From: Candidatus Moraniibacteriota bacterium
Lineage (GTDB): Bacteria; Patescibacteriota; Minisyncoccia; Moranbacterales; UBA1568
DNA: 64,000 nucleotides
Assembly: GCA_028688415.1 (NCBI GenBank)
Contig: JAQTYF010000001.1
Span: forward strand, 780,020 to 844,019
Reading direction: 5' to 3'
In this document: positions 1 through 64,000 of the stretch, one piece after another
Layout of the letters: the number at the start of each line of letters is the position of its first letter
Position numbering within the stretch: the stretch's first letter is position 1
Notes under the pieces: model-generated
What the model saw: only the letters and a program-made list of their open reading frames with translations
Told to the model about the DNA's origin: nothing
The model's database searches: none
Position numbers and translations under genes: made by a program

Positions 1-1
1 T

Positions 2-277
2 ATGGAGCGAGAAATTACTCTAAAAAAGGGGGTTCTGATGACAATTGCTAAGATTGACACATCACCAGATCTCAGGTACACTCGTATGTTCGTGAGTGTT
101 TTTCCTGAAACAGAGAGTCATTATGTCTCTGAAACACTCAAGAAAGAGCTTTCTAATATTCAAAAACATCTCTATACAAAGCTTCATATGAAGCCAATGC
201 CGAAAATTTCGTTTGAAATAGACACGACGGCTCAAAATGCAGATGTTGTTGAGAAGCTTTTGAAGGAAATATTTTAG
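2..277 (+). CDS. rbfA: ribosome-binding factor A
   Basis: 91 aa; typical RbfA length and composition (KH-like). ATG at position 2 may be the true start. Confidence 0.7.
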   Translation: MEREITLKKGVLMTIAKIDTSPDLRYTRMFVSVFPETESHYVSETLKKELSNIQKHLYTKLHMKPMPKISFEIDTTAQNADVVEKLLKEIF

Positions 278-313
278 CTATTATAAAGCTTTATTCAGAG
301 TTATCCACATGTT

Positions 314-1273
314 ATGCAAAACTTCTTCTCTGAATTTCATACCCTTAAATACATCATTGAACAGTCTGAAAGGATTCTTCTTTTTGCTCATAGCAGGCCT
401 GATCCAGATACTGTTGGAGCAAATCTCGCGCTTGCTGAATATATCGAAAATTGTGGAAAACATGTGGATATCGCTTGTTTTGATGCTTTTCCTGATTCAT
501 TGAGACCGCTTCTTGACGGTGTATTCTTCCATCCCGATCAACTCGATCTCACAAACTATGATGCTGTTATTGCCTCTGACAGTGTCGATCGTGGATTCGA
601 TAAAATAAAACACTTGTTTTCAGAACAACAGGTAATTGTGCTTATCGATCATCATCCTGACATTTCTCTTTCTGGCGACGTCATCATTATTGATCCAGAA
701 TATTCCTCATCATCCGAGATTCTTTATCTTTTTTTATCTACTGAAGAGATCAATATAACCAAAACAATAGCAAAAATGCTTCTTACCGGAATACTCTTCG
801 ATACAGGAGGATTACAGCATTCTAACGTTTCGCCACATGTAGTAGAAATAGTTTCAGAGCTTGTAAAAAAGGGGGCTCCGCTTGAAAAAATAACTCAAAC
901 TATTTTTACAAAAAAAACCATTGGGGCACTTAAACTTTGGGGAAGAGCCTTCGAAAAAGCGCGATTTAGCAGAGAGAGCGGTATGCTTGTCACCGCGATC
1001 ACTCGAGAAGATATCAAAGAATGTCAGGCATCTGTCGAAGATATTTATCAAGTATCGTCTATTCTCAGCGCTGTACCCGATACCAAGTTTGCTCTTGTTC
1101 TCTCAGAAAGAGATGATGATACTATCCGTGCCAGTATTCGTTCTGGGGAAGGGGCTGGGGTCGATGTGTCAGCTATAGCACATCAGTTTGGTGGCGGAGG
1201 ACACAAACTTGCCAGTGGATTCGAAATACAAGGAAAACTCCTCACAACAGATACTGGATGGATAATACAATAA
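314..1273 (+). CDS. nrnA: DHH/DHHA1 phosphoesterase, NrnA-like oligoribonuclease/pAp phosphatase
   Basis: DHH motif I (HSRPDPDTVGA), DHH motif (LIDHHPD), C-terminal GGGGH (DHHA1). Confidence 0.8.
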   Translation: MQNFFSEFHTLKYIIEQSERILLFAHSRPDPDTVGANLALAEYIENCGKHVDIACFDAFPDSLRPLLDGVFFHPDQLDLTNYDAVIASDSVDRGFDKIKHLFSEQQVIVLIDHHPDISLSGDVIIIDPEYSSSSEILYLFLSTEEINITKTIAKMLLTGILFDTGGLQHSNVSPHVVEIVSELVKKGAPLEKITQTIFTKKTIGALKLWGRAFEKARFSRESGMLVTAITREDIKECQASVEDIYQVSSILSAVPDTKFALVLSERDDDTIRASIRSGEGAGVDVSAIAHQFGGGGHKLASGFEIQGKLLTTDTGWIIQ

Positions 1274-1280
1274 AAAATGT

Positions 1281-1886
1281 ATGAAAAAGAAAATCAATAC
1301 AAAAAAAGAGAAGGAGTTGCAATCTGTCAACGATTACTGGAAAGAACATTGTATCTGTGTACTTCGCACAGGAGCGACACAGGCGGTCCCTGGAAACGGA
1401 AATGCTGATGCAGATATTCTCCTGATAGGGGAGGCTCCAGGGAAAAAAGAGGATATAGAAGGTGTTCCGTTTATTGGTTCAGCAGGAAAGTTCTTGAGTG
1501 AAATGCTTGCCTCTATCAACCTTAACCGTGAAGATATATTCATCACCAATGTCGTCAAATACCGTCCACCAGAAAATCGTGATCCATCACCAGAAGAAAA
1601 GGAAGCCTGCAGACAATGGCTCGTTGATCAGGTAAAGGTTATCAATCCAGTGCTCATCGTCACGCTCGGACGGCACGCGATGGAAAACTTTATTCTAGAC
1701 AAAAAAATTTCTGAAGTGCATGGGAAAACATTCTGTATTACACTTCCAGATCTCGGGACACGGACGTTCTATTGCCTCTATCATCCAGCGGCTGCACTCT
1801 ACAATGGAGGACTACGAGAAGCACTTAAAAAAGATTTCAAGAAAATCCCACGCCTCCTCAAAAAATTTCAAAAAAAAGATATATAA
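1281..1886 (+). CDS. uracil-DNA glycosylase, family 4
   Basis: GEAPG..E...PFIGSAG motif and HPAAALY near the C-terminus. Confidence 0.8.
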   Translation: MKKKINTKKEKELQSVNDYWKEHCICVLRTGATQAVPGNGNADADILLIGEAPGKKEDIEGVPFIGSAGKFLSEMLASINLNREDIFITNVVKYRPPENRDPSPEEKEACRQWLVDQVKVINPVLIVTLGRHAMENFILDKKISEVHGKTFCITLPDLGTRTFYCLYHPAAALYNGGLREALKKDFKKIPRLLKKFQKKDI

Positions 1887-1892
1887 CAAAAA

Positions 1893-1914
1893 ATCCCGAG
1901 TGATCGGGATTTTA
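1893..1914. terminator. rho-independent hairpin terminator (bidirectional)
   Basis: atcccga-gtga-tcgggat stem-loop followed by a T-run and preceded by an A-run. Confidence 0.5.
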
Positions 1915-2047
1915 CTTTACATGTTCAGATTTTTGATAAGCTCTTAGACATATCTCTACAAATTTTCAAACTGCGTTGAGAACTTGATGGAGAGGAGAAA
2001 TGTTTGATTCAAACACTTCTCCAAGATTGCGTTTTTGTAAAAAATTG

Positions 2048-2386
2048 TTACCTTCCCCAGGAACATGAGATGGTTTGAGCATCTTTCCGGTAGATACTCC
2101 CTGGATTGTGAGTAATAAAGGTTGCTTCACATGAAATAAAAGCGAGTGTCTCTTTTTCGACGATGCGTGCTTTTTCATCCAAAACTTCCTGAAAAGCAAT
2201 TTCTTTGTCTTCCTTGAAGGGATATTTTTCAGAGGTGATATTTTGAAACTCCATAAAGAGCGGGTCGAGAGCCGTTTTGAGCTTTTCTTCGTTCCACAAA
2301 GGAATAAGAATGAAAAGCAGAAAGGCACTGGAAAACACCCCGAGAAAAAGAACAGATGACTTACTCATAGGAACCTTTCTGAGCAA
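2048..2386 (-). CDS. hypothetical small secreted protein
   Basis: ORF with an N-terminal signal-like hydrophobic segment (MSKSSVLFLGVFSSAFLLFIL). Start may be at 2368. Confidence 0.4.
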   Translation of the reverse strand: MLRKVPMSKSSVLFLGVFSSAFLLFILIPLWNEEKLKTALDPLFMEFQNITSEKYPFKEDKEIAFQEVLDEKARIVEKETLAFISCEATFITHNPGSIYRKDAQTISCSWGR

Positions 2387-2507
2387 ATGCTCGATGAATG
2401 TGTAAAAGAACCACCTCGAATTTCCGAAGAGAGTACTATAGCATCAGAAAAAAGATAAAGCAAGAACAAAAAAAGTCTTCTCATCAAAAAGAGAAGACTA
2501 GTGGGTG

Positions 2508-2590
2508 TGCCGCGGGCGAGACTCGAACTCGCACGACCTTGCGATCCGAGGATTTTAAGTCCTCTGCGTATACCATTCCGCCACCGCGGC
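2508..2590 (-). tRNA. tRNA-Leu (anticodon TAA)
   Basis: Manual fold: acceptor GCCGCGG/CCGCGGC, anticodon loop CTTAAAA, long variable arm, T-loop TTCGAGT. CCA not encoded. Confidence 0.8.
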
Positions 2591-2741
2591 TAACGAAAAC
2601 TATGAGGTCCGAAACGGAGTTGAACCGTTGTGAAAGGTTTTGCAGACCTTCGCCTAACCGCTCGGCCATCGGACCTATTCTTTTCTCTGTTAAAACAGTA
2701 TTCTCAGTGTATCGAAATTTCGCTAGAACGTCAACAAAAAA

Positions 2742-2774
2742 AGCACTCTTCAACAAGCTCAGAGTGCTTTTTTG
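2742..2774. terminator. hairpin terminator downstream of the 3D-domain gene
   Basis: agcactct ... agagtgct stem flanked by an A-run and a T-run. Confidence 0.5.
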
Positions 2775-2779
2775 TTTGC

Positions 2780-3334
2780 TTAGTCAACGATTTCAGCAAC
2801 GAGATTTCGACGACCGAATGCGAATGCTTCACCTTTTGTTTCCATATAGATATCGAAGTGATTGCCCTTTATAGCACCACCACGATCTTCACAACGGAGC
2901 ACTCCCACGCCTTCGATAGCAATTTTCGTACCAAAAGGATACGATGGAGGACAAGCAAGTGTTCGTTTTTCTTCCACTTTGAGTCCTGAAGCAGTAATAC
3001 CATCAGATTTTCCACATTCATCGGCTGCTGCAGTATAAGCTGAAGCATTGATGATGAATTTTTCCTTCGAAAGAGATTTCCAGAGATGTTCCTGCTTTTC
3101 CTTCCAACGATTGAGAATTTTTTCTTCTTTTGAAGGAACGACATTCTCAGAAACTATTACCTGTTCTTTTTCTTCTATTTCAAAAGTCCACTTCAAAAGA
3201 AAGGGGTCCGTTTTGAAACTATAGAGACTTGACAAAGGAAGACTATTTTCTTGAGCATCTACCGATGCTGTATTTGTGTTAAAAAGAGCTACTGTAAGTA
3301 CTACTACGAAAAGAAGATCCTTTCGAAATGTCAT
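2780..3334 (-). CDS. secreted 3D-domain protein (MltA/RlpA-like cell-wall binding, lytic transglycosylase-like)
   Basis: Signal peptide, then C-terminal DECGKSDGITASG...FGTKI...GGAIKGNHFDIY 3D-domain signature. Confidence 0.65.
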   Translation of the reverse strand: MTFRKDLLFVVVLTVALFNTNTASVDAQENSLPLSSLYSFKTDPFLLKWTFEIEEKEQVIVSENVVPSKEEKILNRWKEKQEHLWKSLSKEKFIINASAYTAAADECGKSDGITASGLKVEEKRTLACPPSYPFGTKIAIEGVGVLRCEDRGGAIKGNHFDIYMETKGEAFAFGRRNLVAEIVD

Positions 3335-3679
3335 AGATTGTCTTTAGGAGTAAACTCTGTCCCTCGTAAGGGAGAAAGGTTGGCTTCTTAAGTCAACTGG
3401 AGATAATAGCATATTATACAAGTTTTGTCAATACTGATAAACAGATTATTAGCTTATATAAAGCATTTATGTACATAAAAGATCCTATTTTCGAGTCTTT
3501 TTTGTTCAAATATCATACCGCGACAAAGAAAAATCCCTATCCGGAAATGGACAGGGATTTTACTTTGTTGGAGCGGGTAAGGGGAGTCCTTTTTGCTCCG
3601 ACAAAAAGCCGGGGCGCTACACACAGAATACTCGCTCGCTCGCATTCGACTCGCGCCCTTCTCCTCCCACTTACCCAGA

Positions 3680-3712
3680 AAAACTAAAAGACCCAGTAAA
3701 TCTGGATCTTTT
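3680..3712 (-). terminator. hairpin terminator immediately after tRNA-Gly
   Basis: 10-bp stem with one mismatch (aaaagaccc-ag/taaat/ctgggatctttt) followed by a U-run on the minus strand. Confidence 0.5.
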
Positions 3713-3722
3713 AGTTCTTTTG

Positions 3723-3794
3723 AGCGGGTAAGGGGAGTCGAACCCCTATCTAATCCTTGGCAAGGACTCATAATAGCCGCTATACGATACCCGC
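3723..3794 (-). tRNA. tRNA-Gly (anticodon GCC)
   Basis: Manual fold: acceptor GCGGGTA/TACCCGC, anticodon loop TTGCCAA, T-loop TTCGACT. Confidence 0.8.
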
Positions 3795-3932
3795 TTACTC
3801 CGCCAGCTGGCGGATTCGGCGGACAAGCCCGCTATAGCCATCTGACATTTTTACTACACTCTCTATTTTTTTTATATTCTTCTATTCCTCTGTGGGACTG
3901 GTTGGAATCGGACCAACGACCAAGCGGTTATG

Positions 3933-4542
3933 CTTCTCACTATTGCTTTCACAACTTTTTTCAAATTTGTGAGCTGGACTATCCCTTCACCCAAAGGTAG
4001 GGTGTCTGCCGTCTAGTCTCTACACCTTCCTCAACAAACGAGGCTTGGCTCGGGATTGTCATGTAGCTTATCGCCATTTAGATTTCCCCGAATTTGACAG
4101 AGTATCACCCAAAGATTACTCTCTGGGCAGCCCTGCTAGATTCATTCGTTTTGTGTTATGATAATGTTATGAAAAAACTCATAACATGTGTGGTGTGTAA
4201 AAAAGAGTTGTCTGGCAGACAAACAGTTTTTTGTTCCGCCATTTGTAAAAACCAACTTCATCAATCATATCAATCCCAACAAGCCAGAGGCTTAGAGAGA
4301 AAGATGTCACTTTTGAAACAGTTTGGTGGAAAATGTTCAGTTTGTGGCTATAACAAAAATCTTGCCGCATTGACTTTTCACCATATTGACCCAAAAGAAA
4401 AAAGATTTCAGCTGGATATGAGATCTCTTTCAAACAGAAAGCAATCTCATATTGACGAGGAAGCAAGCAAATGTTTGCTTATTTGCAATAACTGTCACGC
4501 CGAATTACACAATCCACAACACAATTTAGAATGAACTCTTTG
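3933..4542 (-). mobile_element. group I intron in the tRNA(CAT) anticodon loop
   Basis: 5' exon ends in U33 and the intron ends in G. Conserved core elements occur in canonical order on the minus strand: P-like AAAUUCGGGGAAA (4081-4095), Q-like AAUCCCGAGCC (4047-4057), R-like UAGAGACUAGACGG (4009-4022), S-like GGGAUAGUCCAG (3974-3985). P7 pairs GACUA with UAGUC. Confidence 0.6.
4169..4534 (+). CDS. HNH endonuclease (homing-endonuclease-like), encoded antisense within the tRNA intron
   Basis: CVVCKK...CSVCGYNKNLAALTFHHIDPKEK...CNNCHAELH: zinc-finger plus HNH motif. The ORF extends upstream to 4094. Confidence 0.7.
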   Translation: MKKLITCVVCKKELSGRQTVFCSAICKNQLHQSYQSQQARGLERKMSLLKQFGGKCSVCGYNKNLAALTFHHIDPKEKRFQLDMRSLSNRKQSHIDEEASKCLLICNNCHAELHNPQHNLE

Positions 4543-4604
4543 AGCCGCGCGCTCTACCACTGAGCTACAGTCCCACTACGCTTTACCTATTGACTACTCT
4601 TTTC

Positions 4605-4634
4605 TCTTCACAGACTTTTGTGCCGAGGGACAGG
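4605..4634 (-). repeat. partial duplicate of the tRNA-Phe 3' end plus its 3' flank
   Basis: tcttcacagacttttgtgccgagggacagg is about 90 percent identical to 4793-4822. No complete cloverleaf can be formed. Confidence 0.5.
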
Positions 4635-4808
4635 TATTTCACTACTCGTCCTTCGGGCTGCGTTCTCTAGGACTTCCGTCCTTGAGTCCTGCTTCGCAGG
4701 TCACCTCAAACGGGCAAACAAATGTTTTCCCGACCCCTTTCCTGTTCAATCGTAACATTTTGAAAGGTTCTTGAGAACAACCTTATTCTTACTCTTTACA
4801 GACTTTTG

Positions 4809-4880
<72 letters not shown>

Positions 4881-4949
4881 ATCATCGCAAACAAACTCAT
4901 GTGTATATCCAGTGTATAACTCTTCTTTTTCTTTTTTATAAGCCGTTTG

Positions 4950-5023
4950 TGCGCGCTCAAGGATTCGAACCTTGGACCCCCTCGGTGTAAACGAGGTGCT
5001 CTAACCAACTGAGCTAAGCGCGC
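4950..5023 (-). tRNA. tRNA-Val (anticodon TAC)
   Basis: Manual fold: acceptor GCGCGCT/AGCGCGC, anticodon loop TTTACAC, T-loop TTCGAAT. Confidence 0.85.
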
Positions 5024-5052
5024 CCAATACTACTTACTATTCATTCATTCTG

Positions 5053-5135
5053 TGCCCAGGAGAAGACTCGAACTTCCAATCCCTTGCGAGAACTAGCACC
5101 TCAAGCTAGCGCGTATACCATTCCGCCACCTGGGC
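5053..5135 (-). tRNA. tRNA-Leu (anticodon GAG)
   Basis: Manual fold: acceptor GCCCAGG/CCTGGGC, anticodon loop TTGAGGT, long variable arm, T-loop TTCGAGT. Confidence 0.8.
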
Positions 5136-5226
5136 TTAAACCCACATTGGGTTATATACCTACACCATTCCGACTACTCAATTTGGGGAAAGACTCCAAT
5201 TCTTATCGAATCAAAGTCTGGGGAGG

Positions 5227-5652
5227 CTATTTTACTTCTTCAGTCACTACAGGAGCAACCACTTCTTTCTTAGCTACTTTAAGAGAACTTTTCTTCACAA
5301 CAACTTCTTTCAATTTCTTACTCAATACTTTAACAGACTTATCACGAACAAAATAGAGCTTGGCACGACGTGCACGCGTACGCTTCACAAATTCAATTTT
5401 CTCAATTTGTGGCGAAGACAAAGGAAAAACTATCTCGACACCGACATTGAAAGACACTTTTCGTACAGTAATAGTCTTGGAAGCGCTCTGTCCTCCCTTG
5501 ATAGCAATAATTGTTCCCTGAAATGATTGCAAACGTTCTTTTCCGCCTTCTTTGATCTTACGAAAAATCTTGACAACATCCCCAGACTGAATCTCAGGTA
5601 TATCAAGAGGTTTTCTCTGCTTTAAATTAAAAGATATCAATTTCTGTTCCAT
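5227..5652 (-). CDS. rplS: 50S ribosomal protein L19 with a Lys/Val-rich C-terminal extension
   Basis: N-terminal L19 signature (DIPEIQSGDVVKI...GTIIAIKG). Confidence 0.85.
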   Translation of the reverse strand: MEQKLISFNLKQRKPLDIPEIQSGDVVKIFRKIKEGGKERLQSFQGTIIAIKGGQSASKTITVRKVSFNVGVEIVFPLSSPQIEKIEFVKRTRARRAKLYFVRDKSVKVLSKKLKEVVVKKSSLKVAKKEVVAPVVTEEVK

Positions 5653-5734
5653 AATAGTGCGCTACCCAAGAGGCTTTTTGTTCTGAAAAAGCACGAGCAA
5701 ATAAAAAAATTAAAAAGAAAAACCTTGACCTTTG

Positions 5735-6763
5735 TTATTGTACTAACAGGCTTTCTAAGGCCTCATCATCATACCCTGCATCTCGCGTTTCGTCAATATC
5801 TCTCAAGACTGTTCGAAAATCAGGAGCTAGTGGCGCAAAAAAGGCATATTTCTTGGCAAAGAGAGTGAATTCCAAACAAGAAGCGTGGAGCAACTGTCGC
5901 TTCACAAGAAGATTCTTTTCTTGTCGTACGTATTTCGATGCATACAGTGTATCACCAACAATGGGATTACCTATGGAAGCGAGATGAACGCGTATCTGAT
6001 GCGTACGACCAGTACGAGGCATCACCTCGAGGAGATCATATGCTCCGTAGCGAGCAATGACACGATACAATGTTTGTGCCTGACGCGCGCCTTCTGGCAC
6101 ATCGTTCGTCTCTACAACAAAACGTTTCAACTCACCCGAACGACGAATAAGGGGTTTATTGATTTCACCTGAAAGAAACTCTGTATGTCCGTACACGAGA
6201 GCGAGATATGTTTTTTTAATTTTTCGGTCATGAAAAAGCTCTTTGAGACTATCAAAGGATGCTTCTGTCCGGGCTACCACTAATACTCCTGAAGTATCAC
6301 GATCAAGGCGATGAACGATACCAGGACGAAGAGCATCTCCACCAATATCACGAGTTTCTGGATATTGTGCAATAAGAGAGTGAACGAGTGTTTTTCGTTC
6401 ATCTCTGCCCGCCGGGTGAACCTGAAGACCAAAGGGTTTATTGATAGCGATCAAATATTCATCTTCATACAGAATCGTGAGAGGAGAATCATGAAAGGGC
6501 TCTACTACCAAAACAGGGGAAATAAAGGCTTCTTGTGGCAAAGTAATCACATCATGGAGCTTCATCTTGCATGTTGCTTTCGCGACTACTCCATTCAACG
6601 ATATCTTTCCTTCATTTGCCAAAGAAGCAATCATATTCCTTGAACACTTCTTTTCTGGAAAGCTTTCTTGTAATAAATCAAAAACAGCCACATCAAGTCG
6701 TTTATCGACGAGGTGACGAGGAATTTCTAGAAAGATATTTCCTGCTGATGGAGGTATGTACAT
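5735..6763 (-). CDS. rluD: RluA-family 23S rRNA pseudouridine synthase (RluD-like) with an N-terminal S4 domain
   Basis: HRLDRDTSGVLVVA catalytic motif; S4-like N-terminus. Confidence 0.8.
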   Translation of the reverse strand: MYIPPSAGNIFLEIPRHLVDKRLDVAVFDLLQESFPEKKCSRNMIASLANEGKISLNGVVAKATCKMKLHDVITLPQEAFISPVLVVEPFHDSPLTILYEDEYLIAINKPFGLQVHPAGRDERKTLVHSLIAQYPETRDIGGDALRPGIVHRLDRDTSGVLVVARTEASFDSLKELFHDRKIKKTYLALVYGHTEFLSGEINKPLIRRSGELKRFVVETNDVPEGARQAQTLYRVIARYGAYDLLEVMPRTGRTHQIRVHLASIGNPIVGDTLYASKYVRQEKNLLVKRQLLHASCLEFTLFAKKYAFFAPLAPDFRTVLRDIDETRDAGYDDEALESLLVQ

Positions 6764-6832
6764 AATAAACCAGACTGACTACACAAATAACAGACTCTGA
6801 AGTATACTATATGGTATTGAGCTGAAGAGCAA

Positions 6833-6870
6833 GCCTGCCCGCAACGCTTCGCGTAGCGATGCAGGCGGGG
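6833..6870. repeat. GC-rich short repeat element, copy A (intergenic)
   Basis: gcctgcccgcaacgcttcgcgtagcgatgcaggcgggg sits in an AT-rich divergent promoter region. It is about 85 percent identical to 45647-45690. Confidence 0.5.
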
Positions 6871-6896
6871 CTCGTCTAATAAATATAAGCTACTGT

Positions 6897-7910
6897 ATGA
6901 AAATTGCATTTTTCGAAACGAGCGCAAGTGATCAAGCGTTTCTCAGTCCGCTTCTGCAGGGTCACGATGTTTCGTTTTTTTCCGAACCTTTGACAAAGGA
7001 AAATGTCACTGTTGCTTCGGAATATGAAGTTGTTTCTGTGTTTATCTACTCGACACTCACTGCTGATATTATTGATCAATTACACAATGTCCGTTGTATC
7101 GCAACACGTTCCACAGGATTCGACCATATCGATCTTCCGACGTGTGAAACAAAAGACATCACCGTACTCCATGTTCCTCACTATGGCGAGAACACTGTAG
7201 CAGAACACGCCTTTGCTCTCATTCTCGCTCTTTCTCGTAATGTCCATAAATCCTATGCACGAGGACTCAAAGAAGACTTTTCTATCGAGGGTCTTATCGG
7301 GTTTGACCTGAAAGACAAAACTCTTGGTGTCATCGGAACAGGACGTATCGGACTACATGTTATTCGTATTGCCAAAGGTTTTGGCATGCATGTGCTCGCC
7401 TTTGATGTCTTTCATAATACACTCCTTTCTGAAATACTCCATTTCAGTTATGCATCACTCGATGAGGTACTTGCTCAGTCTGATATCATCACCCTACATA
7501 CTCCCTACAATAAACACACTCACCATCTCATCAATAACGAAACGATCAAAAAAATCAAGAAGGGAGCGCTTCTCATCAACACCGCTCGCGGTGGTCTTAT
7601 CGAAAACGAAGCCCTTATCAAAGCGCTCGATGAAAAAATTCTCTCAGGAGCTGGTCTTGACGTCCTCGAGGGAGAAGAATACATCAAAGAAGAAGGGCAG
7701 TGTCTCCACGAAGATTGCGCGCCTTCTCGTGCACATCAGATTGATCAAAACAAGAACCTCTTGAGCCGTGATAACGTCGTATTCACTCCTCATATCGGAT
7801 TTTACAGTGAAGAAGCTCTCAAGCGCATTCTTGAAACAACCGCAGAAAATATCGTACAATACGGTCTTGGAAAGAAAGAAAATCAAGTTCATTCTTTGTC
7901 TCAAAAATAG
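6897..7910 (+). CDS. D-isomer-specific 2-hydroxyacid dehydrogenase (D-lactate dehydrogenase-like)
   Basis: GVIGTGRIGLHV NAD-binding Rossmann motif; catalytic R/E/H region (INTARG...D..AL). Confidence 0.75.
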   Translation: MKIAFFETSASDQAFLSPLLQGHDVSFFSEPLTKENVTVASEYEVVSVFIYSTLTADIIDQLHNVRCIATRSTGFDHIDLPTCETKDITVLHVPHYGENTVAEHAFALILALSRNVHKSYARGLKEDFSIEGLIGFDLKDKTLGVIGTGRIGLHVIRIAKGFGMHVLAFDVFHNTLLSEILHFSYASLDEVLAQSDIITLHTPYNKHTHHLINNETIKKIKKGALLINTARGGLIENEALIKALDEKILSGAGLDVLEGEEYIKEEGQCLHEDCAPSRAHQIDQNKNLLSRDNVVFTPHIGFYSEEALKRILETTAENIVQYGLGKKENQVHSLSQK

Positions 7911-7950
7911 ATTTTAAAAGAAAGAAGGAGAGCGCTTCTCTTTTCCATTG

Positions 7951-7978
7951 CACAGAAAGCTTTTTTCTGTGTTTTTTT
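7951..7978 (+). terminator. rho-independent terminator
   Basis: cacagaaa-gcttt-tttctgtg hairpin followed by a T-run. Confidence 0.55.
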
Positions 7979-8138
7979 CTTTTTCTTCATTCATCTCTTT
8001 TCCTCTTTTTTCCTGAAAAAAAATCTTTGCCTCTTTCTTCTCAATTGTGTATGAAAATATATCTCTACCACTATATATAGTTGAAAACAAAAAATAAAAG
8101 AAAAATAGTCTCCATTTGTCGGCTTAAAATGGGGCAAG

Positions 8139-8167
8139 TTGACACATCGAAATCAACCCTCTATTAT
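8139..8167 (+). promoter_or_regulatory. sigma70-like promoter upstream of the peroxiredoxin gene
   Basis: TTGACA, 17-nt spacer, TATTAT, located 45 nt upstream of the ATG. Confidence 0.45.
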
Positions 8168-8211
8168 GGGGAGACCGTCAGTTTATTTTAATCAACACTA
8201 ACAGTAAAAAT

Positions 8212-8850
8212 ATGGAACAAGAATCATGTTGTGGAGGCAGTTGTCATGAAGAAGAAATGGGGATGGAAAATGGATTTTTTCCTGTGATCGGGAAGAAGGT
8301 TCCTAATCTTGAATTCGACTATTTTCAGAAAGAAAGTTTTCATACATCACATTTTTCTGATTATCGTGGAAAATGGACTATCGTGTTTTTTTATCCTGCT
8401 GACTTCACATTTATTTGTCCAACAGAACTGGAAGAAATGCAGAATAATTATGCCAAATTCCAGGAACTCGGAGCAGAAATTCTTTCGGTATCCACTGATA
8501 CCAAATTCACTCACAAGGCATGGCATGATCACTCTCCTGCTATCAAAAATATCGAGTATCCTATGGTCGCTGACCCTACTGGTGATATCGCTCGTACATT
8601 CGGTGTTTACATCGAAGAAGGAGATGATAAAGGACTCAGTCTTCGAGGGAGTTTTATTATTGATCCAGACGGCGTTCTTCAGGCATATGAAGTCCATGCG
8701 AACAATGTCGGACGAAGTGCAAGTGAGCTTCTCCGTAAATTGGAAGCAGCGCTCTTCGTAAGAGAACACGGCGGAGAAGTCTGTCCTGCAAACTGGAAGC
8801 CAGGAGCCAAAACACTCAAGCCAGGTATTGAATTGGTTGGGAAAATCTAA
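8212..8850 (+). CDS. 2-Cys peroxiredoxin (AhpC/Tsa family)
   Basis: FFYPADFTFICPTE peroxidatic-Cys motif; C-terminal resolving Cys (EVCPANW). Confidence 0.85.
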   Translation: MEQESCCGGSCHEEEMGMENGFFPVIGKKVPNLEFDYFQKESFHTSHFSDYRGKWTIVFFYPADFTFICPTELEEMQNNYAKFQELGAEILSVSTDTKFTHKAWHDHSPAIKNIEYPMVADPTGDIARTFGVYIEEGDDKGLSLRGSFIIDPDGVLQAYEVHANNVGRSASELLRKLEAALFVREHGGEVCPANWKPGAKTLKPGIELVGKI

Positions 8851-8868
8851 ATCACAATACAAAATACT

Positions 8869-9468
8869 ATGTCTCATATCTACGCCGCTCAAAACTTTAC
8901 ACACCTCCTCGGCCTTCCAGGCCTGAGCGATACCCTTCTTACCAATCACTTCACTCTCTATGAAGGATACGTGAACAATACGAATATCCTCTTGAAAAAA
9001 ATGAATGCGATACGAGAGGAAAGACTAGGCGGAAATGATGAGAGAAAAGAAGAGTCGGCAGAATTACACAGACGATACTCTTGGGAGTACAACGGTATGA
9101 AATTACACGAATTGTATTTCGAAAATCTTACGAAAGAAAAAACAGTATTAGATCTCGAAAGTGATTTCGGAAAAAAACTCATTGAAAGATTTGGTTCTTA
9201 CGAAACTTTTTTACATAATTTTACAAAGAATGTTGGAATGTTTCGTGGTATCGGCTGGGTCGCTCTTATCGAAAGAGATGGTGGACTTGGAATTATTTGG
9301 ATCAATGAACACAATGAAGGACTCCTGGCAAATTCCAAAATACTCTTGATCATGGATGTCTTCGAACATGCCTATATGACGGATTATGGTATCAAAAGAG
9401 CTGAGTATATCGAGACATTTTTCCGCTCTGTTGATTGGAAAAAAGTAGCAGAACGATTTGGAAATTAA
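8869..9468 (+). CDS. Fe/Mn superoxide dismutase family protein (divergent N-terminus)
   Basis: C-terminal DVFEHAYM...VDWKKV matches the SOD signature. His26-like, Tyr34-like, His73-like, Asp and His ligands are present. The HxxKHH motif is degenerate. Confidence 0.6.
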   Translation: MSHIYAAQNFTHLLGLPGLSDTLLTNHFTLYEGYVNNTNILLKKMNAIREERLGGNDERKEESAELHRRYSWEYNGMKLHELYFENLTKEKTVLDLESDFGKKLIERFGSYETFLHNFTKNVGMFRGIGWVALIERDGGLGIIWINEHNEGLLANSKILLIMDVFEHAYMTDYGIKRAEYIETFFRSVDWKKVAERFGN

Positions 9469-12097
9469 TCAAAACAAATATATGACTCTGACTCAAGTAA
9501 AACGACGAGATGGTGCAATAGTCGCATTCGACAGATCACGCATAGAACAAGCAATAGAAAGTGCTTGCGATGCTACAGGGGAGACAGAAAAAGATTTCAT
9601 TCCTGCAATCACCGATGAAATCATTGTTGATATCGTTGCGACATGCGGGGAAGATAGCGAAACACATATTCCTTCAGTAGAAACCATCCAGAACTTTGTC
9701 GAAAAACATTTGATGAGAGAGAGTCGATATGAAATCGCAAAAGCGTATATTTTATATCGAGAGAAACAGAATGAGAAGCGAGAAGAACACAAAGAACAGC
9801 TCATCGAACAATTTGAGAAACATTCGATGAAGGTTATCAAGACAAATGGAAAAAAAGAACTCTTCGATATTAAAAAAATCAAAAAGGTTTTTGATAGAGC
9901 AGCACTCGGCTACGAGAAAGAATGTTCTTTTACCGACCTTATTGAAGCTTTCAAAAAAAATATCGTCGATGAAATCAAGACTTCTGATATCAGTAATCTC
10001 CTTGTCAAAACATGTGTCGATCTCGTGACAATAGAAAACATTGCTTGGCAGAATATTGCTGCACGCATTCTTCTCGGAGATCTCTACAAAAAAGCGAGGC
10101 GGAATCGTAACCTCGAGCAGAAAGATATCTACAGTCCAAAGGCTTTCAAAGATTTGTTCGACGACTACATCAAACGAGGACTGTACTTCAAAGATTTTTA
10201 TGATTACTACTCAGCCGAAGATATTCTCTCTGCCGGAAAACTTCTGTCCTGTGAAACTGATCTGGATTACGAATACACTACCATTGTTTCATTCACGAAA
10301 CGTTATCTCTTGAATCCCAACAAAGAAGTGCGAGAATTGCCTCAGGAAATGTATATGGCAGTAGCGCTCTTCTTGGCTATTCCGGAAAAGAAAGAAGATC
10401 GTCTCGCTTTTGCTTTCAAGATTTATGAACACTGTTCGAAACAACGTATTTCTTTGCCGACACCGACACTTCTCAATGCTCGCACCAACTATCATCAACT
10501 CTCGAGTTGTTTCAAAATAAATATCAATGATGATCTTCGTGATATCTACCATGCTATCGAAAATATGGCTCAGATATCCAAGTTTGGTGGGGGAATAGGT
10601 GTCTATCTCGGAAACATTCGCTCTCGTGGCAGTGCGATCCGCGGTATCATCGGTATGTCTGGTGGTGTCAATCCTTGGATCAAGGTTATTAATGACACAG
10701 CAATTGCTGTCAATCAACTCGGTGCTCGCCTCGGTGCCATCTCTGTCACGCTCGACATCTGGCATCGTGATATCTACGATTTCCTTGATTTACAGACAGA
10801 AACAGGAGATATCCGTTCCAAAGCATTTGATATTTTTCCTTCTGTTTCTATCCCAGATCTCTTTATGAAGAGACTCGAGGCAGATCTCGATATTACACTG
10901 TTTGATCCACATGAAGTAGAAACTTTGTATGGAAAAAGACTTCAAGATACATTCAATGAAGAATTTGAAACATTCTATGAAACTCTCGAGAAAGACGAGA
11001 GACTCACGATGAAAAAAGTTGTAAAAGCGAAGGATGTCTTCAAAAAGTTCTTGAAATCAACCGTTGAAACCGGTATGCCATATGTCTTCTTCCGAGACAC
11101 CGTCAATCGTCTCAACCCAAACAAGCATGTCGGAAATATCTATTCTACTCAACTCTGCACAGAAATTTGTCAGAATACATCAACCACAAAATTTGTCGAG
11201 GAAACCCTCGAAGATGGGAAAATAATCATTCGATACGAGCCAGGAGATCTCGTGGTGTGTAACCTCGCTTCGATCAACATCGCTACTGTATACAAAGAAT
11301 CTGTGATTGCTGACGTTTTCCCTGTTGTGATGCGTGTCCTCGACAACGTCATTACGCTCAATTACTATCCCGTCCAAGAGGCCAAGCGGACTGCGATGAG
11401 ATACCGAAGCGTTGGTCTCGGTTATCTCGGATTAGCAGAGTATCTCGCTGTACGAGAATTGGCCTACGATAGTGAGGAGGCTCGTACAGAAGTCGATCGA
11501 CTTTTCGAACGTTATACCTATTACACTTACCGCTCTTCTGTTGATCTCGCTAAAGAACGTGGATATTATGAACTCTATCCAGGAAGCGAGTATTCCAAAG
11601 GCATCCTCCTTGGTCACAACACCAAATGGTTCGAGACGCATACATCCTTTGCGAATGATTGGAAGAAGCTCTTCTTGGACATGAAGACTTCAGGTGTACG
11701 ATTTGCCTACCATACGGCTCCAGCACCCAATACTTCGACAGCAGGTGTCGTCGGCACCACTGCAGCACTTCTTCCTATCTACAAAAAATTCTTTATTGAG
11801 ACTAATCTCTCTTCACCGACTATTCGTGTTGCCCCCAAACTCTCCAACAAAAACTTCTGGTACTACAAGGAATACATCAATATGAATATGAACGATGTCA
11901 TCGATATGATGTCGGTCATTTATCCTTGGATTGATCAGTCTATCTCGTTTGAATGGATGATTGATCCGTCCAAGGTCAGCCCTGCTCAACTCTTCAGCTA
12001 TTACGTCAAAAGCTGGAAGCAGGGGATCAAGACAGTCTACTACGTACGTAGCCTCTCTGCTGAAATAAAGGATAATTGTGTCAGTTGTAGTGGTTAG
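9458..12097 (+). CDS. nrdA: ribonucleoside-diphosphate reductase alpha subunit (class I) with an ATP-cone
   Basis: N-terminal ATP-cone (VKRRDG..V.FD..RI); 879 aa; catalytic Cys region and C-terminal CxxC. Confidence 0.9.
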   Translation: MEINQNKYMTLTQVKRRDGAIVAFDRSRIEQAIESACDATGETEKDFIPAITDEIIVDIVATCGEDSETHIPSVETIQNFVEKHLMRESRYEIAKAYILYREKQNEKREEHKEQLIEQFEKHSMKVIKTNGKKELFDIKKIKKVFDRAALGYEKECSFTDLIEAFKKNIVDEIKTSDISNLLVKTCVDLVTIENIAWQNIAARILLGDLYKKARRNRNLEQKDIYSPKAFKDLFDDYIKRGLYFKDFYDYYSAEDILSAGKLLSCETDLDYEYTTIVSFTKRYLLNPNKEVRELPQEMYMAVALFLAIPEKKEDRLAFAFKIYEHCSKQRISLPTPTLLNARTNYHQLSSCFKININDDLRDIYHAIENMAQISKFGGGIGVYLGNIRSRGSAIRGIIGMSGGVNPWIKVINDTAIAVNQLGARLGAISVTLDIWHRDIYDFLDLQTETGDIRSKAFDIFPSVSIPDLFMKRLEADLDITLFDPHEVETLYGKRLQDTFNEEFETFYETLEKDERLTMKKVVKAKDVFKKFLKSTVETGMPYVFFRDTVNRLNPNKHVGNIYSTQLCTEICQNTSTTKFVEETLEDGKIIIRYEPGDLVVCNLASINIATVYKESVIADVFPVVMRVLDNVITLNYYPVQEAKRTAMRYRSVGLGYLGLAEYLAVRELAYDSEEARTEVDRLFERYTYYTYRSSVDLAKERGYYELYPGSEYSKGILLGHNTKWFETHTSFANDWKKLFLDMKTSGVRFAYHTAPAPNTSTAGVVGTTAALLPIYKKFFIETNLSSPTIRVAPKLSNKNFWYYKEYINMNMNDVIDMMSVIYPWIDQSISFEWMIDPSKVSPAQLFSYYVKSWKQGIKTVYYVRSLSAEIKDNCVSCSG

Positions 12098-12151
12098 AAT
12101 CAGTTAACAAAGAGCAGATAACAGATAACAAAAAAGATTGATCAATTATCT

Positions 12152-13195
12152 ATGACTGAAGAAATGAAAAGAAACCTCCTTTTCAATCCAAAAGGGAACG
12201 ATGATGTCGAGAAAAGAACTATCATCAAAGGAGCAACAACGGGATTGTTCAATCTCAACGCAACCAAATACCCTTGGGCCAAATCCCTCTATCAAGTGAT
12301 GATCGGAAACTTCTGGGTACCCGAAAAAGTATCTGGACTCAAAGACGATGCACGAACATTTCATACCGATCTTGGAGAAGAAGAACAGCGGGCATACAAA
12401 GGTATTCTCTCGTTTCTCATCTTTCTCGACTCTCTCCAAACCGTCAATCTCCCTCATTTCTCCGACTATATCACTTCTCCAGAAGTCAATCTCATCCTTT
12501 CTATCCAGGCCTACCAGGAAGCTATTCATTCTCAGTCATATGCAACCATCCTCGAATCCGTCGTCGAGAGCAAGGAACGCGACGAGATCTATTATTTCTG
12601 GCGTACAGACAAGATCCTTCTCGATCGCAACAAATACATTGGGAAAATCTACGAGGATTTTATCAATAAGCCCTCGGACAAAAACTTCTTCCGCGGTGTT
12701 GTTGCCAATTTTCTTCTTGAATCTGTCTATTTCTACAATGGATTTGCATTTTTTGACACACTCGTCGACAGAATGAAAATGCTCGCCACAGGACGGATGA
12801 TTGCTTATATACGCCGTGATGAACTCACTCATATCACCATTTTCGCGAATATTATTCGCGAAATTAAGAAGGAGTTTCCAGAACTTTACGATGAAAAGTT
12901 GATCATCAAAATGATGTCGACGGCAGTCGATCAAGAAATAGAATGGGGGAAACACATTCTCGGCAATCGTATTCCTGGTATAAACAGTGAAACAACCAGG
13001 GACTATACTCACTGGCTCGCGAACAATCGCCTCGCGATGCTCGGTATCGGTCCACTCTATCCGAATGCCGTTTCCAATCCTTACAAACATCTCGATCGAT
13101 TGCAAGATCCAAATGGTGATAAGGGCAATTTCTTTGAGACCACCGTAGTGAATTATACGCAGTCAAGTAGTATGAACGGAAGTTGGGATTTTTAA
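12152..13195 (+). CDS. nrdB: ribonucleoside-diphosphate reductase beta subunit
   Basis: Di-iron ligands (EAIHSQSY, ...E..H); 347 aa; immediately downstream of nrdA. Confidence 0.9.
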   Translation: MTEEMKRNLLFNPKGNDDVEKRTIIKGATTGLFNLNATKYPWAKSLYQVMIGNFWVPEKVSGLKDDARTFHTDLGEEEQRAYKGILSFLIFLDSLQTVNLPHFSDYITSPEVNLILSIQAYQEAIHSQSYATILESVVESKERDEIYYFWRTDKILLDRNKYIGKIYEDFINKPSDKNFFRGVVANFLLESVYFYNGFAFFDTLVDRMKMLATGRMIAYIRRDELTHITIFANIIREIKKEFPELYDEKLIIKMMSTAVDQEIEWGKHILGNRIPGINSETTRDYTHWLANNRLAMLGIGPLYPNAVSNPYKHLDRLQDPNGDKGNFFETTVVNYTQSSSMNGSWDF

Positions 13196-13210
13196 TTCTC
13201 TTTATACACC

Positions 13211-13244
13211 AAAAACTCCTCATTATTTTTTGAGGAGTTTTTTG
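13211..13244 (+). terminator. rho-independent terminator after nrdB
   Basis: aactcctca ... tgaggagtt hairpin plus a T-run. Confidence 0.55.
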
Positions 13245-13307
13245 TTTGAGAAAAGAAAAAGTATGATATAATTATGAGAGCTTTCTTTTCAAAAAATAAA
13301 TTTTCGT

Positions 13308-14135
13308 ATGTATAAAAATAAAAACTTTTTTATCGTATTTTTCTTTCTTCTTTTTTCTGTCAGCACCGTTCTCTTTGTTGACCAAGCGACATCTGCAGGA
13401 TTGCAATATACACTGCTTGAAAAAATCCCTGGATTTGCAAGTACTGACGGGAGTGATCTTCCAAAATATATCATTGCTATCTACAATGTTGGTCTTGCTG
13501 TTGTCACACTTTCTGCTGTGCTCATGATTTCGATAGGCGGGTTTATGTATCTCACGAGTGCCGGAAATACTTCCTCGATGGGAACGGCCAAAGGCATCAT
13601 ATTTGATGCTCTTATTGGTCTCGTCATTGCTCTTTCTTCTTGGGTCCTTTTGAATGTCATTAACCCTGATTTAGTCAATGTCTCAATCAATGGTCTTTCT
13701 GCAACGCCTGTCTCACCAGGAGTTGCCAGAGAAATGACGGCACCTTCTGCTATAACAGGAGGTTTGACTGATGCAGAAGCGAGAGCCCAATTATCCAGTG
13801 CGGGAATAAACGTAAATAGTCCGGAACCAACAACAAGTCTTGGTAATATTCCAGCATCCACAATTACTCATATTATCCAGCTGAAAAACACTTCAGGATG
13901 CTCTGATTTCAGAGTTACTGGAGGCACTGAGCCCGGCCACGTTTCACATGGTGCAGGACTACCGATAGTTGACGTAACCAATTCACCATGTTTGAAAAGT
14001 TTTCTTACGAACAAAGGAAACCTTGCTGGTGTGCATATTACAAAAATCTGCGCGATAGCATCAGAACAGGCAGTGGCATTTAATTGTGGCTATAAAGAAC
14101 CTGCACCCCATTTTCACATTGTATTCACCCCCTAA
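13308..14135 (+). CDS. hypothetical membrane/surface protein (signal peptide plus two hydrophobic helices, VirB2/TrbC-pilin-like topology)
   Basis: N-terminal signal MYKNKNFFIVFFFLLFSV, then two long hydrophobic helices (IIAIYNVGLAVVTLSAVLMISIGGF; IIFDALIGLVIALSSWVLL) and a 140-aa C-terminal domain. Confidence 0.4.
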   Translation: MYKNKNFFIVFFFLLFSVSTVLFVDQATSAGLQYTLLEKIPGFASTDGSDLPKYIIAIYNVGLAVVTLSAVLMISIGGFMYLTSAGNTSSMGTAKGIIFDALIGLVIALSSWVLLNVINPDLVNVSINGLSATPVSPGVAREMTAPSAITGGLTDAEARAQLSSAGINVNSPEPTTSLGNIPASTITHIIQLKNTSGCSDFRVTGGTEPGHVSHGAGLPIVDVTNSPCLKSFLTNKGNLAGVHITKICAIASEQAVAFNCGYKEPAPHFHIVFTP

Positions 14136-14143
14136 ATATTGCT

Positions 14144-15283
14144 ATGAAAAAAGTTTTTTACTTTTCTCTCGGTCTTCTTTTTTTGGTTCTCATTTTTCTG
14201 GGAGCCTATAATTTTGTCTTCAAAAATAACGTCAATGATCCGACTGTTGCTATCGACGGAAAAACTTTGACAAATAAAGAACCATTTACGGAAGAAAAGC
14301 CTCTTTCCATAAGCATTTCTCCTTTTCTCAATGAAGACGTCTCTGATGTCAGTATTTCTTTGGATGGATTTCTCTTCTACTATTCACTTGACGATCAAGC
14401 GCTGAAAAAAGCAACTCTGGAAGGGAAGGATAAAACAGTCCTTCTGAGCAATCTCCCTGGGACACCGACACGTATTCTCTGGTCACCCAAGAAAGACCGC
14501 GTTCTCCTTTTTCTCAAACAATCCACTGGAGAAAGTTTCTGGTATTCTGTCGATATCGCTACCAAAACACTCATCCCTCTCAAGGCAGAGATATCACGCA
14601 TTGCTTGGAATAATCTCGGCGACACCCTCTTGTACCAATACACTGATTTCACTACTGGAAAAAGAACTCTCAATACCGCTCGTCCTGACGGCACCGCCTG
14701 GAAGAAAATAGTGGATGTTAGTCGCGACACATACATCGCCCCTATTCCTCAGAGTGCGAGTATCTCGTTTTGGAGCAGACCAAACGCTTTTGAAGCCACT
14801 TCTTTCGAAAGTGTTGGTATTACTGGGGAGAGCCGAAAAACACTCCTTTCAGAGAAGTTTGGAGCGGATTACCTCTGGTCTCCGAACGGTGAGAAAGTCC
14901 TCGTGAGCACGAGTAGTGAAAAAGGAGGGAAGGGGATGTTCCTAGGCAGTATGAATGCCAATGGTGGAGAATTTCAGAGTCTCGCTACTCCAACTCTGAT
15001 TTCCAAAGTGGTTTGGTCCAAAGACAATAAGACTATCTATTTTGCCTTACCTGGATCGATTCCAGAAAATGCCGTCCTTCCAAACGATTATTTCGAAAAA
15101 TCTCTTCATACGAAAGATACTTTTTGGAAACTTGATATGAGCAATGGAAAGAAAACACGTCTCACAGAACTCAAAGAAGTCGTGCAGAATTTCGATAGCA
15201 CCAACCTCCTTCTTTCTCCAGATGAAAGTACGCTTTTCTTTACCGATCGAGTCACCAAACGCCTCTACCGCATAGAGCTTTAA
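14144..15283 (+). CDS. secreted TolB-like beta-propeller (PD40 repeat) protein
   Basis: Signal anchor; repeated WSP..., WSKDNKTIYF, LSPDESTLFF PD40-like motifs. Confidence 0.55.
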   Translation: MKKVFYFSLGLLFLVLIFLGAYNFVFKNNVNDPTVAIDGKTLTNKEPFTEEKPLSISISPFLNEDVSDVSISLDGFLFYYSLDDQALKKATLEGKDKTVLLSNLPGTPTRILWSPKKDRVLLFLKQSTGESFWYSVDIATKTLIPLKAEISRIAWNNLGDTLLYQYTDFTTGKRTLNTARPDGTAWKKIVDVSRDTYIAPIPQSASISFWSRPNAFEATSFESVGITGESRKTLLSEKFGADYLWSPNGEKVLVSTSSEKGGKGMFLGSMNANGGEFQSLATPTLISKVVWSKDNKTIYFALPGSIPENAVLPNDYFEKSLHTKDTFWKLDMSNGKKTRLTELKEVVQNFDSTNLLLSPDESTLFFTDRVTKRLYRIEL

Positions 15284-15350
15284 ATACAAGGGATATTTTC
15301 TGTTGCATAAGAAACTTTTTCACAAGAATCTTTCTGGGAGGCTTGAAATT

Positions 15351-15391
15351 TTTTTCAGCATGGTTCCGACGCTTCGTCGGATGAAAAAAAG
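15351..15391. terminator. bidirectional hairpin terminator between convergent genes
   Basis: tccgacg-ctt-cgtcgga stem flanked by a T-run and an A-run. Confidence 0.5.
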
Positions 15392-15484
15392 TTCACGCAA
15401 AGAGTTTGCCCGCTGGGGCAAATGAATGGCTACCCAGAGAGGTTGCTTGTGAGAAAGTATTTCAAAACAAAAAATATTTTTATT

Positions 15485-16735
15485 CTATAAAAGGATCTTC
15501 TCTTTCTTTATTAGACTCATACCGAGACCAAAAATAATCCAGAAGATGAATGCAAGATCGGTCTTGAAAAACGGAGTGTCTACAAAACCGAGAACCAGAA
15601 AAAAAGAAAGGAGTGCTACAAAAAGAGCACTTCTTTTTTGTATATCATCAGCGTGATGCACATTTTTTCCAAAAGAAAGCATCTTTTTGATCCAGACAAA
15701 AACAAGAAAAAGAAAGCTAAAAAGACCGATAATTCCTGTTTGAAGCCAAAGCGCCATATACAAGTTATGTGGTTGTGGTACCGCCCATTCAAGATACAAT
15801 GGAAAGTGCGATTGGTAAGAAAGGTACACTTCCTGAAAACGTCCGATACCGATACCAAAGACAGGATTCTCCGCAATAGCTGTTGCTGAAACCTTCCATA
15901 TCATTATTCGTGAAGCAAGTGAGGATCTCTCGTGAAAAGAAGTCAGTGCTTGCCACTTTTCACTGCCTGACTCAAAAAAGAGAAATGTGAAGAGAAAAAA
16001 GAGAAGGAAAAACACTATTTGTTTTTCCTGTGTCGCAGGAGTATTTTGTGTTCTCTTTAAAAAGAAAAAGAGGCCCTCTGCAAGAAGTATACTCATCCAC
16101 ACTGCATATGAATGGGTATGAAAGAGTACGAAGAGTAAAGAGAAAAAAACACCAATCATCATTCTCTTACTCCATTTTTTGTTAACAAAAATCGGGTGAA
16201 AGAAAAAATAGTGCACCAAAAGTATTCCGGGAGCCAGAAAGAAAGCGAGATAGTTTGGGGATGCATACCAGGCAGAAAGACGGTTGTCAAAAGTCATTTC
16301 TCCTTGGAAAAAATATTCGAGAGCAAGCAAAGAAACGGAAGCGATGACACCAAGCCAGAGAAAAAGCATTGTATCAATATGTTTCTTTTCTGGCTTTGTT
16401 TCTGTCCATAGCCACACGAAGAGAGTCGGGACAAGAAACCATGTTTTGATCATTCCGAGTCCTGTCCACGAAAATGGATTTGCAACAAACGAGAGAATGG
16501 CCCCTCCACAAAAAAGCACTATACCAACAAAGAGCGCTTTGCTTTCTGTGGCGTTTCTGAGAGGATAAAATACTTTTTTGATACATCCATACAAATATAT
16601 CATCAAAGCCACTCCTACAGGCATTTCAACGCTGTACAGAGGTATTCCAAAGAGAATTGTTTTGAAATGTGCTATAGGAAGCAAGAGAATGCTTAGAGCG
16701 AGACACGTCTGAATAAAAAACTTTTCTTTGAACAT
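15485..16735 (-). CDS. polytopic membrane protein, O-antigen ligase/polymerase-like
   Basis: More than 10 predicted TM helices with a large loop; sits with the downstream Wzy_C paralog and the GT2/flippase genes. Confidence 0.4.
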   Translation of the reverse strand: MFKEKFFIQTCLALSILLLPIAHFKTILFGIPLYSVEMPVGVALMIYLYGCIKKVFYPLRNATESKALFVGIVLFCGGAILSFVANPFSWTGLGMIKTWFLVPTLFVWLWTETKPEKKHIDTMLFLWLGVIASVSLLALEYFFQGEMTFDNRLSAWYASPNYLAFFLAPGILLVHYFFFHPIFVNKKWSKRMMIGVFFSLLFVLFHTHSYAVWMSILLAEGLFFFLKRTQNTPATQEKQIVFFLLFFLFTFLFFESGSEKWQALTSFHERSSLASRIMIWKVSATAIAENPVFGIGIGRFQEVYLSYQSHFPLYLEWAVPQPHNLYMALWLQTGIIGLFSFLFLVFVWIKKMLSFGKNVHHADDIQKRSALFVALLSFFLVLGFVDTPFFKTDLAFIFWIIFGLGMSLIKKEKILL

Positions 16736-16778
16736 ATATGAAGTCTCTTCTCTTATTATTAAACTTTAAATGATTTCT

Positions 16779-18065
16779 TTATGTGCTTTCTTGGGTTTTC
16801 TCTTTACTATACACTCCAAGTGCCAAGAAAAAGAGAAGGAGGGGAAGAATATGTACCGAAAAAAGAGGCGTTTCGAAAATGGCATGTGATGAAAAAAGAA
16901 GAAGAGAGGAAAATACTGCCAAAAACAATGTTTCTCCTTTTTTATACCACCTCCTCCAAGCAGAAACAATACCAAGAAAGAGGAGTCCTTCGAAGAAAAA
17001 AAGTCCAGGAAGTCCCAATTCTCCCGCTACATCGAGATAGGTATTATGAGCATAGATTGGTTCTCGGTATGTAGCTGTCGGCTTGACAGTGAGCGGGTAA
17101 TTCCCGAGACCACTCCCAAGAAGAGGATGTTCTCCTACAAAATCAGCAGTCATCTCCCACAAACGAAGCCTTTCTTTGTTTGATGCATCTGTTTGGGAGA
17201 AACTCGAGAAAAGACGTGTGCCAATAGGACTCAATAATACTATTGTACCGAAAAGTAATACAATACTACTTGCAAAGAAAAATGATTTTCTCTTTTTTAT
17301 ATACCGAAAAAGAAAGGGGAAAGAAAATGCACTCAGTCCGACAATGAGTCCGATATATCCGCCTCGCGAAAAAGTGAGTAGATCAGCGATCAGAACGATG
17401 ATTGCTCCTAGCACAAAAAGGTGTCGTATTTTCCCTACTGATTTCTCCGCAACAAACAGAATAAGAAAGAGTGACATTCCGAGAAAAAAAGAAAACATGT
17501 GTGGGTCGGGAAAAAAACCAGTGGCTCGCAAGACCGTTCTTCCAGAGATATTCACAAGAAGACTCGGGTATTCCGCTACTACGGCGCCAAAATTCGGTCC
17601 AAGAAAAAAAGGGAGTACCGACTTCACTAAAAAAGCAAATACTTTTTCGACACCAAAGACAAATTGCATACAAAACAAAATGAGAGAAAGGCTCGCGGAA
17701 AGCAATACTCCGAAAGCAATGTATCTGGCAGCTTTTTCTCGAAACACTTTTTCTTGCAATAAATCAGCAAATACTAAAAAAAGTGGGAAGAAGGAGAGAA
17801 GAAAAAGGATCTTGCGTATTGCCCATTCACTTTTTTCTGCCCAAAATATCGATGCAATAGCCCAGAAGAGGAAAGCAAGAAAAAAGAATAGGGTACTCGG
17901 GCTCGGCAAAGAAATATGTTTTTTCACTAAACCTTGTACACACCAAAAAAGAAAAAGGATGGTGGCGAATATTCGTATTATCGGCAAATCTATCCCATCT
18001 GTTGGATGGAGAGCAAATTGGAACGGAAGGAAGAAAAGGAAGAAAAATGTGAGTTTTTTGAGCAT
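16779..18065 (-). CDS. O-antigen ligase (Wzy_C) family membrane protein
   Basis: LTFSRGGYIGLIVGL matches the Wzy_C signature; many TM helices. Start is uncertain; the ORF extends to 18125. Confidence 0.5.
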   Translation of the reverse strand: MLKKLTFFFLFFLPFQFALHPTDGIDLPIIRIFATILFLFWCVQGLVKKHISLPSPSTLFFFLAFLFWAIASIFWAEKSEWAIRKILFLLSFFPLFLVFADLLQEKVFREKAARYIAFGVLLSASLSLILFCMQFVFGVEKVFAFLVKSVLPFFLGPNFGAVVAEYPSLLVNISGRTVLRATGFFPDPHMFSFFLGMSLFLILFVAEKSVGKIRHLFVLGAIIVLIADLLTFSRGGYIGLIVGLSAFSFPFLFRYIKKRKSFFFASSIVLLFGTIVLLSPIGTRLFSSFSQTDASNKERLRLWEMTADFVGEHPLLGSGLGNYPLTVKPTATYREPIYAHNTYLDVAGELGLPGLFFFEGLLFLGIVSAWRRWYKKGETLFLAVFSSLLLFSSHAIFETPLFSVHILPLLLFFLALGVYSKEKTQEST

Positions 18066-18067
18066 AT

Positions 18068-18871
18068 CTATGATGTTTTGTGCCGAAAAAGAGAGTGCAA
18101 ACAAAAAAGAACGATGTTTTCCCACAAAGGTCGGTGTTTTTTGTAATATTTTTTTTGTGAGATATAAAATTGATTTTTCTGTTTTTCTTTCGAATGAGTG
18201 CTTTTTCCACCAAAATGGAGAAGGGGGAGGTTGGTTTGTCGCGCAACCAAAAATCCTCCTTCACGCACTTTCTTACAAAGATCTACGTCTTCGAAATAAA
18301 GAAAGAATTGTTCATCAAAGCCTTTTCTATAAAAGAAAAGATCTTTTCGAATAAAGAGTCCGCAACCACTCACCCAATCAGGGAAAGAAAGTCCAGATTT
18401 TTGCCACCGATTCTGATGCTTGGGTGTAATATTGTTCCAGAAAAGACGGTGTAATGTCGGTTCATATCCACATCCCCACGGTTCTTCTTGATTTTTTTCA
18501 TCTACAAGCATCATACCAAGAACACCTATATTTTCTTGTTCTATAAAAAGAGTTCGTATCTCGTGGAGAGATTTTTTGATCCAGAGAACATCGGGATTGA
18601 TAAATCCAAGAATATCTCCTTGTGCTTCTTGTGCGCCTCTGTTATTCCCCGCACCGAAACCATTGTTACACTCATTTTCTTTCAGAATGAACGGAAATCG
18701 TTTTTGAAGTTTCTTCAGAGACAACTCTTCTTTTTTGTCATTATTAACAACAATAATTTCAAAAAGGTTTGATTCTTTTTCAAAAGAAAAGATGCTTTCC
18801 AGAGCGGATTTTAGATAGTAAACGCTCTGATAATTGACGAAGATAAGAGAAATAAGCGGTCGGGTATTCAT
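18068..18871 (-). CDS. glycosyltransferase family 2
   Basis: ISLIFVNYQS...VVNND...FGAGNN...YFEDVD: GT2 DxD-type motifs. The ORF extends to 18967 and the start overlaps the upstream GT2 gene. Confidence 0.55.
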   Translation of the reverse strand: MNTRPLISLIFVNYQSVYYLKSALESIFSFEKESNLFEIIVVNNDKKEELSLKKLQKRFPFILKENECNNGFGAGNNRGAQEAQGDILGFINPDVLWIKKSLHEIRTLFIEQENIGVLGMMLVDEKNQEEPWGCGYEPTLHRLFWNNITPKHQNRWQKSGLSFPDWVSGCGLFIRKDLFFYRKGFDEQFFLYFEDVDLCKKVREGGFLVARQTNLPLLHFGGKSTHSKEKQKNQFYISQKKYYKKHRPLWENIVLFCLHSLFRHKTS

Positions 18872-19739
18872 TGAAAAAATCGTTATAGGCACGATATACT
18901 TGTTCTGAAGCAGGAGTTTTCCACACTTTTCTATCAAACAAATTTTTCGCTCTTCGTATTCTAACATAAAGAGCTATGTGCGGTCGAAGGAAAAAAGGGG
19001 TGTGTTTCTGAAAAAAAATCAGTCCGGAAAGGACAAGGAAGTACACTTTTTGAGGATTTTCATTACTTTTCTCCCTATGATAGACTTTTGCTCCTGAAAC
19101 GACAAGGAGGTCAAAACCAGCTTCTCTTGCACGAAAAGAGTAGTCTACATCCTCATAGTAGAGAAAAAAACACTCGTCGAGAAATCCTATTTTTTCAATA
19201 AGCTCTTTTTTTATAAGGAGAGCGCAACCAGTAAGAAAGTTGCTTGTATATGTGTCTTTGTTTTGTTCTGTTAAAGAAGGTTTCGTATGTATGGCCCTCA
19301 TTCGGGAAAAAAGCACTCTTCCTTGAGCAAACCATATTTTCTTCTTTTCTTCTTCATAAACAACTGGGCTCAGTAAACCAGCATGGGAATGTTTTTCTCC
19401 AGCAGAAACAAGAAGAGAAAGTGCTTCTGAATCGATTTCTGCATCATAATTAAACAAGAGACAATATTCTGCTCCACAGGAAAGCGCCTCCTTTATACCG
19501 ACATTCATTCCTTTGGAAAAACCGAGATTTTCCTTATTTTCAATAAAAATACATTGTGGAAATTGTTGTTTTACTTGTCTAAAGGAGTGATCGGTAGAGT
19601 GATTATCCACCACAATAATTTCTTTGTTTGAATATGAAAGCTGATGAAGTGACCGCAAACATGAAGGAAGACAGTCTGCTCCATTGTAATTCAAAACAAT
19701 AATTGCCACTTTTGGCTCTATAGACATATTTTTCAACAA
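18780..19739 (-). CDS. glycosyltransferase family 2
   Basis: VAIIVLNYNG...VVDNHSTD...YYEDVD. Confidence 0.7.
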   Translation of the reverse strand: MLKNMSIEPKVAIIVLNYNGADCLPSCLRSLHQLSYSNKEIIVVDNHSTDHSFRQVKQQFPQCIFIENKENLGFSKGMNVGIKEALSCGAEYCLLFNYDAEIDSEALSLLVSAGEKHSHAGLLSPVVYEEEKKKIWFAQGRVLFSRMRAIHTKPSLTEQNKDTYTSNFLTGCALLIKKELIEKIGFLDECFFLYYEDVDYSFRAREAGFDLLVVSGAKVYHREKSNENPQKVYFLVLSGLIFFQKHTPFFLRPHIALYVRIRRAKNLFDRKVWKTPASEQVYRAYNDFFNEYPTAYFSYLRQLSERLLSKIRSGKHLFF

Positions 19740-19790
19740 TATACACGATTTTTTGTCAAAAAAGTATTGATGTGAACACTTTTTCTTTAT

Positions 19791-21287
19791 CTACAAGGTT
19801 ATTGTTTCTCCTTTTTCGATAGACGAAAAGTCATTTTTCTCTCCTTTTTGAAAAAGATTCATCACTTCTTTAGCTGTGATGGCTCGAGTAAGCCAAAGCA
19901 TAATAAGATACGTAGCTACTCCTGAAAAACCAGCCAGGAAAAATGAATATGGGGAAAGAAAAAGAAGAATGAAAGACATACTCATTCCTGACAGAAGAAT
20001 TTTTCCGATATTCTCAAAGGAAGGGCGATACTGAACATGTTTGTATACAAGAAAACTTGTCACCAGAACAACAAGCATTTCTGTGGCTAGCGAAGAGAAA
20101 GCTGCTCCGTGATAGGAAAAGCGAGGAATAAGAAAGAAATTCAGACAGATATTGAAAAGAGCGACAAAAAAGAGTGTTTGCATAAGTTTTTTTTGAGCAT
20201 TCCCAACGATAAGCAACATATTGAAAAAGTTTCCGAAAAAGATACAGGCAAGAGAAAAAATCAATATTCGAAGTACTGGTGCCGACTCCATAAAACCCTC
20301 TCCAGAAACAATGCGAATGATATCATCTGAAAGAAACCACGTACCCACAACAATAGGAACAACGATAATGAAAAAAACTTTGAAAGTTTTATTCGCTATT
20401 TCCTCAAAATGCTTTCTCTTGGTGTAAATAAATCGCGAAAGAAGGGGAAGAATAAGGCCAACAAGCATCGCAGGAAAGAAAATAAGATTTTCCATCACCT
20501 TGTAAGCAACATTGTAAATACCTACATCGGCATTACTCTGAAGTAAAGAAAGAAGTATGGTGTCTATTTTGAAATACGTGAAGGTAATGATGGCAGTTGC
20601 TCCCATCGGCAACGACTCGCGTAGAAAATTCTTCCAAAACACGACATCAATCTTCGGAGAAAATCGAATAAACCTCCGGCTCAGGAGAAAAACAATAATA
20701 GCATTAAAAGAAAGTGATGCGAGAAGTGTCGATGTGACAGCTAAAAAGCCGAGATCTGCCTGAACAACAAAGAAAACGAGGCTTACCTGAAAAACTTTGC
20801 CAAGAAACTCGATAAGAGCAACTTTATCCATAGCGAGACGCTTCTGGAAGATGCCATTCATGAAAAGTGACGTAGTAGAAAAGAGAATTGCTCCTGCTGC
20901 AATCAAAATCCCTGTTTTCAAATCATTTTCATACTGCAAGAAAACAATTAAAAGAGGCGCGAGAAGGAAAACAGTCAAAGAAGTGGTTAATCGCAGAGAA
21001 AGCACCTTACTTAAAATGTTTTTTTCATCAGCCCCTTCTCTTGAAATCTCACGCGCAGTCACGGAGCTCAGGCCTAGGTCTGCAATGGCGGAAAAAAACG
21101 CAAAAAAGGCCAACACTGTGGAATATTTACCAAATCCATCTTGTCCAAGGTATCCCGTAATCAAACGAATTGAATACAGAGAAAGAGCCACTGTGGAAAA
21201 TACCTTCAAGAAAGAATTGAGAACGACATTATAGGCGATTTTTCGCGCAAGAGCCATTGTATTCTTTTTAATTGTAGAAAAAAACAA
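19791..21287 (-). CDS. MOP-superfamily polysaccharide flippase (Wzx/MurJ-like)
   Basis: 498 aa, about 14 TM helices; typical polysaccharide biosynthesis protein N-terminus. Confidence 0.65.
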   Translation of the reverse strand: MFFSTIKKNTMALARKIAYNVVLNSFLKVFSTVALSLYSIRLITGYLGQDGFGKYSTVLAFFAFFSAIADLGLSSVTAREISREGADEKNILSKVLSLRLTTSLTVFLLAPLLIVFLQYENDLKTGILIAAGAILFSTTSLFMNGIFQKRLAMDKVALIEFLGKVFQVSLVFFVVQADLGFLAVTSTLLASLSFNAIIVFLLSRRFIRFSPKIDVVFWKNFLRESLPMGATAIITFTYFKIDTILLSLLQSNADVGIYNVAYKVMENLIFFPAMLVGLILPLLSRFIYTKRKHFEEIANKTFKVFFIIVVPIVVGTWFLSDDIIRIVSGEGFMESAPVLRILIFSLACIFFGNFFNMLLIVGNAQKKLMQTLFFVALFNICLNFFLIPRFSYHGAAFSSLATEMLVVLVTSFLVYKHVQYRPSFENIGKILLSGMSMSFILLFLSPYSFFLAGFSGVATYLIMLWLTRAITAKEVMNLFQKGEKNDFSSIEKGETITL

Positions 21288-21292
21288 AAAAT

Positions 21293-21769
21293 CTACTTTC
21301 CTTCTTTTTTTGGATGAATCACTACTTTACGTGCTTCTCCTGTTCCAACACTCTCTGTTATTACTTCATCGTTGTCTGCGAAAAAAGAGTGCACTATTTT
21401 ACGTTCATACGGAAGCATTGGACGCAAAGTAACCGATATATTGGTATTTAGAGCTTCTTCCTCCGCTTTCTTTGCTTCTTTCTCGAGCAATGCTTTTTTT
21501 TCAAGAAAATAATCATTCACATCCACAATAATCTGAATTTTTTCTGTTATTTTCTTACGGAGAAGAATGCGTAAAATATGTTGAATAGCGGTCAGATTTG
21601 TACCATATTGACCAATAAGAAAGTTTTGATCTTTCTCAACAGTTAAACGACAAAAAAAACTCTTTGAATCGGTTTCTTGTTCCGAAACCTCAATTTTTGC
21701 TTCAAAATCAAGCTTTTTGAGCAATTCTTCCAGGAGTTCTTCAATAATTTGTTGATAGGTTTTTTCCAT
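21293..21769 (-). CDS. jag: Jag/KhpB-like KH plus R3H RNA-binding protein
   Basis: C-terminal R3H motif (ERKIVHSF); position after yidC. Confidence 0.7.
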   Translation of the reverse strand: MEKTYQQIIEELLEELLKKLDFEAKIEVSEQETDSKSFFCRLTVEKDQNFLIGQYGTNLTAIQHILRILLRKKITEKIQIIVDVNDYFLEKKALLEKEAKKAEEEALNTNISVTLRPMLPYERKIVHSFFADNDEVITESVGTGEARKVVIHPKKEGK

Positions 21770-21772
21770 ACA

Positions 21773-22504
21773 CTATTTTTCTTCTTTTACTTTCAATAAA
21801 ACCTTTTGTTGAAATAACATAAAAAGAGTCGAGAAGAGCCAGTAAAGGGAGAGGGCCGCAGGAAAGGTTACTCCGATAAAGAAAGTCATTCCAGGACCCA
21901 GATAGAGCATCTGCTTATTCATTATACTCGCAAAATCTGGTTCTGACGAAGAAGACTCTTCTTTGGGCGGTAAGAGAGGGGACTGCAATAACATTTTTGT
22001 CTGGAAATATTGAGCTAAAGCAGAAAGAATAGCGAGTATATAGCTTGGTTTAGTGAGATCGAGTATATGGAGAGAGAGATGATTGATTTCTCCTGGATTT
22101 TGTATAAAACGATAGAGATCGGTCGGATTCACAACAAAACCGCTCTGTGAAATATTGATAATCACTCGATAAATAGCAATAAGAAAGACGAGCTGAATAA
22201 TAAGAGGTAAACAACCAGAAAAAGGGTTGGCATTATTTTCCTTATAAAAAGCCATAAGTGCCTTTGTTTGTTGTTCTTTGTTGTTTTTGTATTTTTGTTG
22301 AATGGCCTTGATTTTCGGTTGCAATTCCTGCATCTTTCGTTGAGATTCGATTTGCTTCTTAGAAAGCGGTATAAGAAACGATTTCAGCGCGAGGGTCGTC
22401 AAAATAATAGCGATGCCAAAGTCATGGCCTGGAATGACATTATAAAAGAAAATAAGGGTATTGTAGAGCGGTTGATAGATAGAAATGTCAAAAATATGCA
22501 TCAT
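21773..22504 (-). CDS. yidC: membrane protein insertase YidC (short form)
   Basis: 243 aa, 5 TM helices; conserved position rnpA-yidC-jag. Confidence 0.8.
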   Translation of the reverse strand: MMHIFDISIYQPLYNTLIFFYNVIPGHDFGIAIILTTLALKSFLIPLSKKQIESQRKMQELQPKIKAIQQKYKNNKEQQTKALMAFYKENNANPFSGCLPLIIQLVFLIAIYRVIINISQSGFVVNPTDLYRFIQNPGEINHLSLHILDLTKPSYILAILSALAQYFQTKMLLQSPLLPPKEESSSSEPDFASIMNKQMLYLGPGMTFFIGVTFPAALSLYWLFSTLFMLFQQKVLLKVKEEK

Positions 22505-22523
22505 ACTCTTTTTTTATTTAATA

Positions 22524-22859
22524 CTATTTATTCAGTATCTGAAAAAGATCTTCTATTCTCTTTTTTATCTCTATAAATGGCCTTTCTTTGGACTGTTTTT
22601 GAGTGAGAAAAAACACAACATCTCCTTCTTTAGGCCATTTTTCCTTATAAGAATACACTGCTTCAGACAATCTTCTCCTTAATCTATTTCGGTCCACGGC
22701 AAGTGGGAGGTATTTCTTACTCAAAGAAAATCCGATATGAAAAGATGGAGTATCTTTTTTATAACGACAGCCTATTCCTTCAAAAAAAAGAGTCTTACCG
22801 AAGCGAAAGACTCTTTCAAAATCCTCTTTTTTTCGCAAACAAAAACCTTTTTTCAACAT
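22524..22859 (-). CDS. rnpA: ribonuclease P protein component
   Basis: RNR-like motif (DRNRLRRRLSEA); downstream of rpmH. Confidence 0.8.
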   Translation of the reverse strand: MLKKGFCLRKKEDFERVFRFGKTLFFEGIGCRYKKDTPSFHIGFSLSKKYLPLAVDRNRLRRRLSEAVYSYKEKWPKEGDVVFFLTQKQSKERPFIEIKKRIEDLFQILNK

Positions 22860-22862
22860 ACT

Positions 22863-23003
22863 TTATGCTACAGTCAGTTTCTTGCGACCGTCTCTACGAC
22901 GGTTAGCGACAACTTTTCTTCCTCCGACGGTATTCATTCTTTCGAGAAAACCGTGCCGACGAGCACGCTTGAGTGTTTTTGGTTGATATGTTCTCTTTGG
23001 CAT
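22863..23003 (-). CDS. rpmH: 50S ribosomal protein L34 (46 aa; absent from the ORF track because under 60 aa)
   Basis: Manual translation gives [46 protein letters not shown]. Confidence 0.85.
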
Positions 23004-23269
23004 ATAATAAACATTACATCTTAGTCAATTGGATATTTTTCTATTGTACCAGAAAAAGAAAGGAAGTCAATCTCCAAGCCACTTTTTCTCTTTTTTTTCT
23101 CTCTTTCTCTTTATTCGTCTTTTTATATAAAAAATATCCTCTCTAGAGAGATTTTTCAGAGTTATACACCACTTATCCACTCTTTCTTTTTTCCCCCTCT
23201 TTGCCTCTTGTTCTAAGCGTGATATACTTTAATTCATTCTTTTTATCCCTAGTTAGGTGGTTTTGATTT

Positions 23270-24685
23270 ATGACAAACGAGGATCTCTGGAAAGCTGTTT
23301 TAGGGCAAATGGAACTTTCTATTTCAAAAGCAAATTTCATTACCTGGTTCAAAAACACGAATATTGTCAGTAATCAAGACGGTATTATTACTATTGGCGT
23401 TCCAAATGGTTTTGCAAAGGAATGGCTTGAGAATAAATACAATCTCTTTATTTTACGTGCACTTAAAGAACTAAGTGGTGATATACAGAGTATTCGTTGT
23501 ATTATTGCTCCTGAAAAAATAATTTCTTCTGTTAATTATTCAACTCCTCAAAAAAATATTGATGCTGTTCGAGCTCCGGAAAATACTGGCTTTGTACGAA
23601 AAAAGATTATAGAAAAACCTTTTTTTACAGAGACGGGTAGTTCTACACCTACTTTTCATGAAACAAATCTCAATAATCGCTATACCTTTGAAAATTTTAT
23701 TGTTGCGGAAAACAACGAGCTTGCTCGAGCGGCTTGTTTTGCTGTTTCACAAAACCTTGGTATGGCCTACAATCCTCTTTTTATTTATGGTGGTGTTGGG
23801 CTCGGAAAAACACATCTTCTCCAATCAATCGGCAATGAACTCGTGAAAAATTCTCCAGAAAAGAGGATTAAATACATCAATTCTGAACGATTTACAACAG
23901 AACTTGTTGATTCAATTAAAAATCAAAAGGTTGATAAATTTAAAGAATATTATCAACAGATGGATCTTCTTATTATTGATGATGTTCAATTTCTCTCAGG
24001 AAGAGAAAAAACACAGAATGAATTCTTTCATATTTTTAATGCCCTCTATCAACTTAATAAACAAATTGTTATCTCAAGCGATCGCCCTCCAAAGGCCATT
24101 CCTACGCTCGAAGAACGGTTAAGGTCTCGTTTTGAAGGAGGAATGATCACTGATATCAGTCGTCCAAACTTCGAAACACGCGTTGCTATTCTAGAATCAA
24201 AAATTGCTGAGAAGTCTTTTCTTATGGATACTCCTTCTATTCATTTTATTGCACAAAATATCACTCAAAATATTCGCGAACTTGAAGGCGCTTTAAACAG
24301 AGTTATTGCTTTTTGTGAGTTTCACAAACTTTCTCCAACACTTGAAAATACAGAAAAGATCCTTTCTCAACTTATAGAAAATAATAAAAAAACTATCCAA
24401 ATAGAGGATATCTTCCGTGTTATTACTCTTTTTTATAATATTACTCAAGAAGATCTTGTAAAAAAAGGACGTAAAAAAGAAATAGCTCATCCTCGGCAAG
24501 TCATGATGTATATGTTACGAACAGAACTTCAAACTCCTTTTTCAAGTATTGGAGATATTTTTGGAGGAAGAGATCATACAACAGCCCTTCATGCATTTGA
24601 AAAGATACAAAAAAACAAAGACCTTCACCCACGACTGAAAGAAGAGTTACAAACACTTAAAGAGCGTCTCTATTACCCGGTATAA
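23270..24685 (+). CDS. dnaA: chromosomal replication initiator DnaA
   Basis: Walker A GVGLGKTHLL; AAA+ domain; C-terminal DNA-binding domain. Confidence 0.9.
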   Translation: MTNEDLWKAVLGQMELSISKANFITWFKNTNIVSNQDGIITIGVPNGFAKEWLENKYNLFILRALKELSGDIQSIRCIIAPEKIISSVNYSTPQKNIDAVRAPENTGFVRKKIIEKPFFTETGSSTPTFHETNLNNRYTFENFIVAENNELARAACFAVSQNLGMAYNPLFIYGGVGLGKTHLLQSIGNELVKNSPEKRIKYINSERFTTELVDSIKNQKVDKFKEYYQQMDLLIIDDVQFLSGREKTQNEFFHIFNALYQLNKQIVISSDRPPKAIPTLEERLRSRFEGGMITDISRPNFETRVAILESKIAEKSFLMDTPSIHFIAQNITQNIRELEGALNRVIAFCEFHKLSPTLENTEKILSQLIENNKKTIQIEDIFRVITLFYNITQEDLVKKGRKKEIAHPRQVMMYMLRTELQTPFSSIGDIFGGRDHTTALHAFEKIQKNKDLHPRLKEELQTLKERLYYPV

Positions 24686-24948
24686 TGTATAAGTGTGTAT
24701 AAGTACCTAAAAATGGTGTAAAGTTGTTGTATAACATTTCAGTTGTTGTGGATAAAAAGAAGTTGTTTTTCTTTTTTCTCTCTTTCTTTAAAAAATAATA
24801 TACTTTCCATCTTCATTCTCTTTTTCCACTCTCCTTAAAAAGATTGTAAAGAAAGCATAAAACAAAGTTATCCAGATATCCACACCACTAATAGTAATAA
24901 TGAAGTCTTTAAAATTTAAAAAATAATAACCATTAATACACTCTCTTT
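24686..24948. promoter_or_regulatory. dnaA-dnaN intergenic oriC-like region with DnaA boxes
   Basis: Perfect TTATCCACA on the complement at 24747-24755. TTATCCAGA at 24868-24876 and TATCCACAC at 24877-24885. AT-rich stretch. One more box, TTATCCACT, at 23172-23180 upstream of dnaA. Confidence 0.55.
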
Positions 24949-26103
24949 ATGAAACTCATTTGTACACAAGAAAACCTCAATAGAATAATTTCTTATTTAG
25001 AGAAAGTAGCTGGAAAACAGTCAACACTTCCAATTTTAAGTAATTTTCTTCTTGAAACAGAAAATGGCAGATTGAAAATATCTGCAACAAATCTCGAAAT
25101 CGGTATTATAGGATATATTGGAGCAAAAATAGAAAAAGAAGGGAAAATAGCAATACCAGCAAAATTACTGAGTAACTTTATTCATAATCTTCCTCTTGGA
25201 GATGTGCTTGAATTAGAAAGCGATACTGAAGGGTTGAAAATAATCAGTACAGCTTATCAGACGAAAATAAAAGGGTTAGATGGAAAAGATTTTCCTATTA
25301 TTCCTGAATATAAGGAAGAATATTTTTTCTCGTTTCCAGCTCAAGAATTAAAAAGAGCTCTTTCTCGACTTCTCTTTTGTATTAGTGTAAATAATGCACG
25401 TTTAGAGCTCACTGGTGTGCATATTTTCTTTTATAAAGACCATATAGAATTAGCTTCTACAGATAGTTTTCGTCTCGCAGAAGAAACTATTCCTCTTGTG
25501 GTCCAAGGAAGTGAATATGATGCATTTCTTACAAACAATCAATCGCTTATCATTCCAGGAAATACCCTTCATGAAATTATTCATATTATTACCCCAGAAA
25601 GTAAAGATGTAAAAATTGCTCTCAAAGAAAATCAAATATTTTTTGAAATAGATGGCGTTCAAATTATATCAAGGATTATTAATGGTAAATATCCAGATTA
25701 TAAGCAGATTATTCCAAAAAATTTCCAATTTCAAGCTGTTTTTGAAAAAGAATCACTACAAAGAGCATTGAAAATAGCAAGTAGTTTTTCTTCCTATAAT
25801 TCAAGTGAAATTACTCTTCATCTTCAATCAAAAGAGAAACAATGTGTTGTTTCATCAGAATCTCAAGAAATAGGTACAAATAAAGCTATTCTTCCTATAG
25901 AGATAATAAAAGATAATATTGAACCACTCACCATTATCTTTAATCCACGATATCTTTTAGAGGGAATAAGTGCTCTTGGAAGTGAAAAAATTCTTTTCTC
26001 TGCAAATGATAAATCAACACCAGTAGAATTAAGAATCTCAGATACAAAAAATACCCTTCTTACAGAAAATTATCTCTATATTGTAATGCCTATTCGTAAA
26101 TAG
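24949..26103 (+). CDS. dnaN: DNA polymerase III beta sliding clamp
   Basis: 384 aa, three-domain clamp; position after dnaA. Confidence 0.9.
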   Translation: MKLICTQENLNRIISYLEKVAGKQSTLPILSNFLLETENGRLKISATNLEIGIIGYIGAKIEKEGKIAIPAKLLSNFIHNLPLGDVLELESDTEGLKIISTAYQTKIKGLDGKDFPIIPEYKEEYFFSFPAQELKRALSRLLFCISVNNARLELTGVHIFFYKDHIELASTDSFRLAEETIPLVVQGSEYDAFLTNNQSLIIPGNTLHEIIHIITPESKDVKIALKENQIFFEIDGVQIISRIINGKYPDYKQIIPKNFQFQAVFEKESLQRALKIASSFSSYNSSEITLHLQSKEKQCVVSSESQEIGTNKAILPIEIIKDNIEPLTIIFNPRYLLEGISALGSEKILFSANDKSTPVELRISDTKNTLLTENYLYIVMPIRK

Positions 26104-26127
26104 AAGACCCTTCTTACAAAGCATATT

Positions 26128-26421
26128 ATGAGAAATCTTAAAGATCTTCTTCCAAGAAAACGCTCTTCTTCTGTTGTTGTGGAAATAGATGAAAAAACAA
26201 TTTTTCATATTGCAAAACGTATTTTAATTGAAGAATATGGCGTTCGTGGTGGAGAAAATATTATACCGAGTTTTTATAAAGAAAAAAAACTCTTTCTTTC
26301 TCCACGAAGTTCTTTGTGGGCAAATGAGGTTTATCTTATGAAAGAACATATTACTCGGAGAATCAATGAAATGTCGGGTAATGAAGTAGTAAAAGAGATA
26401 AAAATTACACAACAAATATAA
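26128..26421 (+). CDS. DUF721/DciA-family small protein
   Basis: 97 aa; ...SLWANEVYLMKEHITRRIN...VKEIKI resembles the DUF721 pattern; sits just downstream of dnaN. Confidence 0.45.
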   Translation: MRNLKDLLPRKRSSSVVVEIDEKTIFHIAKRILIEEYGVRGGENIIPSFYKEKKLFLSPRSSLWANEVYLMKEHITRRINEMSGNEVVKEIKITQQI

Positions 26422-26501
26422 GTGCTGTCACGGCGCTTGAAACTCCATTACTCACCCCAAATAAAAGTAAATCTTTATTTTTTGGGCTCACGAGGAATTA
26501 T

Positions 26502-26528
26502 AAAAACCCTCTACAGTAGAGGGTTTTT
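26502..26528. terminator. bidirectional hairpin terminator
   Basis: aaaaaccctctac-agtagagggttttt. Confidence 0.55.
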
Positions 26529-26554
26529 ATGTGAAAAAAGAAAAGAGGTTGTTT

Positions 26555-29125
26555 TTAGAAGCTGACACTCATATTTTTACTATCAGTATCAGTGTTGCCA
26601 TTTTTATCCTTTACTTCAACACTAATAGTAATAGTAGAAGCATTTTTATCAAGAGGAATGGTGTATCCTACTGTATAAGGATCAGAAGCAGTAGATCCTA
26701 CAGAAGATCCATTTATAGAGTAGGTGACAGATTCTACTCCATAAGGAGCATCAATAGAGGCTGTAAGAGAGAGCGATGCTGATGTTGTGGTATCTGGGGT
26801 GGAAAGTTTGACATCTACCCTATATTTTTTGAAATCACTTTCTTTACATTCATCTGTTGGTGGAGCGCCAAGAATAGATCCTTTTTGGTCTTTATACCAA
26901 TCTTTCACACTTTTCTCCCAATTTTTAAATTGAGAATCATTTTCAGGTTTTTCAGGAATTGGTCCACGAGGATCTTCTCTGTCAACATAAAAGAGAATAT
27001 CATGGGTACTTGTAAAATCTTTTTTATCTTGTTCGCTTTCTGGACAATATTTATTTGAAAGACAATACGTCTTTTTTTCTCCCGGAATAGAACAAACCTT
27101 CAAATCCTTTTCTTTTTCAATTTTTCCTGAAAGCATTGGTTTGTTTGTTTTTCCTTCTCCGTCACCAATTTCATCATCAGGAGTATATTTAGGAAAACTT
27201 TCTAGAGCATAATTTACCAAAGCTTTATCAAGAAAGTATCGCCAAATAGGAGCTGCGACATTCACACCGTCAGACCCCTCAAGCATTGAGCTATTATCAT
27301 TATTTCCTGCCCATACACCAACAGCAAGTGAGGGGGTATACCCAATCGTCCATCCATCGCGAAATTCGTTTGTAGTACCTGTTTTAGCAGCAACCGAACG
27401 AATATCAAATTGAAGGGGTGATTTTGCGCCAAAAACCCATTCCCGATTATTATTATTAGAAAGAACGGAATCGAGCATGGCCACATATTTTTCTTCGATA
27501 ACACGCTCTCCTGTATCAGGAGTATATTCTTCAATTTTTTGTCCTTTAGCATCTTCAATTCGCAAAATAGCGACCTTGTTGTGTCGGATACCTCCTGTTG
27601 CAAGAGTACTATAGGCATTTACATGGTCTAGGAGACGAACCTCTCCTCCTCCTAATACAAGAGATAGGCCGAGTTTCGAGGGATCATTGAGCCCTGTAAT
27701 GCCGAGGTTTTTTGCGGTGGCAATAGCATTCTTCACGCCGACGAGATAGAGTGTTTTGACAGCAGGAACGTTGAGCGATCCCCCGAGAGCTTTCATTATT
27801 GGAAGCGGACCATGAAATTTCCCATCATAATTGTTTGGTTCATAACTTTTTCCTTCAGCTGTTTCAAACTGTGTCTTTGTATCATAAAGAATAGTCTCAG
27901 GAAGATAGCCTTTTTCAAATGCCGCGAGATAAACATAGGGCTTAAAAGAAGAGCCAGGTTGTCGATTTGCAATAGCGACATTGAAATTTGGTTCAAAAGT
28001 ACAGTTCTTTCCTGTGATACACCCTGCCGGCTCTGATGTACCAAAATAATCTTTCGAGCCTACCATAGCGAGAATCTGACCAGTAAGCGGATCCATGGCC
28101 ACAAGAGCAGCATTTGCAGCTTTCCATTTTTTATTTTTTTCTGCAGATTCACGGATAGCCTCCTCAGCAATTTGTTGTTTTTCCCAATCGAGAGTTGTAA
28201 TAACCTTATATCCACCCTGTTCGACTGCCTTATCTCCGTATTTTTGCTGGAGAATATCTTTTATATACATCACAAAATGAGGAGCAGCGAGAATATTTCT
28301 CTGATTTTTAATCTTGCTCAACGTATTTGTTTCTATTGCCTCAGTAGCTTGTTCTTGGGTGATATAGCCAAGTCGCGCCATTGTCTTGAGAGCAAAAATT
28401 TTTCGTCCTATAAGTGCATCCGTATGAGAGCCGTAAGGCGAATAATATGCCGTAGCCTGAGGAAGTGACGCCACGAGAGCGGCTTCGTCGAGAGTCAGTT
28501 CTCGAGCAGGTTTTCCGAAAAATGTCTGAGATGCTGATTCAACACCATAAGCGTTGGACCCATAAGGTATTTCATTGAGATAGAGAGCGAGAATTTCGTC
28601 TTTAGAAAACTTTGTTTCGAGTTCGATAGAAAGAATAACCTCTTTAATTTTTCTTAAGAGCGTCTTTTCATTTGTCAGAAGGGAGTTTTTAACGAACTGT
28701 TGTGTAATAGTTGATCCTCCCTGAGCTTTTCCGAGATTGATGATATCTTTAAAAAGAGAACGAAAAATAGAAGTAATTTTTATACCATGATGATTATAAA
28801 AGTCTTGATCCTCGAGGCTAATAGTAGCGTATTTGATGACATCAGGCATGTCAGCAAAGTCAATAACGGTTCGTTTTTCTTCTCCATGGACATCATAGAG
28901 GAGATGCTCACCACTTCGATCATAGATTTTGGTTGATTCAATAACGACACGGTTATTGATAATGCCAGTACTTGGGAGATCTTTAGCGATATAAACAAAC
29001 CCACCAAGAGCAATCAGTACACCGAGTATAGAGAAAAAAAGCACACCTTTCCACAAAAAAGACCAGAACCTTGTTTTTGGCTTTTCTATGCCCGATATTT
29101 GTCTTCTTTTTCGAAAAAAAGTCAT
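26555..29125 (-). CDS. class A penicillin-binding protein (PBP1A, glycosyltransferase plus transpeptidase) with a C-terminal extension
   Basis: GT51 motifs (EDQDFYNHHGI, GGSTITQQ) and transpeptidase SxxK (PGSSFKP), KTGTT. Start is probably at MTFFRKRR; the ORF extends to 29257. Confidence 0.85.
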   Translation of the reverse strand: MTFFRKRRQISGIEKPKTRFWSFLWKGVLFFSILGVLIALGGFVYIAKDLPSTGIINNRVVIESTKIYDRSGEHLLYDVHGEEKRTVIDFADMPDVIKYATISLEDQDFYNHHGIKITSIFRSLFKDIINLGKAQGGSTITQQFVKNSLLTNEKTLLRKIKEVILSIELETKFSKDEILALYLNEIPYGSNAYGVESASQTFFGKPARELTLDEAALVASLPQATAYYSPYGSHTDALIGRKIFALKTMARLGYITQEQATEAIETNTLSKIKNQRNILAAPHFVMYIKDILQQKYGDKAVEQGGYKVITTLDWEKQQIAEEAIRESAEKNKKWKAANAALVAMDPLTGQILAMVGSKDYFGTSEPAGCITGKNCTFEPNFNVAIANRQPGSSFKPYVYLAAFEKGYLPETILYDTKTQFETAEGKSYEPNNYDGKFHGPLPIMKALGGSLNVPAVKTLYLVGVKNAIATAKNLGITGLNDPSKLGLSLVLGGGEVRLLDHVNAYSTLATGGIRHNKVAILRIEDAKGQKIEEYTPDTGERVIEEKYVAMLDSVLSNNNNREWVFGAKSPLQFDIRSVAAKTGTTNEFRDGWTIGYTPSLAVGVWAGNNDNSSMLEGSDGVNVAAPIWRYFLDKALVNYALESFPKYTPDDEIGDGEGKTNKPMLSGKIEKEKDLKVCSIPGEKKTYCLSNKYCPESEQDKKDFTSTHDILFYVDREDPRGPIPEKPENDSQFKNWEKSVKDWYKDQKGSILGAPPTDECKESDFKKYRVDVKLSTPDTTTSASLSLTASIDAPYGVESVTYSINGSSVGSTASDPYTVGYTIPLDKNASTITISVEVKDKNGNTDTDSKNMSVSF

Positions 29126-29273
29126 AGAGTAGATATGGGAGATATCTCTATTGTATAGCATAAAACAGATGAAAAGACAAGGAGTGGATTTGATTTGAAA
29201 ATTTGATTTTTTTGCTACAGAAGGTATATTTTGATAGTATTGCAAATAGAGAATCAATTATTTTTTTAGAGAG

Positions 29274-30641
29274 ATGTTTGAAAATCCAGCTGAAGTAAAA
29301 CCTAAACCAAAAGAAGAGGCACTCGATACGCAATGGTATTCTCAGTTTGAAAAAATTGGCAGTTTTCAGGCTTACGAATATTTTGATGGTGATAAACAAA
29401 CAAGAGAAAGAGAAAAACAAACATTTCTCGCTGGAGAAAAAGAAAATCCAGAGCTTGACTACCCTTTGCTGAACCTTGAAAATATAGCAAGTCGCGAGGG
29501 AGATCTTCTTCGTCTGAAAGAGTTGATCCTTAATGAGGAGGAGAATGAGGTGGTAAAACAAGTATATTGGTGGAAGCTGAATGAGAAGATTGCTGAAAAT
29601 CGTTTGCTCAAGGCAGCCGCCACTGGCGATCAGAGGAAATTCAAACGATACTCAGAATTCATCTACGGAAAACCATCACCTGAAATCTTTGCTTACTCTT
29701 TAGGAAGAGTAAGACAAATTATGAAAAAAGCAGACGAAAGTGAAAATGAGGAAATTCGAGTACTTGGTAGTGAGTTTGCCTCACTATTTTCCATAAAAGA
29801 TGCTTTTTCTGTGACTATTCCTTCAAGGGAAGTTCAAGCTGTAGCAAGAGAATCAACATTGGAAAGTGTCGGTGACTTAGTGAATATCAATGTTGACTCG
29901 GATCAAGAATTTTCTGCGGAAGAGATTAAGGTGCTTTTTGAAGGTGCGCTCCAAGAGTTATCTTCTGAAGGTTGGATAGTAGTGATTAATCCAAATAAGA
30001 GTGGTATAAGTGTCAACCAAGAAAAAAAGTCTGTAGAAATCCCTGAAAATAAAAAACTTTCTCTCCGTGCCCTCAAGGGTCTGATAGCACACGAAATTGG
30101 AACACACGCCGCTAGAAGAATTCGCGGGGAGAGAACGAAACTCAAGATGCTTGGTTTGGGATTTGATCGTTATGAAGCAGGAGAAGAAGGTATAACAGGA
30201 CTGAGAGAACAAGTCCTCGAAGGAGAGGTAAAGGACTTTTCTGGATTTGATGGGCATTTTGCTATCAGTCTTGCTACTGGGGTTGACGGCCATCCTCGTG
30301 ATTTTCGACAAACTTTTGAAATTTTAAAAAAATATTACCATCTTCAGAATATGCTGAAAGGTATGCCAAGAGAAGAATCTGAAAAAAAAGCCGAGACTTC
30401 TGCCTGGGGAAGATGTGTGAGGACATTCCGCGGGACGAATTCTCAGACTCCGGGAATTTGTTTTACGAAAGACATTATTTATCGTGAAGGAAATATAGCA
30501 ATATGGGAATCTGTTGCTAAAAATACTCCAGAAATGAGCAGGTGGGATGTGGGAAAATATGATCCTTCCAACCCACGTCATATTTGGATTCTTGATCAGT
30601 TGAATATTACTGACGAACAACTTCAGTCGCTTGAAAAATAG
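29274..30641 (+). CDS. DUF1704-like protein with HExxxH (HEIGTH) motif, putative MATCAP-like metallo-carboxypeptidase
   Basis: LIAHEIGTHAARRIRGE motif; 455 aa; convergent with the ATP-grasp operon. Confidence 0.55.
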   Translation: MFENPAEVKPKPKEEALDTQWYSQFEKIGSFQAYEYFDGDKQTREREKQTFLAGEKENPELDYPLLNLENIASREGDLLRLKELILNEEENEVVKQVYWWKLNEKIAENRLLKAAATGDQRKFKRYSEFIYGKPSPEIFAYSLGRVRQIMKKADESENEEIRVLGSEFASLFSIKDAFSVTIPSREVQAVARESTLESVGDLVNINVDSDQEFSAEEIKVLFEGALQELSSEGWIVVINPNKSGISVNQEKKSVEIPENKKLSLRALKGLIAHEIGTHAARRIRGERTKLKMLGLGFDRYEAGEEGITGLREQVLEGEVKDFSGFDGHFAISLATGVDGHPRDFRQTFEILKKYYHLQNMLKGMPREESEKKAETSAWGRCVRTFRGTNSQTPGICFTKDIIYREGNIAIWESVAKNTPEMSRWDVGKYDPSNPRHIWILDQLNITDEQLQSLEK

Positions 30642-30709
30642 AGAATCGTCTTCTCTGTAAATATACATCCATAGAATTTCCTATTGAATTCATGGAGATG
30701 AACAATGTC

Positions 30710-31660
30710 TTACAAAGAAGATCTCTTTTCAAGGGAATCAATAAAATTTTTACAAAATTTTCTCCGATTTTCTCCGGTGATTGAGCCTTTGAACCCTATT
30801 TGATCGTTTATTTCAAAAATATAAGGAGTGCCATCTCGATCGATTCCAAAATCTATTGAATAAAAAGGAGAAGAAAATGCAGCATCAATCAGAGGGTGGA
30901 CTTTACTTACAATAGACCGAAGCGCAACAGGAGCATCCTCATACGAAAATTCAAAACATTGGCCACCCTGACTTATATTCGCGCGAAGCTCTCCTTTTTT
31001 TGGTTCACGTGCCTGGAGCAGTATAGGCGTACTGTTTATTATTATAATACGGAGGTCGTGGCGTCCAGAAATGATATTTGGCACACCATTACTCGTATCA
31101 ACAAATTTCTGAAGAATAAACTTTTTGTCTGGCACAAGAAGAGCAGAAGTGATGTTCTCTGCTTCGGTAATAATAACTCCCTTTCCGCCAAACCCGTCTA
31201 CTGGTTTGAATACTGCCATTTCTTGCGGATGGAATAATAGCCGAGCAGTTTCAAGGTCCTGTTTTGAAGAGATGGGAAAGGTTTTTGGCATGTATTCTTT
31301 GAGGAGCTCATAGGTGAGATCTTTATTGTTGGCAAGTTTTTTGAAGGCGAGAGAATTGAGTGTTTTATGATCAATGTCAGGTGTTGGGAAGTCTTTTCGT
31401 ATGCTTCGATCAAAAATGGCATCAAAAAGAACTTTCTTTTCTTGGAACTCAAATTGTTCCCCGGTAAAAAAGAGTATATTTTCAAATTCCATTCCACCGT
31501 GATGAATGGTAGGTTTTACTCCGAGATACATATCGAGCCCTCGTGATCTTCCTTCATGAAAAAGAGACCAATAAATTTCTCTACGATCGGGAATATGAGC
31601 GTATGGGTCGGTTGCTACTTCTTTTTTTGTGAAGTAGATGAGGATTTTTTTATTTGGCAT
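30710..31660 (-). CDS. ATP-grasp amidoligase (alpha-L-glutamate-ligase-like paralog)
   Basis: VFKPVDGFGGKGVII ATP-grasp motif; C-terminal YIFEIN. Confidence 0.55.
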   Translation of the reverse strand: MPNKKILIYFTKKEVATDPYAHIPDRREIYWSLFHEGRSRGLDMYLGVKPTIHHGGMEFENILFFTGEQFEFQEKKVLFDAIFDRSIRKDFPTPDIDHKTLNSLAFKKLANNKDLTYELLKEYMPKTFPISSKQDLETARLLFHPQEMAVFKPVDGFGGKGVIITEAENITSALLVPDKKFILQKFVDTSNGVPNIISGRHDLRIIIINSTPILLQAREPKKGELRANISQGGQCFEFSYEDAPVALRSIVSKVHPLIDAAFSSPFYSIDFGIDRDGTPYIFEINDQIGFKGSITGENRRKFCKNFIDSLEKRSSL

Positions 31661-32532
31661 AAGTAGTTGAAGAGAGAAATAATTTCTGTTGATTGCGGAT
31701 CTTCTGGTGTGAATCCAGGAGAGCGATTTACTTCAAAGAGGTACATCTTTTTATTTTTTGAAGAAATAACAATATCTACGCCAGCAACCTCAATATGTAA
31801 AATTCTTGATGCTTTTAGTGCGAGTGTCCGAAGCGGTGATGAAATTTTTCTTGGGTCAGAATAGGTTTCTGTTCCGCCGAGACTCGCGTTGTTTCGAAAG
31901 TCCTCGTCAATTTTTCGTGTACGCTCTTCGAGTGCACCGACAACATTCCCGGTGATAAATATACGAAAATCTGATTGATTAGGAATAAACTCTTGAAGAA
32001 TAAGTTTCTCAATGTCACTATGATCGAGAAGGGAAAGAAGTTCTTCTCTAGTGCGTATAAGAAATACTCCTTTGCCTTGTCGAGAAAGTATTTTTTTAGC
32101 AACAAGAGGGAGTTTGAGAAATTTTTCAGCACGAAGTAATTTTTCTTTGTTGTAAGAAGGTGAAAAATATGTTTTCGGAACAGGAAGTCCATTTTCTGCG
32201 AGAACAAACATTTGGGAAAGTTTTCCATTGATAGAACCAAAAACATGATGAGTATCGACAAAGGGAATATTCCTTTTTTGGAGGTAGAGTGCGACAAGAG
32301 TGGCGATGGGTTGGTATTTCCCGGCACGTTTTATATAAACACTATCAAAGCATGAAAGAATTTTCCCATCACAAAGAATACGAGTATTATCTTTCACGAT
32401 AAAAAATTCCATGGATTGAAAATTTCCAAGTTCGTAGAAAAATAAATTCTCAAACATTTTTTTGAGAAGAGGATCAAGACTTTTTAGATCAGTGATTACT
32501 TTGTGAGTCGGCTTGTCAGTAAGGATAAGCAT
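31615..32532 (-). CDS. RimK-type ATP-grasp ligase
   Basis: LVAKKILSRQGKGVFLI ... LFEVNRSPGF RimK-like motifs. Confidence 0.7.
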   Translation of the reverse strand: MLILTDKPTHKVITDLKSLDPLLKKMFENLFFYELGNFQSMEFFIVKDNTRILCDGKILSCFDSVYIKRAGKYQPIATLVALYLQKRNIPFVDTHHVFGSINGKLSQMFVLAENGLPVPKTYFSPSYNKEKLLRAEKFLKLPLVAKKILSRQGKGVFLIRTREELLSLLDHSDIEKLILQEFIPNQSDFRIFITGNVVGALEERTRKIDEDFRNNASLGGTETYSDPRKISSPLRTLALKASRILHIEVAGVDIVISSKNKKMYLFEVNRSPGFTPEDPQSTEIISLFNYLCQIKKSSSTSQKKK

Positions 32533-32536
32533 AATA

Positions 32537-33967
32537 CTATTTGTTCACATCGATAAGAAACTTTTTCAAATGTTTTCGTCCTATAATAACAGGATATGCC
32601 AGATGTGATCGATCGATACACGAAACTTTGGCTGGAAAAGTCAAAGCATCAACAGTGAGAGATATGAGTATTGCTGGTCGATAAGAAATACCATGAGAAG
32701 ATCGAATGAGCAGAGTGTCAGCGAGATCCGGAATAGAAGAGAAGAGTTTTTCACGTTCTTCTTTGGAAAGCTCAGTGAGAACATCTCTCCCCGCCACTTT
32801 TTCTTCGAATTTTTTTAAAACATCTTCGAATCCGAGTTGTTTCGCGAGTTCGATATCGATTGATGTCGAGTCGGCTCCAGTATCTATCTTTGCCTCCACT
32901 TCGATTTCCTTCCCATCTTTTCCTACGAGTTTTATTTTTTCGATACTTCCAATGACATGCTTACCAGAAATTTCCTCGATTTCCTCTTCGATCTCGCCAC
33001 CAAAGAGATTTTTTCCTACCCGCACTCCTCGCTCGGTTGTTTTTATTTTGAGTCCAGAAATACGCTTGAGACGTTCCTTGAGACCGCTCAAATTTGCGAG
33101 CTGGATAGAGAGTCCCGGACGGGCATTGAGTTCGAGAATCACTGGACCACGATCACGATCGATAGCGACATCTGCTCCGAGAAAACCAAGCCCTGAGACT
33201 CTCTGAGCATCAACAGCCATACGAAGAATATTGTTCCAGTACGGAATTTTTATTCCAGAAAGAGCAAGGCGCGTTCCTGGAACGTATTCGATAATATGTC
33301 CTTTTCCCAAGATAGCACTGGTTGTTGTTCCGGTAGCGAGGTCAATGCCGACTCCGATGGCGCCTTGTTGAAGGTTGGCTTTGCCGTCTGAAGCACGCGT
33401 TGGGAGGCGGAGCATGGCCATTACAGGTATATTGTTGAAGATAATAATACGTATATCAGGAATGCCCTTGAAAGCATACGGCTTGAAGAGTTTGAGGAGC
33501 TTCAATCGTTCCTCAAAAAAAGCGACATCAGGAATATTGGAAAGAGAAAATGATCCATCAATAATATTGCGGATATGATTTTTGAGATCTTCTGCGGTTA
33601 TTGTTGAGCCGTTCGCCTTGATCCAGACGAGCGGATTATTTTTTTTTCGGGCATAAACGACGACAATACCCTCTCCTCCGAAGCCACGATTCGGCTTGAG
33701 AGCAAAGCTATCAGGAAGGGATCTAAAATCGAAAGCATCAAGCTCCTCGTAATTTTTAATTTTTGCAATCAGCGTCGAAACACCAAGATTATTTTTTTGT
33801 AAAATGCGTTTACAAAGAAGTTTGCTATCCGCAATTTCCATACTTTTTCGACGATTGTAGGGTCGAATATAATCGAGATTACGGGCGTTCATACCAAGTA
33901 ATCCACGATTTTTTTTGAAGAATTCAAGCATAGAACATGACAAGAAGAAAGAAAAATTCTTTTTCAA
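32537..33967 (-). CDS. ATP-grasp (alpha-L-glutamate-ligase-like) fused to a C-terminal retropepsin-like aspartyl peptidase domain
   Basis: N-terminal GMNARNLDYIRPYN...LKPNRGFGGEGIVV...LELNARPG; C-terminal KIDTGADSTSID (D-T-G-A). Confidence 0.6.
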   Translation of the reverse strand: MKKNFSFFLSCSMLEFFKKNRGLLGMNARNLDYIRPYNRRKSMEIADSKLLCKRILQKNNLGVSTLIAKIKNYEELDAFDFRSLPDSFALKPNRGFGGEGIVVVYARKKNNPLVWIKANGSTITAEDLKNHIRNIIDGSFSLSNIPDVAFFEERLKLLKLFKPYAFKGIPDIRIIIFNNIPVMAMLRLPTRASDGKANLQQGAIGVGIDLATGTTTSAILGKGHIIEYVPGTRLALSGIKIPYWNNILRMAVDAQRVSGLGFLGADVAIDRDRGPVILELNARPGLSIQLANLSGLKERLKRISGLKIKTTERGVRVGKNLFGGEIEEEIEEISGKHVIGSIEKIKLVGKDGKEIEVEAKIDTGADSTSIDIELAKQLGFEDVLKKFEEKVAGRDVLTELSKEEREKLFSSIPDLADTLLIRSSHGISYRPAILISLTVDALTFPAKVSCIDRSHLAYPVIIGRKHLKKFLIDVNK

Positions 33968-34014
33968 AAATAAAAAAATAAGAGAAAAATGTTTTTGTGC
34001 TCAGAATGCATTCT

Positions 34015-34692
34015 TTAGAGATAGCGAGCAATTTTTCGAAAACGAAGATATTCCGTAATACGAAGACCTGTCCATTTGCCGAGGGAAAAATTGATAACAA
34101 AAGTAAAAAGCACCACCCAAGGATATGCTAAAAGAAGATTGGCGAGGGTTTCCCAAGAAATAAGAAAATAGCCAATAACGGAAATAACAAGTGTTTCTGT
34201 TGCAAGAATGAAAGCTATCTTGCTCCCTTTTTCTATCTGAGTAGCAATGAACTTTTCAGCAAGAGTAATCATGATAAGGAGAGGGAAGATAGAAACCGAT
34301 GCGAGACCGGTACGATGATACATCCCACCTATGACGAGTACCATAAGAATAGCAAGAGATACGATAGAGAGGGTGATGGCAACACGAGGAAGATAAAGAA
34401 GACGAAATCTTTTCAGTATGAAACGCGTAACCATTCCAACAAGAATGACGCTGACAAAAATAGCGATACCGTATTTAACTCCATTTGGATCAAACGCAAT
34501 CAACGCAAAGGTGATAATGGAGGGGGTATAGATACCGAACGCTTTGATGCCGATTACCTGACGAAAAAAAGCGACAAGAGTGGCGACAAGGGGGAGCATA
34601 AGGAGAAGAAGAACCGTCTGAAGAGGGACTCCTTGTTCGACACAAAACTGTACGAGAGAATGATAGTGCATAAAAAAATTTTCAATTTTCAA
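34015..34692 (-). CDS. polytopic (6-7 TM) membrane protein, first gene of the ATP-grasp operon
   Basis: 225 aa, almost entirely hydrophobic helices; may correspond to the 7TM module of the 7TM-inactive-transglutaminase partner proteins. Confidence 0.45.
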   Translation of the reverse strand: MKIENFFMHYHSLVQFCVEQGVPLQTVLLLLMLPLVATLVAFFRQVIGIKAFGIYTPSIITFALIAFDPNGVKYGIAIFVSVILVGMVTRFILKRFRLLYLPRVAITLSIVSLAILMVLVIGGMYHRTGLASVSIFPLLIMITLAEKFIATQIEKGSKIAFILATETLVISVIGYFLISWETLANLLLAYPWVVLFTFVINFSLGKWTGLRITEYLRFRKIARYL

Positions 34693-34768
34693 TTTTCAAT
34701 TTCTAAACAATGATACGATTTTAGAATTTGTGCGTTGAAAATTATTAAAAAAAATGAGGAATGAGATA
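34693..34768. repeat. AT-rich intergenic repeat element, copy 1
   Basis: Three tandem ttttcaa repeats; atttctaaacaat, attttagaatt and ttgaaaatta blocks shared with 55801-55908. Confidence 0.4.
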
Positions 34769-35260
34769 TTAGGAATTCTTTATAGCTTCCATTTTACGGC
34801 GACTGGCATGACAGAGAGCAACAGCGAGCGCGTCAGCAACATCGTCTGGTTTTGGTATAGCAGCAAGTTTCAGAAGTGCTTTCACCATAAGCTGTACCTG
34901 CGCCTTTTCTGCGCGTCCATAATTCGTCAAAGCTTGTTTGATTTCGAGGGGGGTGTAGTCAGAAATAGTAACACATAAATTCTCCAATGTCAATACGATA
35001 CAGCCACGAGCTTGAGCGACAGGAATGACTGTTTTTTGATTTTTGAAGAAAAAAAGTTCTTCAATACCTGCTTCCTCCGGATGATATTCATTGACAATAT
35101 CGGTAAGGTTACGAGAAATCTCGAGAAGTCGTTTGGAAAGAGGAAGATCTTTGGAAGTAGTGATGTGGCCATAAGCAACAGCAGTCGTTTTATTCCCTAG
35201 TACATCGATGACCCCCCAGCCGACAATGGCGGTACCTGGATCAATGCCGAGTATTCTCAT
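34769..35260 (-). CDS. ruvC: Holliday junction resolvase RuvC
   Basis: MRILGIDPGTAIVGWGV N-terminal catalytic Asp; 163 aa. Confidence 0.85.
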   Translation of the reverse strand: MRILGIDPGTAIVGWGVIDVLGNKTTAVAYGHITTSKDLPLSKRLLEISRNLTDIVNEYHPEEAGIEELFFFKNQKTVIPVAQARGCIVLTLENLCVTISDYTPLEIKQALTNYGRAEKAQVQLMVKALLKLAAIPKPDDVADALAVALCHASRRKMEAIKNS

Positions 35261-35298
35261 AGTGCCTGTGTTTTATAAAAAAAGAGAATGTCGTCAAA

Positions 35299-36021
35299 TT
35301 AACAAGCGTTGTTCCAGACTCGCTGTACGTCTTGATGATCCTCGAGCGTTTCGAGGAGTTTTTCGAGCGAAGAAGTATCGGTATCGCTTGGCGTTGCTGT
35401 TTGAAGCGGTATATAACCGAGCTCAGCACTTTCACAGACGATGGAGCGAGTACGAAAATATTCTTCGACAGACTGGAGTTTATCAACAGCAGTTACGACA
35501 ACAAACACTCCATCTTCAACAAAGAAATCATCAGCTCCAGATTCGAGAGTCTCTAGCTCGAGAGTCTCCACAGAATATTTTTCGAGAAGAAAAGTGATGA
35601 GTCCCGTTCTACGAAAGAGAAAACTCACCGCACCAGCGGCGACAAACTTTCCATTTCCTTTTGTCAGCAGTGATTTTATTTCGCTTACCGTACGATTTCT
35701 ATTGTCAGTCGCTGTCTCAATAATAAGTGCAACTTGACCAGGTCCATATCCTTCGTACAAAATTTCTTCAATTTGTGCGCCATCTTTGGACTCACCAGTC
35801 CCAACCTTGATTGCTCTATCGATATTTTCTTTTGGCATGTTGACGCTTTTTGCTTGGTCAATAGCCAGCCGAAGTTTAAAATTCATATCTGGATTTCCAC
35901 TTCCGCCTTCGCGAGCAGCGATAGTGATGAGTCTTCCATATTTTGTGAAAACAATTCCTCTTTTGGCATCATTGATACCTTTCTGATGTTTGTGAGTCGC
36001 CCAGTGTGAATGTCCTGACAT
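35299..36021 (-). CDS. yebC: YebC/PmpR-family transcriptional regulator
   Basis: MSGHSHWATHKHQKG hallmark N-terminus. Start chosen at the internal Met. Confidence 0.85.
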   Translation of the reverse strand: MSGHSHWATHKHQKGINDAKRGIVFTKYGRLITIAAREGGSGNPDMNFKLRLAIDQAKSVNMPKENIDRAIKVGTGESKDGAQIEEILYEGYGPGQVALIIETATDNRNRTVSEIKSLLTKGNGKFVAAGAVSFLFRRTGLITFLLEKYSVETLELETLESGADDFFVEDGVFVVVTAVDKLQSVEEYFRTRSIVCESAELGYIPLQTATPSDTDTSSLEKLLETLEDHQDVQRVWNNAC

Positions 36022-36106
36022 AGAGTAAAAATAAAAAAGAAATAAAAAACAAAAGACAATCCATTCTATCAACTTTGTGAAAAAAATCAACCTCTGAAAG
36101 AATTGT

Positions 36107-36652
36107 TTAGTGGAGACCGCTCGAGCGTGTATGCTCAGTTCTTTTCATGATAATATCCTTGATTTTGTAGGGATCAGGGACCATTCGAAACATGAATCGT
36201 TCTTGTTCTGCTGCGGTTTGTATAGAAACATCACCAAAATTGAGTATAGTCGGGAGTATGCCGTCGACACTTGTCGTCACATCTTGAATGTTACGAAAAT
36301 TGAGCTCACTGATATGTCTATCAAAGAGACCTCGTTGTTCTATGTTGACGATACGTTCATTGGTGATGATCCAGGTATCAAAATAATAATCAATCCAGGT
36401 GAGAAATCCGAAAAGCCAAATAAACAGAAAAAAAGTGTTTTCAAGAAAGAGAAAAAGTTGTTTTTGAGATATGTTGAGAAAATCAGGAAAAAGAAAAAAA
36501 AGAAAAATAAAACCAGAAAGAAGGAGAGAAGAAAAGAAGAGAATAAAAATAAAACGAGAGAGAATATCGAACCAATGACGATGAATGATTTCGACTACTT
36601 CCTCGCCATCTCTTTGCCCAGTGAAATGAAAACGATGAAATGCATGTATCAT
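36107..36652 (-). CDS. membrane protein with bacterial PH-like (YdbS/YdbT-type) domain
   Basis: Two TM helices followed by a bPH-like segment (ITNERIVNIEQRGLFDRHISELNFRNIQDV). Confidence 0.4.
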   Translation of the reverse strand: MIHAFHRFHFTGQRDGEEVVEIIHRHWFDILSRFIFILFFSSLLLSGFIFLFFLFPDFLNISQKQLFLFLENTFFLFIWLFGFLTWIDYYFDTWIITNERIVNIEQRGLFDRHISELNFRNIQDVTTSVDGILPTILNFGDVSIQTAAEQERFMFRMVPDPYKIKDIIMKRTEHTRSSGLH

Positions 36653-36660
36653 AAGAATTT

Positions 36661-36912
36661 TTAGAAAGAAAGGTTTGGGATCAATTGATCAAAAGGAAGC
36701 GAGAGAAAAAGAAGAAAATTCGTTATCAAAAGAAGAGTGAAAACCGAGAGAAATAATGTGATACCAAAAACAGCATAATTTTTTTTAAGAGAATAGCGAA
36801 AAATATGAAAGACAACAAAGAGTCCCATGAGTATATAACTGAAGAAGAGTACTATGTAAATGGCACTGAGAATTTGTGACATAATTTGAAGAAAAAAAAC
36901 AACTCCGAACAC
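36661..36912 (-). CDS. hypothetical small membrane protein
   Basis: 83 aa, two hydrophobic helices. Confidence 0.3.
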   Translation of the reverse strand: MFGVVFFLQIMSQILSAIYIVLFFSYILMGLFVVFHIFRYSLKKNYAVFGITLFLSVFTLLLITNFLLFLSLPFDQLIPNLSF

Positions 36913-36961
36913 TTTCTATAGTATCACTAGACACTCAAAAAGAAAATATGTTTTTTATTCT

Positions 36962-37975
36962 TTAGAGTAATTTATCCTGTTGATTCTTCGGAATCGGTAT
37001 ATGAAGATGCTCGTAGCCTTCGGGGGTGACGACTCGACCACGAGGAGTGCGTGCGAGAAAACCGAGTTGCAAGAGATAGGGTTCGACGACATCCTCAATC
37101 GTTTGCATTTCTTCTCCAGTAACAGATGCGACTGCTTGAAGTCCGGCTGGACCACCTTTGAATTTTGTGATGAGTGTTTCGAGAATATGACGATCAGTCG
37201 GCTCAAGTCCGAGATGGTCTATTTCATAGATAGCAAGAGCTTCATGTGCTACCGCTCCCGTGATAGTATCGAGATCTTTGGTTTGAGCATAATCACGGAC
37301 ACGCTTCAGGATACGATTGGCAACACGGGGGGTCTGGCGACTCGAAACAGCTATTTTTTTGGCGCCTTCAGCATCAAGCCCGATACTTAAAATACCAGAC
37401 GAACGCCTGACAATCTTTTCGATTTCCTCAGGAGTATAGAATTCGAGACGGTGCGTCGATCCAAAACGATTGCGGAGAGGAGCTGAGAGAGAGCCGAGCC
37501 GAGTGGTTGCTCCAATAAGTGTGAAGCGGGGGAGATCGAGTTGAATAGTACGCGCCGAGGGTCCTTTGCCAATAATAATATCGAGTTTATAGTCTTCCAT
37601 AGCGGGATAGAGCACCTCCTCAATCATTTTGTTGAGACGATGAATTTCATCAATAAAAAGAACGTCTCCATCGTCGAGATTCGTAAGAATAGATCCGAGA
37701 TCTCCTACTTTTTCAATCGCTGGACCAGAAGTTACCTTGATATTCACGTTCATCTCTTTGGCGATGATATGAGCGAGAGTTGTTTTTCCGAGTCCCGGAG
37801 GACCATACAGGAGTACGTGATCAATACGTTCCTCTCGTTTTTTTGCAGCCTGAATAAATATGTCTAGGTGACGTTTGATTTTTTCTTGACCAACATATTC
37901 TGAAAAATGCTGCGGACGAAGAGTGGCGTCGAAGTTTTGTTCATCGGCGAGTGTCGGATCAGAAAGGATATTCAT
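36962..37975 (-). CDS. ruvB: Holliday junction branch-migration ATPase RuvB
   Basis: Walker [12 protein letters not shown]; sensor and C-terminal winged helix. The ORF extends to 38038. Confidence 0.85.
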
Positions 37976-38039
37976 AGAGTATAATAAGGCTTTATATAAG
38001 GAAAAAGTAGTCTTTTCTATAAAAACAGTATAACACATG

Positions 38040-38068
38040 TTGACAAAAGAATAAAGCTATGCTATTAT
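38040..38068 (+). promoter_or_regulatory. sigma70-like promoter driving an intergenic transcript
   Basis: TTGACA, 17-nt spacer, TATTAT. Confidence 0.45.
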
Positions 38069-38074
38069 GATTTT

Positions 38075-38346
38075 TCGCTTAATAAAAAAATATTGTATTT
38101 CTCGGTTCAAGAAGTTCCGTGCTTTGTACGTGACATTTTGATCGGGACTGTTTCATCTGTAGACAATTGGGGATTACTATCTTTTGTCCTCAATCGCGGA
38201 ACTGTTTGTCCAGATTTGGGTAGGGTGGTCTCGGCTGCGCTATACCTCGACACTTTTCTTTTCCTCAGGCTCCTATGCCAGAGGTTTGTCTACAGTTTAA
38301 ACAGGTTTTATGAAGCGAACGAAAAAAGAGACTCCAGCGAAAGAGT
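38075..38346 (+). ncRNA. candidate structured small RNA (unclassified)
   Basis: Promoter at 38040 and a bidirectional terminator at 38313-38346. No convincing ORF or RBS. Long-range complementarity: agttccg (38111) with cggaact (38206), and ctgtagaca (38150) with tgtctacag (38287). Confidence 0.3.
38313..38346. terminator. bidirectional hairpin terminator
   Basis: agagactc-cagcgaa-gagtctct with flanking A and T runs. Confidence 0.6.
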
Positions 38347-38368
38347 CTCTTTTTTATTGCCAAAAATA

Positions 38369-41300
38369 TTAGATATCGGTGACACGTTGTACTTCTTCGA
38401 GAGTCGTTTTGCCTTCAAGAACAGAGAGAATACCATCTTGAGCAAGAGTGATCATGCCGAGACTGATCGCTTTTTCTTCTATCTCACTTGTGAGAGCTCC
38501 TCTCGCAATGAGTTCAGAAATTTCTTTTTCAATGAAGAGTGTCTCTGCAATCACTATTTGTCCTAAGAAACCGGTGCCACCACAAGATTCACATCCTTTT
38601 GTTTTAGGAAGAACAGTGTTTTTTAGAAGAGTTTCTTTTTCTTCAGATGCAGGGAGAGATGCGAGAGTTTCTCTTATAATACGTTGTTCTTCTTCTGTGC
38701 CAACCGAAGATTCTTTGCATTTTTGACAAATTCTTCGTACGAGACGTTGTGCTATAAAGAGATTGCCCGTATTGGCAATATCATCATTACTGACACCCAT
38801 CGCTGACAATCGTGATACAGCGCCTGATGCTGAATTGGCATGGAGCGTAGAGAGGACGAGATGACCAGTACTCGCTGCCTGGACTGCTATCTGAGCAGTC
38901 TCATCATCACGGATTTCTCCTACCATCAAAATATTTGGGTTTTGACGCATCAGCGAACGAAGGGCTGTCGCAAAGGTATACCCCTCGCTTTCCTTGGTTT
39001 GAGTTTGGAGGATACCAGGCATCTGATATTCGATAGGGTCTTCGACGGTAATAATCTTCACTTCTGGTGTATTGAGTTTTGCGAGGATGCTGTAGAGAGT
39101 AGTTGTTTTTCCAGAGCCCGTTGGTCCTGTGCTCAAAATAACGCCATGTGATTTATTCATCGCCTTGTGGATGGTGTCGAGGTTTTGCTTTCGGATATGA
39201 AGTGTATCGAGATCGAGTTTTACCATAGACTGGTTGAGTATACGCATCACAATGGTTTCGCCGAAACCTCCGAGAATGATAGACAAACGAATGTCAATTG
39301 TTTCTTTCTTCCCACCTTCTTTCTCCAGAGTGAGCGAGAAACGACCATCGACGGTTCCTGATCGTTCTCCTGATTTGAGTCCTGCCGCGAGTTTGATTTC
39401 TGCGACGAACGTCGGATATTCACTGAGAGGGATGCGGGCTGCTGTCTGGAGAATTCCGTCGATACGAAAACGAATATCAACAAATTCACCCACAGGTTCG
39501 ATATGGATATCTCCAGCGTGGAAGAAGAGTGCTCCAGCAAAAAGAGAAGGAAAAAAGAGTCGTGAATCGAGCGTAGAGAGATAGCGTGAAAAATTTTCGA
39601 GCGAAGAAATATATTGTTTTGTCTCAACAAAAATTTGTTCTGAAATATGAGTAGAACGAGAAAGTTCGCTTGGCATTAATTCTGTATAGATAGCACGAAG
39701 CGATTCTGTTTGATCAGCGACACGCCATACTTCATCGAGTGTCGTGATGCCATCGAGTGCCTTGAGTATACCGTCTTGTGTCATGGTAATCATACCATTC
39801 TCGAGAGCGACACGGAGGATTTCTTGTTCTGTTCCCATATCATTGACTGCTTGGATAATCTCCTGTGTCATCGTCAATACTTCAAAAATACCGACACGCC
39901 CATGGTATCCGGTAAGATGACATTTGGCACAACCGACTGATTTGTAGAGAGTTTTGACTTCTTTGGGGAGCGAGAGCTTTGCTTTTGGTGAAATGATGGT
40001 GATAAGTTTGAGAATAGAATCAATTGTTTCTTGGGCTGGTACATAAGCTTCTTTACAGTGCTCACAAAGCACCCTCACGAGACGTTGAGCGATAATAGCA
40101 TTGACAGCGGAAGCGAGGAGAGAAGGTTTTACTCCGAGTTCCATAAAACGAGGAATAGACGCTGCTGCGCTGTTGGAATGAAGGGTGGAAAATACAAGAT
40201 GTCCAGTGAGTGCCGCATTGATCGTGATATCAGCGGTCTCATCATCACGGATTTCCCCAACGAGAATAATATCAGGATCCTGACGGACAATCGCTCTGAG
40301 CGCAGTCGCAAAGGTGTATTCTTTATTTTTGGACACTTCGGTCTGTACAACACCAGGAAGAGTATATTCGATCGGATCTTCGATAGTGATTACTTTGGTA
40401 TCTGGCTGGTTGATGTGGTTTAAGAGTGTGTAGAGCGTTGTTGTTTTTCCAGAACCCGTTGGTCCAGTGTTCAAAATGAGTCCGTTTGGTTTCGTGATTT
40501 GTTTCGTGATTTCCTCGTAAGCTAACCCGCGAAACCCAAGCAACGTAACATCGACAACAACATCCTCTCCAGAGAGAAGACGCATATTGATATTCTCACC
40601 GTATTTTCCTGGGATACTGTTGACACGAACGTCAATGCGTTTTTCTTCGAGTGTGATGAAAAAATGACCATCTTGAGCCTCTTTTCTGACATTGAGACGC
40701 ATCTTTCCGAGCATTTTGATACGAGAGAGTATGAGATGGTATCGTTCAGACGGGATATTACCTATTTCTTGTAAAACACCATCGATACGATATCGAAGTC
40801 GGACAGCATCTTCTGCGGGTTCGAGATGGATATCGCTTGCGCCGAGTTTACGAGCACCTGCCAGAATGATTTCCATCGATCGAGAAGTATTCGCTGTCAC
40901 ATTTTCTTTGAGAGAAATAAGGTCTCCGAAATCTTTTTCAAATTTCTCGAGGTCCGCATCATCGAGAGAAACTCGGACAAGATTGAACGTATCGATGAAT
41001 GTGCGTTTAGTATAACTGTTCCAAGCACGGTCGAGTGATGGTTGTGAAGCGATGAAAACCTGACCTTTCCATCCGTGTGAAGTACAGAGATCTTTGATGT
41101 ATTGGAGTGTTTCTCTTTCATTCGGATTGAGAATAGCAAAATAAGCTTGTATATTTTTTTTATTGAAGAGTACAAAACGATATTTTTTTGCTTCTTCTTC
41201 TGGAACAAGAAGAACATCTTCGGTGCTGACAGGAAAAACATGGAGATCGATATAAGCAAGTCCGCTTTTATTCGCCAGAAGAGACGCTTGTTCTTCAATA

Positions 41301-41392
41301 GACACTTCCCGCATTTTCTGGAGTATTTTTTCAGACTGGATATCTTTTTCATCTGAGTGTGAGGATGAATTTCCTTGGATAACCGTTGTCAT
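38369..41392 (-). CDS. tandem-duplicated GspE/PilB-type secretion ATPase (two complete ATPase modules in one 1007-aa polypeptide)
   Basis: Two Walker A sites (NTGPTGSGKTTTLYTLL and STGPTGSGKTTTLYSIL). Two Asp-box and His-box regions. Two tetracysteine zinc motifs (CEHCK...CAKCHLTGYHGR and CQKCK...CESCGGTGFLGQ). Confidence 0.8.
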   Translation of the reverse strand: MTTVIQGNSSSHSDEKDIQSEKILQKMREVSIEEQASLLANKSGLAYIDLHVFPVSTEDVLLVPEEEAKKYRFVLFNKKNIQAYFAILNPNERETLQYIKDLCTSHGWKGQVFIASQPSLDRAWNSYTKRTFIDTFNLVRVSLDDADLEKFEKDFGDLISLKENVTANTSRSMEIILAGARKLGASDIHLEPAEDAVRLRYRIDGVLQEIGNIPSERYHLILSRIKMLGKMRLNVRKEAQDGHFFITLEEKRIDVRVNSIPGKYGENINMRLLSGEDVVVDVTLLGFRGLAYEEITKQITKPNGLILNTGPTGSGKTTTLYTLLNHINQPDTKVITIEDPIEYTLPGVVQTEVSKNKEYTFATALRAIVRQDPDIILVGEIRDDETADITINAALTGHLVFSTLHSNSAAASIPRFMELGVKPSLLASAVNAIIAQRLVRVLCEHCKEAYVPAQETIDSILKLITIISPKAKLSLPKEVKTLYKSVGCAKCHLTGYHGRVGIFEVLTMTQEIIQAVNDMGTEQEILRVALENGMITMTQDGILKALDGITTLDEVWRVADQTESLRAIYTELMPSELSRSTHISEQIFVETKQYISSLENFSRYLSTLDSRLFFPSLFAGALFFHAGDIHIEPVGEFVDIRFRIDGILQTAARIPLSEYPTFVAEIKLAAGLKSGERSGTVDGRFSLTLEKEGGKKETIDIRLSIILGGFGETIVMRILNQSMVKLDLDTLHIRKQNLDTIHKAMNKSHGVILSTGPTGSGKTTTLYSILAKLNTPEVKIITVEDPIEYQMPGILQTQTKESEGYTFATALRSLMRQNPNILMVGEIRDDETAQIAVQAASTGHLVLSTLHANSASGAVSRLSAMGVSNDDIANTGNLFIAQRLVRRICQKCKESSVGTEEEQRIIRETLASLPASEEKETLLKNTVLPKTKGCESCGGTGFLGQIVIAETLFIEKEISELIARGALTSEIEEKAISLGMITLAQDGILSVLEGKTTLEEVQRVTDI

Positions 41393-41499
41393 ATTTTTTT
41401 ATTTCAAAGTATTTGTTTTTCCATTATACCGCACAAAGAGCGTGAAAAGCAAAAAAAGCCCCTCTCAATAAAAGGAGCTTTTTTCTTTGCGAGAATTTT

Positions 41500-42654
41500 T
41501 TAGAAGGTTTCTTTCGCGACGGATTTTTGTTGGAGTCGACTGATTATGATTCTCTCTGCTTCGTCTACTGTGTTCGCAGGAAGCACAAAAGAAAACGTAT
41601 CACCATGAAGTTCTCCTTCTTTGAAACATTCTGCAAAAAATGAGAGTGTTTCATTGCCGTTTCCTTTGACAATGCCACGAACGAGTCCATTCGTTTCGAG
41701 AGAAAGAATCATATAGAAACGTGCCGAAGAATAATTTCCTTTGATTTTCTCCAAAACAAGAGGGAGGTCTTCGATGCGAGCTCTCGTCTGGACGAGATCT
41801 TCGATGGTGATGAATGCCCAAATAAGTTTGAGTTCTTCGTCCCATTTGGATTGTGACATGACGCGTCCCCAGAGTTTGAGAAGGTGAAGTGGTTGTGTCT
41901 TATAAAGAGCTCGGATAATTTTTTGTTGATCAGCACCTTTGTCCATGAGATGAGAAGCTATTTTGAGAGCCTTCGGAGTTGTGTTACGTTTCTGGAAACT
42001 ATCAGTTGCAGTGATGATGCCCGTGAGTAGGCTTTCACCAACAGTTTCTGTAAAGAGCAGTTTATTGTCTTCGCCAAGTGTTTCCGCGAGAATTTCCGCA
42101 TTGGAAGAAGCGGTAATATCAACGAGATTGATTTGTCCAAAAAGTTCGTTTTCTGGGTGATTATCGATGTTGATAAGAGGAATCTCATAAAAAATATCAG
42201 GATTTTCCTCGTAGATTTTCCCTAGGTGTTCTTTGTCTGGACTTCCTATGATGATAGCGAGATCGAATTTGAACTTTGCAGGAATGAAAGAGAAATCTCG
42301 TGGATCGATTGAGCCATTCTCTGGTGTAAGAAAAACACGTACCTCAGTGTCGCTTTTTTCTGTTCGCACTCCAAGTATTTTGTTTCGAGTGGTATCAAAC
42401 GTCAGAACAAAATCTCTTGCTCCTGTGATAGAAGTAATAATCGTTTCTGGCTGAACAAGGAATGATAATTCGTTTTGTTTGATATCAATATGTTCGCTTG
42501 CAATCGTCACGCTTTTCCCGCTGTTTTTAAGAAACAACGCGAGAGCAAAAGCGCTGGCTATGGCATCGCGAGTCGGGTATGCAGAAAGAAGAATGAGAGG
42601 ATCGGTGGTTTTTCTCAAAAGATCATGAAATTGTTGAGAGAGAGTGAGGGACAT
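41500..42654 (-). CDS. DHH-family phosphoesterase paralog with degenerate motifs
   Basis: NrnA-like architecture, but motif I is PTRDAIAS, motif III is IDNHPEN (DNH instead of DHH), and there is no clear GGGH. Confidence 0.55.
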   Translation of the reverse strand: MSLTLSQQFHDLLRKTTDPLILLSAYPTRDAIASAFALALFLKNSGKSVTIASEHIDIKQNELSFLVQPETIITSITGARDFVLTFDTTRNKILGVRTEKSDTEVRVFLTPENGSIDPRDFSFIPAKFKFDLAIIIGSPDKEHLGKIYEENPDIFYEIPLINIDNHPENELFGQINLVDITASSNAEILAETLGEDNKLLFTETVGESLLTGIITATDSFQKRNTTPKALKIASHLMDKGADQQKIIRALYKTQPLHLLKLWGRVMSQSKWDEELKLIWAFITIEDLVQTRARIEDLPLVLEKIKGNYSSARFYMILSLETNGLVRGIVKGNGNETLSFFAECFKEGELHGDTFSFVLPANTVDEAERIIISRLQQKSVAKETF

Positions 42655-42843
42655 ATGAACAAATATCTAATACCTAATGTAGAATGAAGAACTTTCTTAA
42701 AAGGAAAGTACATGATCAAAATTGATGAATATACAACAAAGATGATAGTCCACCGTAGCAAAGAAAAAGGGCACTGTCAAACCAGGCTCTGGAAAGAGTG
42801 GTTATTCGTCAAACTCTCATTTTTACGCTAAAATAAAGAATAT

Positions 42844-43284
42844 ATGGAACAACACATCATCACTCATTCTGCTCTCGAAACAAGCGCTTTCGGACAGAAA
42901 TTTTCAGAGGAAATAGCCGGAGGGACACTTATTTGTCTCCGGGGTGATTTGGGCGCGGGCAAGACGACGTTCACACAGGGCTTGCTTTTGGGACTCGGAG
43001 CAGAGCGACCATTCGTGAGCCCGACGTTTGTCATTATGAAGCAGTACAATCTCTCGAGGCCTGTAAACGGTATCGAGCGCGTGTATCATGTCGATGCCTA
43101 TCGTGTGAAAAGCCAGGACTTCACAACTATTGGTTTCGAAGAATGGCTCGAAGATACGAAAGGCATCGTCATTCTCGAATGGCCCGAGCGTGTCGAGACG
43201 CTTCTTCCGTCCAAGAGAATAGAAATACATTTCAAAAGTATCAGTGAAAACGAACGGGAAATAAGCATTGTTTTGCTCGCATAA
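42844..43284 (+). CDS. tsaE: tRNA threonylcarbamoyladenosine biosynthesis protein TsaE
   Basis: GDLGAGKTTFTQG P-loop; 146 aa. Confidence 0.8.
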   Translation: MEQHIITHSALETSAFGQKFSEEIAGGTLICLRGDLGAGKTTFTQGLLLGLGAERPFVSPTFVIMKQYNLSRPVNGIERVYHVDAYRVKSQDFTTIGFEEWLEDTKGIVILEWPERVETLLPSKRIEIHFKSISENEREISIVLLA

Positions 43285-43408
43285 AAACTTCTCAAAAAGT
43301 ATCGATAAAAAAGAGAAGAGAAAATGTAAAAGGCTTTCGGTGTAAATCGAAAGCCTTTGTTGGTAGGAGTCTTTGCTCCTTATGTCTGCCCCCTACACTC
43401 TTTCGTGT

Positions 43409-43513
43409 TCATAGAGGCATGAGCGTTAATACGATCTGAAAGACAATGATCACTATGAATGCGACTATGACTCCTGTAGCCGCTTTTTTGAAAGTTGCAG
43501 CATCTGTATACAT
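43409..43513 (-). CDS. candidate 34-aa hydrophobic small protein
   Basis: Manual translation MYTDAATFKKAATGVIVAFIVIIVFQIVLTLMPL. AGGAGA ribosome-binding site 7 nt upstream. Not in the ORF track (under 60 aa). Confidence 0.25.
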   Translation of the reverse strand: MYTDAATFKKAATGVIVAFIVIIVFQIVLTLMPL

Positions 43514-43777
43514 TTTCTTCTCTCCTTGAGAAAGTATCCGTGTATGCCTCGGATAGAAGGCGTGGGCGAACAGAATGTTTCCCTGGGAGAGTCACCGCTC
43601 CGATGCACCTACCAGGAAATCATTGAATATATATATATTATACGCCTTACTCCATCTTTTGTCAAGTGTAAAAAGAATATAAATGCTTTAATAAGGCCAT
43701 TTAATAAGTACTTTTTTCTTTCAAAAGAAGAGAAAAAACCGCTTCGAATATCAGCTTCTTTAGTGTATACTGAAACT

Positions 43778-46429
43778 ATGGACAAAAAATGCAAAACTAT
43801 TGTGCTTATCGATGGGAACGCACTCATCCATCGGGCGTATCACGCTCTCCCACCACTGACCTCCAAGTCAGGGGAACTTGTGAATGCCGTGTATGGATTT
43901 ACACTGACGCTTTTGTCGGTGCTTGAGAAATTTCACCCCGAATATATCGCGGCGTCTTTTGATCTGGCTGGGCCGACATTTCGTCACGAGAAATCCGCCG
44001 ACTACAAAGCGACACGCGTGAAAGCCCCAGACGATCTCTACGCGCAGATTCCACGTGTGAAGGAAATGACGCGAGCATTCAATATTCCGATCTATGAACT
44101 CGCAGGATTCGAAGCGGATGATTGCATCGGAACACTCGCTCGTCAGGCAGAAGCAGAAAATGTCCGAGTGATTATCGTGACAGGGGACAGTGATGAGCTC
44201 CAGCTCGTCACACCGCTTGTGAATGTATTCATGCTTCGTAAAGGGATCAAGGACATCGTGCTCTATGATGAAAAAGCAGTTATGGAAAAATATGGTTTCG
44301 GAGCAAAACAGCTTCCAGACTATAAAGGACTCGCAGGTGATTCATCAGATAATATTTCTGGAGTGGCAGGTATTGGTGCCAAGACAGCAACTGACCTCCT
44401 TCAAAAATTTGGGAGTGTAGAAAACATCTATGCACATCTCGAAGAAGTAAAAGACTCGGTACGAAAAAAATTGGAAGTCGATCGCGAGAGCGCTTTTCTT
44501 TCCAAAGAACTCGGAACAATTGACATACACGCTCCGATCACACTTGATCTGTCTGCCTGTGTGACCAAAGACTTTGATCGGAATGTTGTTTCAGAACTCT
44601 TACGAGAACTCGGATTTTTTAGTTTGATCAAGAGAATATCTGGTACAGAAGAAGTAGACGACAAAAACAACCCTTCGACTACGCTCAGGGCAGGCAAGAA
44701 AATAAAAGTTCAGAAAATATCTACGAAAGAAGAATTGGAAAAGTTTTTAGGAAAGACGAAAGAGGTTTCGGTGTACGTCAAGCAAGGAGAAGGGACACTT
44801 TTTGGTGTGGGTATCGACACGATACATATTGCTTTAGATGAGCTATCTGAAGCAGTGGTCTTTTGGAACGAAGAAACAAAAATTTTCTTGCAAACATTTC
44901 TCGAAGATGAAACGCGAAAAAAAATAGTGTACGATGGAAAACATCTCATGCATCTCCTCAAGAAAGAACACATACTTTTTCGTGGCATGACATCAGATAT
45001 TATGCTCTCGGCCTATCTCCTCCGATCTGGTGGTAATGTCGATTTGTCTCACATTGTTTTGGAAGAATTTGGCGAAGAAGAAATCCTTTTTCCAGCACAG
45101 AAAATTCTTTTGTTACAGAAAATGTTCCAGACACGCATAGATGAAGTAAGTGCGACTCAGACAGAAGGAAAAACACTACGAACCGTATTGGAACAGATTG
45201 AACTCCCTCTTATCCCGATACTGTATGCGATGGAGGCGGAAGGTATTATTCTTAACACAGAAAAGTTTCAGACGCTTTCTCTCGAACTCACCAAAGAACT
45301 CGGTGTGTTGGAGAGAGATATCTACACACTCTCTGGTCGTGAATTTAATATCAATTCTCCGAAACAGCTCTCAGTCATTCTGTTCGAAGATCTCCACATA
45401 CCAACGACCAATATCAAAAAAACAAAAACAGGGATATCAACTGCTTCCCCAGAACTGCAAAAATTGCAGGAGTACCCCATCATTCAAAAAATAGAAAATT
45501 ATCGAGAATTGTTCAAACTGAAAACCACCTATCTCGATGCACTCCCACTCCTGGTAGACAACCATTCTCGACTGCATACAACGTTCTATCAGACAGTCGC
45601 TGCGACTGGACGACTTTCTTCTGCTGATCCGAACGTGCAGAATATCCCTGCCCGCAACGCAACGCGACACGATGCAGGCGGGCCTGCCCGAAATTGGGGA
45701 ACACTCGTGCGAGGAGCTTTCGAGCCAGGGAGAGGATATGTGTTTGTGGGAGCCGACTACTCTCAAGTCGAACTCCGTGTGATGGCACATCTGAGCGGGG
45801 ACGAATCTCTCACTTCATCATTTCAAAAGAACGAAGACGTCCATACGAGGACAGCGAGCGTAGTATTCAAAGTGAAGCCGGAAGAAGTGACTCCTGATAT
45901 GCGTCGTCAGGCCAAAGTGTTCAATTTTGGAATTATGTACGGTATGGGAGCCTATGGTCTCGCTCAGTCTGCCAAGATCGATCAGAAAACAGCAGGAGAA
46001 TTTATCAAAGCATATTTTGAAAAGTTTGCTGGAGTGGCACAGTATATTGAAACAATGAAAGAAAATGCTCGAGAGCGAGGATTTGTCGAAACGGAGCTCG
46101 GGAGACGTCGCTATACACCAGAAATCACGAGTAGTAACGTGCAAGTGGCACGAGCGGCGGAACGGATGGCGATCAATATGCCAGTGCAGGGACTCGCAGC
46201 CGACATCATGAAACTCGCGATGATCGCTGTAACGCGACGTATCGAAACGGATTTCAGAAACAGCGTGAAGATAGTGCTCCAGGTACATGACGAACTTATC
46301 TGTGAAGTGAAAGAAGATCAAGCACAAGCATTTGCAGACGCTATCAAAGAAACGATGGAGCAAGCATATCCTCTCAGCGTCCCCCTTACCGTCGAAACAG
46401 CTATCGGAAAAAATTGGGGAGAGATATAA
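43778..46429 (+). CDS. polA: DNA polymerase I
   Basis: 5'-3' exonuclease N-terminus (LIDGNALIHRAYHA), Klenow-like polymerase motifs A (DYSQVELR), B (RRQAKVFNFGIMYG) and C (VHDE). Start at the internal Met; the ORF extends to 43526. Confidence 0.9.
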   Translation: MDKKCKTIVLIDGNALIHRAYHALPPLTSKSGELVNAVYGFTLTLLSVLEKFHPEYIAASFDLAGPTFRHEKSADYKATRVKAPDDLYAQIPRVKEMTRAFNIPIYELAGFEADDCIGTLARQAEAENVRVIIVTGDSDELQLVTPLVNVFMLRKGIKDIVLYDEKAVMEKYGFGAKQLPDYKGLAGDSSDNISGVAGIGAKTATDLLQKFGSVENIYAHLEEVKDSVRKKLEVDRESAFLSKELGTIDIHAPITLDLSACVTKDFDRNVVSELLRELGFFSLIKRISGTEEVDDKNNPSTTLRAGKKIKVQKISTKEELEKFLGKTKEVSVYVKQGEGTLFGVGIDTIHIALDELSEAVVFWNEETKIFLQTFLEDETRKKIVYDGKHLMHLLKKEHILFRGMTSDIMLSAYLLRSGGNVDLSHIVLEEFGEEEILFPAQKILLLQKMFQTRIDEVSATQTEGKTLRTVLEQIELPLIPILYAMEAEGIILNTEKFQTLSLELTKELGVLERDIYTLSGREFNINSPKQLSVILFEDLHIPTTNIKKTKTGISTASPELQKLQEYPIIQKIENYRELFKLKTTYLDALPLLVDNHSRLHTTFYQTVAATGRLSSADPNVQNIPARNATRHDAGGPARNWGTLVRGAFEPGRGYVFVGADYSQVELRVMAHLSGDESLTSSFQKNEDVHTRTASVVFKVKPEEVTPDMRRQAKVFNFGIMYGMGAYGLAQSAKIDQKTAGEFIKAYFEKFAGVAQYIETMKENARERGFVETELGRRRYTPEITSSNVQVARAAERMAINMPVQGLAADIMKLAMIAVTRRIETDFRNSVKIVLQVHDELICEVKEDQAQAFADAIKETMEQAYPLSVPLTVETAIGKNWGEI
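45647..45690 (+). repeat. GC-rich short repeat element, copy B, in-frame inside polA
   Basis: cctgcccg-caacgcaacgcgacacgatgcaggcggg-cctgcccg. Flanked by an 8-bp direct repeat. Encodes a roughly 12-aa insertion (NATRHDAGGPAR) relative to the E. coli Pol I [16 protein letters not shown] segment. Confidence 0.5.
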
Positions 46430-46473
46430 AAACTCTTTGTCACTATCAGAAAAATGAGAACCGAAAAAACATC

Positions 46474-47325
46474 ATGCCAGAATTACCAGAAGTGCAGACG
46501 GTTGTTTCTCAGGTAGGAGAGAAATTGACGGGAAAGAAAATAATGACCGTGTGGAGTGATTGGCAGAAACGCACCCTCCCTTCTTTTGAATTGTTTGCCA
46601 AACGAGTACAAAGAACAGTCATTCTTGGGACGCGACGTTTCGGAAAACATATCGTGATTGATCTCGACAACATGTACTCAATCGTGATTCATCTCAAAAT
46701 GACCGGACACCTCCTCATCAAGAATGATGCGAATAGAATGTCGGATGCGTTTATAAAAGACCCGATGAACGGATATATCCATCACTGTATTGGTTTTTCT
46801 GACGGCACGACACTCGAGTTTTCTGATATGCGTAAATTCGGCTGGATGAAGGTGTTGGAAACGGATGAAGTAGAGAATTTGCCAAGCATTCTCTCTCTTG
46901 GTGTCGATGCAATTTCGAAACAATTCACAACAGACTTCTTTCAGAAGCTCATCGTGAAGAGAGAGAAAAAATCTATAGGAGCACTCCTTCTTGAACAAAA
47001 CTTGATAGCAGGTATTGGTAATATTTATCGAAGCGAAGCGTTGTTTCTCGCAGGTGTCCTCCCGACACGCCTCCTTGGCACGCTCTCGATCGAAGAACAG
47101 CATCGTAGTGTTGTATCGGTAAAAAAAGTATTGAAGCAAGCGCTCCAGTTGCGAGGAATGAGTGATGGCGATTTCAGAGACACTGATGGCCTCGAGGGAC
47201 AATTTCAGAAAACGAGACATGTCTATGGACGAACTGATGAACCCTGTAAAAAATGTGGTACAATAATAGTACGAAAAAAAATTGGACAACGAAGTATTTT
47301 TTATTGTCCGAAATGTCAACGATAA
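46474..47325 (+). CDS. mutM: formamidopyrimidine-DNA glycosylase
   Basis: N-terminal MPELPEV; C-terminal zinc finger CKKCG...CPKCQ. Confidence 0.85.
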   Translation: MPELPEVQTVVSQVGEKLTGKKIMTVWSDWQKRTLPSFELFAKRVQRTVILGTRRFGKHIVIDLDNMYSIVIHLKMTGHLLIKNDANRMSDAFIKDPMNGYIHHCIGFSDGTTLEFSDMRKFGWMKVLETDEVENLPSILSLGVDAISKQFTTDFFQKLIVKREKKSIGALLLEQNLIAGIGNIYRSEALFLAGVLPTRLLGTLSIEEQHRSVVSVKKVLKQALQLRGMSDGDFRDTDGLEGQFQKTRHVYGRTDEPCKKCGTIIVRKKIGQRSIFYCPKCQR

Positions 47326-47344
47326 TTTGTTTTAAGTATTCTCT

Positions 47345-48457
47345 ATGGAAAAAAAGCAAAAGATGATCATTGCACTTTGTGCGCTCGTACTTGTTTTGGT
47401 CGGAGCGTATTTTGTTTCCAAAAACAAAATAAAACCACAACCGATAGAACTCAATAATAAAAACCAGTCTTTACCGGCTGTTTCGACAACCCCTCTCAAT
47501 GATGGAAATGTCAGTCCTCTCTCAGGTCTTTCTTGTGACAACTGGAACAAACGATCCTTTGCAGTGATGCAACCAGCCGATGTCTCTGCACGACCTCTCG
47601 CGGGTCTTTCTCAGGCAGATATGGTCATTGAAATGTCAGCAGTCTATGGCAGTATTACTCGTTTGATGGGCGTTTATGGTTGTACAATACCAGAAGAAGT
47701 CGGATCACTTCGGAGTGCTCGACATGACTTTGTTCATCTCGCAAAGAGTTTTGATTCTATTTATGTCCATTGGGGAAGAGCAGACATCGAGCAATTCAAG
47801 GAGATTCTCGGGAGCGGTATCATCGATGATATGAATTGCAACAACGATGCAGGACAGTCTGCAGGTCAGTATTGTTTCCGCAAAACAGCAATAGGAAATA
47901 TGCGTGGTGTCGACACAGGATATGCCAAGTTTGCGAGTCTTCTCGAAGGGGCGAAAAATTTTGGATACAGAATGGAAAATAAATTTCTCGGATATCCTCA
48001 TCAAGCGGAAGTGTCTCTCGAAGAGCGTCCGACGGGAGGAAATCTCCGTGTTGCCTATGCGAAACCGTTCGATGCTGAATATGATTATGACAAAACGACC
48101 AATACATTTGTTCGTACATGGGGAGGAATAGTCGATACCGATAGAAATACGGCACAGAAAATAGCTCCGAAGAACGTCGTGGTGATGATTGCTGATGCTG
48201 CTCCGATCAAAGTGGGCGAACAATATGTCAATGTGCAGATCGGTGACCCATGGTTTGATCAATCAGATTCAGGAAGCATGTTTTACTATATGAATGGAAA
48301 GCAATATCGTGGCACATGGAAGAAGGACAAGGGGAATATCGAAAGTAAACTCCTCTTCATTGATGAGTCAGGACAAGAAGTCAAATTCATTCCAGGACAG
48401 ATATGGGTAGATATTATTGATCCAGGACAGGCATTGAAGTGGCAACCAGGCCAATAA
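47345..48457 (+). CDS. hypothetical secreted/membrane-anchored protein
   Basis: N-terminal signal anchor (MIIALCALVLVLVGAYFV); 370 aa. Possibly DUF3048-like, unverified. Confidence 0.4.
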   Translation: MEKKQKMIIALCALVLVLVGAYFVSKNKIKPQPIELNNKNQSLPAVSTTPLNDGNVSPLSGLSCDNWNKRSFAVMQPADVSARPLAGLSQADMVIEMSAVYGSITRLMGVYGCTIPEEVGSLRSARHDFVHLAKSFDSIYVHWGRADIEQFKEILGSGIIDDMNCNNDAGQSAGQYCFRKTAIGNMRGVDTGYAKFASLLEGAKNFGYRMENKFLGYPHQAEVSLEERPTGGNLRVAYAKPFDAEYDYDKTTNTFVRTWGGIVDTDRNTAQKIAPKNVVVMIADAAPIKVGEQYVNVQIGDPWFDQSDSGSMFYYMNGKQYRGTWKKDKGNIESKLLFIDESGQEVKFIPGQIWVDIIDPGQALKWQPGQ

Positions 48458-48480
48458 ACAGCTAACAAGAAGCAACGAAC

Positions 48481-48508
48481 AAAAAAGCGGGCACGTGCTC
48501 GCTTTTTA
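48481..48508 (+). terminator. rho-independent terminator
   Basis: agcgggcac-gtgctcgct hairpin plus a T-run. Confidence 0.5.
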
Positions 48509-48562
48509 CTTAGCGTGTATAATGGAGTCATCGCCTGTTTTTAGTTAATTGCTATTTGCTTT

Positions 48563-49528
48563 ATGATTTTTTTTGTACACGGTGAAGACGACTTCTTGGT
48601 TAACAAGCGTCGAGGTATTTTACAAAAATCTTTTTTGGAACATTCCCCAGAAGGAGAACTTTTTGTTTTTGATTTTGAAGATCAGGGAACAATGGATGCT
48701 GTAAAAAAAAGCGTATCCTCGTGTGCTTCTGGGTTATTTTCTTCAAAAAAAATGATTGTTTTTCTTCATCCATTCCAACTCGAAGAAGGGGCAGAACATT
48801 TCTTTTTGGATTTTCTTCAGGCGTTCGTTGTGAAGAACGAAAAAGATACAACACTTCTTTTTGTCGAGCCAGGAAAAATAAAAAAAACGAATACTCTCGT
48901 AAAGTTTCTTTTGAAACATCGCGATACAGAGGAAGTTTTTACAAAGCCTGAGGCGAGAAATATGAATGAATATATCAAGACGCGACTCTCTTCTCTTGAT
49001 GCCAAGGCACAATTTTCCCGAGAAGCACTTTCTCTCTTTATTGTATTCCTCGGCAACAACACTGCCCGAATCGAAACAGAACTCGAGAAGCTTTCGACAT
49101 TCAAACCAGGGGGCATATTCGAGAAAGAAGACGTGTTGTTGTTAGTTGGGAGTATGGCTGAAAATGTCATTTTTGAGGCTCTCGATGCTCTAGCACAAGG
49201 GAATAGACAGAAGGCTCTTGTTCTTTTTCGACAAGAATTAGTGGGATCGGAAGGTGTGTATCCCCTTCTTGGTCTCTGTGCATGGCAAGTGAGACGATTC
49301 CTTTTGGTGAGAGAGTTGTACGATCGAGGGATGAGTCAGCCAGCTCTTATCGCAACACAGATAAAAGTACCACCTTTTGTTGTTCAAAAGATACTCGGTG
49401 TTGTGAAACATTTTCCGATGACACGAATCAAAAAAGGACTCATGCTTCTTTCGGATTTTGATACCGCTCTCAAACAAGGAACGCTCGATCCCTTGGTAGC
49501 TCTTGATTTGTTTGTGTGGAAATTTTGA
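48563..49528 (+). CDS. holA: DNA polymerase III delta subunit
   Basis: MIFFVHGEDDFLV N-terminus typical of HolA; 321 aa. Confidence 0.75.
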   Translation: MIFFVHGEDDFLVNKRRGILQKSFLEHSPEGELFVFDFEDQGTMDAVKKSVSSCASGLFSSKKMIVFLHPFQLEEGAEHFFLDFLQAFVVKNEKDTTLLFVEPGKIKKTNTLVKFLLKHRDTEEVFTKPEARNMNEYIKTRLSSLDAKAQFSREALSLFIVFLGNNTARIETELEKLSTFKPGGIFEKEDVLLLVGSMAENVIFEALDALAQGNRQKALVLFRQELVGSEGVYPLLGLCAWQVRRFLLVRELYDRGMSQPALIATQIKVPPFVVQKILGVVKHFPMTRIKKGLMLLSDFDTALKQGTLDPLVALDLFVWKF

Positions 49529-49533
49529 AAAAA

Positions 49534-49565
49534 GAAAAAAAGACCCAAGAGAGGGTCTTTTTTAG
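49534..49565. terminator. bidirectional terminator between holA and rpsT
   Basis: agaccc-aagagag-gggtct with A and T runs. Confidence 0.6.
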
Positions 49566-49575
49566 AGAAGAGGTA

Positions 49576-49848
49576 TTATGCCTTGACAGCAATTTTTTTT
49601 ACCAATGTATTGAGACGAGATTTCTTTCGAGCAGCAGTATTTTTCTTGATAACCTTCTTTTGAGCCGCTTTATCGAGAGCCTTGATAGCTTCTTTGAGAT
49701 TCTTTTGTGCGACATCGAGCGTACCAGCCGTGACTGCTTCACGAGTTTTTTTGATAGCACTTTTTACGACACCATTCACTATTTTGTTGCGAACCGTTTT
49801 TTTCTCGGTAACGCGCATATACTTTTTGGCTGATTTCTTGATCGGCAT
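49576..49848 (-). CDS. rpsT: 30S ribosomal protein S20
   Basis: MPIKKSAKKYMRVTEKKTVRN. Confidence 0.85.
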   Translation of the reverse strand: MPIKKSAKKYMRVTEKKTVRNKIVNGVVKSAIKKTREAVTAGTLDVAQKNLKEAIKALDKAAQKKVIKKNTAARKKSRLNTLVKKIAVKA

Positions 49849-50037
49849 AATATTTGATCGATTGGTAACAATCGTTTATATGGGTTATTTCTCACGCACA
49901 CAGTACAATGAAGATGTATCCTTTTTAACACGCTTTTGTTCTTTTGGCAAGCCGTCTCTCTTATGAAGAGAAAAGGGGAATATGCTACAATACACCAATA
50001 AGAGAGAAAAGGTTTTCCAATATGTTTTATTTACACT

Positions 50038-50658
50038 GTGCGTATGATTGCTCAAATCGAAGGAAAAATCGTCGGTATCAAAGGAAATGCGGTTATTGTG
50101 AGGGTGGGTGGTCTTGGCTACTTGGTTTCTGTTTCTGCTTATACGCTTGGTAAGGTGGCTGGAAAGGAAGAAGAAATACTTTTTTATATCCATACGCATG
50201 TGAGAGAAGACCAACTTGCTTTGTATGGATTTCTTCAGGAAGAAGAGTTGATTATGTTTGAACTGCTTATTTCTATTTCTGGCATTGGTCCCAAGGTCGC
50301 ACTTTCTATACTTTCCATAGCAGATGTCAATACTATCTGTACAGCGATTGTCAACAAGGATCCGAGTATTCTCACGCGCGTGTCAGGTGTGGGAAAAAAG
50401 ACAGCTGAGCGCGTCATTATAGAATTACAAAATAAAGTAGACGGTCTTGGCGGAAGCGATCACACAGGAACACTGATTGATCAGGATGCTATGGAGGCTC
50501 TTGTATCACTTGGATATTCTGTCGCAGAGGCACGTGAAGCTCTCAAGCTCGTTTCTTCTGACGTGAAAGATGTGAGTGACCGTATTCGTCAGGCACTCAA
50601 AAATCTTGGAAAAGATTCGTCTGATAAGAATCAGAAAAGTAATCGTGTAAAAAAATAA
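50038..50658 (+). CDS. ruvA: Holliday junction DNA helicase RuvA
   Basis: MIAQIEGKIV...VGGLGYLV OB domain; HhH motifs (ISGIGPKVA, VSGVGKKTAERV). Confidence 0.85.
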   Translation: MRMIAQIEGKIVGIKGNAVIVRVGGLGYLVSVSAYTLGKVAGKEEEILFYIHTHVREDQLALYGFLQEEELIMFELLISISGIGPKVALSILSIADVNTICTAIVNKDPSILTRVSGVGKKTAERVIIELQNKVDGLGGSDHTGTLIDQDAMEALVSLGYSVAEAREALKLVSSDVKDVSDRIRQALKNLGKDSSDKNQKSNRVKK

Positions 50659-50663
50659 ATCAA

Positions 50664-51692
50664 ATGCACGAATTTCTTCAATCAAAGTATTGGTCAATAT
50701 TTCAGCAGTCTACGGGAAAAGAAGTGCTTGATGGCTCTACAAAGGACCTCCTTGTTTGCGGTATTTTTCATGTCCTTCCATGGGGAGGAAAATACCTCTA
50801 TATACCGAGAGGACCAATAGCAACCAATGGCCAACAATTATCAAAAGAAGGTGTTCAGAAACTTATTGAAGAAGCAATCAAGAGAAAAGCAAGATGGATA
50901 CGTATCGAACCAGAGAACGAAGAATCTCTCCAAAATATCAAAAATGTTTTTGAAGGAAAAATAGTCCGAGCACCCCATGATGTACAGCCCAGGGAATTGT
51001 TGATTATGGATATCACCCCCGATGAAGAGGCTCTGTTATCAAATATGAAATCAAAGACAAGGTATAATATCCGTCTTGCAGAGAAACGTGGAGTAAAGGT
51101 GTTTCTGACTCGCGAAGAAAAATATGTGCACGCATTTTACAATCTCGTTTCAGCAACATCCGATCGCAAATCTATCAACTCTCATCCAAAGGAATATTAC
51201 GAGAAATTTTTTGAAGCGTTTCCTCCAGAGATCTGTCAACTCTTTGTTGCGGAATATAATGGAGAAGTACTTGTTGCCAATATCCTCATTCTCTTTGAGG
51301 GGAGAGCGCTGTATTTGCACGGCGGATCAAGTGACGCGTATCGAGATGTGATGGCTCCGTTTCTCTTACAATGGAAACAGATATGCTTCGCCAAAGATCA
51401 AGGATGTACAGAGTATGATTTTGGAGGGATACACACAGAAGATAAGGGACAAGGGATGCGCGATAAGAGAGAAGAAAAGATGGAAAACAAAAGATCACTC
51501 ATCAATTATCACTCATCAATTATCACTCATCCGTGGGAAGGAATTACAAGATTTAAAAAAGGCTTTGCTCCCAATACACTACCGACAGTGTACCCTGGAA
51601 CATTTGATATTATTCTTGATTCTCGAGTATACTTCTTATACAGAACCCTCCGTACTTTCAAGAATTTTATCCATCTTTTGTTATCCAAATAA
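50664..51692 (+). CDS. FemAB-family peptidyltransferase (peptidoglycan interpeptide bridge formation)
   Basis: FemAB-like fold signature (TRYNIRLAEKRGVKV; LHGGSSD); adjacent Mur ligase. Carries a low-complexity insert with a 14-bp tandem repeat at 51488-51525. Confidence 0.55.
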   Translation: MHEFLQSKYWSIFQQSTGKEVLDGSTKDLLVCGIFHVLPWGGKYLYIPRGPIATNGQQLSKEGVQKLIEEAIKRKARWIRIEPENEESLQNIKNVFEGKIVRAPHDVQPRELLIMDITPDEEALLSNMKSKTRYNIRLAEKRGVKVFLTREEKYVHAFYNLVSATSDRKSINSHPKEYYEKFFEAFPPEICQLFVAEYNGEVLVANILILFEGRALYLHGGSSDAYRDVMAPFLLQWKQICFAKDQGCTEYDFGGIHTEDKGQGMRDKREEKMENKRSLINYHSSIITHPWEGITRFKKGFAPNTLPTVYPGTFDIILDSRVYFLYRTLRTFKNFIHLLLSK

Positions 51693-52946
51693 ATGAAACG
51701 CTTTCTTTCAACTGTTATTCCACAAAGCATAAAGAATTTGTATCACCTGATGCAGGCGATGAGCGCCTGTTTGTATTACGGTTTTCCTGGAAGAAAGATA
51801 CAAATCATTGGCGTGACAGGAACAAATGGAAAGACAACAACGACACAACTCATCGCACGTATCCTCGAACAGTCAGGAAGAAAAGTTGCTGTTGCCTCAA
51901 CTATCAACTTTCAGATAGGGGAGAAAAAATGGGTGAATAGTTCCAAGTTTACTACCCTTTCCGCCTGGAAGCTCCAAAAATTTCTCAGGGAAGCCGTGGA
52001 TATATCGTGTGAATATGCTGTTATCGAGACATCATCGCATGCTCTTGATCAGAACAGGGTATGGGGCGTACCCTACGCGCTTGCTGTGATGACCAATGTG
52101 ACTCGCGAACATCTCGATTATCACAAAACAATGGCAGAATACCGCAAGGCAAAAAAACAACTTTTTCGTATTGCTAAACGTGCCGTGGTGAATCTTGACA
52201 TGGATGAACCGGAGTATTTTTCTACCAAAGAGAAGAATCAAACCCTTTTCTATAGTACGAAAGATCGTAATGCACATCTCTTTGCTGAACGCATAGAACT
52301 TGATTTCGATAACACCGAGTTCGTTTGCGATGATGTGCATTTCCGTATTCATTTGCCAGGACTCTTTAATGTCGAAAACGCATTGGCTGCTCTCGGCGTC
52401 GCACGACTCCTCGATATCGATTTTTCGATTGCCAAAGAAGCTCTTGCACATGTTCAGGTGATTCCAGGAAGGATGGAACTTGTCAAAAATACTTTTGGGA
52501 TTGATATTATTATCGACTATGCGGTTACTCCTGATTCTTTTGAAAAGTTGTATGAGTCCGTACTTCCTCTCCAAATACCTGGTACAAAAATTATTCACGT
52601 TTTTGGCGCTTGTGGTGATCGTGATCGAGGCAAGCGTCCGATAATGGGAGAGATCGCAACGAGCAATGCTGATATTATTATTCTTACCAATGAAGATCCT
52701 TTTTCTGAAGACCCGGAACAGATTCTCGATGATATCGAAAAAGGAATAATAAAGAAAAAAGAGAAAAACTATTTTCGTATTTTTGATCGCAGGGAAGCTA
52801 TCAAAAAATCCCTTTCTTTGGCCGAGATCGGTGATATTGTACTCATTACGGGCAAGGGTGCCGAAGAGACAATGGCGATTGGTGAAGAACGTATTGTTTG
52901 GAATGAGCGACAGGCAATAGAAGAAGAGTTAAAAAAACGAATCTGA
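51693..52946 (+). CDS. murE: Mur ligase (MurE-like UDP-MurNAc-tripeptide synthetase)
   Basis: IGVTGTNGKTTTT P-loop; Mur ligase middle and C-terminal domains (DYAHNP-like DYAVTPDS). Confidence 0.65.
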   Translation: MKRFLSTVIPQSIKNLYHLMQAMSACLYYGFPGRKIQIIGVTGTNGKTTTTQLIARILEQSGRKVAVASTINFQIGEKKWVNSSKFTTLSAWKLQKFLREAVDISCEYAVIETSSHALDQNRVWGVPYALAVMTNVTREHLDYHKTMAEYRKAKKQLFRIAKRAVVNLDMDEPEYFSTKEKNQTLFYSTKDRNAHLFAERIELDFDNTEFVCDDVHFRIHLPGLFNVENALAALGVARLLDIDFSIAKEALAHVQVIPGRMELVKNTFGIDIIIDYAVTPDSFEKLYESVLPLQIPGTKIIHVFGACGDRDRGKRPIMGEIATSNADIIILTNEDPFSEDPEQILDDIEKGIIKKKEKNYFRIFDRREAIKKSLSLAEIGDIVLITGKGAEETMAIGEERIVWNERQAIEEELKKRI

Positions 52947-52974
52947 ACATTCTGTCTTTATTGAAACGTATATC

Positions 52975-53005
52975 AAAAAACTCCTGACAAAAGCCAGGAG
53001 TTTTT
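52975..53005. terminator. bidirectional hairpin terminator
   Basis: aaaaaactcctg-acaaaagc-caggagttttt. Confidence 0.6.
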
Positions 53006-53021
53006 CTTTTTCTTGTGGGTA

Positions 53022-53462
53022 TTAGAAGAGCGAGATGAAAAAGAGAGTGAGAAAGAATCCTATGAAAGCTCCACCAAGTATTTCGCTGACACGATGACCA
53101 ACGCGTTCTTTGAGACGAGGGAATTTACTTTCATCGATTTCTCCTTTGAGTTGATCAATGAGCATATTGAGATAGCGACCCTGATCACCGAGATACATAC
53201 GAATACGGGCTGCATCATCGATGACAATAAATGAGAGTACGGCAGAGAGTGCAAAGGCGGCTGAATTGATACCTTCGTAGTGTGCCATCGTTACGAGAAG
53301 CGATATTACGAGACTCGTATGAGCGCTCGGCATATGACCGTGTGTAAACGCATACTCTATGTTCCAACCATGTTTGATGGTGTAGAGAATAAACTTTATG
53401 GCTTGTGTAATGATGCCGACTGTGATCGGAATAAGAAATACGAGATAGGTAGTAGCTTCCAT
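53022..53462 (-). CDS. divergent PAP2-family membrane protein
   Basis: HGHMPSAHTSL motif; 146 aa, 4 TM helices. Confidence 0.55.
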   Translation of the reverse strand: MEATTYLVFLIPITVGIITQAIKFILYTIKHGWNIEYAFTHGHMPSAHTSLVISLLVTMAHYEGINSAAFALSAVLSFIVIDDAARIRMYLGDQGRYLNMLIDQLKGEIDESKFPRLKERVGHRVSEILGGAFIGFFLTLFFISLF

Positions 53463-53563
53463 AAATAAAGTATAAATAATTTATTATAAAGGAGAGGAGA
53501 TATTCCTTTTTTAGTATAGTACAGAAGTATTCTTTTTACGAGAGAGTATTGCGAAGCATTTCT

Positions 53564-54106
53564 TTATTGTACTTTTTCTACCGTTTCGATATCGTCGACG
53601 AGGAGAGTAATAGATGGATGAAATGAAGGAATTTTTCCTCTATTACTACGAGCAGTATGTTCTATTACCCGAAGTTCTGTCCCGGAGACACGAATCAGAG
53701 TGTCATTTTTTTTCTTTGATTCTTTGTAGATGGTTGATATTTTTTTGACTACATCAGCATTTTTTCCGATAAGCTGAAGACTGATGATAGATTCTTTCGC
53801 CTTTTCTGCACTCTCATTGGAACATCTTCGGAAATCCCCATATTTTTTATTGAGCTCGTCTACGGTCCCCATCGAGAGTGCGGGAAGTTCTGCATGATAA
53901 TAATCATTTTCAGGGAGCCCTTCACCAACGAGCAGATAGACGGATTGCCGAGAAGTACCTGATTGTTTGAGTGTTGTCAGGGCTTGAGGAGTTTTGACAA
54001 ACACGGTATCGTTTTCAAAAGTATATTTTCTTTGAGAAGCAAAAAAGACAAAAACGAGTGCTCCTATCATAAAAAGAATAATAAAGGAGAATTCGTATCG
54101 TTTCAT
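53564..54106 (-). CDS. hypothetical membrane-anchored protein
   Basis: N-terminal TM helix; no recognisable motif. Confidence 0.35.
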   Translation of the reverse strand: MKRYEFSFIILFMIGALVFVFFASQRKYTFENDTVFVKTPQALTTLKQSGTSRQSVYLLVGEGLPENDYYHAELPALSMGTVDELNKKYGDFRRCSNESAEKAKESIISLQLIGKNADVVKKISTIYKESKKKNDTLIRVSGTELRVIEHTARSNRGKIPSFHPSITLLVDDIETVEKVQ

Positions 54107-54235
54107 AGAGAGTATTCTATAAATATTTATACTACATCCCTTCTATTATATCATAGATGAAGAGGAGAATATTGTCCTTTTTCTCAAATATGCTATACTT
54201 ATAAGACAAAATGTAATTTATTTTGATAAAAAACT

Positions 54236-54787
54236 ATGAATGCAACCCTTATTATTCTCATTGTTATTGTTTTGTTCGTACTGTACATTGTCGCGATATA
54301 CAACGGACTTGTTCAGCTTCGCAATCGCGTGAGTGAAGCGTGGAGTGATATCGATGTGCAACTCAAACGTCGTTATGACCTCATCCCAAACCTGATCAGT
54401 ACCGTAAAGGGATATGCTTCACATGAATCCAGTGTCTTTGAGAAAGTGACCGAGGCCCGAGCGAACGCAATGCAAGCCGGAACCCCTGGAGAAAAAGCAG
54501 AAGCAGAAAACATGCTTTCTGGGACACTGAAATCATTGTTTGCGGTCTCAGAAGCGTATCCAGACCTCAAGGCCAATACGAACTTCCTCGAATTGCAACG
54601 CGAGCTCTCTGATACAGAGAATAAAATTCAGGCCTCTCGTCGATTCTATAACGGCAATGTTCTCGAACTCAACAACAAGATCGATATGTTTCCGAGCAAT
54701 ATCATCGCGAGTATGTTTGCCTTTACCAAGCGTGAATTCTTTGAAATAGCCGAAGCAGAAAAAGAACCAGTCAAAGTGGTTTTCTAG
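54236..54787 (+). CDS. lemA: LemA family protein
   Basis: N-terminal TM helix plus [28 protein letters not shown]. Confidence 0.8.
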
Positions 54788-54906
54788 ATTCGTCTCAAAA
54801 AAGAATTTTCGAAAGCGGGCCTATTGGTCCGCTTTTCTCTTTCTTCTTTTTACGGTAGAATAGAGAGACAATAAAAGCTTTTCCTCAAGAATTAACACAT
54901 ACTTCT

Positions 54907-55800
54907 ATGGCAACACTCTACAATCAATATGACAAGAATATTCGTCTGACATGGGTATATATCACAATGTTTCTTCTGTTCGTTATCGGTGTCGGGTATG
55001 TATTCGCAGGGGCGATGCAGTCGAGTATGGTGCTCTATATCGCGGTTGCTTTTTCGACCATCACGAGTTTCATATCGTACTGGTGGAGTGACAAAATTGT
55101 GCTTTCGATGAGCGGAGCCAAAGAGCTCACTTTTGCAGAAAACAAAGAAATTTATCGTCTCGTAGAAAATCTCACTATCACTGCTGGTCTGCCCTTGCCA
55201 AAAATCTATACCATCGAAGATACAGCGATGAATGCTTTTGCGACGGGTCGTGATCCGAAGCATGGAGTGATTTGTCTCACAACAGGGATTATTGCTCGAT
55301 TGGAGAAAAATGAGCTCGAAGGTGTGATTGCTCACGAACTCTCGCACATCGGCAATCGCGATACACTTCTCTCGACGGTCGTAGTGATTCTCGTCGGGTT
55401 TGTAGCACTCCTCGCAGACTGGTTCCGACATTGGGCCTGGTTCGGAGGGAATCGTGATAGTGACAGCAAAAATCAGCTCCAAGTCATTCTTATGATTGCT
55501 GCCATCATCCTGTCGATTCTCGCGCCGCTTTTTGCGATGCTCATACAACTTGCTATTTCACGCAAGCGTGAGTTTTTGGCGGATGCTTCTGGAGCTCTGC
55601 TCACACGTTATCCTGAGGGACTGGCGAGTGCGCTCGAGAAGATTTCTACCGATACTGAGCCACTCGAAGCAGCCAATAGAGCGACAGCACACCTCTACAT
55701 TGCCAATCCTTTTAAGGGGAAAAATCTGACCAAGCTTTTTATGACGCACCCTCCGATGGAGGAACGAGTCGCCGCACTTCGAGGGATGGAGGTTAAGTAA
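54907..55800 (+). CDS. htpX: M48 zinc metalloprotease HtpX
   Basis: HELSHIGNRD zinc motif; 4 TM helices; follows lemA. Confidence 0.85.
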   Translation: MATLYNQYDKNIRLTWVYITMFLLFVIGVGYVFAGAMQSSMVLYIAVAFSTITSFISYWWSDKIVLSMSGAKELTFAENKEIYRLVENLTITAGLPLPKIYTIEDTAMNAFATGRDPKHGVICLTTGIIARLEKNELEGVIAHELSHIGNRDTLLSTVVVILVGFVALLADWFRHWAWFGGNRDSDSKNQLQVILMIAAIILSILAPLFAMLIQLAISRKREFLADASGALLTRYPEGLASALEKISTDTEPLEAANRATAHLYIANPFKGKNLTKLFMTHPPMEERVAALRGMEVK

Positions 55801-55908
55801 AATTTCTAATTACCAATTTCTAATTTCTAAACAATTTTCAATTATTTAATTTTAGAATTAAAAAATTATTTCATTGTTTGAAAATTGAAAATTAAGAATT
55901 GAAAATTT
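55801..55908. repeat. AT-rich intergenic repeat element, copy 2
   Basis: aatttctaa repeats; atttctaaacaat, attttagaatt and ttgaaaatt blocks; internal inverted symmetry (ttttcaatt ... aattgaaaa). Confidence 0.4.
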
Positions 55909-56358
55909 ATGGGGTCTCCTTATCAAGACTTTGTACAAAAAGCCAAGGCACGCTTTGCAGAAAAAAAGCAGGCTCAGCTCTCAAATAAAGCTGAGTATCA
56001 ATTCACGGCACACTCGCAGTTCAAGATGACGCAGTATGGACTGAGTGAGCAGAAGATAAAAAGTGTCATCAGGAATCCGAAACGGCGAGAAGTCGGTATC
56101 GTGCCCAAAACAGTCGCGGTAATGCAACCTGTATCGCTCAAGAAAGTAGATGGCAAAGAGACATGGAAACAAGAAATTTGGGTGATGTTTGTCATCAAGA
56201 AAACATCCGAAGCAACAAAAGCATTGGGACGACAAAACATTCGCATTATCAGTGCCTGGAGATATCCAGGAATAAGTCCGAAACGCAATCCTATTCCGCT
56301 TGAAATTTTGCGTGAAATCGAATCAGGGGAAATTTTTGAAGAAACAGATCTGTTCTAA
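55909..56358 (+). CDS. hypothetical protein
   Basis: 149-aa ORF, no recognisable motif. Confidence 0.35.
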   Translation: MGSPYQDFVQKAKARFAEKKQAQLSNKAEYQFTAHSQFKMTQYGLSEQKIKSVIRNPKRREVGIVPKTVAVMQPVSLKKVDGKETWKQEIWVMFVIKKTSEATKALGRQNIRIISAWRYPGISPKRNPIPLEILREIESGEIFEETDLF

Positions 56359-56427
56359 CAAGGGGACAGATTTTTTATTTTCTCAGAAAAGAGTATACTG
56401 AAATCATAATTATTATTCACATGAAAT

Positions 56428-58170
56428 ATGTCGTGGATCTTAAGTATCGTGGCGATCATTATGGTGCTGAGTTTGCGTGGACGAGTGCAGTATCTCGAGA
56501 AGACAGTGAAGCAATTGACAGAGGGCGCGGTAATAAAAGAGACCGTTTCTCAAACGTCTGAGACCACAAACGCTCCTGTTTTTTCACAATCCGTTTCAGG
56601 TAATGAAACAGTAGAGCAGACTACAGAGATTGACTCATCTTCTCCATCACGACAAGCTGTTTCTGTTGATCCTTTGACACGCTTCTTTCGATGGTTTGCA
56701 GTGGATTGGCTGATGAAGATAGGAGCTATCCTACTCTTTCTCGGTATCGGTTGGATTGTTACGGTTGTATTTTGGGATGCGATCGGAGAAGTCGGACAAG
56801 TGTCTCTCGGTCTCTTCCTTGGTATAGCTATTCTCTTTTTTGGAATGAAACGTATCGGACAATACAGCAGTCAGGGGAGTGTGCTTCTCGGACTCGGTGC
56901 TGGCGTGACCTTTTTCACTCTTTTTGCGGCTCGTACAACATACGATATGTTCTCACCTGCGAGCGTCCTTATTTTTATGTTCTTTGTCGCTGTTTTTGTA
57001 GCATACGTGAGCGTGACATACAAGAATTTTCCCGTGGCACTTATGGGATTATTTCTCGGAGGCATCGCACCACTTCTGACGGCCTCTGCTGTACCGAGTG
57101 TTTTTGGACTTTTCTCATATTTGTTTGTCCTGTGTCTCGGGACACTTTGGGTGGTCCGTCTGACGGGCTGGAGAAATCTGACAGTAACTGCCATTATCCT
57201 CTATGGATTGTATACACTCCCTTTCCTTTTTTCTTTCTCTTTTGCCGTGCCAGATCAAGGGACGAAAGTTCTCTTTGCTATTCTTTTTGCATCACTTTTC
57301 TTTGTCGCAAGCATTCTCTCTGTGTTGTATGACAAGAAGGCAGAAATGGCAGATCTGGTCGTAAGCCTCATCAATGGACTGATTCTTCTTGGATGGATTG
57401 TCAGTGTTGTATCGCCTGAGTTGCGAAGTATTGCTGCCGTGTTAGTGGCTATTGTTTCTTCGGTTGGTGCTTTCGCAGTGTATTCGTTGTCTTCTCTCCG
57501 TGAACCTGTATATACACATGCTCTCGTCGCAGGAGTGTTTATCGGTATGGCGACGGCTTTTGAGCTCCACGGTGCGCTTCTGACCATCGCTTACATTTTG
57601 GAGGCAACAGCCTTGGTGCTTGGCGCGCGATTTATTCTGCAGGAGAGTAGGGCGGTACGTCGTAGTTCTGTCGTGCTTCTGCTTCCGGCGATGCTCTCTT
57701 TTACCAGTCTCGTACGATATTCGATGGCGCATGAATTTCTAACTGCTGATTTCTTTGTTCTCCTCCTTATGACTCTTATGTTTTTTCTTTTGGCACCGAT
57801 TTTTCTCGAGGACGAACAATCATCAGAAACTTCTCACGCAGGAATAGGTACAATATCTCTCGTTGTCGGTTCTCTGTATGCTCTCGTCTTGGTATGGCTT
57901 GTCCTTCATAACATTCTTTCATCGGATCAGGCAACAACTATTGCACTTCTCCTTTATACGATCATAGGAATGGTTCTTTATGTCAATGGGAAAATGTCTG
58001 CCAAGAACAATCAGAAAGTTTCTGGTACAGCACTCCTTATTTTTGTGGTCGGACATCTTCTCTTGATTGATGTGTGGGGAATGGACGTCGTGGGTCGGAT
58101 CGTGACGTTCTCACTCGTGGGAGTGTTGCTTATGAGCACTGCTTTTATCGGTAAGAAAAGAATAGAATAA
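56428..58170 (+). CDS. large polytopic membrane protein (DUF2339-like?)
   Basis: 580 aa; N-terminal helix plus a Thr/Ser-rich linker, then more than 12 TM helices. Confidence 0.45.
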   Translation: MSWILSIVAIIMVLSLRGRVQYLEKTVKQLTEGAVIKETVSQTSETTNAPVFSQSVSGNETVEQTTEIDSSSPSRQAVSVDPLTRFFRWFAVDWLMKIGAILLFLGIGWIVTVVFWDAIGEVGQVSLGLFLGIAILFFGMKRIGQYSSQGSVLLGLGAGVTFFTLFAARTTYDMFSPASVLIFMFFVAVFVAYVSVTYKNFPVALMGLFLGGIAPLLTASAVPSVFGLFSYLFVLCLGTLWVVRLTGWRNLTVTAIILYGLYTLPFLFSFSFAVPDQGTKVLFAILFASLFFVASILSVLYDKKAEMADLVVSLINGLILLGWIVSVVSPELRSIAAVLVAIVSSVGAFAVYSLSSLREPVYTHALVAGVFIGMATAFELHGALLTIAYILEATALVLGARFILQESRAVRRSSVVLLLPAMLSFTSLVRYSMAHEFLTADFFVLLLMTLMFFLLAPIFLEDEQSSETSHAGIGTISLVVGSLYALVLVWLVLHNILSSDQATTIALLLYTIIGMVLYVNGKMSAKNNQKVSGTALLIFVVGHLLLIDVWGMDVVGRIVTFSLVGVLLMSTAFIGKKRIE

Positions 58171-58171
58171 T

Positions 58172-59317
58172 ATGAAATATATTTTCCGCTTCCTTTTTTT
58201 GATGATTGCTCTCGTCATTGGGAGTGTTTCGGTGTCTGCAAAAAATACAGTGACACCTGAAGCAACGCTGTCTTTCTTTCAATCGGTTATACCAATAACC
58301 GTATCACCTTCTATTCCGACTGTTTTTGAAATGCCGATTACCGACCCAGCGTTTCGAGACAGAGACTTTGCTCTCTACGAAGAAACAACTCAGACATTTC
58401 AACCAGCATTCTATAGGGAAAAAAGGACACCTTTACAGTTTTCTCTCCAGAGCGACAGTGCTATTGGTGCAGGGTCTCTCTCTGCACTGACAGATGGACT
58501 CGATACTTTTGTGGAATTTCCCGTGTCTCTTTCGACAGAAGAGAATAGTGTGACAATCGATTTTCGATCAGAACAATTGTCGACGCTCTCTGGTATCGTG
58601 TTGATACGTGAGCCGTATGGAGCATTACCGAAAACAGTGGAAATTAGCAGAGTAGATGCAGATGGAACACCTCAAATCGTTTTGGCTCGTACAAACGTTT
58701 CTGATCAAACAATTCGTTTTTTGAAAACAACGAGTGATCATTTCCGTATTTCTCTCGGATACAATCAGCCACTTCGTTTGCAGGAAATCAGTTTCTTCAA
58801 CGAAGAAATGCTCAATCTCGAAGAACGATCAATTCGTTTCCTCGCTCGTCCGGGAGAAAAATACGCACTCTATTTTCGTGCGGATCGTCCGTTCTTTTTG
58901 TCTTTTCGTGAGGAACCAAACCTCATCTCTGATAAAGACATACAAAAAGTAGCTCAAGGTACGGTCATAGTGAATACTCTTTATCTGCCTGCTGATATGG
59001 ATGGAGACAGCGTCATAGATGAACGAGATAATTGTATCAATGATGCGAATACTGATCAGCGAGATGAAAACACGAATGGAAGAGGTGATGTGTGCGATGA
59101 TTATGATCGGGACAGTGTCATCAATAGTGAGGACAATTGCCCGTCTCATCCCAATCTCAACCAGCGAGATACAGATAACGATGGGAAGGGTGATGTCTGT
59201 GATGGAGAAGAGAGTCGTGTCACAGAGCGTTATGCGTGGCTTCCTTGGCTTGTGATGGGAATAGGCGTACTTGTTGTCGGAGGGCTTTTTGTCGCTACGA
59301 TACGAGGCAAGAAATAA
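58172..59317 (+). CDS. secreted protein with thrombospondin type-3-like calcium-binding repeats and a C-terminal TM anchor
   Basis: Signal peptide; repeated D.D.DG..D..DNC motifs (DMDGDSVIDERDNC, DRDSVINSEDNC, DTDNDGKGDVCD); RGD; C-terminal helix WLPWLVMGIGVLVVGGLFVA. Confidence 0.55.
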   Translation: MKYIFRFLFLMIALVIGSVSVSAKNTVTPEATLSFFQSVIPITVSPSIPTVFEMPITDPAFRDRDFALYEETTQTFQPAFYREKRTPLQFSLQSDSAIGAGSLSALTDGLDTFVEFPVSLSTEENSVTIDFRSEQLSTLSGIVLIREPYGALPKTVEISRVDADGTPQIVLARTNVSDQTIRFLKTTSDHFRISLGYNQPLRLQEISFFNEEMLNLEERSIRFLARPGEKYALYFRADRPFFLSFREEPNLISDKDIQKVAQGTVIVNTLYLPADMDGDSVIDERDNCINDANTDQRDENTNGRGDVCDDYDRDSVINSEDNCPSHPNLNQRDTDNDGKGDVCDGEESRVTERYAWLPWLVMGIGVLVVGGLFVATIRGKK

Positions 59318-59417
59318 AGAAGAAAAAGAGTTTCTGAAAGTGTATCTTCTTGTTTTCAAAGGAAATGAGAGTATACTGGAAGTAATAAATATCGTGTTAA
59401 TTTATAACCATAATTTT

Positions 59418-59969
59418 ATGGCAGACAATATGTCACAGGGCGAAACAGGCGCTTCAGAAGAACACCATGATGAGTCGAAACAATCGGGTGCAAGTACTAT
59501 GCAGGCAGATATCAAGGGTCTGGTTGGTCCGCTTGAAGCAATACTTGATGAGTATATGGTGAGCAAGGCACCTTTTGCGCTTCCTCTCGGAATAAAGGAA
59601 TTCATTGTTACTGTTTCTCCATACCTCGTGATCATCTCTGTTATTTTTGCCCTCCCGCTTCTTTTGGGGGCACTCGGTCTTGGTGCGATAATGACACCGC
59701 TTGGTATGATGGCTGGTGGTTGGGGATTTGGCTGGGGTTTCAATCATATTGTTTCTTTGGTCGTGACCATAGCAACCATTCTGATACAGGCGTTTGCTGT
59801 ACCAGGATTGTTCAAGCGTACGAGTGCGTCATGGAGACTGCTTTTCTATGCAAGCATTGTGAGTTTGATAGGAAGTGTTCTTTCCGTATATGGTATTGTC
59901 GGAGGTATTATTGGAGCAATTATTTCTTGGTATATCCTCTTCCAATTGAAGGATATGTACAAAAACTAG
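59418..59969 (+). CDS. hypothetical membrane protein
   Basis: About 5 TM helices. Start chosen at the internal Met; the ORF extends to 59271. Confidence 0.4.
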   Translation: MADNMSQGETGASEEHHDESKQSGASTMQADIKGLVGPLEAILDEYMVSKAPFALPLGIKEFIVTVSPYLVIISVIFALPLLLGALGLGAIMTPLGMMAGGWGFGWGFNHIVSLVVTIATILIQAFAVPGLFKRTSASWRLLFYASIVSLIGSVLSVYGIVGGIIGAIISWYILFQLKDMYKN

Positions 59970-60007
59970 GGAAGCTTGTAGCTTTTTAGCTTGTAGGAGG
60001 AATTGAG

Positions 60008-60038
60008 AAAAACAGGGGGTTGGCCCCTGTTTTTATTT
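60008..60038. terminator. bidirectional hairpin terminator
   Basis: aaaaacagggg-gttgg-cccctgttttt. Confidence 0.6.
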
Positions 60039-60170
60039 TGTAAATATGTTTACCCCGTTAGAGAATACTTTGTTTCACTCACAGAGGTGTTTATAGGCAC
60101 AAAATGTAAATTTATCGTTCGTTAAAGTTCTCTAACGGGGCTAGCACAAGCCACAATAATCATAATGTAG

Positions 60171-60199
60171 TTGACAGAAATGTATTTTTGGTGTATAAT
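60171..60199 (+). promoter_or_regulatory. consensus sigma70 promoter for the small lipoprotein gene
   Basis: TTGACA, 17-nt spacer, TATAAT. An 80-nt leader contains an aggattc-ctgtt-gaatcct hairpin and a GAGGAG ribosome-binding site. Confidence 0.55.
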
Positions 60200-60282
60200 G
60201 TACTGTTATGAAGATAATGTATTTTCGTAGCAATATCAGTCAGGATTCCTGTTCGAATCCTTCACAACTCGAGGAGTAGTGT

Positions 60283-60543
60283 ATGTCACGTTTTTTCATT
60301 TTTTTGTTCTTTTCACTATCATTGATCTCTGGTTGTGCCTACCGCACGATCCATGTAGTCAACCCCGATGGGTCTCAGACGACAACATCTGAGACCGTGT
60401 ATGCACCTTCGCCGGTGTATGTCGATCCTTATTACTCTCCTCGGTATTATCGTGGTAACGATATACGATATCGACGAGACTACAAGGTGTGCTGGTACGA
60501 GCATCGTCGCGAGGGGTATCCGCCGGTGCTAATGTGCCGGTAA
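60283..60543 (+). CDS. small lipoprotein (Tyr/Arg-rich)
   Basis: Lipobox LISGC after the signal peptide; 86 aa. Confidence 0.5.
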   Translation: MSRFFIFLFFSLSLISGCAYRTIHVVNPDGSQTTTSETVYAPSPVYVDPYYSPRYYRGNDIRYRRDYKVCWYEHRREGYPPVLMCR

Positions 60544-60692
60544 GAGGTGGGACTGAACGCGGTCGCCACTTTTCCAGAGGCTCATTTCAGAAGAGAAATT
60601 TTTCTTCTATGAAATGAGCCTCTTTTCTTTTCCCTCCGATGCATTTTTGCGTTATACTATAGAGGCATACAATATTTGAATAAAAGAAAAAT

Positions 60693-62120
60693 ATGAAACA
60701 AACAAAAATCGTCGCCACGATCGGACCCGCATCAGAATCCAAAGAGATGTTACGGAAAATGATACTTGCAGGAATGAATGTGGTGCGTCTCAATTTCTCA
60801 CACGGTGCATACGAGTGGCACAAAGCAGTCATCGACAGAGTTCGCGAACTCTCTCTTGAGATGCATGTACCGATTGCTATTTTGGCTGATATTCAGGGAC
60901 CGCGGATTCGCACGGAAGTAAAAGAAGAGATTGTTCTCGTAAAAGGGGATCGTATTCGTTTGAGTGATATTGCCAAGAAAGAAGTTCTCGCAGACTCAGA
61001 ATATCCGACAGCGCTTCTTGATATGGCCGGTATGATCGATGGTGTGGATGTCAATCACAGCATTCTTATTGAAGATGGCACAATGGAGCTCGTGGTACGA
61101 GAAAAAGGAGCTGATTTTGTTCTTGCAGAGGCAAAAAATGACGGAGTGATCAAGAACCGAAAGGGCGTCACTCTTCCTGATTCGCATCTCGAACTTTCTA
61201 TTCTTTCAGAAAAAGACAGAAATGATGTGCGGTTTGTTGTGGAACAGGAAGTGGATTATATCGGACTGTCATTTGTTGGATCAGCGAGAGATATTGCAGA
61301 AGTACGTGAGCTCATACAAAATGTCATTTCAGAAGGATCTCCTGTTCCGAAAATTGTTTCCAAGATCGAACGCAAAGAAGCAATAAGAAATCTCACTGAA
61401 ATTATAAAAGGAAGTGATGCGGTGATGGTGGCGCGAGGAGATCTCGGTATCGAGATGCCAGAGAGTGAAGTTGCTATTTTGCAAAAGCAAATTATTGCGG
61501 AGAGTTTGCGAGCAGCCAAGCCAGTGATTGTTGCTACTCAAATGCTCAAGAGCATGACAGAAAATCCTCGTCCGACACGTGCCGAAGTCTCCGATGTGTC
61601 CAATGCGGTCATCGATCATGCGGATGCTGTGATGCTCTCCGAAGAATCCGCGATGGGTAAATATCCTGTGGAAGCCATTGCTATGATGGCGGAGATTATA
61701 GAGAAAACAGAAGAATCACCATTCGATGATATGTATAAGACGCTCAATGTGAATTTTCAGAGTGAGACAGCAACGATGATGAGAAGTGTATACGAGCTGG
61801 CAAAAAGCTTCCATGTTCAAGCAATCCTTTTGTTTTCGGTGAGTGGGCATGCTGCCAAACTCCTCTCTCATTTTCGTCCCGAGAACAAAATATTTGTTGC
61901 TACCAAGAGCCGCAATACCTACAATGAATTGGCTCTCGTATGGGGTGTGAATCCATATGTCTTCGAAAACGATGAAGAAACAGAAGATTTCATTACTCAT
62001 TTGATGGAGGTGACAAAGAATGACGGAAAACTTATGAGTGGAGATCAGGTGGTGATATTTCACGGACGAACAAAACAGGAAGATAACATGAAACTTGTCG
62101 GAATCAAAGAAATACGATAG
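60693..62120 (+). CDS. pyk: pyruvate kinase
   Basis: N-terminal TKIVATIGPAS...MNVVRLNFSHG; 475 aa. Confidence 0.9.
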   Translation: MKQTKIVATIGPASESKEMLRKMILAGMNVVRLNFSHGAYEWHKAVIDRVRELSLEMHVPIAILADIQGPRIRTEVKEEIVLVKGDRIRLSDIAKKEVLADSEYPTALLDMAGMIDGVDVNHSILIEDGTMELVVREKGADFVLAEAKNDGVIKNRKGVTLPDSHLELSILSEKDRNDVRFVVEQEVDYIGLSFVGSARDIAEVRELIQNVISEGSPVPKIVSKIERKEAIRNLTEIIKGSDAVMVARGDLGIEMPESEVAILQKQIIAESLRAAKPVIVATQMLKSMTENPRPTRAEVSDVSNAVIDHADAVMLSEESAMGKYPVEAIAMMAEIIEKTEESPFDDMYKTLNVNFQSETATMMRSVYELAKSFHVQAILLFSVSGHAAKLLSHFRPENKIFVATKSRNTYNELALVWGVNPYVFENDEETEDFITHLMEVTKNDGKLMSGDQVVIFHGRTKQEDNMKLVGIKEIR

Positions 62121-62132
62121 AATCATACTTCA

Positions 62133-62405
62133 GTGAATAAAAAGCAAATGTATTACGTTTATGTTCTTCAAAGTAAGAAAAATAAACGCCTTTATAAAGG
62201 CGTAACAAATGATTTAAAACGAAGATTGAAAGAACATAATAGTGGAAATGTTCCTTTTACGAAAAATTTAATGCCTTGGGAATTGATATATTATGAAGCG
62301 TTTCAGAATAAAGAAGATGCAAATAGAGAAGAAAAGTTTTTAAAAAGTGGAAAAGGGAGAGATCGAATAAAGTGGTTATTGAAAAGTGTACTTGAGGAAA
62401 AATAA
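62133..62405 (+). CDS. GIY-YIG nuclease-family small protein
   Basis: YYVYVLQSKKNKRLYKGVTNDLKRRLKEHN matches the GIY-YIG signature. Confidence 0.65.
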   Translation: MNKKQMYYVYVLQSKKNKRLYKGVTNDLKRRLKEHNSGNVPFTKNLMPWELIYYEAFQNKEDANREEKFLKSGKGRDRIKWLLKSVLEEK

Positions 62406-62409
62406 GAAT

Positions 62410-62460
62410 GGAAAGGTGGCCCCAGCCCAAGGCTGGTCCGCCTTGGGCGGAGAGTGGTTG
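62410..62460 (+). pseudogene. truncated tRNA-Ser-like 5' fragment carrying the 30-nt D-loop insertion
   Basis: GGAAAGGTGGCC, then ccagcccaaggctggtccgccttgggcgga, then GAGTGGTTG, then the sequence breaks off. Confidence 0.45.
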
Positions 62461-62469
62461 TAGACATAT

Positions 62470-62554
62470 GGAAAGGTGGCCGAGTGGTTGAAGGTACTCG
62501 CTTGGAAAGCGAGCATACCGAAAGGTATCGAGGGTTCGAATCCCTCCCTTTCCT
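62470..62554 (+). tRNA. tRNA-Ser (anticodon GGA)
   Basis: Manual fold: acceptor GGAAAGG/CCTTTCC, D-arm GCC-GAGTGGTTGAA-GGT, anticodon loop TTGGAAA, long variable arm, T-loop TTCGAAT. Confidence 0.8.
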
Positions 62555-62563
62555 CAGAGTAAA

Positions 62564-62678
62564 TAAAAGGTGGTCCCAGCCCAAGGCTGGTCCGCCTTGG
62601 GCGGAGAGTGGTTGAAGGTACTCGCTTGGAAAGCGAGCATACCGAAAGGTATCGAGGGTTCGAATCCCTCTCCTTCCT
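62564..62678 (+). pseudogene. tRNA-Ser-derived pseudo-copy with the 30-nt D-loop insertion
   Basis: Identical to tRNA-Ser through the anticodon arm, variable arm and T-arm. Has the 30-nt insertion in the D-loop. Acceptor strands (TAAAAGG versus TCCTTCC) cannot pair. Confidence 0.5.
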
Positions 62679-62687
62679 CAGAGTAAA

Positions 62688-62802
62688 TAAAAGGTGGCCC
62701 CAGCCCAAGGCTGGTCCGCCTTGGGCGGAGAGTGGTTGAAGGTACTCGCTTGGAAAGCGAGCATACCGAAAGGTATCGAGGGTTCGAATCCCTCTCCTTC
62801 CT
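62688..62802 (+). pseudogene. tRNA-Ser-derived pseudo-copy with the 30-nt D-loop insertion (second copy)
   Basis: Near-identical to 62564-62678. Confidence 0.5.
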
Positions 62803-62966
62803 CAATGAACATAGTGAATAGAGGTGAGAAGAAAGCAAACTTCCGCCAGCTGGCGGATGGCTTTCGTGAGGGATGAGAAAGACGGAGTGATGTTTCGTGA
62901 GTACACGAAACCACGAGTCAGGGTCGTGGAAATTTATGAGCGTCGGCGAATAAATTATCCCTGACC

Positions 62967-62985
62967 GAATCCCTCTCCTTCCTCA
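62967..62985 (+). repeat. isolated copy of the tRNA-Ser-like 3' end
   Basis: GAATCCCTCTCCTTCCTCA, identical to the 3' ends of the two pseudo-copies; lies 160 bp downstream of the array. Confidence 0.45.
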
Positions 62986-62990
62986 TCAGA

Positions 62991-63024
62991 AAAAAGCAGA
63001 CCATTTTATAGGTCTGCTTTTTTT
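62991..63024 (+). terminator. rho-independent terminator ending the tRNA array transcript
   Basis: gcagacc-attttata-ggtctgc plus a T-run. Confidence 0.6.
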
Positions 63025-63141
63025 ATAATGTGAATGAAAGAGGAATTTCTTAAACTTTCTCGTCCAAACCCCTGCTTTTCTTTGACTTCTAGAGACAATG
63101 ATGGTATACCGTGAGTTACGTAGTACATTTCCAAACTAAAG

Positions 63142-63687
63142 TTGAAAGGAAAAAACATGGGTAACAATCTGTTTCTGTACCTCTGTACTCACCTGAATTT
63201 GTTTCGTTATACAGCCACAAAATGTGGTCATCGTACAAAGCAAAATGGTTCGGTATCTGCATTTGGGCGTACCATTACCACTGAAATGCCGAAAAACGAA
63301 AATGGTTCGGTTGATTATTGCCTTGATTGCATTGGCAAAATGGCAATCCGTTGTGCGTGGTGCGGTGAACCAATTTTTATTGGCGATCCAGTCACCCTCT
63401 ATTCGCCGCCGATGAAAGAATTTCAAATTCCTCAGTATGCGGTCATCTATAGCGAAGTTCCATTGCGATTCATTGGTTGTCTCGGCTGGGACTGCGCTGA
63501 CACCGGAGCCGATCGATCTGGTTTCTGGTTGCCTGATGAAAATGGTAAGGGTTTTGTTTATCGAGTGCCTACCATCTACGAAAAAATATTTGAAACAAAA
63601 GGATCTCCCGTGATGATCATCGATGACCTCGGTGATAGAAGGGAGACTATGAGCTTCCGTTCTGTTCGAAGACCAGAAATGAAATAA
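63142..63687 (+). CDS. hypothetical Cys-rich protein
   Basis: CGH...CLDCIGK...CAWCGEP...CLGWDC cysteine clusters; local GC is higher than surrounding DNA. Confidence 0.35.
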   Translation: MKGKNMGNNLFLYLCTHLNLFRYTATKCGHRTKQNGSVSAFGRTITTEMPKNENGSVDYCLDCIGKMAIRCAWCGEPIFIGDPVTLYSPPMKEFQIPQYAVIYSEVPLRFIGCLGWDCADTGADRSGFWLPDENGKGFVYRVPTIYEKIFETKGSPVMIIDDLGDRRETMSFRSVRRPEMK

Positions 63688-63745
63688 TTTTCAATGGCCT
63701 GTATGATTTGAGAGCTGACACAATACACTGTCAGCTCTTTTCTTT

Positions 63746-64000
63746 TTATAAATGTTTCTTCCCCCACGTATTGAGCGCACAGATGAGAGGGGCAAGACTC
63801 TTCCCTTTACGACTGAGAGTGTATTCTACTTTAGGAGGGATGGTCGGATAGACTTTTCGTGTGACGAGTTCGTGTTGTTCGAGTTCACGAAGAGACTGAA
63901 TAAGCATTTTTTCGCTGATTTTCGGAACAAGCTTTTTGAGCTCTCCATAGCGCTTTTTTCCACTTCCGAGATGCCAGATAAGAATCGTCTTCCATTTCCC
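63746..64000 (-). CDS. HxlR-family (MarR-like winged-helix) transcriptional regulator, N-terminus beyond the window
   Basis: Manual translation of the minus strand gives ...GKWKTILIWHLGSGKKRYGELKKLVPKISEKMLIQSLRELEQHELVTRKVYPTIPPKVEYTLSRKG... Confidence 0.55.
   Translation of the reverse strand, partial: GKWKTILIWHLGSGKKRYGELKKLVPKISEKMLIQSLRELEQHELVTRKVYPTIPPKVEYTLSRKGKSLAPLICALNTWGKKHL

Follow-up and report, generated by a model that had tools for sequence, protein, structure and literature searches.

A tRNA(CAU) Gene Split by a Group I Intron with an Antisense HNH Gene: One Member of a Widespread Family

Introduction

Can a tRNA gene that is interrupted in its anticodon loop still give rise to a tRNA, and why does the interruption hold an endonuclease gene that reads in the opposite direction? 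Both questions are raised by the tRNA(CAU) gene at positions 3893–4574 (−) of the 64,000-nt stretch of DNA analyzed here (hereafter, the window), a gene in which a group I intron of 610 nt separates U33 from C34. The host is an uncultured tiny bacterium with a Patescibacteria-like genome, and the order of the tRNA cluster at the locus is Leu-Val-Phe-[CAU]-Gly. Whereas the first-pass annotation saw one locus, the gene is one member of a widespread family.

Exons, Junction, and Identity of the tRNA

The two minus-strand halves noticed in the first-pass annotation (4574–4543 and 3932–3893) do join into a cloverleaf, which ARAGORN calls tRNA-Met(cat) with the anticodon loop CUCAUAA. The joined exons come to 72 nt instead of the 73 nt first given; ARAGORN reports 73 by adding one base. 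Junction offsets of 0 to +2 yield the same product, and only offset 0 has a 5′ exon ending in U and an intron ending in G, which upholds the earlier argument that U33/C34 is the sole junction to fit the group I rules. Default ARAGORN and the Rfam tRNA model both miss the split gene. In its intron mode, ARAGORN does detect an intron of 610 nt, although at the wrong position, and labels the gene Leu-caa. Across 55 relatives, the acceptor, D, and anticodon stems of the exons covary.

An initiator tRNA is excluded because G1–C72 is paired and the anticodon stem of the spliced tRNA reads CGCGG/CCGCU, not GGG/CCC. The earlier label "elongator-type" is right as to these features, but the tRNA is most likely tRNA-Ile2 (lysidine type) and not elongator Met. 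Its best Escherichia coli matches, ranked by similarity, are all annotated as tRNA-Ile, and introns at the identical 33/34 site are catalogued as tRNA-Ile2 in a 2026 survey (PMC13011429).

Two features of the window tRNA are odd. It has C27·U43 where 49 of 55 relatives have G27·U43, and its T-loop reads UCC (C55), as in locus L003, departing from the canonical U54-U55-C56; all other compared relatives have UUC (U55). Both oddities are shared by the intron-less alleles L176 and L216; together with covariation of the T stem, this speaks against decay of the tRNA.

Table 1. Features of the split tRNA(CAU) gene, its intron, and the HNH gene (window coordinates)
Feature	Position	Strand	Evidence or remark
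tRNA(CAU) 5′ exon, positions 1–33, ends in U33	4543–4574	−	32 nt; ARAGORN
tRNA(CAU) 3′ exon, positions 34–73, starts with anticodon CAU	3893–3932	−	40 nt; ARAGORN
Group I intron, IC3-like, 610 nt; last base G3933 is omega-G	3933–4542	−	Rfam, ARAGORN, alignment to published introns
Catalytic core	3952–4149	−	Rfam alignment and helix-by-helix covariation
P1 5′ strand: exon −5 to −1 (CGGCU) and intron +1 (C)	4542–4547	−	pairs with 4128–4133
Internal guide sequence GGGCUG (P1 3′ strand)	4128–4133	−	409 nt downstream of 5′ splice site
P1 extension, 5′ arm	4515–4539	−	antisense of last HNH codons (PQHNLE and stop)
P1 extension, 3′ arm	4138–4160	−	antisense of HNH promoter region
P2, GUAA loop	4109–4126	−	
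P3	4096–4101 with 4005–4010	−	
P4	4086–4091 with 4050–4055	−	
P6a	4029–4043	−	
P7	4014–4018 with 3977–3981	−	
P8	3988–4004	−	
P9 region, two GAAA loops	3936–3973	−	
Predicted extended −10 element TGtTATGAT	4154–4162	+	family conservation
HNH endonuclease gene, 121 aa and TGA, antisense to tRNA, inside P1 loop	4169–4534	+	

The Group I Ribozyme

A covariance-model scan had been proposed earlier, with the absence of a match to count against the intron. Intron_gpI (RF00028) matches positions 3952–4149 (−) over the full model (1–253) with 59.8 bits, above the gathering score of 50 (E = 1.2e-12), and so bears out the group I core recognized in the first-pass annotation. This E value, together with the presence of the complete arrangement in at least 70 independent genomes, excludes a chance origin. 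The core is ∼80% identical to two introns classed as IC3 in PMC13011429, and by this homology the intron is probably of the IC3 type.

Helices were examined in 55 non-identical relatives that were aligned by sequence only. The U·G pair between splice site and guide sequence is kept in 55 of 55, the adjoining P1 pair at +1 is C-G in 30 and U·G in 25, and G is the last intron base at every resolved locus. The P7 pairing proposed earlier (GACUA/UAGUC) is correct and is formed in every relative; neither P4 nor P7 varies. P2 is paired to 97% and shows double changes at 7 of 7 pairs, P3 is paired to 100% and shows them at 3 pairs, and compensatory changes occur in each of P6a (95% paired), P8 (95%), P9.0 (98%), and P9b (99.5%). 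When the partner strand is shifted by 1–2 columns as a control, pairing drops to 0–67%. RNAalifold by itself recovers P2, P3, P4, P6, P8, and P9 and misses P1 and P7, which are long-range or pseudoknotted. A P10 helix looked for in the window intron amounts to at most 1 bp.

The long insert within P1 is closed by a 20-bp duplex of the two extension arms (dG −21.0 vs. −9.8 for shuffles), and the stability of this extension is a family feature (median z of −3.2 across 60 loci). The DNA of its two arms is at the same time the promoter of the HNH gene and the last HNH codons.

The Antisense HNH Gene and Its Promoter

The open reading frame extends from ATG 4169 to TGA 4532–4534 (intron nucleotides 9–374). 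The first-pass annotation was right that it encodes an HNH protein, antisense, in the 5′ part of the intron; its length is 121 aa, which the NCBI record also gives, and not 122. PHROG HNH families match the protein at E = 2e-19, and the Pfam HNH model PF01844 scores below its cut-off (14.2 vs. 21.4 bits). Among 42 homologues, C56, C59, H71, H72, N89, C106, C109, H110, and H114 are invariant; there are 34 invariant columns, and 225 protein clusters at 55–98% identity. The protein appears to combine a zinc ribbon with an HNH domain. Its AlphaFold model has a pLDDT of 93, and searches of solved structures (PDB sequence search, Foldseek) return weak HNH matches with E values of at least 0.06. The reading frame is intact in ∼55 of 62 loci and ∼10% of copies are decayed. 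NCBIfam assignments as IscB (19 bits vs. a cut-off of 175) and as YajD (below cut-off) were rejected.

The −10 hexamer ends 7 nt before the A of the start codon. Across 54 loci, TAnnnT lies at exactly this offset (−7) in 48 and is preceded by TG in 36, all 54 genes start with ATG, and a Shine-Dalgarno-like tetramer is present in only 6. Because the −10 box is 7 nt from the ATG and a Shine-Dalgarno sequence is lacking, the HNH mRNA is predicted to be leaderless, with transcription starting at the ATG. A generic promoter and terminator scan does not list the window HNH promoter, and the −35 element is poor; the promoter is assigned on family conservation, not on the generic scan. The conserved TGnTAnnnT box, placed for a start at the ATG, backs the earlier proposal that an antisense HNH gene needs its own promoter.

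Distribution, Intron-Less Alleles, and Free-Standing Relatives

HNH relatives number 320 in GTDB species genomes and 248 in viral contigs. In at least 70 of the best 80 GTDB loci (67 by pattern matching and 3 by ARAGORN), the HNH gene is antisense within a 594–664-nt intron at the same tRNA(CAU) site. These loci are spread over Patescibacteria, Chloroflexota, and other phyla, and the same architecture occurs in at least one phage contig (L087). A BLAST search of positions 3700–5200 against GenBank phages gave tRNA-level matches only. The rule of U before and G at the end of the intron yields CUCAUAA in every resolved locus. ARAGORN calls would imply retargeting to other tRNAs in eight Chloroflexota hosts (class II Ser or Leu) and four gammaproteobacterial hosts (Gln or Arg), but on direct inspection all are tRNA(CAU).

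In close relatives of the window locus, intron-less alleles occupy the corresponding place in a Leu-Val-Phe-[CAU]-Gly cluster (L176, L216, and L220). These alleles are identical at 68–71 of 72 positions and read CUCAUAA; the intron is therefore polymorphic for presence and absence at the exact site.

Other relatives of the HNH gene are free-standing. In phages they lie between tRNA genes and adjoin tRNA(CAU), several of them tail-to-tail with tRNA(CAU) genes in tRNA arrays. Free-standing homologues also lie beside tRNA(CAU) in gammaproteobacterial Granulosicoccaceae (L060, L070, L078, and L079), where they adjoin an Azoarcus-type intron at 36/37 that Rfam confirms in L060, L078, and L079. In every case the associated tRNA gene is tRNA(CAU). 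T4 SegB, a GIY-YIG enzyme, is among the free-standing homing endonucleases known from phage tRNA clusters. The phage relatives sit among tRNA genes as SegB does, by tRNA(CAU), and differ from it in nuclease type. A model of "separate targeting then union" is attributed to Bonocora and Shub (2009).

The literature searched describes neither the antisense-HNH design in a tRNA(CAU) intron, nor the conserved extended −10 geometry, the overlap of promoter and C-terminal codons with the P1 stem, the syntenic intron-less alleles, or the free-standing phage and gammaproteobacterial relatives beside tRNA(CAU). Likewise, no link of SegB-type or separate-targeting elements to a tRNA intron was found described there.

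Relation to Known Introns

The view in the first-pass annotation that tRNA introns are found mainly in cyanobacteria and proteobacteria is outdated, as PMC13011429 reports tRNA group I introns in 18 phyla, including Patescibacteria. Closest to the window intron are endonuclease-free IC3 introns at 33/34 of tRNA-Ile2(CAU) in Acidobacteriota and in Bacillota_B (GCF_000018425.1), listed in Table S5 (Nakagawa et al. 2026, PMC13011429). They share with it the site, the guide sequence GGGCUGCC, a GNRA loop on P2, and, from P3 to P9, ∼80% identity, and probably also the host tRNA type. They differ in length (244–252 nt) and in the content of the P1 loop, a short hairpin in place of the ∼370-nt cassette of promoter and antisense HNH gene found in the window intron. 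Among its complete genomes, that survey reports no IC-class tRNA intron in Patescibacteria; the introns it lists for this phylum that encode HNH endonucleases are at 35/36 of tRNA-Asn(GUU) (Table S3, PMC13011429). The latter likewise have the HNH gene in the 5′ part of the intron, and their HNH domains are homologous to that of the window (41–49% identical). In contrast to the window intron, they are of IA class, use another site in another tRNA, and have the gene in sense; an additional zinc-ribbon region at the N terminus sets the window protein apart. The Azoarcus-type tRNA-Ile(CAU) intron probably shares tRNA species and IC3 type with the window intron; it differs in splice site (36/37) and has no gene inside.

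The I-Ssp6803I gene of the cyanobacterial tRNA-fMet(CAU) intron is in sense orientation. That intron, covered in PMC13011429, is likewise at 33/34 of a CAU tRNA and contains an endonuclease targeting the anticodon region, but it resides in an initiator tRNA, and its nuclease adopts a PD-(D/E)XK fold, unlike that of the window. The earlier remark that endonuclease genes normally are in sense and an antisense one is unusual is correct for bacteria; it is not unprecedented, because group I introns of nuclear rDNA can also carry their endonuclease gene in antisense (PMC9548176). In those introns (e.g., L2066), the gene is likewise opposite to the ribozyme strand and therefore needs its own promoter (PMC9548176). 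L2066-type introns differ in being eukaryotic, in their Pol I/Pol II context, in encoding a His-Cys box nuclease, in having spliceosomal introns in the gene, and in residing in another host gene.

A Model and Its Alternatives

We consider it likely that the locus is a working split tRNA gene, in which a self-splicing IC3-type intron holds an antisense, self-promoted, leaderless HNH homing gene. The minus strand would be transcribed as part of the tRNA cluster, and the 20-bp stem would close off the ∼370-nt insert so that the 5′ splice site meets the guide sequence. P1 would then form with U33·G at the splice site, external guanosine would attack after U33, and omega-G would direct exon ligation. 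The product would be a tRNA with anticodon CAU, most likely tRNA-Ile2, in which C34 is then converted to lysidine. The insert would act as a self-contained cassette on the other strand, its extended −10 promoter giving a leaderless mRNA. Judging from other intron HNH enzymes, we propose that the protein makes a nick or a cut in intron-less tRNA(CAU) genes close to the anticodon loop, after which repair would insert a copy of the intron. The gene is probably antisense because it descends from free-standing HNH genes.

Alternatively, the intron may splice while the HNH protein no longer serves homing and is either a fixed passenger or a domesticated protein, such as a splicing helper or a phage-host or phage-phage nuclease acting over tRNA arrays. 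The abundance of free-standing relatives in phage tRNA arrays and a design old enough to span several phyla are compatible with this. However, the site polymorphism among syntenic close relatives, the invariant catalytic residues, the occurrence of decayed copies, and the constant association with tRNA(CAU) genes fit a homing cycle, and we regard the loss of homing as unlikely. Still less probable is that the insertion inactivated the gene, leaving a pseudogene and another tRNA to decode AUA/AUG. C27·U43 and C55 in the exons could suggest this, but the intron-less alleles share these bases with compensatory T-stem changes, 55 genomes show covariation in both the exon and the ribozyme helices, and the U·G pair, omega-G, and P7 pocket are all intact. 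A junction elsewhere that would create a different tRNA is scarcely credible. It has the intron mode of ARAGORN in its favor, which names Leu-CAA here and Ser, Gln, Arg, Val, or Phe in relatives; those identities vary by locus, whereas the splice-site rule gives CUCAUAA wherever it resolves, P1 pairing fixes the site, and the intron-less alleles read the same loop.

Beyond the split, self-splicing gene with its homing endonuclease, a more far-reaching reading is possible, which we put forward tentatively and think doubtful as a whole. It takes the insert as a compact, phylum-hopping "antisense homing cassette" in which one pair of DNA segments would be read three ways, as promoter, as codons for the C terminus of the nuclease, and, in the tRNA precursor, as the closing helix of P1. 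Head-on transcription from the tRNA operon and RNA–RNA pairing might make nuclease expression inverse to tRNA transcription. A free-standing phage HNH gene that already targeted tRNA(CAU) might have invaded the P1 loop of an IC3 intron that was already in place, with its orientation retained, and the gammaproteobacterial HNH genes, beside a 36/37 intron that would disrupt the target, might represent an intermediate or collaborative state.

Implications

For annotation, default tRNA finders miss the gene and intron-aware ARAGORN misidentifies it (as Leu, Ser, Gln, Arg, and others); many genomes of Patescibacteria and Chloroflexota will therefore seem to be without the AUA-decoding tRNA-Ile2. 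The 2026 survey of complete genomes counts only 12 endonuclease-bearing tRNA introns and concludes that horizontal spread is limited (PMC13011429). The number of HNH relatives in GTDB and viral sequences, and the share of the best loci with an intron, imply that draft genomes hold far more. The family provides a bacterial case of an antisense, self-promoted, and probably leaderless homing endonuclease gene that shares sequence with ribozyme structure. Its free-standing, intron-adjacent, and intron-borne forms can be compared, which makes the long-standing question of how endonucleases and introns unite directly testable. The small nuclease (121 aa), with its predicted and highly conserved DNA target, also has potential as a tool.

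Loci L003 and L013 carry a tRNA-Phe intron. The 233-nt spacer after tRNA-Phe was considered as a decayed form of that intron and does not align to it; the spacer has no Rfam match and belongs to a separate small element.

The split tRNA gene

Joining two minus-strand segments separated by 610 nt yields a sequence that ARAGORN folds as a cloverleaf with anticodon CAU in the loop CUCAUAA, as the first-pass annotation had proposed. Its placement of the junction between U33 and C34 also holds. Offsets 0 to +2 give an identical spliced product, and only at offset 0 does the 5′ exon end in U and the intron in G (3933). The split gene escaped both the Rfam tRNA model and ARAGORN at its default settings, which reported seven other tRNAs in the window; the family's other split genes escape them as well. 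The intron mode of ARAGORN detects the split genes (in the window, the genomic loci L003-L082, and viral contigs L084 and L087) with the intron misplaced, and labels them Leu, Ser, Gln, Arg, Val, Phe or Pro because this mode forces the intron after the anticodon. Applied to resolved family loci, the group I rule gave CUCAUAA every time. As a result of such misses and misnaming, genome annotations will lack the probable tRNA-Ile2 (the lysidine-type tRNA with a CAU anticodon) or acquire false tRNAs.

The G1-C72 pair and the CGCGG anticodon stem rule out an initiator tRNA. The gene probably encodes tRNA-Ile2, because the top E. coli matches of the spliced sequence are all annotated as tRNA-Ile, G27·U43 is retained in 49 of 55 relatives, and introns at the identical site are labeled Ile2 in a recent survey (Nakagawa et al. 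2026; PMC13011429). In the window and in L003, its nearest relative, C27·U43 (4548/3921) takes the place of the family's G·U, and the T loop (3911-3917) reads UCCGAUU, with C55 replacing the near-universal U55. Both oddities also occur in the intron-less alleles L176 and L216, and changes in the T stem are compensatory, so they look like a trait of the lineage rather than decay.

Features of the split tRNA(CAU) gene, its intron and its neighbors; pairing and both-side changes refer to 55 aligned sequences
Feature	Position	Strand	Detail
tRNA-Phe	4808-4880	-	neighbor
tRNA(CAU), 5′ half	4574-4543	-	ARAGORN, joined halves
P1-loop closing stem	4515-4539 with 4138-4160		20 bp; dG -21.0 kcal/mol versus -9.8 for shuffles
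HNH ORF	ATG 4169 to TGA 4532-4534	+	121 aa; two CxxC pairs, HH...N...H motif
Predicted extended -10 element	4154-4162	+	TGtTATGAT; family conservation
Intron_gpI match	3952-4149	-	whole model
Guide sequence	4128-4133	-	GGGCUG
P2			GUAA loop; 97% paired; both-side changes in 7/7 pairs
P3			100% paired; 3/6 pairs
P6a			95% paired; 4/4 pairs
P8			95% paired; 5/5 pairs
P9.0			98% paired; 4/5 pairs
P9b			99.5% paired; 4/4 pairs
tRNA(CAU), 3′ half	3932-3893	-	ARAGORN, joined halves
tRNA-Gly	3722-3794		neighbor

Structure of the intron

The Rfam model Intron_gpI scores 59.8 bits against a gathering score of 50 (E = 1.2e-12), bearing out the earlier call of a group I intron. The internal guide sequence lies 409 nt 3′ of the 5′ splice site and pairs with exon CGGCU and the first intron base; therefore, the entire HNH gene lies within the loop of P1. 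One arm of the stem that closes this loop is antisense to the final HNH codons (PQHNLE and stop), and the other is antisense to the region immediately upstream of the HNH start. P2 lies 3′ of the closing stem and is followed by P3, P4, a P5 region whose internal loop resembles a tetraloop receptor, P6, P7, P8 and a P9 domain with two GAAA hairpins before omega-G. The P7 pairing GACUA/UAGUC, also predicted at first pass, is present. A search for P10 in the window intron found none beyond one pair.

To assess covariation, 55 distinct sequences were stripped of the ORF interior and aligned by sequence only in MAFFT, and base pairs were counted under the structure proposed for the window. P4 and P7 are almost invariant, and shifting the 3′ partner by 1-2 columns as a control gave pairing of only 0-67%. 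The U·G pair of P1 is present in 55 of 55 sequences, the first intron base forms C-G in 30 and U·G in 25, and the tRNA stems covary too. The P1-loop closing stem is 66% paired column by column, being too variable for such an alignment; when folded per locus, it is much more stable than shuffled controls (median z of -3.2), and 50 of 60 loci have a z under -2.

The antisense HNH gene and its predicted promoter

An HNH ORF lies on the opposite strand inside the intron as first described, with a length of 121 rather than 122 aa. It is a called gene without annotation in the NCBI record of the window's source, MAG GCA_028699965.1 (contig JAQVTP010000001.1). The Pfam HNH match is under the cut-off, and PHROG HNH-endonuclease families match at E = 2e-19. 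The AlphaFold model is confident (pLDDT of 93); among solved structures it has only weak matches (E ≥ 0.06), mostly HNH nucleases, including Cap5, T4 endonuclease VII, the Cas9 HNH domain and the Gme nicking enzyme.

The gene looks to be expressed from its own promoter, as its antisense orientation had been taken to imply. Across 54 distinct loci aligned at the ATG, which is the start codon in all 54, the upstream regions share the consensus TG-n-TAtaAT-nnnGTT-ATG. In 48 loci, the last base of a TAnnnT hexamer lies exactly 7 nt ahead of the A of the ATG; no other offset has such a hexamer in more than 13 loci. The extended -10 TG is present in 36 of 54 loci and Shine-Dalgarno-like tetramers in 6. 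Many loci have TTGACA- or TTGATA-like hexamers 16-18 nt upstream, abutting the complement of the guide sequence; the window promoter has a poor -35. By the usual definition of a -10 element, transcription here would start at the A of the ATG. This geometry and its conservation suggest that the mRNA is probably leaderless.

The HNH frame ends in one of three ways. The stop is 8 nt inside the intron in the window and 23 other loci, the ORF spans the splice site with its last A complementary to U33 in about 25, and in others the frame extends 15-101 nt through exon 1. In L061, L065, L071, L072, L073 and L026, mostly Saccharibacteria and Peregrinibacteria, it runs 41-101 nt beyond the 5′ splice site antisense to exon 1, and read-through proteins end in tRNA-antisense tails (e.g., ...SIEPTALTTEL). 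About 7 of 62 HNH copies are frameshifted or truncated.

Distribution, probable mobility and free-standing relatives

A large protein collection holds 225 homologous HNH clusters (55-98% identity, ~121-129 aa), and 34 columns are invariant among 42 aligned homologues. With each GTDB species represented by a single genome, a scan yielded 320 relatives. Among the best 80 of these, pattern matching identified an antisense HNH gene inside a U33/C34 tRNA(CAU) intron in 67 loci, ARAGORN resolved three more of the same design, and contig ends truncate most of the others. Introns are 594-664 nt long (median 611). By depositors' labels, of which several "Bdellovibrionales" look doubtful, hosts include Patescibacteria (Moran-, Peregrini-, Gracili-, Saccharibacteria and others), Anaerolineae and other Chloroflexota, Latescibacteria and Armatimonadota. 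The nearest relative, a Candidatus Moranbacteria MAG, has an HNH protein 92% identical and identical tRNA exons, which makes a patescibacterial host most likely for the window.

Searching metagenomes for the spliced junction turned up at least 120 intron-less tRNA(CAU) genes. Of these, L176, L216 and L220 match the window's spliced tRNA at 71, 69 and 68 of 72 positions and share its synteny, Leu(gag)-Val-Phe-[CAU]-Gly, so close relatives differ in whether this one site holds the intron.

Among the best 80 of 248 viral relatives (L083-L162), the closest homologues on phage contigs (52-57% identity) are free-standing. In L083, L085, L086, L088, L092 and L094, the HNH gene is tail-to-tail with an intron-less tRNA(CAU), and in L090 and L091 the two are adjacent in other arrangements. 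One phage contig (L087) has the full intron design. In four Gammaproteobacteria (L060, L070, L078 and L079; L060 and L079 are labeled Granulosicoccaceae), a free-standing, divergent HNH gene lies directly upstream of the 5′ end of a tRNA(CAU) that is interrupted at the Azoarcus site, 36/37, by an intron lacking an ORF; an Rfam match (65-86 bits) confirms this as a group I intron in L060, L078 and L079 only. This arrangement could be collaborative, or an intermediate state between free-standing and intron-borne endonucleases. The association of all resolvable HNH relatives with a tRNA(CAU) gene fits an enzyme that recognizes the DNA of this gene, and suggests that the antisense orientation goes back to an ancestor that was free-standing.

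Nearly all of these 80 viral relatives are inside phage tRNA arrays. The closest are beside tRNA(CAU), and more distant ones, related in the HNH domain only, are beside tRNA-Asn(GUU). Odd tRNA-Asn calls of 85-90 nt are frequent near the latter and may hide sense-HNH introns at 35/36. HNH relatives in these arrays also adjoin tmRNA genes (L106:151-426 and L095:966-1296) of cyanobacterial or permuted, and standard, types.

Relation to described introns

Bacterial tRNAs have been known since 1990 to carry group I introns in their anticodon loops. The first-pass annotation was right that these exist and too narrow in emphasizing cyanobacteria and proteobacteria, since the survey counts 333 in 18 phyla among 4,934 complete genomes, including IC3 introns at Ile2 33/34 (PMC13011429). 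According to the same survey, only 12 bear endonuclease genes, those of HNH type are confined to Patescibacteria tRNA-Asn and Bacteroidota tRNA-Leu, and no Patescibacteria tRNA intron is IC. Two ORF-less introns of 244 and 252 nt are entered as "Ile2 (CAT) 33/34, IC3" in its Table S5; the window core is ~80% identical to them with the same guide sequence, and the sole large difference is the cassette in the window's apical P1 hairpin. The HNH domain in Patescibacteria tRNA-Asn 35/36 introns is 41-49% identical to the window protein, but those introns are IA-type with HNH in the sense direction, whereas the window gene is antisense. The words "antisense" and "orientation" are absent from the survey and from the group I intron database paper, and full-text literature searches on antisense HNH or homing genes within group I introns yielded nuclear rDNA cases with His-Cys box genes only. 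The element is therefore of a known kind, in a variant undescribed in the literature searched. What appears new is that the P1 loop of the Ile2 33/34 intron holds an HNH cassette that is antisense, apparently self-promoted and probably leaderless, that shares sequence with the P1 closing stem, and that is widespread across phyla and linked to free-standing phage genes.

Neighboring tRNA genes

A structured insert of ~176 nt follows tRNA-Phe in the window (4623-4807, minus strand), before the split tRNA; its terminal part repeats the 3′ end of tRNA-Phe together with downstream bases (AATACCTGTCCCTCGGCACAAAAGTCTGTG). The insert matches nothing in Rfam at E ≤ 10 and is missing from the syntenic loci L216 and L176. 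Homologous inserts, with a conserved hairpin (GGGGTCGGGAAAC...) and the motif GAGTAGTGA[AG]AT, follow tRNA-Phe (L220), tRNA-Gly (L018) and tRNA-Leu(tag) (L245), and the end of each copies the 3′ end of its own neighboring tRNA, recalling a scaffold whose variable tail resembles a guide. In L013, the hairpin follows tRNA-Leu(gag) and then diverges, with no tRNA-copy tail. The hairpins covary between copies.

In the two nearest Moranbacteria-type relatives, tRNA-Phe(GAA) is itself split by a group I intron of 242-247 nt (L003:2442-2761 and L013:2423-2737, minus strand; Rfam 57 and 87 bits). These loci thus have two adjacent intron-split tRNA genes; the counterpart tRNA-Phe in the window is intron-less.

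Follow-up and report, generated by a model that had tools for sequence, protein, structure and literature searches.

Described relatives of the locus analysed here combine an ATP-grasp ligase with a retropepsin. In Pseudomonas aeruginosa, the protease RloA of the rloABC system cleaves glutamate runs of at least eight residues; loss of the proteases causes hypo-osmotic sensitivity, and deletion of either rloB or rloC suppresses this and the other phenotypes of the rloA1-3 deletions (Lormand et al., mBio 2025; PMC12239564). The same study did not identify any poly-Glu substrate encoded by the Pseudomonas genome, and 96% of the sequence matches of RloB fall in Proteobacteria (PMC12239564). In the rimK/rimB(/rimA) system of ribosomal protein S6 glutamylation, RimK makes poly-alpha-Glu as well as S6 tails and RimB trims these (Little et al. 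2016, 2025, via PMC12239564). A third point of comparison is provided by the MATCAP/TMCP enzymes, which remove C-terminal residues from acidic tubulin tails and also deglutamylate (PMC10499314).

We analysed a stretch of 64,000 nucleotides (the window) from the genome of Candidatus Moranbacteria, a tiny uncultured bacterium of the Candidate Phyla Radiation (CPR). As judged by sequence comparison, the locus listed in table 1 is a compact, rearranged ATP-grasp ligase and retropepsin system of the Rlo/Rim class, a variant found in CPR lineages, and its role is probably to build and trim acidic peptide chains at the membrane; we infer both the chemistry of this synthesis and trimming and the acceptor. 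The five open reading frames proposed in an earlier, sequence-only reading, with their motifs, were all found in the sequence, as were the spacings on the minus strand: 47 nt between the 7TM and the fusion gene, 4 nt between the latter and accessory ligase 1, and an overlap of 46 nt between the two accessory ligases. Annotated orthologs begin at internal ATGs, however, which makes a length of 83 nt more probable for the gap between the 7TM and the fusion gene. The metallopeptidase gene, its stop separated from the convergent stop of ligase 2 by a 68-nt spacer, is divergent from the gene for PBP1A on its other side and constitutes a separate transcription unit.

Table 1. Features of the ligase-peptidase locus, with coordinates in the window, strand and basis of the assignment.
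7TM membrane protein	34015-34692	(-)	ORF; PF14402; likely true start ATG 34671 (218 aa)
Ligase-protease fusion, core enzyme	32537-33967	(-)	ORF; likely start ATG 33931 (464 aa)
ATP-grasp ligase domain of fusion, aa 29-304	33056-33883	(-)	Pfam envelope, motifs
Inter-domain segment LFGGEIEEEIEEISGK, fusion aa 321-336	32960-33007	(-)	Conservation
Retropepsin (aspartic peptidase) domain, fusion aa 338-475	32543-32956	(-)	PF05618; DTGA
Accessory ligase 1, RimK-family ATP-grasp (EVNRSPGF)	31615-32532	(-)	PF08443
Accessory ligase 2, divergent ATP-grasp (KPVDGFGGKG, E-I-N motif)	30710-31660	(-)	Weak family matches
MATCAP/DUF1704-family gluzincin metallopeptidase (HExxxH)	29274-30641	(+)	PF08014

The fusion protein, which contains GMNARNLDYIRPYN and a KPNRGFGGEG loop, matches PF14397 (ATPgrasp_ST) with an E-value of 1.1e-68 (231.9 bits, cut-off 31.4) and TIGR02291 with 295.3 bits, just below the hypothetical-equivalog cut-off of 314.2. 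Its ligase domain is 41-43% identical to RloC of the Legionella and Aeromonas rloABC operons and carries the Mg-binding motif E279-L-N281; each of the three ligases of the window (the fusion and both accessory ligases) has an ExN and a glycine-loop motif. These similarities assign the domain to the ATPgrasp_ST, or alpha-L-glutamate-ligase-like, family and specifically to the RloC type. The label of PF14397 in Pfam (‘sugar-transfer associated’) points instead to polysaccharide decoration. The segment that joins the two domains, LFGGEIEEEIEEISGK, is strongly conserved with the periodicity of an amphipathic helix, being 77-86% identical in CPR lineages in which the flanking domains are only 37-66% identical. 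In wider relatives its Glu residues are replaced by K, R or Q, and unfused ligases terminate in a helix resembling it; the segment is therefore a structural element rather than a poly-Glu tract.

The C-terminal part of the fusion is recognized by PF05618 (E=1.5e-8, 35.1 bits, cut-off 27), and the precomputed annotation of orthologs calls this family ‘RimB-like’. When the domain is aligned to the crystal structures of an RloA ortholog (9G58 and 9G59), its DTGA motif (aa 362-365, nt 32873-32884, with D362 as the catalytic residue) falls in register. Residues D362, T363, G364, A365, R430 and R453 are invariant in all 38 sequences compared and K360 is retained in 37 of the 38, and the K-x-D motif together with the 23-residue spacing of the two arginines equals that of the published poly-Glu-binding residues of RloA, K46, D48, R114 and R137. 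The domain thus classifies as a retropepsin of the RimB/RloA type and, since it is the C-terminal domain of a ligase polypeptide without a hydrophobic segment, it is predicted to be cytoplasmic. Both domains are recorded in all except two of the best 120 homologs of the fusion (71-100% identity).

For the membrane protein, in which six to seven transmembrane segments had been seen earlier, both hydropathy and an AF2 model (pLDDT 88.5) predict seven helices. The positive-inside rule gives an N-out/C-in topology, which fits relatives whose N-terminus carries a PKD or transglutaminase domain outside the cytoplasm, and also the ligase domains that are fused to the C-terminus. The protein matches PF14402 (7TM_transglut) with an E-value of 2.3e-28 and the RloB model NF052267 at positions 306-505 of 508 only (79 bits, cut-off 900), and may be described as an RloB-type 7TM_transglut module devoid of the extracytoplasmic transglutaminase domain. 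The homologs listed in our searches with it measure 194-235 aa, mostly 218 aa. Its invariant residues are located mostly in the cytoplasmic loops and in a tail motif, G-x3-GLRxxExxRF; the very C-terminus is basic and non-conserved and is therefore unlikely to serve as an acceptor.

Accessory ligase 1 belongs to the RimK family at the level of Pfam (PF08443, E=5e-28, 98.4 bits) and matches the E. coli RimK structures 5zct and 4iwx (1.5e-15); its scores lie below the cut-off of TIGR00768 (107.4 versus 143.4 bits) and well short of that of the S6-ligase equivalog PRK10446 (63.2 versus 331 bits). An assignment to the TTL family (PF03133) was rejected, as only residues 248-285 match, no stretch passes alone, and this sole match is a 38-residue ATP-grasp motif common to both families. 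Accessory ligase 2 exhibits weak matches to GSH-S_ATP (1e-10), YheCD and RimK, and to the GshB structure 1gsa (E=0.004). Orthologs of ligase 1 (66-80% identity) occur only in loci L001, L005 and L040, and those of ligase 2 (65-70% identity) in L001 and L040.

The DUF1704-type identity proposed for the HExxxH protein is borne out by a match to PF08014 (MATCAP) above the cut-off (E=5.2e-18, 65.6 bits, cut-off 27) and by invariance of the HExxxH motif and the downstream Glu in homologs. The HEIGTH sequence occupies aa 273-278 (nt 30090-30107) and is followed by E304-E305-G306 (nt 30183-30191); residues H273, E274, H278, E305, G306, R386, G387, K399, D400 and Y403 are invariant in six homologs. 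A profile built from these homologs retrieves human MATCAP (7z5g) at 3e-8 with the HEIGTH and EEG motifs aligned, and single-sequence phmmer gave no match. The TIGR02421 (QEGLA) model matches weakly over nearly the full length (aa 42-429), and the score of 47.8 bits against an equivalog cut-off of 338.65 indicates that the protein is not the proteobacterial ortholog. Taken over the whole locus, each of the family calls made at the outset holds in profile searches (PF14397, TIGR02291, PF05618, PF08443, PF14402 and PF08014), and no outcome that had been named in advance as contradicting the earlier reading occurred.

Conservation of the neighbourhood in related genomes had been named beforehand as a test of the proposed system, and it was found: in 40 of the 40 related loci having upstream DNA, the 7TM gene directly precedes the fusion gene and is read in the same direction. 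These loci include Moranbacteria, Paceibacteria, Dojkabacteria, Saccharibacteria, Collierbacteria and Microgenomates records, and they establish the 7TM protein and the ligase-retropepsin fusion as an obligate pair. The slot downstream of the fusion gene differs in content even between close relatives and contains zero to four extra ATP-grasp ligases. Accessory ligases and/or a MATCAP gene directly follow the fusion gene in 36 of the 40 loci having downstream DNA; a MATCAP-family metallopeptidase occupies the slot in 11 loci, the window included, and in the related loci it lies downstream of the fusion gene and is co-directional with it. The accessory ligases and the metallopeptidase are thereby shown to be recurrent, interchangeable additions to the core, which agrees with the idea of an ‘expanded form’ of a known neighbourhood, the 7TM protein and the fusion being its core and the rest accessory and variable. 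The closest relatives of the window (with the fusion 84-85% identical) lack MATCAP and possess a single, different accessory ligase, so that the set of three ligases and two peptidases, although truly present in the window, is not general but one among many configurations.

Further links come from gene fusions. Among the best 150 cluster representatives at 50% identity, the ligase, with or without the retropepsin, forms one polypeptide with MATCAP in 46; 7TM-ligase fusions account for four, and one combines ligase, retropepsin and a second ATP-grasp. A 7TM-ligase fusion is also encoded on a haloarchaeal plasmid, and the CPR contig AMFJ01026683 carries a PKD-7TM gene, then a ligase-retropepsin-MATCAP gene and then two ATP-grasps, repeating all five component types of the window with MATCAP fused. 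These Rosetta-stone fusions and the adjacency in 40 of 40 loci sustain the claim that the genes make up one functional system. Models of anti-phage defence in PADLOC matched none of the five proteins of the locus.

The explanation that we favour, with a probability of roughly one half, is a membrane-docked ligase-peptidase system for acidic peptides, the CPR variant of the Rlo/Rim class. The fusion protein would dock onto the 7TM protein at the conserved cytoplasmic face and the C-terminal tail of the latter, and the ligase domain of the fusion would add L-glutamate or similar acidic residues stepwise at the expense of ATP. The resulting alpha-linked acidic peptide, free or built on a primer, might be primed, extended or diversified by the two accessory ligases. 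The fused retropepsin would make internal cuts in long acidic runs, releasing the chains or controlling their length, and MATCAP would trim or recycle them by taking residues off at the C-terminus. The 7TM protein would be a membrane platform and probably also a conduit, with part of the acidic product ending up on the cell surface, in line with what genetics in Pseudomonas imply for RloB. The net effect would be a regulated pool of acidic peptides at the envelope or membrane, plausibly linked to osmotic and envelope homeostasis. Counting against this explanation, biochemical activity is known for none of the ligases of the RloC/TIGR02291 type, and no candidate for an acidic-tailed acceptor is encoded within the window. 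With the protease cytoplasmic here and RloA secreted, the ‘export then degrade’ logic of Pseudomonas may not transfer. A free or exported acidic polymer is no less compatible with the genetic results in the literature than is a tail on a substrate.

That latter idea, which follows the earlier reading and in which a single specific protein (S6 or a membrane protein) would receive Glu or other residues at its C-terminus from the ligases and lose them to the peptidases, the 7TM protein being the substrate or its holder, is possible but distinctly less probable. It has the precedent of RimK/RimB, a RimK-type accessory ligase that matches the E. coli RimK structures (1.5e-15), a protease that its fusion to the ligase places in the cytoplasm, where RimB also resides, and characterised MATCAP relatives that act on protein C-termini. 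The invariant ligase, however, is of the RloC and not the RimK type, and the RimK-type gene is missing from the majority of the related loci, those of the closest relatives among them, its product in the window scoring far under the S6-ligase equivalog cut-off (63 versus 331 bits). The basic, non-conserved C-terminus would make the 7TM protein a poor acceptor, the window offers no acidic-tailed candidate, and the failure to find a genome-encoded poly-Glu substrate in Pseudomonas (Lormand et al.) likewise speaks against a protein tail.

We regard it as unlikely that the ligases put amino acids on a peptidoglycan precursor, a lipid-linked intermediate or a surface polysaccharide, with the peptidases remodelling the side chains. 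Some ATP-grasp ligases, such as the D-aspartate ligase of Enterococcus, do attach amino acids to peptidoglycan precursors, and the Pfam description of PF14397 would suit such a role. PBP1A adjoins the locus in Moranbacteria, but only there, and this looks like inherited synteny, whereas other CPR loci neighbour unrelated genes (e.g. those for RNase H, MetRS and MnmA). GT4 glycosyltransferases in the slot of four loci and a YdjC domain fused in one relative are a small minority of associations, and the known substrates of both peptidase families are all peptides or proteins with acidic runs; on the other hand, rlo mutants are sensitive to beta-lactams and defective in shape (PMC12239564), and a Shewanella RloB-type mutant makes excess membrane vesicles. 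A pathway for a graspetide-like RiPP or another small natural product, in which a protease removes the leader and the 7TM protein is the exporter, strikes us as very improbable: several ATP-grasps, peptidases and a membrane protein do recall some RiPP clusters, and the RimK-type ligase weakly matches the MvdC family (E=1.4e-7), but the ligases do not class with graspetide maturases (the MvdC match scores 31 bits, cut-off 425), gaps of 4-83 nt and one overlap leave no room for a precursor gene, and the locus sits within conserved housekeeping synteny near oriC. Hardly credible at all is that the genes are neighbours through chance or inherited synteny alone. In Moranbacteria the ruvB-to-dnaN block is syntenic as a whole, so that adjacency within it could be passive, and MATCAP in the window is a separate, convergent transcription unit; yet the 7TM-fusion adjacency persists outside this synteny, from Paceibacteria to Microgenomates records, and multiple independent domain fusions, linking each component type, already contradict such a reading.

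Set against described systems, the acidic-peptide ligase-peptidase system proposed here shares three family types with the proteobacterial neighbourhood of TIGR02291, 7TM and TIGR02421 (QEGLA) proteins, and amidoligase systems of this architecture were reportedly predicted by Iyer, Abhiman, Burroughs and Aravind in 2009 (Mol Biosyst 5:1636). The poly-gamma-glutamate synthases PgsBCA/CapBCA, with the depolymerases CapD/PgdS, likewise represent membrane-associated, ATP-dependent, template-free synthesis and export of poly-Glu with dedicated hydrolases. PgsB is a Mur-ligase-like enzyme rather than an ATP-grasp and forms gamma linkages. This is an analogy only, as the enzyme families are unrelated and no homology with the window was detected, and the linkage in our system would presumably be alpha. 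The cycle of TTL/TTLL and MATCAP/TMCP (KIAA0895L, KIAA0895) on tubulin is similar in combining an ATP-grasp amino-acid ligase with a PF08014 gluzincin, a carboxypeptidase that there acts on acidic C-terminal tails (tubulin tyrosination/glutamylation), and the HExxxH, EEG, R-G and KD-x2-Y motifs of the window protein align with those of human MATCAP 7z5g; it differs in that tubulin is absent here, the ligases are not of the TTL family and the similarity to MATCAP is remote. With rimK/rimB, in which the retropepsin trims poly-Glu, the locus has in common a cytoplasmic ATP-grasp ligase paired with a cytoplasmic retropepsin (above the PF05618 cut-off) and one accessory ligase of the RimK Pfam family that matches RimK structures, whereas the core ligase is not of RimK type, the 7TM partner is obligate, and related loci can do without the RimK-type gene, whose product scores below the RimK equivalog and subfamily cut-offs; rpsF lies outside the window, and the surroundings of the locus contain no ORF with an acidic tail.

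The closest counterpart is rloABC, found likewise on a plasmid of Legionella adelaidensis and in Aeromonas caviae. By sequence, the core of the locus is homologous to the P. aeruginosa system (PMC12239564), and the earlier designation ‘uncharacterised’ cannot be kept for it, the protease of that system cutting runs of at least eight Glu. Shared elements are the RloC-type ATP-grasp (41-43% identity), the RloB-type 7TM module (25-30%) and the RimB/RloA-type retropepsin (about 26%; the values for rloA-rloB-rloC of the Legionella plasmid are 26% for the retropepsin, 30% for the 7TM protein and 41% for the ligase domain), along with the conserved DTGA, the basic substrate-channel residues and adjacent, co-directional genes. 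What sets the CPR locus apart is a protease fused to the ligase, without a signal peptide and cytoplasmic, where RloA is stand-alone and secreted; a 7TM protein without the periplasmic inactive-transglutaminase domain of RloB; a different gene order; and the addition of further ATP-grasp ligases and MATCAP.

The ORF list of the window agrees for all five genes with the positions proposed in a sequence-only reading of this DNA, and every motif quoted there was found, its coordinates being verified. The genes on the minus strand are spaced by 47 nt and 4 nt, with one overlap of 46 nt, and 68 nt separate the convergent stops; because orthologues are annotated from internal ATGs (giving 464 aa for the ligase-retropepsin fusion and 218 aa for the 7TM protein), the gap within this core pair is probably 83 nt. 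A scan for promoters and terminators was uninformative, with terminator-like sites not above the number expected from shuffled sequence. The source lineage is Candidatus Moranbacteria/Moraniibacteriota (CPR/Patescibacteria), and the flanks consist of housekeeping genes: dnaA, dnaN, a DciA-like gene of 97 aa and PBP1A on one side, and ruvC, yebC, a bPH_2 membrane protein gene and ruvB on the other. Since the former group adjoins the locus and the cumulative GC skew has its minimum at ~24-28 kb in the window, a few kb from the locus, the variable ligase region downstream of the fusion gene (the slot) lies a few kb from a probable replication origin. Elsewhere in the window, a hydrophobic ORF sits between ruvB and the bPH_2 gene, at a position where L044 and L046, the closest relatives of the window, have a called gene of 72-73 aa without a Pfam hit, and a cluster of six tRNA genes holds, between two tRNAs, a match to an Rfam group I intron (59.8 bits; gathering score 50).

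Coordinates of the features discussed (window genes as in the ORF list; handles beginning with L denote related loci)
Locus	Feature	Position	Strand	Length (aa)
Window	7TM protein	34015-34692	-	225
Window	Ligase-protease fusion	32537-33967	-	476
Window	Inter-domain segment (fusion aa 321-336)	32960-33007
Window	RimK-type ligase	31615-32532	-	305
Window	Third ATP-grasp	30710-31660	-	316
Window	HExxxH protein, convergent with the ligase genes	29274-30641	+	455
Window	dnaA, dnaN, DciA-like gene, PBP1A	23270-29257
Window	Hydrophobic ORF	36661-36912	-	83
Window	Six-tRNA gene cluster	2508-5135	-
Window	Group I intron match RF00028	3952-4149
L044	Single ATP-grasp of other type	8480-9475		331
L046	Single ATP-grasp of other type	8480-9475		331
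L012	DUF3541 slot site	3176-4993
L022	DUF3541 slot site	11070-12845
L024	DUF3541 slot site	10370-12163
L043	DUF3541 slot site	1409-3226
L030	DUF3541 slot site	12324-13316
L041	GGDEF diguanylate-cyclase gene	11345-12349
L048	rloABC retropepsin gene	3996-4454		152
L050	7TM_transglut + ATPgrasp_ST fusion ORF	6164-7918		584
L051	Gene 1, PKD-7TM	101-1651		516
L051	Gene 2, ligase-retropepsin-MATCAP			800
L051	Gene 3, ATP-grasp			339
L051	Gene 4, ATP-grasp			333

Profile searches against Pfam and NCBIfam upheld all family assignments of the earlier reading. Residues 29-304 of the fusion match PF14397 (ATPgrasp_ST, E=1e-68, Pfam), and residues 338-475 match PF05618 in Pfam, a family formerly misnamed Zn_protease and now labelled RimB-like; in NCBIfam the fusion matches the model TIGR02291 'alpha-L-glutamate ligase-like' (295 bits, slightly below the cut-off of 314) and the retropepsin models RloA1-3. 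The second ligase belongs to the RimK family (PF08443, E=5e-28) and reaches the RimK structures of E. coli at 1.5e-15; the third is a divergent ATP-grasp, with weak best matches to glutathione-synthetase-type domains. All three ligases retain the glycine-rich loop and the E-x-N magnesium motif. The HExxxH protein scores 65.6 bits against PF08014 (MATCAP, formerly DUF1704; cut-off 27) and only weakly matches the proteobacterial QEGLA equivalog (47.8 bits vs 338.65). Its residues H273, E274, H278, E305 and G306, an R-G pair and a KD-x2-Y motif are invariant among homologues. A phmmer search of PDB sequences with this protein alone gave no match, a profile of six homologous sequences being required to reach human MATCAP (7z5g, E=3e-8), with the motifs aligned. 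In the retropepsin domain, the DTGA motif aligns in register with the crystal structures 9G58 and 9G59; D362, T363, G364, A365, R430 and R453 are invariant in 38 orthologues, 37 of which also have K at position 360. This K-x-D motif and the 23-residue spacing of the two arginines correspond to K46, D48, R114 and R137 of the retropepsin RloA of Pseudomonas aeruginosa, which bind and cleave poly-Glu (PMC12239564). As judged from these alignments, the catalytic motifs of the locus proteins are intact.

Among CPR lineages in which the two domains of the fusion show only 37-66% identity, the segment between them, LFGGEIEEEIEEISGK, shows 77-86%. This segment probably forms an amphipathic helix, whose polar face would consist entirely of Glu in these lineages. 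As several CPR lineages keep EIEEEIEE almost unchanged, we considered the linker as a site of autoprocessing or a pseudo-substrate. This idea is weakened by the presence of K, R or Q instead of Glu in wider relatives, by the same helix pattern at the ends of unfused ligases, and by the requirement of RloA for at least eight consecutive Glu. An AlphaFold2 model of the fusion from a single sequence (pLDDT 31) was unusable.

The membrane protein is a member of PF14402 (7TM_transglut). The RloB model (508 positions) matches it only at the C-terminal 200 positions, indicating that the inactive transglutaminase domain is absent. Hydropathy and the positive-inside rule predict seven helices, an outer N-terminus and an inner C-terminus. 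This topology fits the relatives in which an extracytoplasmic domain (PKD or transglutaminase) is attached N-terminally or a ligase C-terminally. AlphaFold2 gave a confident model from 59 sequences (pLDDT 88.5, pTM 0.83). The invariant residues fall mostly in cytoplasmic loops (RQxxGxKxFGxYTP, LLYLPR, QIEKG), at the membrane-embedded E139 and E159/T160 and, after TM7, in the motif G-x3-GLRxxExxRF, which persists even in cyanobacterial fusions. This makes the protein a conserved platform facing the cytoplasm; a role as a conduit is possible.

A scan with one genome per species yielded 43 loci, whose record titles include Moranbacteria, Paceibacteria, Dojkabacteria, Saccharibacteria, Collierbacteria and Microgenomates. 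The 7TM gene stands directly upstream of the fusion gene in 40 of the 40 loci with upstream DNA; the neighbourhood is thus conserved in related genomes, and the 7TM-ligase pairing is, by this gene order, obligate. Accessory ligases and/or MATCAP lie directly 3' of the fusion gene in 36 of the 40 loci with downstream DNA, the core pair standing alone in four distant loci. The Moranbacteria share the frame ruvB-bPH-yebC-ruvC-7TM-fusion-slot-PBP1A-dnaN, in which slot content differs among genomes: between one and four ATP-grasp genes, belonging to two or more types, RimK-type ligases fused with a DUF3541 domain, stand-alone DUF3541, GT4 glycosyltransferases, and MATCAP or divergent MATCAP-like peptidases (10 loci and the window). 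MATCAP is inverted only in the window and co-directional with the ligases in other loci. Orthologues of the window's RimK-type ligase were found only in L001, L005 and L040 among the scanned loci, and those of its third ligase in L001 and L040. In L044 and L046, where the fusion is 84-85% identical to that of the window and the ruvC-to-dnaA frame is the same, the place of window 29274-32532 is taken by a single ATP-grasp, without MATCAP. The gene content of the slot evidently turns over quickly.

Some further features of these loci deserve mention. DUF3541 occurs either in fusions of 591-605 aa with RimK-type ligases or stand-alone between ligase and MATCAP (PF12060, E=7e-23). In a single case, a Microgenomates locus, a GGDEF gene lies two genes past the fusion-MATCAP pair, reminiscent of RimA, the EAL protein encoded in the rim operon. 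Ten loci (L003, L006, L010, L012, L014, L015, L019, L020, L033 and L034) have record titles at odds with their Moranbacteria-type syntenic block, many reading 'uncultured Bdellovibrionales' and others Micavibrio, Fimivivens or Gammaproteobacteria; apparently, CPR bins were given wrong taxonomic labels.

When 1.84 billion cluster representatives were searched exhaustively with HMMER, 2068 relatives were obtained at E<=0.001. Among the best 150 of these, for which architectures were classified and spot-checked against Pfam, 46 combine the ligase (with or without retropepsin) and MATCAP in about 780-816 aa, about 51 are ligase plus retropepsin, 39 ligase only, four 7TM plus ligase (one from an Oscillatoria cyanobacterium) and one ligase plus retropepsin plus a second ATP-grasp. 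The CPR contig AMFJ01026683 from the Rifle aquifer (L051) bears the five component types of the window in a different arrangement, as four co-directional genes, its 7TM protein having an N-terminal PKD domain where the inactive transglutaminase would stand. The 800-aa protein of this contig is publicly named 'ketopantoate hydroxymethyltransferase' (EKD49309.1), which looks like a mis-annotation. A fusion ORF on the Halobacterium sp. DL1 plasmid CP007061.1 (L050), adjoining transposase genes and absent from the gene table of the plasmid collection, extends the 7TM-ligase pair to Archaea. Gene orders and fusions together reveal a recurrent genetic and physical linkage of the core to MATCAP and extra ligases.

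The names of the NCBIfam models led us to the study of Lormand et al. (mBio 2025, PMC12239564) on P. aeruginosa rloABC, which encodes a secreted retropepsin (RloA), an inner-membrane protein with an inactive transglutaminase and 7TM (RloB) and a cytoplasmic ATP-grasp (RloC). The core, taken as uncharacterised in the sequence-only reading, is homologous to this known Rlo system, already studied genetically. RloA cuts runs of at least eight glutamates; loss of all three RloA paralogues abolishes growth in low-osmolarity medium and upsets beta-lactam tolerance, biofilm formation and cell shape, and deletion of rloB or rloC suppresses these defects (PMC12239564). The rim operon pairs RimK, which makes poly-alpha-Glu and tails on ribosomal protein S6, with the cytoplasmic retropepsin RimB, which trims both (PMC12239564). 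(A keyword match, a paper on CfmP of Klebsiella, deals with a TupA-like ATP-grasp that is unrelated.)

Homology to Rlo and Rim components allows a mechanism to be proposed. While docked on the 7TM protein, the ligase domain would make alpha-linked acidic (Glu-rich) chains, which accessory ligases would prime, extend or diversify, the retropepsin would cleave internally and MATCAP would trim from the C-terminus. Part of the product may pass across the membrane, as suggested by the Pseudomonas genetics, in which loss of a periplasmic protease is suppressed by removal of RloB or RloC; this logic may not transfer, because the protease in the window is cytoplasmic. That the enzymes instead write and erase a tail on one defined protein is possible though doubtful, as the acceptor search found no acidic C-terminal tail on any window ORF near the locus, and the 7TM protein is an unlikely glutamylation acceptor because its very C-terminal end varies and is basic. 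The ligases are unlikely to decorate wall or glycan precursors, and very unlikely to belong to a RiPP-like pathway, there being no space for a precursor gene. Chance adjacency is hardly conceivable: domain fusions link every component, which excludes it and supports the view, already taken from the sequence alone, that the genes form one system. PADLOC defence models had no hits among the five proteins.

The evidence for an osmotic role is circumstantial. The rlo phenotype is hypo-osmotic (PMC12239564), and low salinity induces rimK 52-fold, the GshB-annotated ATP-grasp RS17020 38-fold and the QEGLA protein RS17025 27.5-fold in Photobacterium damselae (PMC10308900), the consecutive locus tags suggesting that the latter two are neighbours. 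In Shewanella, an RloB-type mutant makes membrane vesicles in excess (PMC12096838).

The stand-alone ligases of the slot vary in number and type even where the core enzyme is 77-85% identical. It is tempting, if quite unlikely to be correct, to regard the slot as a template-free peptide assembly line, in which the ligase set of a lineage would specify a distinct short acidic heteropeptide or polymer, peptidase-processed and surface-displayed or released. If so, the origin-proximal slot would be a diversification hot spot like O-antigen or capsule loci, and a polyglutamylation-like code would have its simplest natural 'writer plus two erasers' in the single chains of ligase, retropepsin and MATCAP of other CPR bacteria. 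RloC-type ligases matter, as osmotic tolerance, beta-lactam sensitivity, biofilm formation and cell shape in P. aeruginosa are under the control of their system. The CPR versions, in which ligase and protease, often also MATCAP, form a single polypeptide next to a minimal membrane partner of 218 aa, are compact and thus good material for solving the chemistry of the family, including the part of the 7TM protein. The recurrent ligase-MATCAP fusion gives bacterial MATCAP homologues a concrete, testable role and also bears on the origin of the eukaryotic enzymes that run the tubulin tail cycle.

Databases already record the families, the pairing of ligase with retropepsin and the neighbourhood of 7TM, ligase and QEGLA genes. 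The literature searched contained neither the CPR architecture (fused cytoplasmic protease, minimal 7TM protein, ligase-retropepsin-MATCAP single chains, origin-adjacent slot) nor the wider range of the 7TM-ligase pair outside Proteobacteria; by our comparisons, the accessory-ligase slot is fast-changing and such single chains are common in CPR. Reference operons were the canonical rloA-rloB-rloC on a Legionella adelaidensis plasmid (NZ_LR134414.1, L048) and another in Aeromonas caviae. The window's modules share 41-43% (ligase), 25-30% (7TM) and about 26% (retropepsin) identity with them, and no MATCAP was found within 6 kb of either. The Legionella retropepsin gene is annotated 'RimK/LysX family protein', and two convergent C1-family peptidase genes directly follow rloC. 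RloA of P. aeruginosa is secreted, whereas the protease of the window is fused to the ligase and cytoplasmic, and the inactive transglutaminase domain of RloB contrasts with the minimal 7TM protein of CPR. The pair of 7TM protein and RloC-type ligase is present in CPR lineages, in a cyanobacterium and on a haloarchaeal plasmid, a spread wider than Proteobacteria that bears on the published idea of rlo as a gammaproteobacterial innovation derived from rim.

What the first reader, a model, noticed from the sequence alone, without database searches (positions are those of the whole stretch)
29274..30641. MATCAP-like HExxxH (DUF1704-type) putative metallo-carboxypeptidase convergent with the ATP-grasp operon
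Seen in the sequence: a 455-aa protein carries LIAHEIGTHAARRIRGE, an HExxxH motif with one extra residue relative to the classical HExxH.

Established knowledge: the DUF1704 family includes eukaryotic MATCAP, a tubulin detyrosinating carboxypeptidase that uses an atypical HExxxH zinc site. Bacterial members are uncharacterised.

Inference: by analogy with the TTL/MATCAP pair, the adjacent bacterial ATP-grasp ligases and this protein would form a writer/eraser pair. That relationship has not been shown experimentally in bacteria.
Basis: partly seen in the sequence, partly recalled or inferred. Interest (0 to 1): 0.6.

Follow-up and report, generated by a model that had tools for sequence, protein, structure and literature searches.

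The report
Bacterial MATCAP-like peptidase beside peptide ligases
This gene in a tiny uncultured (Moranbacteria) bacterium encodes a metal-dependent peptide-trimming enzyme from the same family as the human enzyme that clips tubulin tails. It sits with, and in other bacteria is physically fused to, enzymes that build peptide tails, so the two very probably work as a build-and-trim pair.

Summary
ORF 29274-30641 (+) encodes 455 aa with HEIGTH (H273/E274/H278) and a downstream EEG (E305).

**Family.** It is a divergent member of Pfam PF08014 (DUF1704/MATCAP): 65.6 bits against a cut-off of 27. The hhalign probability against human MATCAP1 is 98.3%. All catalytic residues are invariant in 26 homologues. 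NCBI already annotates the identical protein as DUF1704. A Foldseek superposition on MATCAP could not be obtained.

**Link to ATP-grasp ligases.** The link is well supported by comparative genomics:
- 27 of 50 species-level loci have an ATP-grasp gene within 3 kb, and 22 of these are co-directional.
- In sister Moranbacteria the gene overlaps its upstream operon neighbour by 4 nt, so only this gene is inverted in the window.
- Proteobacteria carry an FGase-QEGLA-GshB trio.
- At least 120 protein clusters are single ~790-aa fusions of the RloC-like ligase with a DUF1704 peptidase.

**Limits.** The peptidase is accessory: only about 10% of ligase-anchored loci carry one. The operon has its own retropepsin-like eraser domain. 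Substrate and direction are untested.

**Verdict.** This is a known family in a plausible, untested writer/eraser role. Interest is moderate.

The parts
29274..30641 (+). MATCAP-like / DUF1704 (PF08014) gluzincin peptidase, 455 aa, with no hydrophobic N-terminus (so predicted cytoplasmic)
   Evidence: ORF. PF08014 65.6 bits. It is 100% identical to the NCBI entry 'DUF1704 domain-containing protein [Candidatus Moranbacteria bacterium]'. AF2 model pLDDT 86.8.
30090..30107 (+). HEIGTH motif: H273 and H278 are the predicted metal ligands and E274 the predicted general base
   Evidence: Translation. Invariant. It aligns with HEIGTH of human MATCAP1. The E281A mutant of TMCP1 is catalytically dead (PMC10499314).
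30183..30191 (+). EEG motif: E305 is the predicted third metal ligand
   Evidence: Translation. E305 and G306 are invariant. The motif corresponds to the EEG of TMCP1/2 and the QEG of QEGLA proteins.
30420..30491 (+). Conserved C-terminal signature RTFRG...CFTKDIIYREG, shared with QEGLA proteins and human MATCAP1; a candidate substrate/carboxylate-binding region (inferred)
   Evidence: Translation. R383, R386, G387, G394, F397, K399, D400, Y403 and G406 are invariant across the three clades.
29203..29230 (+). Promoter-like site (TTGATT-16-TATATT) in the 148-bp divergent gap between the PBP1A gene and the peptidase gene
   Evidence: Consensus scan only, 9 of 12 matches. This is weak evidence.
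30710..31660 (-). ATP-grasp ligase AG316 (GshB/RimK-like), convergent with the peptidase gene
   Evidence: PF02955 41.8 bits and PF08443 29.5 bits. It is 26% identical over 115 aa (E 1e-6) to the GshB-like ligase next to a proteobacterial QEGLA gene.
31615..32532 (-). ATP-grasp ligase AG305 (RimK family); overlaps AG316 by 46 nt
   Evidence: PF08443 RimK 98.4 bits. TIGR00768 107.4 bits.
32537..33967 (-). RloC-like ATP-grasp (ATPgrasp_ST / TIGR02291) fused to a C-terminal retropepsin-like (RimB/RloA-type) domain
   Evidence: PF14397 231.9 bits and PF05618 35.1 bits. TIGR02291 295.3 bits and RloA3 42.2 bits. NCBI calls a shorter start, at 33931.
32873..32884 (-). DTGA, the retropepsin catalytic signature, within the fused peptidase domain
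   Evidence: Translation. The position was located.
34015..34692 (-). 7TM membrane protein corresponding to the C-terminal half of RloB, with no transglutaminase-like domain
   Evidence: PF14402 99.8 bits. NF052267 RloB positions 306-505 of 508.

Best explanation
**What it is.** The gene encodes a cytoplasmic, catalytically competent metallopeptidase of the DUF1704/MATCAP gluzincin family, in a divergent clade typical of Patescibacteria (CPR). H273, H278 and E305 hold a divalent metal, and E274 activates the water.

**What it works with.** It acts together with the neighbouring Rlo/Rim-like peptide-ligase module. That module consists of a 7TM RloB-like protein, an RloC-like ATP-grasp fused to a retropepsin-like domain, and two RimK/GshB-like ATP-grasps.

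**How it most likely works.** The ligases add amino acids, most plausibly glutamate-rich tails, to a carboxylate of an unknown acceptor. The retropepsin domain cuts inside such tails. The MATCAP-like enzyme removes residues one at a time from the C-terminal end, resetting or sizing the product.

**Shown here.** Family membership, conservation of the catalytic residues, and genomic and fusion linkage to ATP-grasp ligases.

**Inferred.** Metal use, exo-(carboxy)peptidase action, an acidic substrate, and the eraser direction.
For: **Family and catalytic residues.**
- PF08014 65.6 bits, E 5.2e-18; 26 of 26 homologues hit PF08014.
- The profile hits MATCAP1 structure 7z5g at E 1.4e-4; hhalign probability 98.3%, E 2.4e-14.
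- H273, E274, H278, E305 and G306, plus R383, R386, F397, K399, D400 and Y403, are invariant from CPR to a proteobacterial QEGLA protein and human MATCAP1.

**Linkage to ligases.**
- Of 50 GTDB species loci with at least 5 kb on both sides, 27 have an ATP-grasp ORF within 3 kb, and 22 of these are co-directional.
- ATP-grasp ORF density is about 14 times higher within 3 kb than at 5-10 kb: 49 ORFs against 6.
- The arrangements differ among Moranbacteria, Paceibacteria, Roizmanbacteria, Saccharibacteria and others.
- In L005 the order is TM7, AGST_RimB, a double ATP-grasp, YdjC, then the MATCAP-like gene. The last two junctions (double ATP-grasp/YdjC and YdjC/MATCAP-like) each overlap by 4 nt.
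- Aminobacter plasmid pSR7 carries FGase, QEGLA and a GshB-like ligase in tandem.

**Rosetta stone.**
- L161 encodes a 791-aa protein with PF14397 (230.8 bits) plus PF08014 (190.1 bits).
- All 120 best database clusters are the same full-length fusion.
- 119 of 120 keep HExxxH..QEG, while the retropepsin-like middle region has lost DTG[AS] in 119 of 120.

**Biochemical precedent.**
- TMCP1/2 remove single C-terminal residues and deglutamylate (PMC10499314).
- RimK builds poly-Glu tails and RimB removes them (PMC11957791).
- Loss of rloB or rloC suppresses loss of the RloA proteases (PMC12239564).
Against: - Foldseek found no significant PDB match, and MATCAP was not among the top 50 for either model. 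The best full-length hit was M32 carboxypeptidase 3hq2 at E 2.3e-3, TM 0.23; the best hit for the truncated domain had E 0.5.
- From the ligase side the peptidase is rare. Only 5 of 52 AGST_RimB-anchored metagenome loci with at least 3 kb downstream carry any DUF1704 gene.
- 22 of the 50 MATCAP-anchored loci have no ATP-grasp within 10 kb.
- In this window the gene is convergent and so separately transcribed.
- No acceptor was identified. The window has no ORF with an acidic C-terminal tail and no rpsF.
- Carboxypeptidase specificity is extrapolated from eukaryotic enzymes that share about 33% identity over 120 aligned columns.
- The Pfam score is far lower than for proteobacterial members (65.6 against 308.3 bits), so specificity may have diverged.
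Confidence: 0.55

Rival explanations
1. Maturation or envelope role rather than eraser. The peptidase would process a cytoplasmic precursor, either trimming an acceptor's C-terminus so the ligases can extend it, or acting on a glycopeptide or cell-envelope polymer precursor that the 7TM protein then handles. The system would serve cell-wall or surface-polymer modification.
For: - PBP1A lies next to the gene here and in 14 related loci.
- YdjC-like deacetylase and GT4 glycosyltransferase genes sit inside the cluster in several Moranbacteria.
- Pfam names PF14397 'sugar-transfer associated ATP-grasp'.
- P. aeruginosa rlo mutants show cell-shape, beta-lactam and hypo-osmotic phenotypes (PMC12239564).
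Against: - PBP1A adjacency is almost confined to one syntenic Moranbacteria block (RuvC...PBP1) that also exists without the peptidase (L085 and others). It may therefore be inherited gene order.
- YdjC and GT4 genes are absent from this window.
- The enzyme lacks a signal peptide.
- The fusion proteins pair the peptidase directly with the ligase, not with glycan enzymes.
Confidence: 0.2
2. Independent housekeeping peptidase. The enzyme is a general cytoplasmic oligopeptide-degrading metallopeptidase, and its position next to the ATP-grasp operon in this genome is incidental.
For: - The gene is convergent and has its own promoter-like site.
- 22 of the 50 MATCAP-anchored loci lack a nearby ATP-grasp, and their neighbours are highly variable.
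- Most ligase modules lack the peptidase.
- The weak structural hits are to M32 carboxypeptidases, which are general peptide-degrading enzymes.
Against: - ATP-grasp genes are about 14-fold enriched within 3 kb, in several differently arranged lineages.
- Relatives show 4-nt gene overlaps in an operon.
- Proteobacteria have the QEGLA-GshB pairing.
- There are at least 120 clusters of covalent ligase-peptidase fusions.
Confidence: 0.1
3. Non-catalytic regulator. [quoted passage not shown]
For: The only functional label for the bacterial family in NCBIfam is regulatory.
Against: - All metal-binding and catalytic residues are invariant across 26 homologues and across clades.
- The match to TIGR02421 is far below its cut-off (47.8 against 338.65 bits).
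- 119 of 120 fusion proteins keep the catalytic motifs while the adjacent retropepsin motif decays. This argues for selection on catalysis.
Confidence: 0.03

Closest known systems
Human MATCAP1/TMCP1 (KIAA0895L) and MATCAP2/TMCP2 (KIAA0895), tubulin metallocarboxypeptidases
   Same: Same Pfam family (PF08014). Both have HExxxH, EEG as the third-ligand motif, and the RxxRG...CF(S/T)KDxxYxxG signature. Both work opposite ATP-grasp ligases: TTL/TTLL in eukaryotes, RimK/RloC-like here.
   Different: Only about 33% identity over about 120 aligned columns. The window protein has a different N-terminal helical region and no microtubule-binding region. Its partners are RimK/GshB/RloC-type ligases, not TTL. 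No structural match was retrieved by Foldseek. Its activity is untested.
Proteobacterial QEGLA-motif proteins (TIGR02421) in FGase-QEGLA-GshB-like operons
   Same: DUF1704 peptidase encoded next to an ATP-grasp ligase (Aminobacter pSR7). The catalytic motifs are shared. In Photobacterium damselae, a gene annotated QEGLA motif protein (RS17025) and the next-numbered gene annotated glutathione synthase GshB (RS17020) are induced 27- and 38-fold at low salt (PMC10308900).
   Different: The window protein scores 47.8 bits against the 338.65 cut-off, so it is not an equivalog. It has EEG, not QEGLA. There is no FGase gene. Instead it sits with a 7TM and RloC-retropepsin module.
ATPgrasp_ST-DUF1704 fusion proteins (~790 aa) of Peregrinibacteria, Gracilibacteria and other Patescibacteria
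   Same: The same two activities that lie side by side in the window are joined in one chain. These proteins are preceded by an RloB-like 7TM gene (L161).
   Different: The peptidase domain is the QEGLA type (190 bits to PF08014). The retropepsin-like linker has lost its DTG motif in 119 of 120. The window keeps an active-looking DTGA and has a separate peptidase of the EEG clade.
RimK/RimB (and the RimBK hybrid) ribosomal protein S6 polyglutamylation system
   Same: An ATP-grasp alpha-L-glutamate ligase is paired with a dedicated peptidase that removes the added glutamates (PMC11957791). AG305 is RimK family (98.4 bits).
   Different: The known eraser is a retropepsin-like endopeptidase, not a metallocarboxypeptidase. 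The known hybrid has RimB at the N-terminus of RimK, whereas here the retropepsin domain is C-terminal to an RloC-like ligase. No rpsF lies nearby.
RloABC operon of Pseudomonas aeruginosa
   Same: It combines an RloC-like ATP-grasp (TIGR02291, 295.3 bits), an RloB-type 7TM domain and an RloA/RimB-type retropepsin domain. Genetics show that ligase and membrane protein act upstream of the protease (PMC12239564).
   Different: RloA is secreted and encoded separately, whereas here the domain is fused to the ligase and so cytoplasmic. RloB's transglutaminase-like domain is missing. Two extra ATP-grasps and a MATCAP-like peptidase are present. The paper reports that 96% of RloB hits come from Proteobacteria.
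M32 (Taq/BsuCP) carboxypeptidases, DUF885 and ACE-type gluzincins
   Same: These are the best, though weak, Foldseek hits of the full-length model (E 2e-3 to 2e-2, probability 0.69-0.97). All are gluzincins that act at peptide C-termini.
   Different: They have HExxH, not HExxxH. TM-scores are 0.2-0.3 and there is no sequence-level relationship. This is not a membership claim.

Membership tests
Pfam PF08014 (DUF1704 / MATCAP) | Whole-protein HMM score above the gathering threshold | tested here: met
   65.6 bits, E 5.2e-18, cut-off 27. All 26 aligned homologues match, with a best E of 1.4e-30.
Pfam PF08014 (DUF1704 / MATCAP) | HExxxH metal-binding and catalytic motif, conserved among homologues | tested here: met
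   H273, E274 and H278 are invariant.
Pfam PF08014 (DUF1704 / MATCAP) | Third metal ligand Glu in an (E/Q)EG motif about 30-35 residues downstream | tested here: met
   E305 and G306 are invariant. The spacing from E274 is 31 residues, against 35 in TMCP1/2.
Pfam PF08014 (DUF1704 / MATCAP) | Detectable homology to the solved MATCAP1 catalytic domain | tested here: met
   phmmer gives E 0.013 and the profile gives E 1.4e-4 to 7z5g. hhalign gives 98.3% probability, E 2.4e-14.
Pfam PF08014 (DUF1704 / MATCAP) | Three-dimensional superposition on the MATCAP1 structure (7Z5G/7Z6S) | tested here: inconclusive
Pfam PF08014 (DUF1704 / MATCAP) | Metal-dependent carboxypeptidase activity | not testable with these tools
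   Requires an enzyme assay.
NCBIfam TIGR02421 (QEGLA-motif protein, hypothetical equivalog) | Score above the curated cut-off, and the QEGLA motif | tested here: not met
   47.8 bits against 338.65. The motif is GEEGITG, not QEGLA. The protein is not a member of this equivalog, only of the wider family.
RloABC / RimBK-type ligase-peptidase system (the neighbouring operon) | RloC/TIGR02291-type ATP-grasp ligase | tested here: inconclusive
   295.3 bits, just under the 314.2 cut-off. PF14397 scores 231.9 bits.
RloABC / RimBK-type ligase-peptidase system (the neighbouring operon) | Retropepsin-like peptidase with a catalytic DTG | tested here: met
   PF05618 35.1 bits and RloA3 42.2 bits. DTGA lies at 32873-32884. 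The domain is fused rather than secreted, unlike RloA.
RloABC / RimBK-type ligase-peptidase system (the neighbouring operon) | [quoted passage not shown] | tested here: not met
   Only the 7TM half is present. The protein has 225 aa and matches RloB positions 306-505 of 508, at 79.4 bits against a cut-off of 900.
TTL (tubulin-tyrosine ligase, PF03133) as the 'writer' | Significant TTL-family match in the adjacent ligases | tested here: not met
   AG305 has only a marginal C-terminal PF03133 hit (25.5 bits, no stretch passing on its own), against 98.4 bits to RimK. The ligases are RimK/GshB/RloC-like.

The most novel reading that the evidence does not exclude
DUF1704/MATCAP peptidases and RloC/RimK-type ATP-grasp ligases form an ancient, modular bacterial writer-eraser cassette for C-terminal (poly)glutamyl-type tails. 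The cassette occurs as neighbouring genes, as operons and as single fusion proteins, and in the fusions the metallopeptidase has replaced a decayed retropepsin eraser.

On this reading the cassette is the prokaryotic forerunner of the eukaryotic TTL/TTLL-MATCAP tubulin-tail cycle. In bacteria it would be coupled through the RloB-type 7TM protein to hypo-osmotic or envelope homeostasis, for example reversible polymerisation of the osmolyte glutamate. That suggestion rests on low-salt induction in Photobacterium and the rlo hypo-osmotic phenotypes.
Probability: 0.25. Interest if true: 0.75.

Novelty: new member of a known kind. Interest (0 to 1): 0.45.

Why it matters
Bacterial DUF1704/MATCAP homologues have no demonstrated activity. 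The Rlo system matters for antibiotic tolerance, biofilm formation and osmotic survival in Pseudomonas, but its product is unknown.

The neighbourhood and fusion evidence found here turns 'bacterial MATCAP' into a concrete experiment: ligase plus peptidase, taken from one operon or one polypeptide. It suggests that metallocarboxypeptidase and retropepsin erasers are interchangeable in these systems. It also offers a prokaryotic origin for the eraser of the tubulin tyrosination cycle.

For the gene itself the result is modest, because it is a correctly annotated member of a known family.

Tried and rejected
- **Literature.** Iyer et al. 2009 (Mol Biosyst; PMC3268129) is the paper I recall as describing ATP-grasp/peptidase neighbourhoods. 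It is not held, so prior description of the DUF1704-ATP-grasp link rests on my memory only. Searches for DUF1704, QEGLA and the TIGR/Pfam accessions found nothing mechanistic.
- **Defence-system reading.** No PADLOC hits for any of the five proteins; rejected.
- **Substrate search.** The window has no ORF with an acidic C-terminal tail and no rpsF.
- **Inversion footprint.** No convincing inverted repeats flank the gene.
- **Terminator.** No convincing terminator lies in the 68-bp convergent gap.
- **Alternative conserved partner.** In loci without ATP-grasp genes, neighbours are nearly all singletons. The exception is an unannotated 249-aa family, c15, which has no Pfam match.
- **N-terminally extended homologues.** P0233 and P0255 carry no extra recognisable domain.
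- **AG316 as universal partner.** The idea that AG316 is the one conserved partner of the peptidase was rejected, because the nearest ligase type varies by lineage (AG316-, AG305-, c4- or AGST-type).
Full report
**Observation.** The ORF at 29274-30641 (+) exists, starts with ATG and encodes 455 aa containing LIAHEIGTHAARRIRGE. Nucleotides 30090-30107 translate to HEIGTH. The motif by itself is not significant. From the amino-acid composition of the window's 58 non-overlapping ORFs, 0.52 HExxxH motifs are expected by chance and one is seen. Its significance comes from homology.

**Source.** The window is from a Candidatus Moranbacteria MAG (GCA_028699965.1, contig JAQVTP010000001.1). The identical protein is already in NCBI as 'DUF1704 domain-containing protein', and relatives are named 'tyrosine/phenylalanine carboxypeptidase domain-containing protein'. 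The gene lies near the dnaA-dnaN origin region.

**Family.**
- Pfam PF08014 (MATCAP, formerly DUF1704) matches at 65.6 bits, E 5.2e-18, against a gathering cut-off of 27. All 26 aligned homologues match it.
- The proteobacterial equivalog TIGR02421 (QEGLA) matches only at 47.8 bits against a cut-off of 338.65. A proteobacterial QEGLA protein scores 308.3 bits against PF08014. The window protein therefore belongs to a divergent clade.
- An exhaustive search of 1.84 billion cluster representatives finds 1627 proteins at E <= 1e-3 and 394 at E <= 1e-30. The named homologues from the word-index search are Patescibacteria.
- In 26 homologues at 47-86% identity, H273, E274, H278, E305 and G306 are invariant.
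- Against the PDB, the single sequence hits MATCAP1 (7z5g, KIAA0895L) at E 0.013 and the family profile at E 1.4e-4. hhalign of the family against the 127-aa MATCAP1 fragment printed in that alignment gives 98.3% probability, E 2.4e-14.
- A joint alignment of CPR members, an Aminobacter QEGLA protein and MATCAP1 leaves these residues invariant: H273, E274, G276, H278, L293, G296, E305, G306, F344, R383, R386, G387, G394, F397, K399, D400, Y403 and G406.
- In TMCP1/2 the HExxxH glutamate is essential (E281A is dead), and the EEG motif supplies the putative third ligand (PMC10499314). E305 is the equivalent residue.

**Structure.** AlphaFold2 gave confident models of the full protein (pLDDT 86.8, pTM 0.86) and of residues 120-455 (pLDDT 85.0).
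- Foldseek against the PDB gave no match at E <= 0.001 for either model.
- The full-length model's best hits were M32 carboxypeptidases, a DUF885 protein and ACE/ACE2, at E 2e-3 and above, with TM 0.2-0.3.
- The domain model found nothing meaningful, and MATCAP1 was never listed.

It has not failed. The sequence-profile evidence for homology is strong.

**Neighbours in the window (minus strand).**
- AG316 (30710-31660): GshB/RimK-like ATP-grasp.
- AG305 (31615-32532): RimK family, 98.4 bits. It overlaps AG316 by 46 nt.
- A 476-aa protein (32537-33967): an ATPgrasp_ST/TIGR02291 'alpha-L-glutamate ligase-like' domain (231.9 and 295.3 bits) joined to a C-terminal retropepsin-like RimB/RloA-type domain with an intact DTGA.
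- A 225-aa 7TM protein (34015-34692): corresponds to the C-terminal half of RloB.

This is an Rlo/Rim-like module. In Pseudomonas, RimK polyglutamylates RpsF and RimB removes the glutamates (PMC11957791). Loss of the RloA proteases is suppressed by loss of RloB or RloC (PMC12239564). None of the five proteins matches a known defence system.

**Is the peptidase linked to the ligases? Peptidase-anchored view.** I fetched 79 species-level loci encoding relatives and searched their ORFs with iterated ATP-grasp and 7TM profiles.
- Of 50 loci with at least 5 kb on both sides, 27 have an ATP-grasp ORF within 3 kb and 11 have one within 500 bp.
- The nearest ATP-grasp is co-directional in 22 and opposite in 5.
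- There are 49 ATP-grasp ORFs within 3 kb against 6 at 5-10 kb, about 14-fold denser.
- The partner types and gene orders differ between lineages, which argues against mere inherited synteny:
  - the full TM7-AGST_RimB-ligase set in Moranbacteria;
  - TM7 plus AGST_RimB only in several other Patescibacteria;
  - a lone RimK-like ligase in Saccharibacteria.
- No other neighbour family recurs broadly.
- In Moranbacteria relatives the order is RuvC, TM7, AGST_RimB, ligase(s), sometimes YdjC or GT4, the MATCAP-like gene, then PBP1A, all on one strand. In L005 the double ATP-grasp/YdjC and YdjC/MATCAP-like junctions each overlap by 4 nt.
- The window has the same block with only the peptidase gene inverted. 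The convergent arrangement is therefore derived. It is shared with the closest species (L003) and with an independent assembly (L002).

**Wider support.**
- On Aminobacter plasmid pSR7, a QEGLA protein lies between an N-formylglutamate amidohydrolase gene and a GshB-like ATP-grasp gene. AG316 is weakly similar to that ligase (E 1e-6).
- In Photobacterium damselae, a gene annotated QEGLA motif protein (RS17025) and the next-numbered gene annotated glutathione synthase GshB (RS17020) are induced 27- and 38-fold at low salinity, alongside RimK at 52-fold (PMC10308900).

**Reverse view: the strongest support and the main limitation.** I fetched 80 metagenome loci anchored on the AGST_RimB protein.
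- The 7TM gene is almost always directly upstream.
- A DUF1704 gene is present in only 6 loci, or 5 of the 52 with at least 3 kb downstream.
- The peptidase is therefore an accessory, not a core, component. Close relatives such as L085 have the same RuvC...PBP1A block without it.

Three of those six loci carry a QEGLA-type DUF1704 gene.
- In L137 it follows AGST_RimB after a single in-frame stop codon.
- In L161 the two are one 791-aa ORF: PF14397 at 230.8 bits plus PF08014 at 190.1 bits. It is preceded by a 508-aa RloB-like gene that overlaps it by 4 nt.
- A database search with this fusion returned 2107 proteins at E <= 1e-10. All 120 best clusters are full-length fusions of about 790 aa carrying both Pfam domains. 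They come from Peregrinibacteria, Gracilibacteria, other Patescibacteria and one Nitrospirota MAG.
- 119 of 120 keep HExxxH...QEG, while the retropepsin-like middle segment has lost DTG[AS] in 119 of 120.

This is a classical Rosetta-stone argument for functional coupling. It also suggests that the metallopeptidase can take over from the retropepsin-type eraser.

**Mechanism proposed.**
- Shown: family membership, intact catalytic residues, and genomic and fusion linkage to ATP-grasp ligases.
- Inferred from TMCP1/2 and from RimK/RimB/Rlo biochemistry:
  - the ligases extend a carboxylate of an unknown acceptor with amino acids, probably glutamate-rich;
  - the retropepsin domain cleaves internally;
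  - the MATCAP-like enzyme, which has no signal-peptide-like N-terminus, removes C-terminal residues one at a time.
- No acceptor was found: the window has no acidic-tailed ORF and no rpsF.

**Rivals.**
- A maturation or envelope-polymer role, suggested by PBP1A, YdjC and GT4 neighbours and by the rlo cell-shape phenotypes.
- An unrelated housekeeping peptidase, suggested by its own promoter-like site, the many loci without ligases and the weak M32-like structural hits.
- A non-catalytic regulator, which is contradicted by conservation of the catalytic residues.

**Comparison with known systems, and novelty.** The protein is a member of PF08014 but not of the TIGR02421 equivalog. The adjacent ligases are not TTL: PF03133 gives only a marginal hit, against 98.4 bits to RimK. 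The TTL/MATCAP analogy therefore holds at the level of 'ATP-grasp ligase plus DUF1704 peptidase', not as orthology of the writer. The gene is already annotated as DUF1704, so it is a new member of a known kind. In the literature I could search, I found no description of two things: its embedding in an Rlo-like module in Patescibacteria, and the abundant ligase-peptidase fusions with a decayed retropepsin domain.

**Verdict.**
- The family assignment is supported.
- Functional coupling to ATP-grasp ligases is well supported computationally.
- The eraser/carboxypeptidase mechanism is plausible but untested.

Noticed in passing
window ~3896-4574 (minus strand); Rfam hit 3952-4149: A group I intron (RF00028, 59.8 bits against a cut-off of 50) lies in a tRNA cluster and appears to split a tRNA(CAU) gene. 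The 5' half GGGACTGTAGCTCAGTGGTAGAGCGCGCGGCTCA lies at about 4574-4541, and the 3' half TAACCGCTTGG...CCAACCAGTCCCA at about 3933-3896. About 600 nt lie between them, and only the last ~200 nt match the ribozyme model. ARAGORN does not call it, even when introns of up to 400 nt are allowed.
   Followed up: partly
L161:5769-8144 and proteins P0269-P0388: A large family of ~790-aa proteins fuses an RloC-like ATP-grasp, a retropepsin-like segment that has lost its DTG catalytic motif (119 of 120), and a QEGLA-type DUF1704 peptidase that keeps its motifs (119 of 120). This looks like a peptidase swap inside one polypeptide.
   Followed up: partly
L005:9309-9962; also L006, L007, L008, L037, L052 (YdjC); L003, L035, L036, L052, L068 (GT4): In several Moranbacteria, a YdjC-like deacetylase gene or GT4 glycosyltransferase genes are inserted between the ATP-grasp genes and the MATCAP-like gene. 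This hints that the product may involve a sugar. Both are absent from this window.
   Followed up: partly
L064:9160-9933, L070:11220-12700, L071:11220-12700, L074:9135-9908: An unannotated ~249-aa protein family, sometimes in tandem copies, lies next to the most distant MATCAP-like homologues (28-34% identity), which lack ATP-grasp neighbours. It lies immediately upstream and divergent in L064 and L074, and about 15 bp downstream and convergent in L070 and L071. It has no Pfam match.
   Followed up: partly
L004, L006, L007, L010, L020, L024, L047, L053, L056 and others (record titles): Many TPA metagenome-assembled genomes are labelled 'uncultured Bdellovibrionales', 'Gammaproteobacteria', 'Micavibrio' or 'Pseudomonadales'. 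Yet they carry Moranbacteria/Patescibacteria-type genes and synteny, with 40-77% identity to the window protein and the same RuvC...PBP1A block. The record taxonomy looks unreliable.
   Followed up: no
window 22524-26421: A chromosomal origin-type gene set: rnpA, dnaA (23270-24685), dnaN (24949-26103) and a DciA-like gene (26128-26421). Cumulative GC skew reaches its minimum at about 26-28 kb. The ligase/peptidase cluster therefore lies within about 3 kb of the likely origin.
   Followed up: no
window 54907-55800 (+): A 297-aa ORF carries a classical HExxH motif (EGVIAHELSHIGNRD) and looks like an HtpX/M48-type membrane peptidase. It is the only other zincin-like motif in the window apart from a chance HEIIH in DnaN.
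   Followed up: no
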